NCBI GenBank assembly: GCA_947499175.1
Contig: CANMNU010000002.1
Location: 1-33,178, forward strand
Direction of reading: 5' to 3'
Length of the DNA: 33,178 nt
Origin: Alphaproteobacteria bacterium
GTDB lineage: Bacteria > Pseudomonadota > Alphaproteobacteria > Paracaedibacterales > CAITNM01
The notes beneath the pieces are model-generated. The model was not told where the DNA came from, did not search any database, and saw only the letters and a program-made list of their open reading frames with translations. The position numbers and the translations under genes are program-made. This document shows, piece after piece, positions 1 through 33,178 of the stretch (position 1 is its first letter; each line of letters starts with the position of its first letter).

Positions 1-50
1 ACATTGACCCCTCTCAAAATAAGGAGTGGGCCATAAAACTCAACTAAATA

Positions 51-1268
51 TTAACGCTTAATATCAATTACCGGACGCATAGTAATTAACAAAATTAGTG
101 CAAGTAAAGCAATTGCACCACTGCCAATAAATGTTGTAAATAAGTCGTACTTATTGGCAAGTGAACTACCAACGAGTCCTGCCATTAGTAACCCTAAAGA
201 ATTTATTAGGTAATAAAAACCAATTCCTGTCCCTCTTAGGTCTTCTGGAACTTGATCAGCAATCATGCATAAAAACATATCTTGGCTCATACCGATTTGA
301 ATACCCCAGAGTGCTACTCCTATCAGCATTACCCATAAATCACTTGAAAAACCAAGCAGTATATCTGCTGTTATTAGTATCACAAAACTTAAAGATAAAA
401 ATCCAAATCGTCCTAAATGATCTGAAAGTAAACCAACTGGATAGGAAAATAGTGAATTGGTACAGTTATAAAGAATTAAAATACCATGAGCAAAGCTTGG
501 GTCCATGCCAAAATTTTGTGTTGCATGTAACACCAACATAGACTCACCTATGCGTGAACTCATAAAGACTACGGCAACAATCATTAGTAGCCAATAAGAT
601 TTGCCTAAGCGCGCCAAGTCACTAAGGTGTAATGGATGCCGTATTGGTTTTTTGTTAGCTGTAACTTCTTTTTCGTGTGGGTCATGGACAAAAATTAGCA
701 ATAATATAAAACCTATAGCTGCTGGAATACTTGCCCACATAAAAACTTGTTGGTAGCTAAAATTAAAGCTGTACATTGCTATAAAACCTAGGCCACCACC
801 GATAAATGACCCTGCGGTAGCCATAGCATTGCGTAAACCAAAACAGCAACCTTTAGTGCCATCTGGAGCTAAGTCACCAACTAAAGCATCCCGTGGCGTT
901 GATTGCATGCCGTTGCCTAAACGATCAAGTAATCTTGCAATAATTACAGTAGGGACTGTTGCAAATAATGCAAAAATTGGCTTAGAAATTGTGACCATGG
1001 CAAAACCTATGGCCATTACTTTTTTAGGACGTCTTAAATAATCACTAATTAGCCCAGAAAGTAATTTCATAGCAAAAGCCATTGCTTCAAAGAAACCCTC
1101 AAGCATAACAATAAACCCTGTCTCAGCACCTAAAATTTGCTTTAGATAAAGTGCTACAACTCCAAACACCATGACTGTTGAAATATTCAACAGCATACTG
1201 GCAAATCCAATTGCCCAGACTGATAATGGAATTTTTGTTTTTTCAATTTTCATAAAACTTGCATACAA
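51..1268 (-). CDS. MFS-family membrane transporter, substrate unknown
   Basis: 405-aa ORF made almost entirely of hydrophobic helices (about 12 by eye). It has an MFS motif-A-like loop (ARLLDRLGNGMQSTPRDA). The start could be M1 (1268) or M6 (1253). Confidence 0.8.
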   Translation of the reverse strand: MYASFMKIEKTKIPLSVWAIGFASMLLNISTVMVFGVVALYLKQILGAETGFIVMLEGFFEAMAFAMKLLSGLISDYLRRPKKVMAIGFAMVTISKPIFALFATVPTVIIARLLDRLGNGMQSTPRDALVGDLAPDGTKGCCFGLRNAMATAGSFIGGGLGFIAMYSFNFSYQQVFMWASIPAAIGFILLLIFVHDPHEKEVTANKKPIRHPLHLSDLARLGKSYWLLMIVAVVFMSSRIGESMLVLHATQNFGMDPSFAHGILILYNCTNSLFSYPVGLLSDHLGRFGFLSLSFVILITADILLGFSSDLWVMLIGVALWGIQIGMSQDMFLCMIADQVPEDLRGTGIGFYYLINSLGLLMAGLVGSSLANKYDLFTTFIGSGAIALLALILLITMRPVIDIKR

Positions 1269-1312
1269 CTACAATTTTGGCCAAAGCAAAAATGATTGAT
1301 CAATCTAACAAA

Positions 1313-1349
1313 CGAAAAATAAAAAAACAAGCATTAAGCTTGTTTTTTT
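1313..1349 (-). terminator. Rho-independent terminator downstream of rpoC
   Basis: Minus strand reads AAAAAAACAAGC-TTAAT-GCTTGTTTTTTT followed by ATTTTT, 23 nt after the rpoC stop (1372-1374). The stem core ACAAGC/GCTTGT is extended by A:U pairs and followed by a U-tract. The symmetric A/T tracts make it potentially bidirectional. Confidence 0.5.
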
Positions 1350-1371
1350 ATGCAATCAATCAACAATTCAG

Positions 1372-4300
1372 TTACGCAACTGACTGCTCAATTTCCGTTT
1401 CCATTTCCAGAGGTTCAGTTTGTGCCAGTAATTCCTTATCACGGTTTTGCGCTGTTGCTCGCATACGACGCATAGCACTACCAGTACCTGCAGGAATTAA
1501 TCTACCAACTATTACGTTCTCTTTTAGACCAGCCAAACCATCGATTTTACCTGAAACAGCTGCTTCAGTTAGAACACGAGTTGTTTCTTGGAACGATGCC
1601 GCTGAAATAAATGATTTAGTATGCAATGATGCCTTGGTAATACCTTGCAATACTGGTTGACCAGTTGCAGGATTTTTGCCTTCTTTCATTAATTTACCAT
1701 TTTCGTGGTCAAACAACACTCTATCAACATGATCTCCAACGATAAAGTTTGTATCGCCAGCATTATGCACCTCAGTTTTTTGTAACATCTGACGCACAAT
1801 AACTTCGATATGTTTATCGTTAATTGTGATACCTTGCAAACGGTAAACCTGCTGTATTTCGCTTACTAAATAAACAGCTAAAGCTTCCACACCCATTACA
1901 CGCAAAATATCATGTGGTACTGGGTTACCATCTACTAGCAAGTCACCTTTACGTACATAGTCTCCTTCTTGCACAACAATGTGACGTCCACGAGGTACCA
2001 AATATTCAACCGGCTGTAGATTCTCATTTTCAGGAGCAACGCCAATACGACGTTTCGCCTTATAATCTTTACCAAACTCAATTCTACCATCAAATTCTGC
2101 AATTATAGCCGCATCTTTTGGTTGACGTGCTTCAAATAGTTCTGATACGCGTGGCAAACCACCAGTAATATCGCGAGTTTTTGAAGTTTCACGCGGAATA
2201 CGTGCAAGAATTTCACCAGCTGGAATTTTAATACCATTTTCAATTGAAATAATCGCATCTATTGGCAAGAAATAACGTGCCTCAATACCATTTTCAAGTT
2301 TAATTGGATTACCCTTCGCATCGCGCATACTTATCATTGGACGAAGCTCTGCACTAGTACGTGAAGATTTTGCATCAATAACCGCACGGCTAGAAATACC
2401 GGTTGATTCATCGATCACTTCGCGCATTGTAACACCCTCAATCAAGTCAACGAAATGTGGCACACCTTCTTTTTCAGCAATTACTGGAATTGTGTAAGGA
2501 TCCCACTCAGCAATTTTTTGCCCCTGCTTAATACTTTCGCCTTCTTTTAGTAATAGCTTAGCTCCATATTGAATTCTATAATGTACACGTTCACGATTTT
2601 GATCATCAAGAATGATCACTTCACCGTTACGAGAAAGTACGATGGTTTGACCGGAAGAGTTTTGTAAAGCATTAATATTCTTTAGTTTAACTTTACCTGG
2701 CATTGAGCTTTCAATGCTTGATTGCTCAGCACTTCTTTGAGCCGCACCACCCATGTGGAAGGTACGCATGGTAAGCTGTGTTCCAGGCTCACCAATTGAC
2801 TGTGCAGCAATAACACCAACAGCTTCACCAATATTAACTGGTGTTCCTCTAGAAAGATCACGACCATAACATTTTGCGCAGATACCAACTTCCATTTCAC
2901 ACGTCAAAACTGAACGTATTTTTACTTCGTGTATCTTTGCTTCACTAATTTCTTCAATTGAATCTTCATTAATCAGTTCACCTGCAGCGATAATTAGCTT
3001 GTTAGTAATAGGGTGAATAATATCTTCTGAAGCAGTTCTACCTAAAATACGATCTACTAGGGCTACAACAGTATTTGCACCTTCAACAACTGAGTACATA
3101 TGAATACCTTGTGTGGTACCACAATCGTCAGCAACGATAATGCAATCTTGAGCTACGTCAACCAAACGACGTGTCAAATAACCAGAGTTAGCTGTTTTTA
3201 ATGCAGTGTCAGAAAGACCTTTACGCGCACCATGGGTTGAAATGAAATATTCAAGAACGTGCAATCCTTCTTTAAAGTTTGAAATAATTGGTGTTTCAAT
3301 AATGTCACCTGACGGTTTTGTCATCAAACCACGCATACCGGCCATTTGTCGCATCTGTGTTACAGAACCACGAGCCTTAGAGTGAATCATCATATAAACC
3401 GCATTCATGGCTTCGCCTGGGCGGTTTTCTGACATAGCCTGCAACATGGCATCAGCTACCTTATCGGTACAGCGCCCCCATGCATCAACAACTTTGTTGT
3501 ATTTTTCACCCTGTGTGATTAATCCATCAAGATATTGTTGTTCAAATTCAGAAACAGCTGATTTTGTTTGCGTTATCATAATTTCTTTTTCTTTTGGAAC
3601 GATTAGATCGTCTTTACCGAAAGAAATACCGCTTTTAGTCATGTAGCTAAAGCCTAAGCCCATAATACGATCAACAAAAATTACAGTTTCTTTTTGTCCA
3701 CAATGACGATAAACCGCATCAACTAAAAAGCTTATTTCATTTGAAGTTAGTACTTGGTTAACAAGTTCAAATGGCATTTTGTGGTGTTTAGGTAAATAGT
3801 TACCAATAAACAAACGTCCAGGGGTTGTATCTACACGTTTATAGCTAATGCTACCATCTTCATGATAAACAGCTACTTTAGCTTTAATTTTGCTGTGTAC
3901 GTGCAGATATCCCTGTGAAATTGCATGTTCAAGCTCTGAAATATCAGAAATCAAACTACCTTCACCTGGCATGTCAGAACTCATCATGCTTAGGTAATAA
4001 AGACCAAGAACAATATCTTTTGATGGAACAACAATCGGTTTTCCACTTGAAGGACTCAAAATATTGTTTGTAGACATCATCAACACGCGTGCTTCAAGCT
4101 GTGCTTCCAAAGATAATGGTATGTGGACTGCCATTTGGTCACCGTCAAAGTCGGCGTTAAATGCAGTACAAACTAAAGGATGCAATTGAATAGCCTTACC
4201 TTCAATTAATATTGGCTCAAACGCTTGGATACCCAAACGGTGAAGTGTTGGTGCACGGTTAAGCAAAACTGGATGCTCACGGATAACATCTTCAAGAACA

Positions 4301-5535
4301 TCCCAAACTTCAGGTCTCTCTTTTTCAACCATACGTTTAGCAGCTTTTAATGTACTTGCAAGGCCATAACGTTCAAGGCGTGCATAAATGAATGGGCGGA
4401 ACAATTCTAGCGCCATTTTCTTTGGCAAACCACATTGGTGCAGTTTTAACTCTGGACCAACAACAATCACTGAACGACCAGAATAGTCAACGCGCTTACC
4501 TAGCAAGTTTTGACGGAATCGTCCTTGTTTACCTTTTAGCATGTCCGCTAAAGATTTTAATGGACGCTTATTGGTTCCTGTAATAGCACGACCGCGACGT
4601 CCATTATCAAACAATGCATCAACAGATTCTTGTAACATACGCTTTTCGTTACGCACAATAATTTCTGGAGCTCGTAATTCAATCAGGCGTTTCAAACGGT
4701 TATTACGGTTAATAACGCGACGATACAAATCATTCAAATCAGATGTTGCAAAACGCCCACCATCTAATGGAACCAAAGGACGCAATTCTGGTGGAATTAC
4801 TGGAATAACTTCCATAACCAAACATTCAGGTGGAGTGTTTGATTCAATAAATGCTTCAAGCAGTTTTAAACGCTTTAGAATTTTTTTACGGCGAATTTCA
4901 GACGTGCAGTCGGCTTGCTCTAATCGAAGTGCATCACTATCAACCTTTGGGTTAATTTTACGTAACATTTCACGTAAAGCCTCTGCCCCAATTCCAGCGA
5001 CAAATGCATCTTCACCATATTCGTCCTGCACTTGCATAAATTCTTCTTCAGTTAGCAGTTGGCCGTATGACATTGCTGTCATGCCAGGCTCAAGAACTAC
5101 GTAACTTTCAAAATAAAGAATTTTTTCAAGATCTTTTAACGGAATGTCTAATAAAATACCAGCACGGCTTGGCAACGATTTGGTAAACCAAATATGTGCA
5201 ACTGGTGCTGCTAATTCAATATGCCCCATGCGGTCACGGCGAACTTTACTTAAGGTAACTTCAACGCCACATTTTTCACAAGTTACTCCGCGATATTTCA
5301 TGCGCTTATATTTACCACACAAGCATTCATAATCTTTTACAGGACCAAAAATTCGTGCACAAAATAAACCATCACGTTCTGGTTTAAATGTACGATAATT
5401 TATAGTTTCTGGCTTTTTTACTTCGCCAAATGACCAGGAACGAATTCGTTCTGCTGTAGCAATGGTTATTCGAATTGCATCAAAATCTGGAAGTACATCC
5501 ATTGCGTTGAAGTTTCGTTTAATCTCTCGGTTCAT
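1372..5535 (-). CDS. rpoC: DNA-directed RNA polymerase subunit beta-prime
   Basis: 1387-aa ORF with the catalytic [12 protein letters not shown] motif and an N-terminal zinc-binding cluster ([23 protein letters not shown]). It lies directly downstream of rpoB. GGGAG Shine-Dalgarno 6 nt before the ATG. Confidence 0.98.
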
Positions 5536-5572
5536 GCGTTACTCCCGAACAAAATGTCAAAAATTTATATAT

Positions 5573-5599
5573 AAAAATGGGGGAGCCACCCCCACAAAA
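5573..5599 (-). other. GC hairpin plus U-run between rpoB and rpoC (attenuator, processing or stabiliser element)
   Basis: Minus strand: rpoB TAG, CTTTTTTG, TGGGGG-TGGCT-CCCCCA, TTTTTATATAT. The stem arms are at 5578-5583 and 5589-5594. Confidence 0.3.
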
Positions 5600-5602
5600 A
5601 AG

Positions 5603-8600
5603 CTATTCAAACTGCTCAAAAGCCACATTCAAGCCAAGTGAACGAAGTTCTTTTACAAGCACATTAAAGGATTCAGGAATACCTGTTTCCATATTGTCGT
5701 CACCACGAACGATAGCTTCGTAAACTTTCATACGGCCAACGATATCATCCGATTTTACAGTTAACATTTCTTGCAATGTATACGCTGCACCATATGCTTC
5801 AAGTGCCCAAACTTCCATTTCACCAAAACGTTGTCCACCGAACTGTGCTTTACCACCTAACGGTTGCTGAGTAACTAAACTGTATGGACCAATTGAACGA
5901 GCATGAATTTTATCGTCAACTAAATGGTGCAACTTAAGCATGTAAATATAACCAACGGTTACTTTACGGTCAAAAGGTTCACCAGTTCTGCCATCTATTA
6001 GCGTTACCTGCCCATTAGTATCAAGTTCTGCATATTTCAACGCATTATTAATTTCTTCATGGCTTGCTCCATCAAATACTGGTGATGCTATAGGAACACC
6101 TTTACGAAGATTTCCAGCCATTTCAATTAGTTGGTTATCGTCTAAGGCTTTTATATCTTTTTGATCTTTTTTATTTGTATATATTTCAAATAACTTGTCA
6201 CGAATATCTTGTACTGCTAATTGATCTTCGCGATATTTTTCAAGCATGACATTTATTTGACGCCCCATACCAGCAACAGCTCCACCTAGATGGGTTTCTA
6301 AAATTTGCCCAACGTTCATACGTGATGGCAAACCAAGTGGGTTCAAAATAATATCAACAGGAGTTCCGTCTTCTAAATGTGGCATATCTTCAATAGGCAC
6401 AACTTTAGAAACGACACCCTTGTTACCATGGCGACCTGCCATTTTATCACCAGGCTGAAGTTTACGCTTAACAGCAATAAACACCTTAACTGATTTCAAA
6501 ACTCCAGGCGGTAATTCATCTCCTCTGCGTAGTTTTTCAACTCTATCTTCAAATGTTGCTTGTAATCTAACGCATGACGCATCAAATTCTGCTTTCATTT
6601 CTTCAATCTCGTGCAAAACAGCTTCATCAGAAACAATAATTTTCTTCCATTCAGCTGGATGAAGATTACCTAGCATAGCTTCAGTAATTTCACTACCTTT
6701 GACTAGTTCTTTTGAACCAGAGGCAAATTTTTGACCAATTAATAATTCTTTCAACCTTTGTGAAAAACTACGGTCTAAAATTGCTTTTTCAGCATCACGA
6801 TCTTTGGCAAGACGATCAATTTCTTGACGTTCTAGTGCAATTGATCGCTCATCACGTTCAATACCTCTGCGTGAGAATATTCGCACCTCTACAATTGTGC
6901 CAGCTACTCCTGGTGGCACACGTAGTGAGCTATCTCTCACATCAGACGCTTTTTCCCCAAAAATTGCTCGCAAAAGCTTTTCTTCTGGGGTAGATGGCGC
7001 CTCACCTTTCGGCGTAACCTTACCAACCAAAATGTCCCCTGGGTTTACTTCTGCACCAACATAAACGATTCCAGCTTCATCCAAGTTTCGCAAGCCTTCT
7101 TCGCCAACGTTTGGAATATCACGAGTTATGTCTTCGTTTCCAAGCTTAGTATCACGCGCCATTAATTCAAATTCTTCAATGTGAATTGATGTAAATACAT
7201 CATCTTGAACAATACGGTCAGAAATAACGATTGAGTCTTCAAAGTTATAACCTTGCCATGACATAAAGGAAACAAGCACGTTCCGCCCCAATGCTAACTC
7301 ACCAAGCTCTGTCGCTGGACCGTCCGCAATAATATCACCACGTTTAACAATATCACCTTTTTTAACAAGTGGCCGTTGGTTGATACAAGTGCTCATATTA
7401 GAACGCTGAAATTTCAACAAGTTAAAAATATCAACGCCAGACTTGTTTTCTGAGTCTTTTTCAGTAACACGAATTACAATACGCTTACCATCAACCTGGT
7501 CAACAACACCATCGCGCCTAGCAGTAATTACAGCCCCAGAATCTTTAGCAACAATTGCTTCCATGCCAGTGCCAACTAAAGGGGCTTCAGCTCTCAAAAG
7601 TGGTACTGCCTGACGTTGCATGTTCGAACCCATTAGAGCACGGTTGGCATCGTCATTTTCCAAAAATGGAATCAAAGATGCTGCAACTGACACAAGCTGT
7701 TTCGGTGAAACGTCAATATAATCTACACTTGAACGAGGGAAAATACCAAATTCACCTGATTTACGACATGTTACAAATTCTTCAACTATGTTGCCTTGTT
7801 CGTCTTGCTCAACACTTGCTTGACCAATAATGTAACGACTTTCTTCCAAGGCGTTCATATAAATAACTTCATTGGTCACATTGCCATCGTTAATTTTACG
7901 ATACGGACTTTCAATAAATCCATACTTATTAACCCTTGCATAGGTTGCCAAAGAGTTAATCAAACCAATATTCTGACCTTCAGGAGTTTCAATTGGGCAA
8001 ATACGTCCGTAATGGGTTGGATGCACGTCACGTACTTCAAAGCTTGCACGATCTCGTGATAAACCACCAGGTCCTAGAGCTGATAACCTACGCTTGTGTG
8101 TAATTTCCGAAAGAGGGTTAGTTTGGTCCATAAACTGTGAAAGTTGTGATGATCCAAAAAATTCACGAATTGCTGCTGCAACTGGTTTAGCATTAACTAA
8201 ATCATTTGGCATAACGGTATCAATATCAACAGACCCCATGCGTTCACGAATCGAGCGTTCCATACGCACTAAGCCAACACGAAATTGATTTTCTAACAAC
8301 TCACCTACCGAACGTACACGGCGGTTTGCAAGGTTATCAATATCATCTACCTCACCTTTTCCATCGCGTAGCTCAAGCAAAATACGCACCATACAAATGA
8401 TATCGTCTTTTTTTAGAACACGGACATCATCAGGTGTATTTAACCCAAGGCGCGCATTCATTTTTACGCGACCAACAGCCGATAAATCATATCTTTCAGG
8501 ATCAAAGAAAAGAGCCCTAAATAGTGCTTCACCACCCTCAACGGTTGGTGGCTCACCTGGACGTAATGCACGATAAATATCCATCAACGCTTCGTCACGA

Positions 8601-9772
8601 TTTTGATTTTTATCAATTTGAAGCGTGTTTAATAAATAAGCCCCAACATTTACATGATCAATATTTAATAAATCAAATGATTTAACTTTTTGCTCATTCA
8701 AAATTTCTAATAATTCAACTGTAAGTGGATCGCCAGCTTCTATATAAATTTCACCTGTTTGATCATTAATATAATCATTAGCAATGTAATCACCCATCAA
8801 ATCTTCCTCTTTAAAGGCGATTTTTTTAAGTCCATCAGCTTCTAATTTTTTTGCCAAACGTGGGGTTATTTTTGTACCATTTTCTGCGGCAATCTCACCA
8901 GTTTCAGCGTTAACTAAATCATGGTTTAATTTTGAACCCTTCCAACGATCAGAAACATAGGCTGTAACCCAAAGTTTTTTATCCTTTGTGTACGTAATTT
9001 TATCATAAAATGTATGTAAAATTTCTTCCCGTGACATTCCCATTGTGTCTTTAGGGCTATGGTCTTTTTTATCCTTTAATGCGTTTGCTTTAGCATTTGC
9101 TGTATACTCGCTATCTAGCGCCATTAATAATGTGGTAACTGGCAACTTACGCCTGCGGTCAACGCGCACACAAATCTGGTCTTTTGGATCAAACTCAAAA
9201 TCAAGCCATGAACCACGGTATGGAACAATACGACCCGCATAAAGTATCTTACCTGAAGTGTGGGTTTTACCCTTATCATGGTCAAAAAACACACCTGGAC
9301 TACGGTGCATCTGTGAAACAATTACACGCTCAATACCGTTAACTATAAATGTTCCGCGGTCAGTCATCAACGGAACATCGCCAATGTATACATCCTGCTC
9401 TTTAATATCGCGAATTGAACGTGACCCAGAATCAGCATCAACATCCCAGACAACCAAACGAAACGTTACTTTCAAAGGAGCTGCAAAAGTTAAACCACGC
9501 GTGCGACACTCTTCCTCGTCAAACTTCGGCTTTTCAAAGTCGTAGTGAAAAAATTCTAGCTGGGACTTTCCAGAATAGTCTTTAATTGGGAAAATAGAGC
9601 TAAAAACCTCAAGAAGACCAGCGTTATCACGCTTTTCGTGCCTAGTATTTAGCTGCAAAAAAGCTTCATATGAATTTTTTTGCAAAGCAATTAAATTAGG
9701 TAGTGGCGCAACTTCAGATATGCGACCAAAATTTTTACGAAATCTTTTACGACCAGTAAATGAGCGAACCAT
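5603..9772 (-). CDS. rpoB: DNA-directed RNA polymerase subunit beta
   Basis: 1389-aa ORF. It has the rifampicin-region sequence [34 protein letters not shown] and the [15 protein letters not shown] motif. The N-terminus [16 protein letters not shown] is typical of alphaproteobacterial RpoB. AGGAG SD upstream. Confidence 0.98.
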
Positions 9773-9927
9773 GCACGAAACTCCTACACGATGAAACAGG
9801 GGCTAAAAAACAGACACACAAACACCATTTTGAAAATTACGTCTAAAATGATATTTTTTTGCATGCCTAACACAAATGACAAACTTTAATAAAAAATTAA
9901 TAATCGGCTAATTTTGTACAGTAGCCT

Positions 9928-9972
9928 AAAAAAATACGCTCAGCAACCCCTTTCACAAGAATTGCCGAGCGT
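9928..9972 (-). terminator. rplL-rpoB intergenic attenuator/terminator hairpin
   Basis: Minus strand, starting 6 nt after the rplL stop: ACGCTCGGCAA-(15 nt loop)-TTGCTGAGCGT, an 11 bp stem with one G-U pair, followed by ATTTTTTT. The position matches the partial terminator known in the E. coli rplJL-rpoBC operon. Confidence 0.5.
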
Positions 9973-9977
9973 CAAGA

Positions 9978-10343
<366 letters not shown>

Positions 10344-10375
10344 AGTATTATTCTCCTAGTTTGTCTCGCTATTGA

Positions 10376-10879
10376 TTAACTGTTTTTTGCTGTAAGCACC
10401 CTTGCTATACGAGCCGCAGGCTCTTTTAGCAGGATTGCCAGTTTTGTCGCTGGCGCGCTAATAACAGCCACAAGCATACCACGCAATTCATTAAGTGAAG
10501 GCAGGGTAGCTAGAGCTTTTACTTCAGCTTCATTCAGAATTTTACCGTCAAGGCATGCCCCTACAACTTTGATCTTGTCATTTTTATTTGCAAAAGTGAC
10601 AAGAGCTTTAGCTGCAGCAATTGGATCTACTGAATAGGCCAACGTAGTTGGTCCAGTCAGCATATCGGTCAAGCCATCTAGCTTAGTTCCTTTAACAGCA
10701 ATCTGAGCGAGGGTATTTTTTAAAACCTTAAATTCAGCATTTACAGCACGCATATCACGACGCAGCTTAGTTACTTCATCAACCGTTAAACCTGATTGAC
10801 GGGCAACTACTACTAAAGTCGAAGACTCTAGTCGCTGGCGCATATCCGCAACCAATGCTTCCTTTTGCATACGGTCCAT
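10376..10879 (-). CDS. rplJ: 50S ribosomal protein L10
   Basis: 167 aa, MDRMQKEALVADMRQRLE... with typical L10 length, located immediately upstream of rplL. Confidence 0.95.
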   Translation of the reverse strand: MDRMQKEALVADMRQRLESSTLVVVARQSGLTVDEVTKLRRDMRAVNAEFKVLKNTLAQIAVKGTKLDGLTDMLTGPTTLAYSVDPIAAAKALVTFANKNDKIKVVGACLDGKILNEAEVKALATLPSLNELRGMLVAVISAPATKLAILLKEPAARIARVLTAKNS

Positions 10880-11054
10880 GGTTATACTCCTTCACTCGTT
10901 TACTATTCGAAACAGAAAGGGATGAGCAAAACTCAACCCATTCTGTCTATGTAGGCGGCTCACACCATTAAACGGTTTTCCGAACCCACAGTCTTGGACA
11001 GGATAGGCTCCTGTTCAAAATCCCACAAAGGATTGCCCTCTGTAGGAATGGCTA
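10880..11054 (-). promoter_or_regulatory. Probable structured L10 (rplJ) leader
   Basis: 175-nt untranslated gap between rplA and rplJ with several hairpins on the minus strand. Examples are CCTACAGAGG-GCAA-CCTTTGTGGG (GNRA loop) and ACAGGA-GCCTA-TCCTGT. The placement corresponds to the autoregulatory L10 leader of other bacteria. Not verified by a covariance model. Confidence 0.35.
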
Positions 11055-11732
11055 TTATTCAACCGAAAATTGCAGGCCTGGGCCCATGGTTGAACTTAAA
11101 CATAACTTTTTAATATATGTGCCCTTAACTCCAGCTGGTCGAGCTTTTTGAATCACATCAATTAACGCTTTAATGTTTTCCGCTAAAGCGGTATCAGAAA
11201 AGCTTGCCTTACCAACCCGTGAATGAACTACACCAGCTTTTTCAGTGCGGTATTCAACCTGTCCACCTTTAATTGCTGTCAAAGCACCAGCAACATCCAT
11301 TGTCACTGTGCCAAGTTTTGGGTTAGGCATTAAGCCACGTGGTCCTAAAATTTTCGCAACCTTGCCAACTAACCCCATCATATCCGGGGTGGCAACGCAC
11401 TTATCAAATGGAATTTCACCTTTTTGAATTTGCTCAATAAGTTCTTCAGCGCCAACTATGTCGGCACCAGCTTTTTTTGCTTCCTCAGCCTTAGGGCCGC
11501 GGGCAAAAACAGCAACCTTATAAACTTTACCAGTACCATTAGGCAAACTTAATACACCACGTATATTTTGTTCTGCTTTTTTTGCATCAACATTCAAGTT
11601 GATTGAAATTTCTACTGTCTCGTCAAATTTAGCATTGGCGTTAGCCTTAACCAATTTAACAGCCTCTGACAAAGGATACACTTTATCACGAGTCAAACCC
11701 TTAAGTGCGGTTTTAATACGTTTACCGGCCAT
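11055..11732 (-). CDS. rplA: 50S ribosomal protein L1
   Basis: 225 aa with the [15 protein letters not shown] motif. It abuts the rplK stop with no gap. Confidence 0.97.
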
Positions 11733-12164
11733 CTACGCCTCCACCACTTCTAGGCCCATTGACCTGGCTGAACCAATAAGCATTTGGCAAGCTCCATCTA
11801 TGTCATGAGCATTTAAATCTTTCATTTTAATTTCAGCTATTTCGCGAATTTGTGCCATTGTCACTGATCCGACGGTGCCGCGACCAGGAGTCTGAGTACC
11901 TTTCTGGATTCCAGCTGCTTTTTTCAAAAAGAAAGTATTTGGCGGTGTTTTTGTTACAAATGAAAATGTGCGATCTGCAAATACAGTAATAACTACAGGC
12001 AACGGGGTGCCAGGATCAACACCTTGAGTTTGCGCATTAAAGGATTTACAAAATTCCATAATGTTCAATCCACGTTGTCCCAAAGCTGGTCCAATCGGTG
12101 GAGATGGGTTTGCTTTTCCAGCAGGCACCTGGAGCTTAATATAGCCTGTAATTTTTTTTGCCAT
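11733..12164 (-). CDS. rplK: 50S ribosomal protein L11
   Basis: 143 aa with the canonical N-terminus [44 protein letters not shown]. Confidence 0.97.
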
Positions 12165-12187
12165 AATTCCTCACTTTAAAAATTGAG

Positions 12188-12216
12188 CTGTGGTACGGTT
12201 TGGCAACCTCCCACAG
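12188..12216 (-). promoter_or_regulatory. Hairpin in the nusG-rplK spacer (L11/L1 leader or nusG terminator)
   Basis: Minus strand CTGTGG-GA-GGTT-GCCA-AACC-GTA-CCACAG followed by CTCAATTTTT. It sits between the nusG stop (12223) and the rplK start (12164). Confidence 0.3.
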
Positions 12217-12222
12217 TTTTAC

Positions 12223-12756
12223 TTATTGCTTCTCTACTTGACCAAATTCTAATTCCACTGGGGTTGGTCGGCCAAATATCATAACCGAAACCTTTAAGCG
12301 GCCCTTTTCTTGATCAACTTCTTCAACGAAGCCACTGAAGGAAGTAAAGGGACCATCGCTCACTCGAACCTGCTCCCCAACTTCGTATACCACATTATGC
12401 TTAGGCTTTTCAATAGATTCTTGCACTTGTTGCATAATCCTATTTACTTCTTTTTGGCTAATTGGGCTTGGTTTTCCGTTAGCACCTAGGAATCCAGAGA
12501 CTTTCTGAACTCCACGCACCAAATGCCAAGTGCTGTCATTTAGCACCATTTTTACCAAAACATAACCTGGAAAAAAATTCTTTTCCGCATTTACTTTTTT
12601 GTTGCCTTTGCGAATTTCGACAACTTCTTCTGAGGGAACCAAAACTTCTTCAAACATGTCACTAAGTGACAGTTTTTCAGCTTGCTCAATAATGTGCTGG
12701 GACACTTTCTTTTCGAACCCAGAGTATACGTTAACTACGTACCACTTAGCTGACAT
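12223..12756 (-). CDS. nusG: Transcription termination/antitermination factor NusG (housekeeping)
   Basis: 177 aa with an NGN domain ([15 protein letters not shown]) and a KOW motif ([22 protein letters not shown]). Canonical position between secE and rplK. Confidence 0.95.
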
Positions 12757-12762
12757 AACGAT

Positions 12763-12972
12763 TTATCCAATAATTAAATTTAGTAAACGGTAAATAATTT
12801 GGTCTACAACCATAAAATAACATGCAGCAATAATTGCAAAAATAAAAACTACAATAGTTGTAACCCTTGTTTCCTTACCTGACGGCCAGGTCACTTTACG
12901 CATTTCTTGTCGCACTTGAGCAAAAAATTCTGGGATTTTTTTGAGTAGCGGTTTTTTTGTTTGATCAGCCAT
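12763..12972 (-). CDS. secE: Preprotein translocase subunit SecE
   Basis: 69 aa with the FFAQVRQEMRKVTWPSGKET motif followed by a single TM helix. It is 6 nt upstream of nusG. Confidence 0.9.
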   Translation of the reverse strand: MADQTKKPLLKKIPEFFAQVRQEMRKVTWPSGKETRVTTIVVFIFAIIAACYFMVVDQIIYRLLNLIIG

Positions 12973-13077
12973 AAAATATTTCCTTAAAAACTACAACAAA
13001 AAGCAATATCTGCTTTAACAGACCCATCTGCAATTTGTAAATGATTGCTAGCCAAATGTCTAGAAAAAATTATCAAA

Positions 13078-13154
13078 TGGCAGGAGAGGAGGGGCTCGAA
13101 CCCACAACCTTCGGTTTTGGAGACCGACGCTCTAGCCAATTGAGCTACACTCCT
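13078..13154 (-). tRNA. trnW: tRNA-Trp (anticodon CCA), CCA-3' encoded
   Basis: The reverse complement folds as AGGAGTG-TA-GCTC-AATTGGCTA-GAGC-G-TCGGT-CTCCAAA-ACCGA-AGGTT-GTGGG-TTCGAGC-CCCTC-CTCTCCT-G-CCA (77 nt). It closely resembles E. coli tRNA-Trp. There are two U-U mismatches, at 6:67 and 50:64. It occupies the classic position upstream of secE. Confidence 0.9.
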
Positions 13155-13223
13155 GTGCATTGCATTTTTCTTGCAACCATTTTTGTTTTAGTTGAAACTT
13201 TTAAAATTGTCCAGAAAAATCTC

Positions 13224-13252
13224 TTGCAATTTTATATTTAAGCGGCTATACA
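13224..13252 (+). promoter_or_regulatory. Candidate sigma70-type promoter for tRNA-fMet
   Basis: TTGCAA (13224-13229), a 17-nt spacer, then TATACA (13247-13252), which ends 13 nt before the tRNA 5' end. Confidence 0.3.
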
Positions 13253-13265
13253 TAAAAAACATTGT

Positions 13266-13342
<77 letters not shown>

Positions 13343-13393
13343 ATCATAGAAACGCTTTGTGTCTGTGTTCTCTTTGTGTTTAAAATTTGTCGG

Positions 13394-13414
13394 GTATACC
13401 CAGGGTATACTTTT
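13394..13414 (+). terminator. Weak hairpin plus T-run downstream of tRNA-fMet
   Basis: GTATACC-CAG-GGTATAC followed by TTTT. It overlaps the perfect 10-bp palindrome GGGTATACCC (13392-13401). Confidence 0.25.
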
Positions 13415-13462
13415 GGCTACAAATGCTGATAACTTCTGAGGGGCTATTTCGCTTGATCTTTC

Positions 13463-13573
13463 CTATTTGCAGAATGTGAGAATCTCAACCATCTTAGTGA
13501 ACGTTGGACGCTTCACTCCGGTTAATCGACGAAACTTCTCTTCCTGTAATTCTTTAATCTGATCGTATTTCAT
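13463..13573 (-). pseudogene. Truncated N-terminal fragment of an IS5-family-like transposase (36 codons)
   Basis: Minus-strand GGAGGAAGAC-ATG, then MKYDQIKELQEEKFRRLTGVKRPTFTKMVEILTFCK-stop. The ...FRRLTGVKRxTFxKMVEIL... helix-turn-helix start recalls IS5-family transposases common in intracellular alphaproteobacteria (from memory). No DDE domain follows. Confidence 0.5.
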
Positions 13574-14031
13574 GTCTTCCTCCGATCAGTCCTTTTTTAC
13601 ATAATTTTATCTAATTGTCTGGTTTCGAAAGAAGTCTATTATTGGCATAATTTTGTCCAAGATTTATCAAGAGCAAGAAAATCTGGGCAACATAGAAATT
13701 TTAGAGATCATCAAAAGATTTTCGCCAATCCTTGGTGCCATATCATTTTAGACGGGTTTTATCAGTTTAAAGATGTAGCTGAGGCAATTGATTTAGAGCA
13801 AATGATTACCAATTTGGTTTTTGATTTTGATAAAGCAAGCAAGGCTACAACTAAAAATGATGAAAAAGCCAATTCCAATGATGCAATCAAGAAGCAGCGC
13901 AAGAGCAGGGTTAAGGCTCAAACGCAACGCAGCTTAAATGCTCATGTCCGAGTTCAGATAGATGTGAGAATTTTTGAGGGGGCGAGCGCGCTTTAAATCG
14001 TGCCATAGCGAGCCCTCCCCTTGTAAGTATA

Positions 14032-14079
14032 AAAAGGTCTCAAAGATAGGTTTGTAACCACCAAACTAGGAGACCTTTT
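14032..14079 (+). promoter_or_regulatory. Hairpin sequestering the transposase Shine-Dalgarno
   Basis: AAAAGGTCTC (14032-14041) pairs with GAGACCTTTT (14070-14079), a 10-bp stem. The inner pairing is GGTTTG/CAAACT. The 3' arm overlaps the AGGAG SD located 8 nt before the ATG at 14080. Confidence 0.4.
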
Positions 14080-14269
14080 ATGCAAATCAAAGGATTGCAC
14101 AAGAATATATATAAATTCTATGCTTACGCTCGTACACATGAATGTTTAGATGTCTATCGTCAAGAAATACCAACATATGGTACAATGCTGGCAAAAGCTT
14201 GCCTCTGAAGGCATTAGTCTTAAGCTATTGCAGGAAATCGTTGGCATCAGTCGAGCCATCTATTACCGC

Positions 14270-14319
14270 TACAGAAAGATTTTAAAAAAACTAGTACAGA
14301 AAGATTTTAAAAAAACTAG
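14270..14319. repeat. Perfect 25-bp tandem duplication (2 x TACAGAAAGATTTTAAAAAAACTAG)
   Basis: Copy 1 is 14270-14294 and copy 2 is 14295-14319, and they are identical. Removing one copy restores the reading frame across ...YRYRKILKKLEKGITPPSKKRFKLNKPKWGESRKQLVLQIRRDNPTYGKEK... Confidence 0.95.
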
Positions 14320-14708
14320 AAAAAGGCATAACCCCTCCTTCTAAAAAACGTTTCAAACTTAATAAACCAAAGTGGGGTGAGTCACGCAAACAACTGGTGC
14401 TCCAGATCAGGCGAGATAATCCAACTTATGGTAAAGAAAAAATCGCTATCATCTTAAAGCGCGATTATGGGCAAACCATCAGTCAAAGTGCAGTTGGTAG
14501 AATTTTAAAATATTTGAAAGTAAAGGGACTTATCACTAGGTCTACATCGACCCTACGCACTAAACGAAAACGGGTATTTAAAAAACATGCAAAGGCTTGG
14601 ACCTTTAAGGATTACGAAACCATGAACCTTGGAGAACTTGTCCAAATTGATCACATGACCGTGACAAAAAATGGTATCACTATCAAGCATTTCCAAGGCT
14701 AGAAAAGG

Positions 14709-14802
14709 AAGTCAAAGTCAAAGTCAAAGTCAAAGTCAAAGTCAAAGTCAAAGTCAAAGTCAAAGTCAAAGTCAAAGTCAAAGTCAAAGTCAAAGTCAAA
14801 GT
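14709..14802. repeat. Hexanucleotide microsatellite (AAGTCA) x15 plus partial copy
   Basis: There are 15 perfect head-to-tail AAGTCA units at 14709-14798, then AAGT. The array is in frame with the upstream transposase frame and encodes (Lys-Ser)n. Confidence 0.99.
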
Positions 14803-15237
14803 ACATAGATGCTGGGGTTTTTTCTCACGCCAAAGCTAGCAGCGCGAAACGATTTTTACTGGATTTTGCGAGCCCTTTTCGTAATTAAATCAGTCCAGGT
14901 CGATGGAGGATCAGAATTTATGGCAGCGTTTGAAGATGCTTGTGCCCAACTCAAGATTCCCCTAATTATTTTACCACCTAGAAAGCCATAATATAACGGT
15001 GGTGTTGAGCGAGGTAATAGCACCTTTAGAGAAGAGTTTTATAACCGATCCGATTTTTTAGAAGATTTTGTCAGAGGTATGCAAACTGCGTTAAGTAAGG
15101 CTCTTATAAAATATAACACCTACAGACCACATCGAAACTTGAAAGGTTTAACCCTAATGAAGTATATTGAAAACACCTTATCGGATACCTCTATTTTGTC
15201 TCATTCAATATGAACCCGCACAGCTTGATTTTTAGAC

Positions 15238-15266
15238 TTGACGAATGCCATCACATCTATTAAGTT
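15238..15266 (+). promoter_or_regulatory. Candidate promoter for the glycan operon, with the -35 inside the IS right end
   Basis: TTGACG (15238-15243), a 17-nt spacer, then TAAGTT (15261-15266), about 40 nt upstream of the ATG at 15305. The -35 hexamer lies within the candidate right inverted repeat of the IS. Confidence 0.3.
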
Positions 15267-15304
15267 CTGTTCATGAACACAAGTTTACGATTTGTTAACT
15301 TTTG

Positions 15305-15883
15305 ATGGCAGCTTTTCAAAACACTAGGGAACAGACGGAACAAAAGGTGATGGTGCATCTCCTGACTGAGATTGACCGCAATCCTTCCTTTACTCAGCGT
15401 GGTTTGGCAAGTGAATTAGGAATTGCCCTAGGTTTGATGAATCAGTATTTAAAGAGTTGTGTCACTAAGGGATGGATTAGGGCATCGCAACTTTCACCGC
15501 GTCGGATTACTTATTTTTTGACCCCTGATGGTTTTAAAGAAAAAAGTTCTATGGTTACTGACTATTTGGCGCGTTCATTAACTTTTTTTCGAGATGCCAA
15601 AGCGCAAGTTGAGGAAGCTTTTAATAACTGCCATAAACAGGGTTGGAAAAAGGTTGCTTTAGTAGGCGAGGGGGATTTGGCGGATATTGCCAAGCTTGTT
15701 TCTCATGCTACTAACATTCAAGTTAATCTAGTTGCTATAAATTCAGATTTTACAAGTTTTGATGCGGTTATGATTACTGACGTGGTTAATCCGCAAGGCA
15801 CCTATGATGTGCTCAAAGGCAAGGTTGAGTACAATCATTTATTGGCTTTGAGGCTTTTACATATTTCAAAGGTGGCGCCATGA
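15305..15883 (+). CDS. Winged-helix (MarR/EPS-associated type) transcriptional regulator with C-terminal Rossmann-like domain
   Basis: The track ORF starts at TTG 15302, but the ATG at 15305 is more likely. The N-terminal ~100 aa (LLTEIDRNPSFTQRGLASELGIALGLMNQYLKSCVTKGWI...YFLTPDGFKEK) resembles the small MarR-type regulators found in exopolysaccharide loci. The C-terminal ~90 aa has a GxGxxA fingerprint (KKVALVGEGDLADIA). The stop overlaps the next start (ATGA). Confidence 0.65.
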   Translation: MAAFQNTREQTEQKVMVHLLTEIDRNPSFTQRGLASELGIALGLMNQYLKSCVTKGWIRASQLSPRRITYFLTPDGFKEKSSMVTDYLARSLTFFRDAKAQVEEAFNNCHKQGWKKVALVGEGDLADIAKLVSHATNIQVNLVAINSDFTSFDAVMITDVVNPQGTYDVLKGKVEYNHLLALRLLHISKVAP

Positions 15884-16380
15884 TCAATTGGTTTGTAGCC
15901 CATACCCATCCTTTAAAGGAAATCATTGCCCAGCAGCATTTGTTGGAGCAGGGTTTTGAAGTCTATCTGCCAAGATTTAAAAAAATTCGGCGACATGCGC
16001 GCAAAGTTGAGGAAGTTTTGGTGCCATTGTTTCCACGTTATATATTTATTGGTATGAACATGGAGGTGGCAAGGTGGCGCAGTGTTAATGGAACCCGTGG
16101 TGTTTCTTATTTACTGACCAATTATGATCGTCCTGCTGTGGTGCCCAACTACGTTATTGAAAATTTAAAGTCCCATGAAATTGCCTATGGAATTGTGCCT
16201 GTAAATAGCTTGATTACTTTTGCAAAAGGTGACAAAGTTCGCGTAACCGATGGGGCATTTCAAGATCAAATTGCAATTTTTGAAATGCTTGATGATAAGC
16301 AAAGAGTGCAGTTGTTGTTAAGCTTTTTGGGTAAAGAAATAAAGGTTGCTTTGCCTGATTATATGGTGGAAGCGGCTTAA
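15880..16380 (+). CDS. rfaH-like: RfaH-like specialised NusG paralog (operon-specific antiterminator)
   Basis: 166 aa. It is colinear with E. coli RfaH as recalled: WF..H...KE..A..HL..QGFE.YLP, PLFPRYIF, NGTRGVSYLL...RPAVVP..VI, and the KOW segment KGDKVRVTDGAFQDQIAIFEMLDDKQRVQLLLSFLGKEIKV. It is distinct from the housekeeping nusG at 12223-12756. Confidence 0.8.
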   Translation: MINWFVAHTHPLKEIIAQQHLLEQGFEVYLPRFKKIRRHARKVEEVLVPLFPRYIFIGMNMEVARWRSVNGTRGVSYLLTNYDRPAVVPNYVIENLKSHEIAYGIVPVNSLITFAKGDKVRVTDGAFQDQIAIFEMLDDKQRVQLLLSFLGKEIKVALPDYMVEAA

Positions 16381-16455
16381 AACTAAATTCACCAGGTGTG
16401 GATATATTAATTTTAGTGGTCTCGGGCAAGCTTGGTGTGCAAGTGCACCCGGACT

Positions 16456-16463
16456 GCGGTAGC
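16456..16463 (+). promoter_or_regulatory. ops-like motif (GCGGTAGC) in the leader after the RfaH-like gene
   Basis: ACTGCGGTAGCTATGG matches 8 contiguous nt of the enterobacterial ops element GGCGGTAGCGTG on the non-template strand. It lies between the RfaH-like stop (16380) and the likely ABC exporter start (GTG 16485). Confidence 0.35.
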
Positions 16464-16484
16464 TATGGTGGAGTAAAATTAAAC

Positions 16485-18245
16485 GTGGCATCGCCTTCAA
16501 TTTATTCGGCAATTTTAAAACTACGATCGTTGCTTACCCGTGAAGAAAAATTAAAGTGGGTTGGTATTATTTGTTTTGCTTTAATGACTTCGGTGTTAGA
16601 GGTGATAACTGCATCTGTCATTGTAGTATTCGCTCAAGTTTTAAATCAACCGGAAGTTGGGCAAAAATATTTGAGTATGGTGGGGTTTGCTCCTCACTTA
16701 TCGCCAGCGCGAGTCTTGTTTTTTATAGCCATAATTGTTGGAATAATTTATTTAGTAAAAAACTTAGTTGCTGCTGCAGAAGTATTTTTTCAAAATTTTT
16801 CAATTCAAAAAATAAATTACCAGTTTAAAAATAAATTACTGCACCGTTATGCTGAGGCTGATTACGGATTTTACTTAACGCGAAATTCATCCTTAGGGCT
16901 AGCAGTTGTTACTGAAGTTGACCTAATATGTTCAGGTGGCATGCTATCAATTGCGACTATTTTATCAGAAGAAATTATCTTTTTATCTTTAGTGTGTTTG
17001 GTCGTTTTTATGAACCCATCTTTAGCTCTAACCATTTTTGCAATTACGATGCTTTTTGGCCTGCTTCTTTCCAAAATAATGTTTCCGCAGTTTTATCGCT
17101 GGGGGCAAAGGTTGCAAGATGCCGGGCTTAATAGTGGGCAAAACTTATTGCAGTTTTTTCATGGTTTTAAAGAAATTGTGTTACTTGGTAAACGTGAAGC
17201 TTTTATTGATGCATACAAATTTCATTCTTTAAAAAAATCGCAAGTTCAGGCGCTGCAAACTGCTACCAATACTTTGCCTCGATTGGTTATAGAGGTTCTT
17301 TTTGTAGGGGTGTTTGTAACGACTGTTGCCATTATGTGCCTTGATCATGAAAGCCCCACTCAAATGATTGGTTTACTTGGTGGATATCTTTATGCTGGGT
17401 TCAGGCTTATGCCTGGATTGAATCGTATTATTAATATGCTTAATACATTTAAATCAGTAATTCCTTCAATTGAACGAGTGTATAAAGAATACACATCAGT
17501 TGCTGCAAAAGAAAATTATGTTGATGTGCCTGATTTTGCATTTCAAAATTCAATCAACTTAACTGGTGTTAGTTTTAGCTATTTAAACACCGAAAAAGAT
17601 GCGTTAAAGAACGTTTCTTTTGAGGTTAAAAAAGGTGAATGTATTGGCATCGTTGGTGAAACTGGTTCTGGAAAATCAACTTTAGTAGATTTAATGTTGG
17701 GCCTTTTGCGTCCATATAAAGGTGCTATTTTAATTGATGCTAAACATCCGGTTAATTCATACCAATGGCACCAAAAAATTGGTTATGTGCCCCAGTCGAT
17801 TTATTTAACTGATGATACGATTGCGGCCAATATAGCTTTTGGTGAAAAAGAGGTTGATGTGCAAAGGCTTAATGCAGCAATTGATGCCGCTCAATTGAGC
17901 AAGTTCATTGAGCAGTTGCCAGATGGTGCTAAAACAGTGGTTGGAGAGCGTGGTGTTCGTTTATCTGGGGGGGAGCGTCAACGAATTTCGATTGCTCGTG
18001 CGCTTTATCGTAACCCTGAGGTTTTGATTTTTGATGAGGCAACATCTGCCTTAGATAATGAAACCGAGGCGAAGTTGATGGAAACAATTCACAGCGTTAG
18101 TAAAAATCGCACGGTGATTATGATTGCCCATCGCCTGACAACACTTAAAGATTGTGATCGTATTGTGATGATGGATGGTGGAATGGTGAGGCAGATTACT
18201 GCATATGAAAATCTTCAGAAAGATAATATAAAAAGCCATGCTTAA
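16485..18245 (+). CDS. ABC exporter, fused permease/ATPase (MsbA/PglK-like)
   Basis: Six-helix TMD followed by an NBD with Walker A GETGSGKST, signature LSGGERQRISIARAL and Walker B VLIFDEATSALD. The track start is GTG 16398. I prefer GTG 16485 (VASPSIYSAILKLRSLLTREEKLKW...), which is preceded by GGTGGAG. The first in-frame ATG is much further downstream. The stop overlaps the pseB start by 8 nt. Confidence 0.85.
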   Translation: MASPSIYSAILKLRSLLTREEKLKWVGIICFALMTSVLEVITASVIVVFAQVLNQPEVGQKYLSMVGFAPHLSPARVLFFIAIIVGIIYLVKNLVAAAEVFFQNFSIQKINYQFKNKLLHRYAEADYGFYLTRNSSLGLAVVTEVDLICSGGMLSIATILSEEIIFLSLVCLVVFMNPSLALTIFAITMLFGLLLSKIMFPQFYRWGQRLQDAGLNSGQNLLQFFHGFKEIVLLGKREAFIDAYKFHSLKKSQVQALQTATNTLPRLVIEVLFVGVFVTTVAIMCLDHESPTQMIGLLGGYLYAGFRLMPGLNRIINMLNTFKSVIPSIERVYKEYTSVAAKENYVDVPDFAFQNSINLTGVSFSYLNTEKDALKNVSFEVKKGECIGIVGETGSGKSTLVDLMLGLLRPYKGAILIDAKHPVNSYQWHQKIGYVPQSIYLTDDTIAANIAFGEKEVDVQRLNAAIDAAQLSKFIEQLPDGAKTVVGERGVRLSGGERQRISIARALYRNPEVLIFDEATSALDNETEAKLMETIHSVSKNRTVIMIAHRLTTLKDCDRIVMMDGGMVRQITAYENLQKDNIKSHA

Positions 18246-19251
18246 AAATTTTCTAATAAAAACGCCAGATCTAAATAATAAAACCATTTTGGTAACGGGT
18301 GGAACAGGCTCGTTCGGCAACCAGTTTGTGCAAACGATTATTGATAATTATTCCCCAAAAAAATTGATTATTTTCTCCAGAGATGAACTTAAGCAATACG
18401 AAATGGCGCAGAACTTTCCTGACAGTAAGCATGAATTTATGCGTTATTTTATAGGTGATGTGCGTGATTATAGCCGTTTAGAAATGGCTTTGCGTGGAGT
18501 TGATATTGTAATTCATGCAGCTGCTTTAAAGCATGTGACAATTGCAGAATACAATCCGTATGAATGCATTCACACAAACGTTATTGGTGCAGAAAATCTT
18601 GTGCGTGCATCTTTAAGAAATGGTGTTAGCCATGTGTTGGCGCTTTCTACCGATAAGGCTGTTAGCCCTATTAATCTGTATGGTGCCAGCAAACTTGCTG
18701 CAGAAAAAATATTTATTGCAGCTAATAATATACGTGGTACAGATCCGACGATATTTTCGGTTGTTCGCTATGGGAACGTAGTTGGATCTCGTGGGAGCGT
18801 GGTGCCATTTTTCAAGAAATTACTAAATGAAGGTGCAAAATCACTGCCGATCACTGATAACGAAATGACACGTTTTTGGATTACGTTGCAACAGGGTGTG
18901 GATTTTGTTTTGTCGAATCTAGCGCTAATGCAAGGTGGAGAAATTTTTATTCCAAAAATTCCTAGCATGAAAATTATAGATTTGGCGAGCGCTATTCAAC
19001 CAGGTATCGATACTCATGAAATCGGTATACGCCCTGGAGAAAAGCTACATGAATGCATGATTACTTCAGATGAAGCTTTGCAAACGGTTGATGTGGACGA
19101 CCGTTACACTATTCTTCCATCGTTTGTGGATCTAAGCTCTTGGCAATGTGGTGTCCAAACAACTCCGGTTGGCAAAAGAATGGTCTATTCAAGCGAAACC
19201 AACACAGAATGGCTTAATACAAATCAACTTACAAAAATGATTGATAGTTAA
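18238..19251 (+). CDS. pseB: UDP-N-acetylglucosamine 4,6-dehydratase (inverting), PseB/FlmA type
   Basis: 337 aa, colinear with H. pylori FlaA1/PseB: ILVTGGTGSFGNQF, SRDELKQYEM, FIGDVRD, IHAAALKHV.IAEYNP.EC, STDKA..PINLYGASKL, FSVVRYGNVVGSRGSVVPFFKKL, MTRFWITL, GGEIF.PKIPSMKI.DLA, IGIRPGEKLHE. Confidence 0.92.
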   Translation: MLKNFLIKTPDLNNKTILVTGGTGSFGNQFVQTIIDNYSPKKLIIFSRDELKQYEMAQNFPDSKHEFMRYFIGDVRDYSRLEMALRGVDIVIHAAALKHVTIAEYNPYECIHTNVIGAENLVRASLRNGVSHVLALSTDKAVSPINLYGASKLAAEKIFIAANNIRGTDPTIFSVVRYGNVVGSRGSVVPFFKKLLNEGAKSLPITDNEMTRFWITLQQGVDFVLSNLALMQGGEIFIPKIPSMKIIDLASAIQPGIDTHEIGIRPGEKLHECMITSDEALQTVDVDDRYTILPSFVDLSSWQCGVQTTPVGKRMVYSSETNTEWLNTNQLTKMIDS

Positions 19252-19252
19252 C

Positions 19253-20413
19253 ATGGTTCCTTATAGCAGACACTTTATTGATCAAGATGATATTGATGCA
19301 GTTGTGCAAGTGCTGCAAGGCGGTTGGTTGACATGTGGGCCGGTTGTTGAAAAATTTGAGCAAAAATTAGCAAAAATTGTTCATGCCAAATACGCAATTG
19401 CTTGCTCCAATGGCACTACGGCTTTACATCTCGCAATGTTGGCTTTGGGAATTAGTGATGGCGATGTTGTTTTAGTTCCAGCAATCACCTTTTTAGCTTC
19501 AGCCAATGCTGCAAGGTATGTAGGTGCTGACGTAGTTTTTGTTGATGTTGATCCAACTACTGGTTTGATGACATATGAAACACTAGAGGTTGCGATTTTA
19601 GCAAATCATGAAAAATCATTAAAAGCTGTGGTTAATGTTCATTTTGCAGGGCAATGTGAAAATTTGGAAACAATACATAAAGTCGCTAGAAAGCATGATT
19701 TATTAATTATAGAAGATGCGGCTCACGCTATTGGCACCATTTATATAGATGAAAGCGGTAAGCAGCACGCAATAGGTTCTAATTCCTTTTCAGATATAAC
19801 AACATTTTCCTTTCATCCAGTTAAAACGATTGCAATGGGGGAGGGTGGGGCTGTTACTACAAACAATCCGGAAATTGCGAAGAAACTGAAACTGTTACGC
19901 AGTCATGGAATGATTCGTGATTCATTGCAGTGGGAAGGCGACGAATCCGGCCCATGGTATTATGAAATGCAGGAACTGGGGTTTAATTATCGAATTAGTG
20001 ATATCAACTGTGCTCTTGGTCTTAGTCAATTAGAAAATCTTGAAAATTTTAAATTAGAACGTGCGAACATTGTAAAGTTTTATGATAATGCATGTGCCGG
20101 CTTAAATTATTTAAACCCTTTGAAAAAATTACAATATTCTGATACTGCTTGGCATTTGTATGTTGTGCTTATTGATTTTGATATTTTGGGTAAATCACGA
20201 GCTCAAGTTATGACAGAGTTAAAAGAAAAAGGTATCGGCACCCAAGTGCATTATATACCTTTGCATAAGCAGCCATATTACAAAAATCTTTGTGGAGAAA
20301 TGACCTTACCAGGTGCGGAAGGCTATTATGCTACGTGCTTAAGTTTGCCATTGTATGTTGGATTGAAAGAAGAAGATCAGCAGCATGTTGTTGATGCATT
20401 GTCAAATGCTTAG
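19253..20413 (+). CDS. pseC: UDP-4-amino-4,6-dideoxy-N-acetyl-beta-L-altrosamine transaminase (DegT/PseC family)
   Basis: ATG at 19253, one nt after the pseB stop: MVPYSRHFIDQDDIDAV... It has the DegT-family PLP region FSFHPVKTIAMGEGGAV and sits immediately after pseB. Confidence 0.9.
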   Translation: MVPYSRHFIDQDDIDAVVQVLQGGWLTCGPVVEKFEQKLAKIVHAKYAIACSNGTTALHLAMLALGISDGDVVLVPAITFLASANAARYVGADVVFVDVDPTTGLMTYETLEVAILANHEKSLKAVVNVHFAGQCENLETIHKVARKHDLLIIEDAAHAIGTIYIDESGKQHAIGSNSFSDITTFSFHPVKTIAMGEGGAVTTNNPEIAKKLKLLRSHGMIRDSLQWEGDESGPWYYEMQELGFNYRISDINCALGLSQLENLENFKLERANIVKFYDNACAGLNYLNPLKKLQYSDTAWHLYVVLIDFDILGKSRAQVMTELKEKGIGTQVHYIPLHKQPYYKNLCGEMTLPGAEGYYATCLSLPLYVGLKEEDQQHVVDALSNA

Positions 20414-21281
20414 CAAAATTGGCATAGGTACGGCAAACTTCACGCAAAATTATGGGATTTTACCCAGTGATGATGCTATAGACGTTAATTCAATTTTAAA
20501 GTTAGCAACTGACCATGGGATTGATACTTTCGATACAGCTTTTGCTTATGGGGATTTTCTTAGCATCTTGGATGATAAATCTGATTTATCCAATTTAAAT
20601 GTCATTACAAAATTCAGCATTTTAGATGACTACGATGCTATTTTTCAAAAGATGAAACATGTAAAAGAACAATATAGTTTTGATGGATATTATGGGCTAC
20701 TTATTCATGATCCGCAAAACTTGGAAAGAGCTGATAAAGGTGAGCTACTCAGTTTATTTGATAAATTGCACAATGGTGGTTTAGTCAAAAAAATTGGCAT
20801 ATCTGTGTATGATTTAAACGATCTTGAGGGTTTTAGAAATATAATCGATCCAGAGCTTATCCAAATACCTTTGAGTCCACTAAGCCAGACATTTGTTAAC
20901 GACAAATTTATTGACTATGTTGAGCGACAAGAAATTGAAGTGCATGCCCGGTCCTTGTTTCTTCAGGGGGTTTTGTTATCTGACAAACTGCCTGAATCTT
21001 TAAATAATCTAGAGCCGCTGTGGCGCTTGTACATGGGGATTTTTGAACAGCACTCCGAAATGTACATGGACGCAACTAAATCTTATAACTTGCGATTAGA
21101 GGCTTTGCTATCCTGGGCATTTACTCATCAATGGGTTAGCAAGTGGATTCTTGGGGTTTCTTGCAAGCAAGATCTAGAAGAAATTATTGAAAGCAACAAT
21201 CAAGAAATATCTCACCCTTTCTCTTCATTAAAATATATGGCACACCCTATGACTGATCCTAGAAACTGGAAAATGGCATGA
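20406..21281 (+). CDS. Aldo/keto reductase family oxidoreductase
   Basis: The ATG at 20406 overlaps the pseC stop by 8 nt. Sequence features are MLSKIGIGTANFTQNYG, GIDTFDTAFAYGD, LLIHDP, VKKIGISVY and ARSLFLQGVLL. The stop overlaps the next start (ATGA). Confidence 0.8.
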   Translation: MLSKIGIGTANFTQNYGILPSDDAIDVNSILKLATDHGIDTFDTAFAYGDFLSILDDKSDLSNLNVITKFSILDDYDAIFQKMKHVKEQYSFDGYYGLLIHDPQNLERADKGELLSLFDKLHNGGLVKKIGISVYDLNDLEGFRNIIDPELIQIPLSPLSQTFVNDKFIDYVERQEIEVHARSLFLQGVLLSDKLPESLNNLEPLWRLYMGIFEQHSEMYMDATKSYNLRLEALLSWAFTHQWVSKWILGVSCKQDLEEIIESNNQEISHPFSSLKYMAHPMTDPRNWKMA

Positions 21282-23302
21282 AAAAAGTTGCAATTATTCA
21301 AGCAAGAATGGGGGCATCAAGATTTCCAGGGAAAGTATTAGAATTTCTTAATAAAAAGCCAGTGTTACACTGGGTAGTAGATGCAGTTTTGCTTATTCCC
21401 ACAATCGATCAAATAGTTGTGGCTACATCGGATACAGAGATAGATCAGCCTATTGCTGACTGGTGTAGTAAAAATCAAATTGCGGTGTTTAGGGGGAGCG
21501 AGTCAGATGTTTTGTCGCGTTTTTATGTAGCTGCTAAAGAACACAACGCTGATGTCGTTGTAAGGATCACTGCTGATTGTCCTTTGCTTGATCCAAATAT
21601 TGTGGGGCAAGTGCTTTATTTAGTTGTCAGCGGGGAGGTCGATTACGCATCTAATGTTTCGCCCGCTACATGGCCGGATGGTCTGGATTGCGAGGCATTT
21701 ACCATTGCTGCTTTGGAAGAAGCTCATCATAAGGCGGGGCGCCAAAGTGATCGAGAGCATGTGACGCCGTATATTCGCAATAATCAATACAAATTTAAGA
21801 TAGCTAATGTCCCTGCTGCAATGCCAGGTTTACAAAAACATCGCTGGACAATTGATACCAAGGAAGACTTAGAGTTTGTTGAAAAATTAGTAAAGGAAAC
21901 TAAGGTAAATGCTACAACTTATGACTATTTGGAAACATTAAAGAACAACTCTAAACTTGTTCAACCTGCCTATATACGGAACGAAGGCTTTGATAAATCA
22001 TTGCAAAATGAAACGGTTGAATGCACAAATTTCCAAAACTCTAAAATTCTTTTGAACAGAGCTTTAAAAACTATTCCATTAGGTTCGCAGACTTTTAGTA
22101 AGTCTTATATTCAATATCCAGAAAATACTTCTCCAATGTTTTTAACCCATGGTGAGGGTTCTCATGTATGGGATGTTGATGGTAATGAATATATCGATTT
22201 AGTAAGTGGACTGTTGCCAAATGTGCTCGGGTATAATGATGCGGATGTTAATTATGCAATTTCTATTCAGTTGCAAAAGGGTATATCTTTTAGCCTTTCA
22301 ACAGATTTAGAAATACAATTAGCTGAAAAATTGTGTGACATTATACCATGTGCCCAAAAAGTTAGATTTGCCAAAAATGGTACAGATGTAACAACAGCAG
22401 CTATCAGGCTTGCCCGTGCATTTACTAGGCGCGATAAGGTTATTTTATGTGGTTATCATGGTTGGCAAGATTGGTCGATTGGTACCACAACTCGCAATAA
22501 GGGGGTGCCTAAAGCAGTATCAGAACTTTCAGTAGCTGTACCTTATAATGATTTAAATAGAATTGAAGAGTTACTAAAAAGCGAAGAATTTTCCTGTGTT
22601 ATAATGGAGGCATGCAATTCTTCGGTCCCTCATGATGGGTATTTGCAAGGTATTAAAAATTTGTGCGAGCAATACGGTTCCTTATTTATTTTTGATGAAG
22701 TAATTACAGGCTTTAGATTTGCGCTTGGTGGGGCTCAAGAATATTTTGGGGTAACTCCGCATCTTTCATGTTTTGGCAAAGCCATGGGAAATGGTATGCC
22801 TATTTCAGCAATTGTTGGCAGATATGATGTGATGCGCGAGATGGAAGATATTTTCTTTTCAGGTACTTTTGGAGGAGAGACACTTTCTTTGGCTGCATCA
22901 CTGGCAACTATAGAAAAAATTGAAAAAAATAATGTAATTAAATACTTATGGTCTTATGGGCAACAGCTTGATGATTCTGTAAAGCAGTTGATTGCGAAAT
23001 ATGATTTAGAAAAAGCAATTAACTTATGTGGCTATGCCCCTTGGAAGATTTTTCAGGTCCTAGACCATACCAAGGCTACGGCTTTTGAAATTAAGACTTT
23101 ATTTATTCAGGAGATGATTAAACGGGGAATTTTGATTAATAGCTCACTGAACATAAATTTTGCTCATGGTGCCTTAGAGAAATATAAAATTTTAAAAGCT
23201 ATCGAAGATGTATTTGGCATTATGTCAGAGTGTTTGCAAAACGGAAAAATAAAGCAGTACTTAAAAAGTTCAACTATAAAACCGCTGTTTAAAGTGCGTT
23301 AA
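21278..23302 (+). CDS. Fusion protein: SpsF/FlmC-type cytidylyltransferase (N) + class-III PLP aminotransferase, GSA-aminomutase-like (C)
   Basis: 674 aa. Residues 1-~230 (MKKVAIIQARMGASRFPGKVL...RITADCPLLDP...HRWTIDTKEDLEF) are SpsF/FlmC-like and are the likely CMP-pseudaminate synthetase (PseF function). Residues ~265-674 (THGEGSHVWDVDGNEYIDL..., FIFDEVITGFR, SCFGKAMGNGMPISA) are class-III aminotransferase-like with the PLP lysine context. Confidence 0.8.
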   Translation: MKKVAIIQARMGASRFPGKVLEFLNKKPVLHWVVDAVLLIPTIDQIVVATSDTEIDQPIADWCSKNQIAVFRGSESDVLSRFYVAAKEHNADVVVRITADCPLLDPNIVGQVLYLVVSGEVDYASNVSPATWPDGLDCEAFTIAALEEAHHKAGRQSDREHVTPYIRNNQYKFKIANVPAAMPGLQKHRWTIDTKEDLEFVEKLVKETKVNATTYDYLETLKNNSKLVQPAYIRNEGFDKSLQNETVECTNFQNSKILLNRALKTIPLGSQTFSKSYIQYPENTSPMFLTHGEGSHVWDVDGNEYIDLVSGLLPNVLGYNDADVNYAISIQLQKGISFSLSTDLEIQLAEKLCDIIPCAQKVRFAKNGTDVTTAAIRLARAFTRRDKVILCGYHGWQDWSIGTTTRNKGVPKAVSELSVAVPYNDLNRIEELLKSEEFSCVIMEACNSSVPHDGYLQGIKNLCEQYGSLFIFDEVITGFRFALGGAQEYFGVTPHLSCFGKAMGNGMPISAIVGRYDVMREMEDIFFSGTFGGETLSLAASLATIEKIEKNNVIKYLWSYGQQLDDSVKQLIAKYDLEKAINLCGYAPWKIFQVLDHTKATAFEIKTLFIQEMIKRGILINSSLNINFAHGALEKYKILKAIEDVFGIMSECLQNGKIKQYLKSSTIKPLFKVR

Positions 23303-23307
23303 ATCTC

Positions 23308-24693
23308 GTGAAAAAACTAGCAATTTTTCGTTTTGAGGCTTCTCCAACCATAGGCGCTGGTCATGCAATACGCTCTTTTGTGCTTGCATATGCGTTAGTA
23401 GAAGAAGGTTGGGTTTGCAGAGTCGTTACCACTTTAACGACATATGACTTTATTCCAAAGTTAGATCGATTTGAACGAATTGATCCGGATAATTTCTACC
23501 AGAATCCTTTGCCGTGCGATTTGTTGGTTGTTGATAATTATGAATTAGATCACGTTTATGAAAAGCATTTTAGACCAACTGCTAAAAAAATTATGGTGAT
23601 TGATGATTTGGCTAATCGTCACCATGATTCTGATATTTTGCTTGATCAAACCTATGGTCGTGATGCAGCTGACTATAAAAATTTAGTACCCCAACATTGT
23701 AAAATATTAGCTGGTAGTGATTATGTTTTGTTACGCAAAGAGTTCGTTGAGCTTAGGCCAAAAGCCATAGAAAAAAGGCGCAACACCGCTGAAATAAAAC
23801 GCATACTCGTTTCTATGGGTGGAAGCGACTCACAAAATTATACTTTAAAAGCTTTAGATATGATTAAACAGTCAGGTTTTACTGGTGCAATCGATATTGT
23901 TTTGGGTTTTAAATCATTAAATTTTGAAGCAGTGAAAGATTATATTGCCAGCCTTCCTAACGAATGCGTTATTCATGTTAACGCGGATATGCCAAAGCTT
24001 GTCTATGGGGCAGATCTAGCTGTTGGTGCAGCAGGGACAAGTGTTTGGGAAAGATGTTGTTTGGGATTGCCCCAGTATTTACTTCAAACTGCGGACAATC
24101 AATCAGTTGTTATTCAGCAATTTGCTCATTCAGATTTCTTAACTTTTTACAATTGTGTCAACGCAGATTACCAAGATAATGTGGATGTTGGAAATATTGA
24201 TGGTCTGGGGGCTTTTCGACTATTGTGCTACTTAAATACAGGTTACGACAAGGCTAATCGGCTAATTACTCATGCTAAAGTTTGTAAAGAAGATGTTGAT
24301 TTAATTTTTCGTTGGCAGCAAAATCCCGAACTAAGGATATTTTCTTTTAACCAAGAAAGTCCTGCTTATGAAGAACATAAAAAATGGTTTTATGAAAAAC
24401 TAAGAAGTCCAAGTGTGTTTGAAAAAATCATTGCTGATGGAATTCCATGTGGCATACTACGTCTCGACTATTGTTTTGAGAACAACTCTTGGAAGTTAAG
24501 CTGGTACATATTACCAGAATTCCAAAGAAAAGGAATGGGTTCTATAGCGTTAAATTTTTCTAAAAAGCTTGCTGTTGGAAAAACTGTTAAGGCTTTTGTG
24601 TTCAAGGAAAATATAGCTTCGCAGAAAGCTATGAAAAAAGCAGATTTTAATGTTATATCAGAAGATCAAAATGGATTTCATTATGAGTACTAA
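23308..24693 (+). CDS. pseG/pseH: Fused PseG (UDP-2,4-diacetamido-2,4,6-trideoxy-beta-L-altropyranose hydrolase) + PseH-like GNAT N-acetyltransferase
   Basis: GTG start, 461 aa. The N-terminal ~300 aa are PseG-like (FRFEASPTIGAGHAIRSFVLAYAL, VSMGGSD, GAAGTSVWERCCLGLP). The C-terminal ~140 aa are GNAT-like (ILPEFQRKGMGSIAL..., NIASQKAMKKADF). Confidence 0.8.
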   Translation: MKKLAIFRFEASPTIGAGHAIRSFVLAYALVEEGWVCRVVTTLTTYDFIPKLDRFERIDPDNFYQNPLPCDLLVVDNYELDHVYEKHFRPTAKKIMVIDDLANRHHDSDILLDQTYGRDAADYKNLVPQHCKILAGSDYVLLRKEFVELRPKAIEKRRNTAEIKRILVSMGGSDSQNYTLKALDMIKQSGFTGAIDIVLGFKSLNFEAVKDYIASLPNECVIHVNADMPKLVYGADLAVGAAGTSVWERCCLGLPQYLLQTADNQSVVIQQFAHSDFLTFYNCVNADYQDNVDVGNIDGLGAFRLLCYLNTGYDKANRLITHAKVCKEDVDLIFRWQQNPELRIFSFNQESPAYEEHKKWFYEKLRSPSVFEKIIADGIPCGILRLDYCFENNSWKLSWYILPEFQRKGMGSIALNFSKKLAVGKTVKAFVFKENIASQKAMKKADFNVISEDQNGFHYEY

Positions 24694-25687
24694 ACCCTAC
24701 ATAATAGCTGAACTCTCAGGTAATCATAATGGCGATATTAATCTCGCTTTTAGACTTATAGAAGCAGCAAAAAATTCCGGTGCTGACGCTGTAAAGCTGC
24801 AAACTTATACCGCTGATACTATTACCATAGATTGTGATAATGATGATTTCATGATTAAAGACGGACTTTGGGACGGTTATAAACTCTATGATCTATACAA
24901 AGAAGCTCACACCCCGTGGGAATGGCATGAACTTTTATTTGCCAAAGGAAAAGAGCTTGGAATCACGGTTTTTTCAACACCGTTTGATGAAACAGCTGTG
25001 GATTTACTAGAAAGTTTAAATGCTCCAATTTATAAAATAGCTTCATTTGAATTAGTGCATCATCCTCTTATTGCATATGTAGCCAAGCTTAAAAAACCGA
25101 TGATTATGTCAACAGGGATGGCATCAATAGAAGAAATTACAGAAGCTGTTGATGTGGCGTTTACGAGCGGTTGTACAGACTTAACATTATTGCACTGTGT
25201 TAGTGAATACCCGGCACCTGTTGAAAACAGCAATCTTGCTACAATGCTTGATTTAAAACAACGGTTTCCAAAATGTAAAATTGGTTTATCTGATCATACC
25301 TTGGGTACAACGGTGGCAATTGCTGCTGTAGCATTAGGGGCAAGAGTTATCGAAAAACATATTACATTGGATCGCTCTGAAGGTGGGATAGATGCTGCAT
25401 TTTCGCTTGAGCCAGATGAGTTAAAATACTTATGTGAAGCAACGCATGATGCAGCCTTGGCTATTGGTAAGGTTAATTATCAGCGAAGTGATTCAGAACG
25501 CAAAAATATGGTTTTTAGGCGCAGTATTTATGCTGTAAAAGACATTGCCGAAGGTGAATTTTTTACTAAGAATAATATTAGGATTATTCGCCCTGGGTAT
25601 GGGGTGGCGCCTAAGGAATATGAAGGTACACTAAATACGAGATCTTCTAGAAATTATAAATTTGGCTCATCAATAAAACAAAAATAA
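24683..25687 (+). CDS. pseI: Pseudaminic acid synthase (NeuB family)
   Basis: MSTKPYIIAELSGNHNGDINLAFRLIEAAKNSGADAVKLQTYTADT..., FSTPFD, YKIASFE, LSDHT, and a C-terminal SAF-like domain. The alternative start at 24671 is in frame. The gene overlaps the pseG/H stop. Confidence 0.9.
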   Translation: MSTKPYIIAELSGNHNGDINLAFRLIEAAKNSGADAVKLQTYTADTITIDCDNDDFMIKDGLWDGYKLYDLYKEAHTPWEWHELLFAKGKELGITVFSTPFDETAVDLLESLNAPIYKIASFELVHHPLIAYVAKLKKPMIMSTGMASIEEITEAVDVAFTSGCTDLTLLHCVSEYPAPVENSNLATMLDLKQRFPKCKIGLSDHTLGTTVAIAAVALGARVIEKHITLDRSEGGIDAAFSLEPDELKYLCEATHDAALAIGKVNYQRSDSERKNMVFRRSIYAVKDIAEGEFFTKNNIRIIRPGYGVAPKEYEGTLNTRSSRNYKFGSSIKQK

Positions 25688-25712
25688 AATTGTGGTAAAA
25701 AGCGAGTAAATT

Positions 25713-26669
25713 ATGCAAAAAAAGAAAAAAATAATAGCTGTTGGCATTAGTAAATTACTATATTTTACTCTTAAAGAGTTGCCAACAGTAGATTTTGAAT
25801 GTCTATTAGATAACAGCTATGCGGATGATTCTTATGAGGGAATTCCTGTAAGAAAATATGATGTTTTAAAACAAGAAAAATTAGAGAATGTAGTTTTTTA
25901 CATATTTGCAGTATCCAACCACTCAATAAATATTATTCAAGACAGACTTTCAGGATACGGAGTTTTGGCCGATCAAATATTCTTATACTCAGATCTCTTT
26001 AAGGAGAGTTTTGAAAATAAAATACATAAATTATTTGGTTCCGATATAGCACAAAGTAGATATAAATTTGCCAAGACAGCTACACTAAATTCTAAATTAA
26101 CTGTGCAGACCACTATATGTGGAAGTTGGTTATTCTTAGAATCTTTAAATAACACTAAAGACGTAGCTGGAGATATAGCTGAGGTTGGTTGTTTTGAAGG
26201 TGGCAATGCTTTTCTTGCTTTGCGATCAGGAATTGTTCCTGAAAATAAGAAGTTTTTTCTGTTTGATTCATTTGAGGGTTTTCCTGCCCTTAGTGAATTT
26301 GATCCAATTAAACATAAGCAAGGAGATCTTAAGACAGTATTAGATCTTGATGAGATAAAAGGAACTTTTAAGAAATTTCCTAATGTTAAAATTATACCAG
26401 GATTTGTTCCAGGTACATTTAGTCAAATAGATGACGATAGTAAATTTAGTCTTGTGTTCTTTGACTGCGACCTTTATCAGCCTGCTTGTGATACACTCGA
26501 TTTCTTTTGGTCAAAATTAAGTAAAGGTGGGCTATTTTTATTGCATGACTATTTTTATGAACCAGGTGGCTTTAGCGGTGTAAAAAAAGCGGTGGATGAG
26601 TTTAGTAAACTGAAGAATATAGAGTCTTTTCCAATATGGGAAACTACTATGGTTGTGTTGCGAAAATAA
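25713..26669 (+). CDS. TylF/MycF-family (macrocin-type) SAM-dependent O-methyltransferase with N-terminal extension
   Basis: 318 aa. The C-terminal ~190 aa carry TylF hallmarks: DIAEVGCFEGGNA, FFLFDSFEGFP, VFFDCDLYQP and GGLFLLHDY. Confidence 0.7.
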   Translation: MQKKKKIIAVGISKLLYFTLKELPTVDFECLLDNSYADDSYEGIPVRKYDVLKQEKLENVVFYIFAVSNHSINIIQDRLSGYGVLADQIFLYSDLFKESFENKIHKLFGSDIAQSRYKFAKTATLNSKLTVQTTICGSWLFLESLNNTKDVAGDIAEVGCFEGGNAFLALRSGIVPENKKFFLFDSFEGFPALSEFDPIKHKQGDLKTVLDLDEIKGTFKKFPNVKIIPGFVPGTFSQIDDDSKFSLVFFDCDLYQPACDTLDFFWSKLSKGGLFLLHDYFYEPGGFSGVKKAVDEFSKLKNIESFPIWETTMVVLRK

Positions 26670-26688
26670 TATTAATTAGGAAAAGACG

Positions 26689-27792
26689 TTGGATAAATGC
26701 CAGAAAGATATTGCAAGTGTTGAGTTTGTAAACATAAAAGACTTGCCTGATTGCGAGAAAATAATAGATGATATTTGGACTCAATCAAAGCAAGGTTGGA
26801 TCTGGAACACAGTTCAAATGTTTGAGTTTAGGAAATCCTGCTTACCAAAGGGCAAAGAAACAAAGGACTTATCTTTTGTGATTTATAAGGAAGGAAAGCC
26901 AATCGGATTTTTCTTCCTATTAGCTTTTAAATCGCAAACATATTTTGAGGCTACTTTTTCAGCTGCGCCACTTTATTGGCCGTGTTTTATAGATCGATAC
27001 GCTGATGATTTAAAAATCAATAAAGAAACGTTTGCCTATATAGATATGCTTTGTATGGATAATAATATTGGTTCCTTGAAGGTTATGTTAAGTGATGGGG
27101 AATCTAAGTCTAAGATTTATCATAGTATCCTCCAAGAACACAATTATATTGATGAAAGTTACGACTCGCATATTGTAAAACCTAAAGAATTTAGCATTAG
27201 AGATGTCAGGCCTAAGAATAGGCAAATGATACGAAAGTATGCGGATAAATTTGTAGTAAAAATCTTACTTGAAAGTGACATAACGGAAGACACAATTCAT
27301 CAGTATAACAAACTACATGTTTTGGATTCAGGCGGTAATTTTCGTGATTTAAACACTTATTACAAACAATTTGAATTGTTTCAGAAAGGAGGTTTTGTCG
27401 TGTGTGCTTTTGCTAAAGAAAACAACAATATTTCTGTAGGTATGCTACATGTTTTGGTTTCTAAAAATGAAGCTTATGAAACTTCTGTAGCAGTTAATCC
27501 AGAGTATCATAAGTTTTACGTGTCGCATATTTTGAAGTTTCATGCGATACAATACATGCAATCTGAACAGGTTGAGGTTTATGAGCTAGGGCAGAGTTTT
27601 TATTGCTCAACTTTAAGCCATATTCCATCAAAAAAGAACTATGGAATAAACTACTTCAAAGATGGGTGGTCTGGTGGAAAAACAAGAAGAGTGCATAACG
27701 CTATAAAATTTTATCAAGCAGAAGCACTGAATGATTTTTGCATTTTAAAAGCGAGAGAATTAGAAAACACTTGCTATTTCAGCAATAATTAA
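26689..27792 (+). CDS. FemAB-like (GNAT-fold, possibly aminoacyl-tRNA- or acyl-dependent) transferase
   Basis: TTG start preceded by AGGAAAAG. 367 aa. The layout resembles the FemAB/FemX family: PKNRQMIRKYADKFVVKI, a second lobe with NEAYETSVAVNPEYHKFYVSHILKFHAIQYM and VYELGQ, and a terminal YGINYFKDGWSGG. The assignment is by eye only. Confidence 0.4.
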   Translation: MDKCQKDIASVEFVNIKDLPDCEKIIDDIWTQSKQGWIWNTVQMFEFRKSCLPKGKETKDLSFVIYKEGKPIGFFFLLAFKSQTYFEATFSAAPLYWPCFIDRYADDLKINKETFAYIDMLCMDNNIGSLKVMLSDGESKSKIYHSILQEHNYIDESYDSHIVKPKEFSIRDVRPKNRQMIRKYADKFVVKILLESDITEDTIHQYNKLHVLDSGGNFRDLNTYYKQFELFQKGGFVVCAFAKENNNISVGMLHVLVSKNEAYETSVAVNPEYHKFYVSHILKFHAIQYMQSEQVEVYELGQSFYCSTLSHIPSKKNYGINYFKDGWSGGKTRRVHNAIKFYQAEALNDFCILKARELENTCYFSNN

Positions 27793-27813
27793 GACTTAAC
27801 AAAGAGTAGATAC

Positions 27814-28527
27814 ATGCAACAGAGAACTGAAAAGTGGTACCAACAATCGTATAAGACAAATGGTTTCCATGCTCAAAGGAAATATCCCAATGAAGAATTG
27901 TGCCGCTTCATGGGACGAAATTTTTTTAAGATATCTGTTAATCAAAGAAAGGATATAAGAATTCTTGAAACTGGATGTGGTTCAGGTGGAAATATCTGGA
28001 TGATTGCTAAAGAAGGTTTTGATGCTTACGGAATTGATTTGTCAGCGGAGGCTATTACATTGGCCGAGCAGATGCTGAAATTGTATGGAGTACAATGTAA
28101 TTTGAGTGTACAAAATATGTGTACAATGAATTTTCCTGATAATTATTTTGATTCAGTAGTTGATATCTTCTCTTCATATTGCCTGAATAAAGAGGGAGGA
28201 GCTTTTTATTTAAAAGAAGTGAAGAGAGTTTTGAAACCAGGTGGAGTTTTTTTTTCATATTTTCCATCAAAAGCATCGGATACTTTTACTAATAAAGGCG
28301 ATGCAACCTTTGTTGACGATGACACTATTAGTAGTGTATTAAGAGCTGATTCTCCCTATTATGGTAACAATTACAACGTCAGATTTTTACATCCTAGGGA
28401 ATACGAACAACAACTTACTTCGCTAGATTTTAGTATTGCACATAGCGAGTCTTTAAATAAAACCTACAATAATAGAAATGAAAACTTTAATTTTGTTGTC
28501 ATTGAAGCTAAAAAAGGCGCAATTTAA
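27814..28527 (+). CDS. Class I SAM-dependent methyltransferase
   Basis: 237 aa with motif I ILETGCGSGGNIWMIA, the acidic post-I residue in YGIDLS, and LKPGGVFFSY. Confidence 0.8.
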   Translation: MQQRTEKWYQQSYKTNGFHAQRKYPNEELCRFMGRNFFKISVNQRKDIRILETGCGSGGNIWMIAKEGFDAYGIDLSAEAITLAEQMLKLYGVQCNLSVQNMCTMNFPDNYFDSVVDIFSSYCLNKEGGAFYLKEVKRVLKPGGVFFSYFPSKASDTFTNKGDATFVDDDTISSVLRADSPYYGNNYNVRFLHPREYEQQLTSLDFSIAHSESLNKTYNNRNENFNFVVIEAKKGAI

Positions 28528-28532
28528 TATCT

Positions 28533-30182
28533 ATGAAAAAATGCTATTTGAGCGAGGTTGATAAGAACTATTCTTTTAATGAAGATTTAGTATTGGGGCC
28601 TTGGTGTTTTAAGGATATTATAAGTGCGAGTAAAGCTGAATGTATGGAGGCGTATGAAGGTGAAGATCTTGCTGCCTTACATCAACAGCTTTACACGCTT
28701 GGAATTAATTTATTAATTAAAGATGCTGATTTGATTGATGAAGAAAAAAGACAAATATTTTTACTTAAAAATCAGTATGAATATTTATATTTTGTTTTTT
28801 TTGGATTTTATTTGTTTAGTCTTATAAAAAAAACTCTGAGCGTTTATCCAGTTCAAAGCATAGCTTTTGAAAAAGTGAGTAAACCGGCAGAAATGCAATC
28901 TCTATCAAGTTATCTAGATCCCACCTATTTTGGCTATCTAGCGATGCAAATAATTGAAGTTATACTCAAAAATGAGCAGACTAATTGGTTTACTCCAGAG
29001 AGCAATGCTAAGGAAATGGTTGAGAGAGACATTCTGCAGCCTGCTCAAAAATTGTTAACTAGAATTAAAAATAAGCTGAACTATTTTTCAGATATTAGGG
29101 GCATCTATTTTATCCAAGGATTGCTATTAACAATCATTTATAAAGTTAGGAACCTACAAGGCAAAAGAAAGCCTAACTATTTTATAGATCATCCAGCATT
29201 AAAAATAAATACAGAAATTTTAGAGTTTATTGAAATTTTTAGAGAGTTATTTTCTAATTATAAAATCAAAGAAGATTCTTATGTTTACAATAACAAATCC
29301 AAAAAACTACATATAAGCACTCCTGGCAAGCTTATTTTTAGTGAGAAGTTGTCGGATGTTGTATACAGAGACTATCTCGTCGGGAAAACTAATTTATGTA
29401 TAATCCAGCATGGCGGGATGTATGGATTCTTGCATAATTGCTTTAGACATGAAATAGAATACAATTTTCCTTCCTTTATTAGTTGGGGCACAGAAACTTA
29501 TTCTAATATTGCTGGCAGAAACATTATTAATCACCTGCCTAGCCCACATTTAAACGAGATAAAAGATTTATATGTCTTTGATAATCAAGAAAAAATCAGT
29601 TGGATTGCAGGTGGAATTGGTAGGTGCGGGGATGGGCTTGAATATATGTCTGCCTCTCAAGGGGTTGTTTATTATAAAAAAAAATTAAAGCTTTTTAACA
29701 ATTTAGATCATGGGTTGGCTAGAAAGCTTATTTATAAATCTTTTTCCTTAAAACATTCAAGCATACTGTTTGAAGATCCATTGTTAAATGAAATTCCAAA
29801 AATCCAGCAGATATCAACTGAAATAACTGCAATTACTCTAATGTTAAATTCTAAATTTTCAATAATGGATTACATGGGCACTCCATTTTATGAAGCCATG
29901 AGTATGAATGCCCCAGTGGTACTGTGTCTGTGCCAGAGGCAATATTCTCTTTTTACCGATACAGCGGCGAAACTATTGAAGGAATTTGAAAAACTAGGAG
30001 TGGTACACAGTGACCCTCAAAAGGCTGCGGTTTTTATAAACTCCCTACACGAAAAAAATGTAGAAGAGTGGTGGCAAAGTGAAGGAATTCAGGATCTTAG
30101 GTTAAGATTTATAGAGATGTACGCCAATAATAAACCTTATTTTTGGCCATGGGCAAAAGCTATTTTAAAGAGAGAAATATAA
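28533..30182 (+). CDS. Large hypothetical protein; possible LIC12162-family-like glycan transferase
   Basis: 549 aa with a very AT-rich gene. The N-terminal LVLGPWCF motif recalls the uncharacterised putative-transferase family seen in nonulosonic-acid/O-antigen loci (from memory, unverified). No GT-A or GT-B motif is recognised by eye. Confidence 0.3.
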   Translation: MKKCYLSEVDKNYSFNEDLVLGPWCFKDIISASKAECMEAYEGEDLAALHQQLYTLGINLLIKDADLIDEEKRQIFLLKNQYEYLYFVFFGFYLFSLIKKTLSVYPVQSIAFEKVSKPAEMQSLSSYLDPTYFGYLAMQIIEVILKNEQTNWFTPESNAKEMVERDILQPAQKLLTRIKNKLNYFSDIRGIYFIQGLLLTIIYKVRNLQGKRKPNYFIDHPALKINTEILEFIEIFRELFSNYKIKEDSYVYNNKSKKLHISTPGKLIFSEKLSDVVYRDYLVGKTNLCIIQHGGMYGFLHNCFRHEIEYNFPSFISWGTETYSNIAGRNIINHLPSPHLNEIKDLYVFDNQEKISWIAGGIGRCGDGLEYMSASQGVVYYKKKLKLFNNLDHGLARKLIYKSFSLKHSSILFEDPLLNEIPKIQQISTEITAITLMLNSKFSIMDYMGTPFYEAMSMNAPVVLCLCQRQYSLFTDTAAKLLKEFEKLGVVHSDPQKAAVFINSLHEKNVEEWWQSEGIQDLRLRFIEMYANNKPYFWPWAKAILKREI

Positions 30183-30892
30183 TGACTATTTTTTTATCAG
30201 CATGGCAGCAACTTGCCTCCCCTCAGGTAACTATTGCTATGGCAAGCATGGGATTTGATTGGATAGTTGTTGATCTTGAGCATTCATCGATTACTACACA
30301 GGAAGCAGAGACAATATTCATTGCTGCTGAACGATGCAATGCTAAACCATTTGTAAGGTTACCATCGGCTGATCCTTATTTGGCTAGGCGCCTTTTGGAT
30401 GCTGGAGCGGTTGGGATATTAGTGCCAGTTGTAGAATCTAAAGAAGCGTTTGATAATTTTGCTCAGCACTGTTTTTTTTCACCAAAAGGAAGAAGAGGGC
30501 TAGGGCTTGTTAGATCTAATGGCTGGGGAGAGAATCTAAAGGGTTATTTCGATGAAATTAAGCCAACATTGATTGCACAAATTGAAACAAAAACAGGTGC
30601 CCAGAATATACAAAATATTCTTTCTTCTGAATTTTTGGATGGAATAATGATTGGCCCCTATGATTTATCAGCAAGTCTTGGGACGCCAGGTAACTTTAAT
30701 GGTGGAATCTTTAAAGATATTTGTAGTTCTGTAACTCAATCAGCAAGGAATCATAAAAAAATGGTTGGTTACCACCAAGTGGAACCGAACTTAGTAGAAT
30801 TACAAAAACGTATTGAAGAAGGCTATGATTTTATCGCTTATGGAACAGATATCGTCGCTTTGAGACATTCCTTAAAAGGAATTAAAAAATGA
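30182..30892 (+). CDS. HpcH/HpaI-family class II (pyruvate-specific) aldolase
   Basis: The ATG at 30182 overlaps the previous stop (TAATG). Sequence features are GFDWIVVDLEHSSI, FVRLPS, LLDAGAVGILVPVVES, FSPKGRRGLG, LIAQIETKTG and IMIGPYDLSASLG. Confidence 0.85.
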   Translation: MTIFLSAWQQLASPQVTIAMASMGFDWIVVDLEHSSITTQEAETIFIAAERCNAKPFVRLPSADPYLARRLLDAGAVGILVPVVESKEAFDNFAQHCFFSPKGRRGLGLVRSNGWGENLKGYFDEIKPTLIAQIETKTGAQNIQNILSSEFLDGIMIGPYDLSASLGTPGNFNGGIFKDICSSVTQSARNHKKMVGYHQVEPNLVELQKRIEEGYDFIAYGTDIVALRHSLKGIKK

Positions 30893-31647
30893 AAAAGACA
30901 TGTATTATCCCTGCTAGAATGGGATCTTCAAGATTTCCCGGTAAACCACTAGCTAAGGCTCAGGGTCTTCCTGTTATTATCCATATTGCCAAGCGCTGTT
31001 TGCTTTCAACAAATCTTGATTATGTTGGTGTGGCTACTTGTGATAAGGAAATACAGCTGGTTTGTGAGCAGCATAATATTCCAGTGATTATGACAAGTGC
31101 GCGCCATGAACGTTGTACCGATAGGGTTAGTGAAGCAATAGAGAACCTTAATTTTAATCTTAGCAATGAAGACTTTGTGTTGATGGTTCAAGGGGATGAG
31201 ATTTTAGTAACTCCGTATATGGTAGATTCGGTGATTGATGATTATCAAAAAAACCGTTCACCTATCGTTAATCTTTTATCAAGAATTTATACCAATCAAG
31301 ACCATGAAGATCCTAATGTTGTGAAGGTGGTTTCGACACCAGATCAACGCGCTCTTTATTTTTCTAGGGCTCCTATACCTTCAACCTATAGAGATAAAGA
31401 TGCTTTGATTTATCAACAAACAGGTCTAATCGGTTTTTCGTGTGGCTTTCTAAAAGAATTCAGTAATTTACCACAAACTCCATTAGAAAAAGTTGAGTCA
31501 ATTGATATGTTACGAGTGCTCGAGCATGGTTTACCTTTAAGGGTTGTATACACAGATACAGAAACTGTTGCAGTAGATGTGCCATCTGATTTAGCACGAG
31601 CTGAAAAAATTCTTGAGGTTGATCTTTTTGTGAAAATGTATGCCTAA
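30889..31647 (+). CDS. KdsB-like 3-deoxy-ulosonate cytidylyltransferase (CMP-KDO synthetase family)
   Basis: 252 aa with MKKTCIIPARMGSSRFPGKPLAK..GLPVIIH, VATCD, TSARHERCTDRVSEA and VMVQGDE. ATGA overlap with the aldolase gene. Confidence 0.85.
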   Translation: MKKTCIIPARMGSSRFPGKPLAKAQGLPVIIHIAKRCLLSTNLDYVGVATCDKEIQLVCEQHNIPVIMTSARHERCTDRVSEAIENLNFNLSNEDFVLMVQGDEILVTPYMVDSVIDDYQKNRSPIVNLLSRIYTNQDHEDPNVVKVVSTPDQRALYFSRAPIPSTYRDKDALIYQQTGLIGFSCGFLKEFSNLPQTPLEKVESIDMLRVLEHGLPLRVVYTDTETVAVDVPSDLARAEKILEVDLFVKMYA

Positions 31648-32605
31648 TATTTTGGTATCGAACATAGGTTTTGGAGAGACGTCTCTTGCTTCCCTAGAAG
31701 TACTAAAGAGTATTGGAAATGTTGTCTTGAATAAAAAAGGTATTCGCTTTAATGAGCAGGATTTTATTGAAAAAATTTCTGATACAGATATTTTAATTGC
31801 TGGTACAGAAAAAATTACAAGATCTGTTATTGGGGCTGCAAAAAATTTAAAGCTTATTGCGCGAGTGGGGGTGGGGGTTGATAATATTGATCTGGATTGT
31901 GCACTGGAAAACAAAATCAGTATTTGTTACACTCCTGATGTCCCATCAGAATCGGTACCAGAATTTACGATATCGTTGATGCTTAATCTTATAAAAGGAA
32001 TAGCTGTATCGAACCAAAAAATGCACGAAAAAGTTTGGCATCGGCCAATGGGGCGAATGTTGTCTTCGATGAAAATCGGTATTGTTGGTGCTGGTAAAAT
32101 TGGTTCTAAAGTCATTAGTCTTATTAAATCTATATCCCCTAAAACAGAAATCCTTTTTTATGACCCTTATTTGGAATCTAAAGAACAAACTGTAAAGCGT
32201 GATATTGAACAGCTATTTCATGAAAGTGATATTGTATCTTTACACTTACCATTGAATGATCAAACAAGCGGACTCGTAGATAATCGTCTTTTGGGTCTTA
32301 TGAAAAAGAGAAGCTATCTGATAAATACTTCTAGAGGTGGTATTGTAGATGAAACTGCACTATATCAAGCGTTGGCGAACAACCATTTAGCGGGGGCTGC
32401 TATAGATGTTTTTGAGAATGAGCCTTACAATGGCCCATTAACTGAACTTGACAATTGCTTGCTAACGTCTCATATAGGCTCTTTAGCTCAGGAAGTAAGA
32501 GCCATTATGGAAGATCAGGTCGTTGAAGATGTTAGGCGTTTTATCGGTGGTCAGTTTCTCATAAGGCCGTTAGATGGGTTTAATTTTAGTGGACAACAAG
32601 CATGA
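31640..32605 (+). CDS. D-isomer-specific 2-hydroxyacid dehydrogenase (phosphoglycerate dehydrogenase-like)
   Basis: 321 aa with NAD fingerprint IGIVGAGKIGSKV, LINTSRGGIVDETAL, AAIDVFENEP and the catalytic-region sequence LLTSHIGS. It overlaps the upstream stop by 8 nt. Confidence 0.85.
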   Translation: MPNILVSNIGFGETSLASLEVLKSIGNVVLNKKGIRFNEQDFIEKISDTDILIAGTEKITRSVIGAAKNLKLIARVGVGVDNIDLDCALENKISICYTPDVPSESVPEFTISLMLNLIKGIAVSNQKMHEKVWHRPMGRMLSSMKIGIVGAGKIGSKVISLIKSISPKTEILFYDPYLESKEQTVKRDIEQLFHESDIVSLHLPLNDQTSGLVDNRLLGLMKKRSYLINTSRGGIVDETALYQALANNHLAGAAIDVFENEPYNGPLTELDNCLLTSHIGSLAQEVRAIMEDQVVEDVRRFIGGQFLIRPLDGFNFSGQQA

Positions 32606-33178
32606 AAAAAGCAGTTGTATTTGGTGGTTCTGGATTTGTGGGAAGCCATGTGGCAGATGCCCTAACAAATGCTGGTATAGAGACAACTATCTTTGATATT
32701 AATCTCTCTGAATATAAAAATGATAGGCAAATTTTTATTCAAGGCAGTATCCTTGATCAAGATCTAGTAGCTAAAGCAATTGAAGGAAAAGATTACGTAT
32801 ATCACTTAGCTGGGCAAGCAGATATTGGAGTTAGTTTTGATTCCCCTAAAGAAACACTTTCTTTAAACATACTAGGAACAATTAATATTCTTGAGTCTTG
32901 TCGTAAGCATAAAACTGAACGATTTGTTTTTGCATCAACCGTTTATGTTTATTCTGATCTGGGTGGATTCTACAGGGCTAGTAAACAGTCCTGTGAAATT
33001 ATCATTGAGGAATATCAAAAAAACTTTGGAATTGATTACACAATTTTAAGATATGGCTCGCTATACGGTCCTAGAGCAGATGAGAAGAATCTTATTCATC
33101 GTATTATTAAGCAAGCAATTCTAGAAAAAATGATTCAAATTGGTTATGGCAGCAAAGAAAAAAGAGACTATATTCATG
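32602..33178 (+). CDS. NAD-dependent epimerase/dehydratase (extended SDR), 3'-truncated by window end
   Basis: ATGA overlap with the previous gene. Sequence features are MKKAVVFGGSGFVGSHV, ASTVYVY and the catalytic YRASK. The ORF is open to the last base of the window. Confidence 0.8.
   Translation, partial: MKKAVVFGGSGFVGSHVADALTNAGIETTIFDINLSEYKNDRQIFIQGSILDQDLVAKAIEGKDYVYHLAGQADIGVSFDSPKETLSLNILGTINILESCRKHKTERFVFASTVYVYSDLGGFYRASKQSCEIIIEEYQKNFGIDYTILRYGSLYGPRADEKNLIHRIIKQAILEKMIQIGYGSKEKRDYIH

Follow-up and report, generated by a model that had tools for sequence, protein, structure and literature searches.

A conserved cytidylyltransferase-aminotransferase fusion within the pseudaminic acid operon of an alphaproteobacterium

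The gene studied here, which encodes a cytidylyltransferase (CT) joined to a class-III aminotransferase (AT) in an operon for pseudaminic acid (Pse) biosynthesis, was confirmed to be real and widely conserved. By analogy with known pathways, the fusion and the aldo/keto reductase (AKR) encoded just upstream probably add an extra amino group to pseudaminic acid, and C8 is probably the tailoring site. The fuller reading that we tentatively prefer, and rate slightly below an even chance, is that CT-AT would be a bifunctional enzyme in a three-activity tailoring module converting a hydroxyl to a ketone and then to an amine on Pse, coupled to CMP activation. Such tailoring is suggested by EpaA/EpaB, by KdnB of Kdo8N synthesis, and by an 8-amino Pse-like sugar of Tenacibaculum. 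The features in the window (the whole stretch analyzed, 33,178 nucleotides) are as follows.

18238..19251, + strand: PseB (UDP-GlcNAc 4,6-dehydratase, inverting); TIGR03589, 505.7 bits (cut-off 407.75)
19241..20413, + strand: PseC (DegT-family C4 aminotransferase); TIGR03588, 504.4 bits (cut-off 423.5)
20406..21281, + strand: aldo/keto reductase, 291 aa, ATG at 20406; PF00248, 60.7 bits
21278-23302, + strand: CT-AT fusion ORF, a single ATG ORF of 674 aa
21278..22018, + strand: SpsF/FlmC-type cytidylyltransferase domain, fusion residues 1-247; PF02348, 121.7 bits
22031..23302, + strand: class-III (fold-type I) PLP aminotransferase domain, fusion residues 252-674; PF00202, 168.9 bits
22778..22780, + strand: codon of Lys501, the predicted PLP Schiff-base lysine (SCFGKAMGNG), aligned with the GSAM lysine
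23308..24693, + strand: PseG (UDP-sugar hydrolase)-GNAT N-acetyltransferase fusion; TIGR03590, 230.6 bits (cut-off 153.55), residues 6-272
24650..25687, + strand: PseI (pseudaminic acid synthase); TIGR03586, 497.8 bits (cut-off 340.25)
25713..30182, + strand: TylF-type methyltransferase, FemAB-like acyl/aminoacyl transferase, class-I SAM methyltransferase, and LIC12162-family transferase (Pfam/NCBIfam)

The sequence-only reading took the ORF to be one intact gene with these two domains, and both points hold: Pfam places CTP_transf_3 (PF02348) at residues 4-225 (121.7 bits) and Aminotran_3 (PF00202) at residues 283-585 (168.9 bits), and the frameshift for which it advised a check was not seen, with 0 differences and 0 indels across the domain junction in contigs of four unrelated metagenome runs. 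The identical 674-aa product is annotated in four separate assemblies, both domains are found together in more than 100 clusters of proteins about 674-690 aa long, and full-length fusion homologues are spread over many phyla. Residue conservation was assessed in 39 homologues of 52-87% identity (alignment A1), in which at least 100 positions besides the PLP lysine are invariant, down to 52% identity; the predicted catalytic residues of both domains were shown by this alignment to be under purifying selection. The AF2 model of the fusion is of high confidence, with a pLDDT of 87 and a pTM of 0.88. The linker of about 40 aa that had been proposed between the domains does not exist. Because stand-alone cytidylyltransferases (251-259 aa) match fusion residues 1-247 and stand-alone aminotransferases (428-431 aa) match residues 252-674, the fusion is, as judged from these alignments, an end-to-end join with a linker of <10 aa, and the gap between the Pfam envelopes is due to partial HMM coverage. 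Nor is the fusion unusual: fused and unfused versions are both common, and earlier descriptions of the unfused one exist for Aeromonas and Legionella.

Over residues 4-201, the CT domain shares 41% identity with FlmC of Caulobacter crescentus, and its closest solved structure is 6oew ("Cytidylyltransferase"). R10, R15, K19, D100-C101-P102 (the DCP motif), D134, D137, and H161 are invariant in the 39 homologues. The domain was rejected as a PseF (TIGR03584, 27.9 bits against a cut-off of 205.7). Profile searches found no PseF in the window, where the sole other cytidylyltransferase is KdsB-like, and for this reason the CT domain is the best candidate, and the probable enzyme, for CMP-pseudaminate synthesis in this operon. 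The sequence-only reading had counted the CT as an extra to the Pse pathway, which is contradicted by the missing PseF and by the identity to FlmC, the sixth enzyme of the reconstituted Pse pathway that was enough to modify flagellin in Escherichia coli (PMC7591256).

In the AT domain, K501 pairs with the PLP lysine of GSAM (FGKIIGGG), and K501, D473, E474, and T530 are invariant in the 39 homologues, which bears out the earlier assignment of the SCFGKAMGNG lysine. Among solved structures, GSAM 5i92 is the best match (214 bits, about 31% identity, TM 0.84); compared with GSAM, the gating-loop region of the AT domain is shortened by 9 residues and occupied instead by an invariant YHGWQDW...TTRNKG. 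The domain scored 393 bits against NCBIfam PRK06209 (cut-off 486) and was rejected as HemL (TIGR00713, 272 bits against a cut-off of 527); by these comparisons it is GSA-aminomutase-like yet distinct from HemL.

The mechanical AKR ORF begins at 20385, but the gene probably starts at 20406, overlapping the stop of PseC. The TGA of the AKR gene and the ATG of the fusion overlap as ATGA at 21278-21281, the coupling described in the earlier reading. Across 34 homologues taken from related loci, conservation of the AKR catalytic tetrad Asp-Tyr-Lys-His (DTAxxYG, ITK, LIH) is at least 90%, and no close solved structure was found for this protein in the structure search. We propose that the AKR is the redox partner of the CT-AT module. 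AKRs are normally reductases in vivo, and an oxidizing role would be atypical.

The canonical PseC anticipated from the sequence is present in the operon (TIGR03588, 504.4 bits, cut-off 423.5). The PseG-GNAT protein carries Acetyltransf_3 at residues 325-447; its GNAT part is weakly PseH-like (TIGR03585, 24 bits), and the same fusion recurs in about 20 related loci. The genes at 25713..30182 are, from their domain content, candidates for adding acyl or methyl groups to the modified sugar and for its transfer.

Linkage of an oxidoreductase, a CT, and an AT was seen in 80 genome loci across many phyla, in which the order PseB-PseC-[AKR or GFO]-CT-AT-PseG-PseI recurs (Proteobacteria, Acidobacteriota, Verrucomicrobiota, Chloroflexota, Planctomycetota, Actinomycetota, Bacillota, and DPANN archaea). 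The AT is always accompanied by an oxidoreductase (AKR, GFO/IDH/MocA, or SDR) and by a cytidylyltransferase, and within PseB-PseC-...-PseG-PseI operons the three occur as separate genes or as double or triple fusions: CT-AT, GFO-AT, and GFO-CT-AT (1028-1051 aa, with no internal start), in addition to the CT-AKR known from the literature. The oxidoreductase family was switched repeatedly along the aminotransferase tree, the CT type is replaceable by a PseF-like one, and the nearest solved relatives of the GFO partner are sugar/inositol secondary-alcohol dehydrogenases. The earlier idea that the trio encodes chemistry beyond the six-step Pse pathway, in the form of a keto/amino conversion of the nonulosonate tied to its activation, gains comparative support from the 80 linked loci, the varied fusions, the swapped oxidoreductases, and the EpaA precedent, except that the CT is not an additional activity. 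A second type of cluster has the same AT family beside a split transketolase, an SDR, and a phosphatase; there the substrate of the AT may be a sugar phosphate that has yet to be condensed, so a finished nonulosonate is not necessarily what this family acts on.

It is well supported that PseB, PseC, the PseG-fused GNAT, PseG, and PseI build a Pse-type nonulosonic acid. An NAD(P)-dependent oxidoreductase, here the translationally coupled upstream AKR and in other lineages a GFO/IDH/MocA protein or an SDR, would then oxidize the nonulosonate at a secondary hydroxyl, yielding a ketone; C8 is the most likely site of oxidation, giving a methyl ketone, and C4 may be the alternative, both site and redox direction being putative. 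The class-III PLP domain would transaminate the ketone to an 8-amino-8-deoxy (5,7,8-triamino) Pse derivative, and the N-terminal SpsF/FlmC-type domain, from its homology to FlmC, would turn the nonulosonate into the CMP-glycoside in place of the absent PseF. Tailoring could precede or follow activation, on either the free sugar or the CMP-sugar, and the fusion would hold the intermediate near the activating site. Products of the downstream FemAB-like, GNAT, and methyltransferase genes may then acylate or methylate the new amine, and the LIC12162-family enzyme may transfer the modified sugar.

Glycan masses from Aeromonas bear on this scheme. On the flagellin of A. hydrophila AH-1 (subgroup IA), low-resolution data show a Pse-like glycan of 403 Da whose oxonium ion lies at m/z 404 and for which the authors proposed a nitrogen-free formula (PMC4691044). 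Pse5Ac7Ac gives 316/317. By the nitrogen rule the even m/z ion would imply an odd number of N atoms, and the odd mass is suggestive of a fit to extra-amine tailoring. WbuX/WbuZ acetamidino genes in related loci are another possible source of a third nitrogen.

Two other readings appear unlikely, and to a similar degree. One is epimerization or keto-reduction of the EpaA/EpaB type, in which the AKR would reduce a keto-nonulosonate to an epimeric hydroxyl (e.g., 8-epi- or 4-epi-Pse) and the CT would activate the epimer, with the PLP domain deaminating an amine to the keto form or serving a side reaction. AKRs usually reduce, the CT-AKR fusion EpaA was shown genetically to take part in the conversion of Pse to 8-epi-Pse, and in a Vibrio Pse cluster a dehydrogenase comes after a CT-AKR fusion. 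The trio is also present in Legionella non-Sg1 clusters, and epimeric legionaminic acids have been reported there, which counts for epimerization. However, epimerization requires no aminotransferase, yet conservation within the module is highest for the AT, which retains all its catalytic residues. ORF and domain searches found no EpaB-like SDR in the window, the odd nominal mass of AH-1 would be left unexplained, and a GFO/IDH/MocA protein with an aminotransferase is a classic hydroxyl-to-amine pair. The other, which we likewise doubt, is that the AT and AKR leave the nonulosonate backbone as it is and make or modify a non-sugar substituent, for instance an amino- or hydroxy-acyl group that comes from a semialdehyde or keto acid; GNAT, FemAB, or formyl-type transferases would attach this substituent at N5, N7, or a hydroxyl of Pse. 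Unusual N-acyl groups are common among Pse derivatives, the nearest characterized AT relatives (GSAM, GntE, D-phenylglycine aminotransferase, FumI, and PctV) use small amino/keto compounds, and the loci abound in acyltransferases, with a FemAB-like gene, deacetylase/formyltransferase pairs, and methyltransferases besides. Against this, repeated fusion of the AT to the CT and to a sugar-type GFO dehydrogenase is hard to explain for a free small acid, the Aeromonas subgroup IA island has the trio without an acyltransferase, and the invariant Trp-rich YHGWQDW loop would be compatible with a carbohydrate pocket. Very unlikely is a true aminomutase, moving an amino group between adjacent carbons (e.g., of a 7-amino-8-keto nonulosonate) with no net input of nitrogen: although GSAM is the nearest family in sequence and fold and some related islands lack PseH, possibly leaving N7 free, the gating loop with which GSAM retains its diamino intermediate is shorter here and has been replaced, the HemL equivalog scores far under its cut-off, and a third nitrogen would not be accounted for. 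An assembly or sequencing artefact, or an inactive C-terminal relic as the sequence-only reading had weighed, is ruled out to near certainty by the four identical assemblies, the >100 clusters, and the PLP lysine context invariant across the 39 homologues.

Among known systems, HemL (GSAM) is the nearest solved relative of the AT domain in fold and sequence (about 31% identity, TM 0.84-0.88) and shares its PLP lysine, Asp, and phosphate-binding Thr, but the HemL substrate motif SPVRAF is replaced by an invariant QTFSKS, the gating loop has a shorter, altered sequence, and the context is glycan rather than haem synthesis. FlmC of C. crescentus and SpsF of Bacillus subtilis, the latter needed downstream of legionaminic acid synthesis, are COG1861-type CTs of the Pse and Leg pathways and share PF02348 with the CT domain; the FlmC pathway, like the present operon, lacks PseF. 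Both are stand-alone proteins of about 240 aa, whereas the CT domain here is covalently joined to a PLP enzyme, and their pathways, reconstituted or genetic, have no class-III aminotransferase or AKR, unlike the present operon.

The polar-flagellin glycosylation island group I of Aeromonas has the same gene set unfused, with "pseF" and the class-III AT separate, and in subgroup IA the order is pseB-pseC-reductase-pseF-classIII AT-pseG-pseI (PMC7874193), an arrangement confirmed in our loci L050 and L052. The L. pneumophila Sg6/Sg12 LPS locus has PseG, a GSA-aminomutase-like protein, a cytidylyltransferase, and an aryl-alcohol dehydrogenase, all unfused, and non-Sg1 strains carry the unfused trio; we know of no report of a triamino sugar in the latter, which weighs against the amine-adding scheme. 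The CT and AT are thus separate in Aeromonas and Legionella, where their function was not addressed, and form one polypeptide here.

In the Kdo8N pathway of Shewanella, whose KdnA transaminase step was reportedly described by Gattis et al. in 2013, a hydroxyl of an ulosonic acid is oxidized, transaminated, and CMP-activated (KdsB-type), as proposed here, with an iron-type alcohol dehydrogenase, another aminotransferase, an eight-carbon sugar, a primary alcohol, and no fusions as the differences. KdnB oxidizes C8 as the opening step (PMC5125639), and 8-amino-3,5,7,8,9-pentadeoxy-manno-nonulosonic acid occurs in the O-antigen of Flexibacter/Tenacibaculum maritimum (PMC3210612). In Acinetobacter baumannii prophages, EpaA (CTP_transf_3 + AKR) and the SDR EpaB convert Pse5Ac7Ac to its 8-epimer (PMC12053666), likewise combining an SpsF-type CTP_transf_3 with an AKR to tailor the product of a standard Pse pathway. 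There the CT shares a polypeptide with the AKR and works with an SDR, no PLP enzyme is involved, and the outcome is epimerization; in the present module the CT is fused to the AT, the AKR is separate, and there is no SDR.

The glycan-island genes at 15880-32605 all lie on the + strand and are closely packed, and the 674-aa ORF that joins a cytidylyltransferase (CT) to a class-III aminotransferase (AT) stands among the pseudaminic acid (Pse) genes, directly downstream of an aldo/keto reductase (AKR) gene:

15880-16380, +, RfaH-like protein (Pfam/NCBIfam)
16398-18245, +, PglK/MsbA-like ABC exporter (Pfam/NCBIfam)
18238-19251, +, PseB (above equivalog cut-off)
19241-20413, +, PseC (above equivalog cut-off)
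20406-21281, +, AKR (PF00248)
21278-23302, +, CT-AT fusion (PF02348 and PF00202)
23308-24693, +, PseG-GNAT (PseG above cut-off; GNAT weakly PseH-like)
24650-25687, +, PseI (above equivalog cut-off)
25713-30182, +, TylF-type methyltransferase, FemAB-like protein, SAM methyltransferase and LIC12162-family transferase (Pfam/NCBIfam)
30143-32605, +, HpcH aldolase, KdsB-like CT and 2-hydroxyacid dehydrogenase (Pfam/NCBIfam)

Within the six-enzyme Pse set, PseB, PseC, PseG and PseI scored over their cut-offs, PseH is represented by a weak GNAT match (24 bits vs a cut-off of 93) fused to PseG (23308-24693), and PseF is absent, with an SpsF-type domain in its place. About 20 related loci encode a PseG-GNAT fusion as well. 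The probable AKR start at 20406 (the mechanical ORF is 20385-21281, 298 aa) overlaps the PseC stop, and the AKR stop codon overlaps the fusion start codon in ATGA (21278-21281), as the sequence-only reading had noticed; the genes are therefore translationally coupled. We are much more confident that the fusion truly is bifunctional, a cytidylyltransferase/aminotransferase belonging to a Pse-tailoring module, than we are of the full mechanism proposed for it below.

Upstream of the island, the minus strand carries nusG and the genes of ribosomal proteins L11, L1, L10 and L12, with two ~1,390-aa ORFs that are presumably rpoB and rpoC; a 405-aa TTG ORF (51-1268, -) lies downstream of the presumed rpoC. 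The boundary between this nusG-rplKAJL-rpoBC block (-) and the island (+), at 12756-15300 of the window, contains the divergent tRNA-Trp (13078-13154, -) and tRNA-Met (13266-13342, +) and a 101-aa ORF (14397-14702) with a weak HTH_21 transposase-type match, and between 25 and 30 kb of the window G+C drops to 0.32-0.35. The tRNAs, the transposase-type ORF and the low G+C are consistent with an acquired or variable island. A 193-aa winged-helix protein (HTH_24/MarR-like; 15302-15883, +), encoded directly upstream of the RfaH-like gene, may be a regulator of the island. The search upstream of the operon for the RfaH ops element GGCGGTAG gave nothing above chance. After the Pse genes, a second putative activated-acid module occupies 30143-33178:

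30143-30892, +, HpcH/HpaI-type aldolase
30889-31647, +, KdsB-like CT (PRK13368, 263 bits)
31640-32605, +, D-2-hydroxyacid dehydrogenase

An SDR epimerase/dehydratase of the same module runs off the window end. KdsB-like and/or HpcH genes also occur near the AT in L015, L028, L054, L061 and L073 (L numbers denote related genome loci bearing an AT homologue). The product of the second module could be a CMP-activated 2-keto-3-deoxy acid other than Kdo.

The N-terminal domain of the fusion matches PF02348 (CTP_transf_3) over residues 4-225 with 121.7 bits (gathering 22.6; profile positions 1-209 of 217), and this full-length match, with the Arg/Lys CTP-binding motif and acidic residues kept, places it among the SpsF/FlmC-type CTs. 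R10, R15, K19, D100-C101-P102, D134, D137 and H161 are invariant in 39 fused homologues (52-87% identity). Assignment to PseF was rejected: the N-terminal 237 aa scored 27.9 bits against a TIGR03584 cut-off of 205.7 and covered profile positions 1-54 only, so that the domain is at most a functional analogue of PseF and not a member of its family. In spsF mutants of B. subtilis, legionaminic acid is still made and accumulates, while its delivery fails. FlmC of Caulobacter crescentus, a stand-alone protein of 238 aa that we translated from the synthetic operon in the supplement of PMC7591256, shows 41% identity to fusion residues 4-201 (E = 4e-39). FlmC has been reported to be without homology to PseF, and the six-gene set containing it is functional in E. 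coli (PMC7591256). Because the domain is of the FlmC type and the profile search found no PseF in the window, where the sole other CT is the KdsB-like one at 30889-31647, the N-terminal domain is, judging from sequence, the best candidate for the CMP-nonulosonate synthetase of the operon, a point missed by the sequence-only reading.

The redox partner matches Aldo_ket_red (PF00248) with 60.7 bits (gathering 24), and its Asp-Tyr-Lys-His tetrad, at least 90% conserved in 34 homologues, places it in the AKR superfamily; no solved structure was related to it by sequence at E <1e-3. For comparison of neighbourhoods, one genome per species was scanned, giving at least 80 related loci in which homologues of the window proteins were mapped by tblastn and phmmer and other neighbours were annotated with Pfam and NCBIfam. 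The order PseB-PseC-[oxidoreductase]-CT-AT-PseG(-GNAT)-PseI is widespread among them, being seen in Alpha-, Beta-, Gamma- and Deltaproteobacteria, Acidobacteriota, Verrucomicrobiota, Chloroflexota, Planctomycetota, Actinomycetota, Bacillota (Paenibacillus thalictri) and DPANN archaea. The module belongs to Pse operons of more than 10 phyla, DPANN archaea included, and is present in Aeromonas, Legionella, Colwellia, Janthinobacterium, Paenibacillus, uncultured phyla and amoeba-symbiont-like alphaproteobacteria. Among the loci listed (at least 80), a PseI-like gene is near the AT in 60, PseC in 47, PseG in 46 and PseB in 39.

CT and AT are fused in at least 20 loci and separate but adjacent in ~23 (e.g., Aeromonas cavernicola, Colwellia, Janthinobacterium, Endozoicomonas, Stenotrophobium, and Paenibacillus). 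Four Acidobacteriota MAGs (L007, L008, L009 and L012, about 8900-12045) encode a triple fusion of 1028-1051 aa, lacking a start codon at the CT boundary, in which a GFO/IDH/MocA-type oxidoreductase (GFO) precedes CT and AT, and one alphaproteobacterial MAG encodes a 748-aa GFO-AT fusion (L047, 2083-4329). CT-AKR fusions have been published from Vibrio and as EpaA of A. baumannii (PMC12053666). These fusion combinations are Rosetta-stone relations, which link the three activities to a common task on a nonulosonate. The redox partner among the loci listed is an AKR in 35 and a GFO, confirmed by Pfam, in ~17; an SDR takes this place in a separate cluster type. On a neighbour-joining tree built from the AT domain, sequences with an AKR partner are intermingled with those that have a GFO partner, which indicates that the redox partner has been exchanged repeatedly. 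The CT is also exchangeable, a PseF-like enzyme (TIGR03584, 142 bits) standing in its place in L029, L047 and L068.

The separate cluster type, found in Bacteroidota, Ignavibacteria and Chloroflexota, combines CT, split transketolase, AT, SDR, KdsC-like phosphatase and a short NeuB. It comprises L063-L077, of the same AT clade (e.g., L072, 7002-14170, Hymenobacter setariae), with an SpsF-type CT, transketolase N and C halves, a HAD phosphatase and a NeuB-like protein without SAF domain; a membrane protein of the fatty-acid-hydroxylase family is often present too. Its product may be an amino-ulosonic acid, assembled from a ketose phosphate that the transketolase supplies. In many loci, a PIG-L/LmbE-type deacetylase with a formyltransferase (8-9 loci; e.g., L042 14427-15113, L032 13684-14406) or the acetamidino WbuX/WbuZ (6-9 loci; e.g., L046 6841-8052, L074 7254-8021) lies between PseG and PseI, and these sets point to additional editing of N-acyl groups on the same sugar.

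By homology, the N-terminal domain would make a CMP-glycoside, while the oxidoreductase and the PLP domain would together turn a hydroxyl on the Pse backbone into an amine, most likely at C8. An 8-keto Pse intermediate would be a methyl ketone, the archetypal substrate shape of class-III omega-transaminases. For hydroxyl to keto to amine conversions on sugars, the standard pair is a GFO/IDH/MocA dehydrogenase with an adjacent aminotransferase, and the nearest solved relatives of the GFO partner are inositol or sugar secondary-alcohol dehydrogenases. The fusion would couple tailoring to activation, with tailoring either before or after CMP transfer. The proposal is framed by four published findings, described further below: the EpaA/EpaB conversion at C8 of Pse, the C8 oxidation of Kdo by KdnB, the 8-amino Pse-like sugar of Tenacibaculum and the gene content of the Aeromonas group I islands. 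We give this whole mechanism slightly less than an even chance of being right. Still more tentative is the proposal that the module is a route to 8-amino-8-deoxy (5,7,8-triamino) Pse, that triamino nonulosonic acids are common, and that the fusions channel a labile intermediate into CMP activation. Given a module in Pse operons of more than 10 phyla, such sugars would be common and overlooked. The whole mechanism is made less secure by the facts that AKRs usually reduce rather than oxidise, that other nitrogen sources (the WbuX/WbuZ amidotransferases) exist in some related loci, and that the transketolase-type clusters suggest that the AT family may also act on pre-condensation sugars. The count of N-acyltransferases per locus, taken as a sign of a third amine, was ambiguous because the loci also carry the deacetylase/formyltransferase and WbuX/WbuZ sets.

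A less likely alternative is epimerisation in place of amination. In A. baumannii, EpaA (CTP_transf_3 plus AKR) with the SDR EpaB converts Pse5Ac7Ac into 8-epi-Pse5Ac7Ac (PMC12053666), so that a CT of the SpsF type does team with redox enzymes acting at C8 of Pse. However, in EpaA the CT is fused to the AKR, whereas here the AKR is a separate gene and the CT is fused to the AT; Pfam found no adh_short-type SDR besides PseB in the operon, an EpaB/AciE-like SDR was not found, and the operon does not belong to the EpaA/EpaB type. Another alternative, about as likely as epimerisation, is that AT and AKR make a side-chain substituent, which is hard to reconcile with the recurrent fusion of AT to CT.

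A third and much less likely alternative is that the PLP domain is a mutase like glutamate-1-semialdehyde aminomutase (GSAM), its nearest solved relative (PDB 5i92, 214 bits, ~31% identity). PF00202 (Aminotran_3) matches fusion residues 283-585 with 168.9 bits (gathering 30.5), and Foldseek gave TM 0.84-0.88 against GSAM and FumI. The Schiff-base Lys, cofactor Asp and phosphate-binding Thr of class-III fold-type I PLP aminotransferases are present as K501, D473 and T530, which align with their GSAM counterparts. GSAM/HemL has an intact gating loop and an SPVRAF substrate-binding motif, whereas in the printed alignments the loop region of the fusion is 9 residues shorter, reading YHGWQDWSI-GTTT-RNKG, and the motif is replaced by QTFSKS. 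Assignment to HemL was rejected on TIGR00713 (271.6 vs 527.3), PRK00062 (279.3 vs 398) and PRK06209 (393.2 vs 486). K501, D473, E474, T530, the Trp-rich loop, K275 and R406 are invariant in the same 39 fused homologues.

The sequence-only reading had proposed a single ORF with both domains, and this held: one uninterrupted ATG ORF (21278-23302, +, 674 aa) carries PF02348 and PF00202, with the PLP lysine of SCFGKAMGNG at residue 501 (nt 22778-22780). Its linker of about 40 aa did not hold. Stand-alone CTs from related loci (251-259 aa) align to fusion residues 1-247 and stand-alone ATs (428-431 aa) to 252-674; the domains are therefore joined end to end, with fewer than 10 residues between them. 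The confidence of the AlphaFold2 model is high along its whole length (mean pLDDT 87, pTM 0.88), residues 226-250 included, and Foldseek of the full model against the PDB returned single-domain GSAM-like matches only, with no two-domain precedent. The 801-bp junction region was found at 94-100% of sampled words in nine metagenome runs (soil, biofilm, lake/fresh water), and contigs of four of these map to 20300-23400 with 0 substitutions, 0 indels and 0 joints. Four separate assemblies, one an NCBI MAG, call the exact 674-aa product, and a protein search returned more than 100 clusters of 664-690 aa with both Pfam domains and 52-99% identity. A frameshift or assembly artefact is excluded by these contigs, assemblies and clusters, and an inactive C-terminal relic by the invariant catalytic residues, by which neither domain is a relic.

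The nearest named relatives of the organism in the protein search are the amoeba symbionts Odyssella and Paracaedibacter. Two of the runs, X1 ('soil metagenome', 2012) and X2 ('biofilm metagenome', 2014), have contigs of equal lengths (1679 and 3052 bp) and identical sequence over 20300-23400, and the same strain, 100% identical, also occurs in lake and freshwater runs; this may mean a cosmopolitan organism or runs sharing material.

Pse decorates flagellins, capsules and O-antigens and is a target of vaccines, antibodies, phage receptors and serotyping. With a tailoring module so widespread, many organisms whose pse genes predict "Pse5Ac7Ac" probably show another sugar, and triamino nonulosonic acids, if true, would be no curiosity of one fish pathogen but common microbial surface sugars. 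Once assigned, the chemistry would account for unexplained glycan masses such as 403 Da in A. hydrophila AH-1, could give a gene basis for the Tenacibaculum 8-amino nonulosonic acid, and would improve the prediction of glycan structure from gene clusters for many bacterial surface glycans. The AKR and the CT-AT fusion would be a compact two-protein tool for the chemoenzymatic synthesis of amino-functionalised CMP-nonulosonates.

Automated pipelines already give the fusion a descriptive name. Neither a description of how widespread the module is, nor one of its several fusion states and exchanges of partner, nor a specific functional proposal was found in the literature searched, where triamino or glutamate-1-semialdehyde was joined with nonulosonic or pseudaminic acid only in a Legionella genomics paper. 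In Kdo8N biosynthesis, transamination by KdnA reportedly follows oxidation by KdnB. The KdnB oxidation, at C8 of Kdo, is the first step of that pathway (PMC5125639). The O-antigen of Flexibacter (Tenacibaculum) maritimum contains 5,7-diacylamido-8-amino-3,5,7,8,9-pentadeoxy-manno-nonulosonic acid, an 8-amino Pse-like sugar (PMC3210612); the Tenacibaculum O-antigen paper describes no nonulosonate synthase locus, and no report of the biosynthetic genes was found in the literature searched.

An even-electron ion of even m/z holds an odd number of nitrogens, and Pse5Ac7Ac gives 317. A. hydrophila AH-1 carries a 403-Da Pse-like glycan with an oxonium ion at m/z 404, and some of its fragments are one unit off those of acetylated Pse (PMC4691044). 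The odd nitrogen count is our inference from low-resolution data and not the authors' conclusion; splitting the mass by hand into known acyl groups gave no convincing formula, and we thus keep only the parity argument. AH-1 was grouped with the subgroup IA strains (PMC7874193). Aeromonas flagellin glycosylation islands of group I hold pseB, pseC, a reductase, 'pseF', a class-III aminotransferase, pseG and pseI (PMC7874193), and this unfused trio had been noted earlier, in Aeromonas (PMC7874193) and in Legionella pneumophila Sg6/Sg12, without functional study. The present operon represents a Pse pathway to which an uncharacterised tailoring branch is added, and not a new category.
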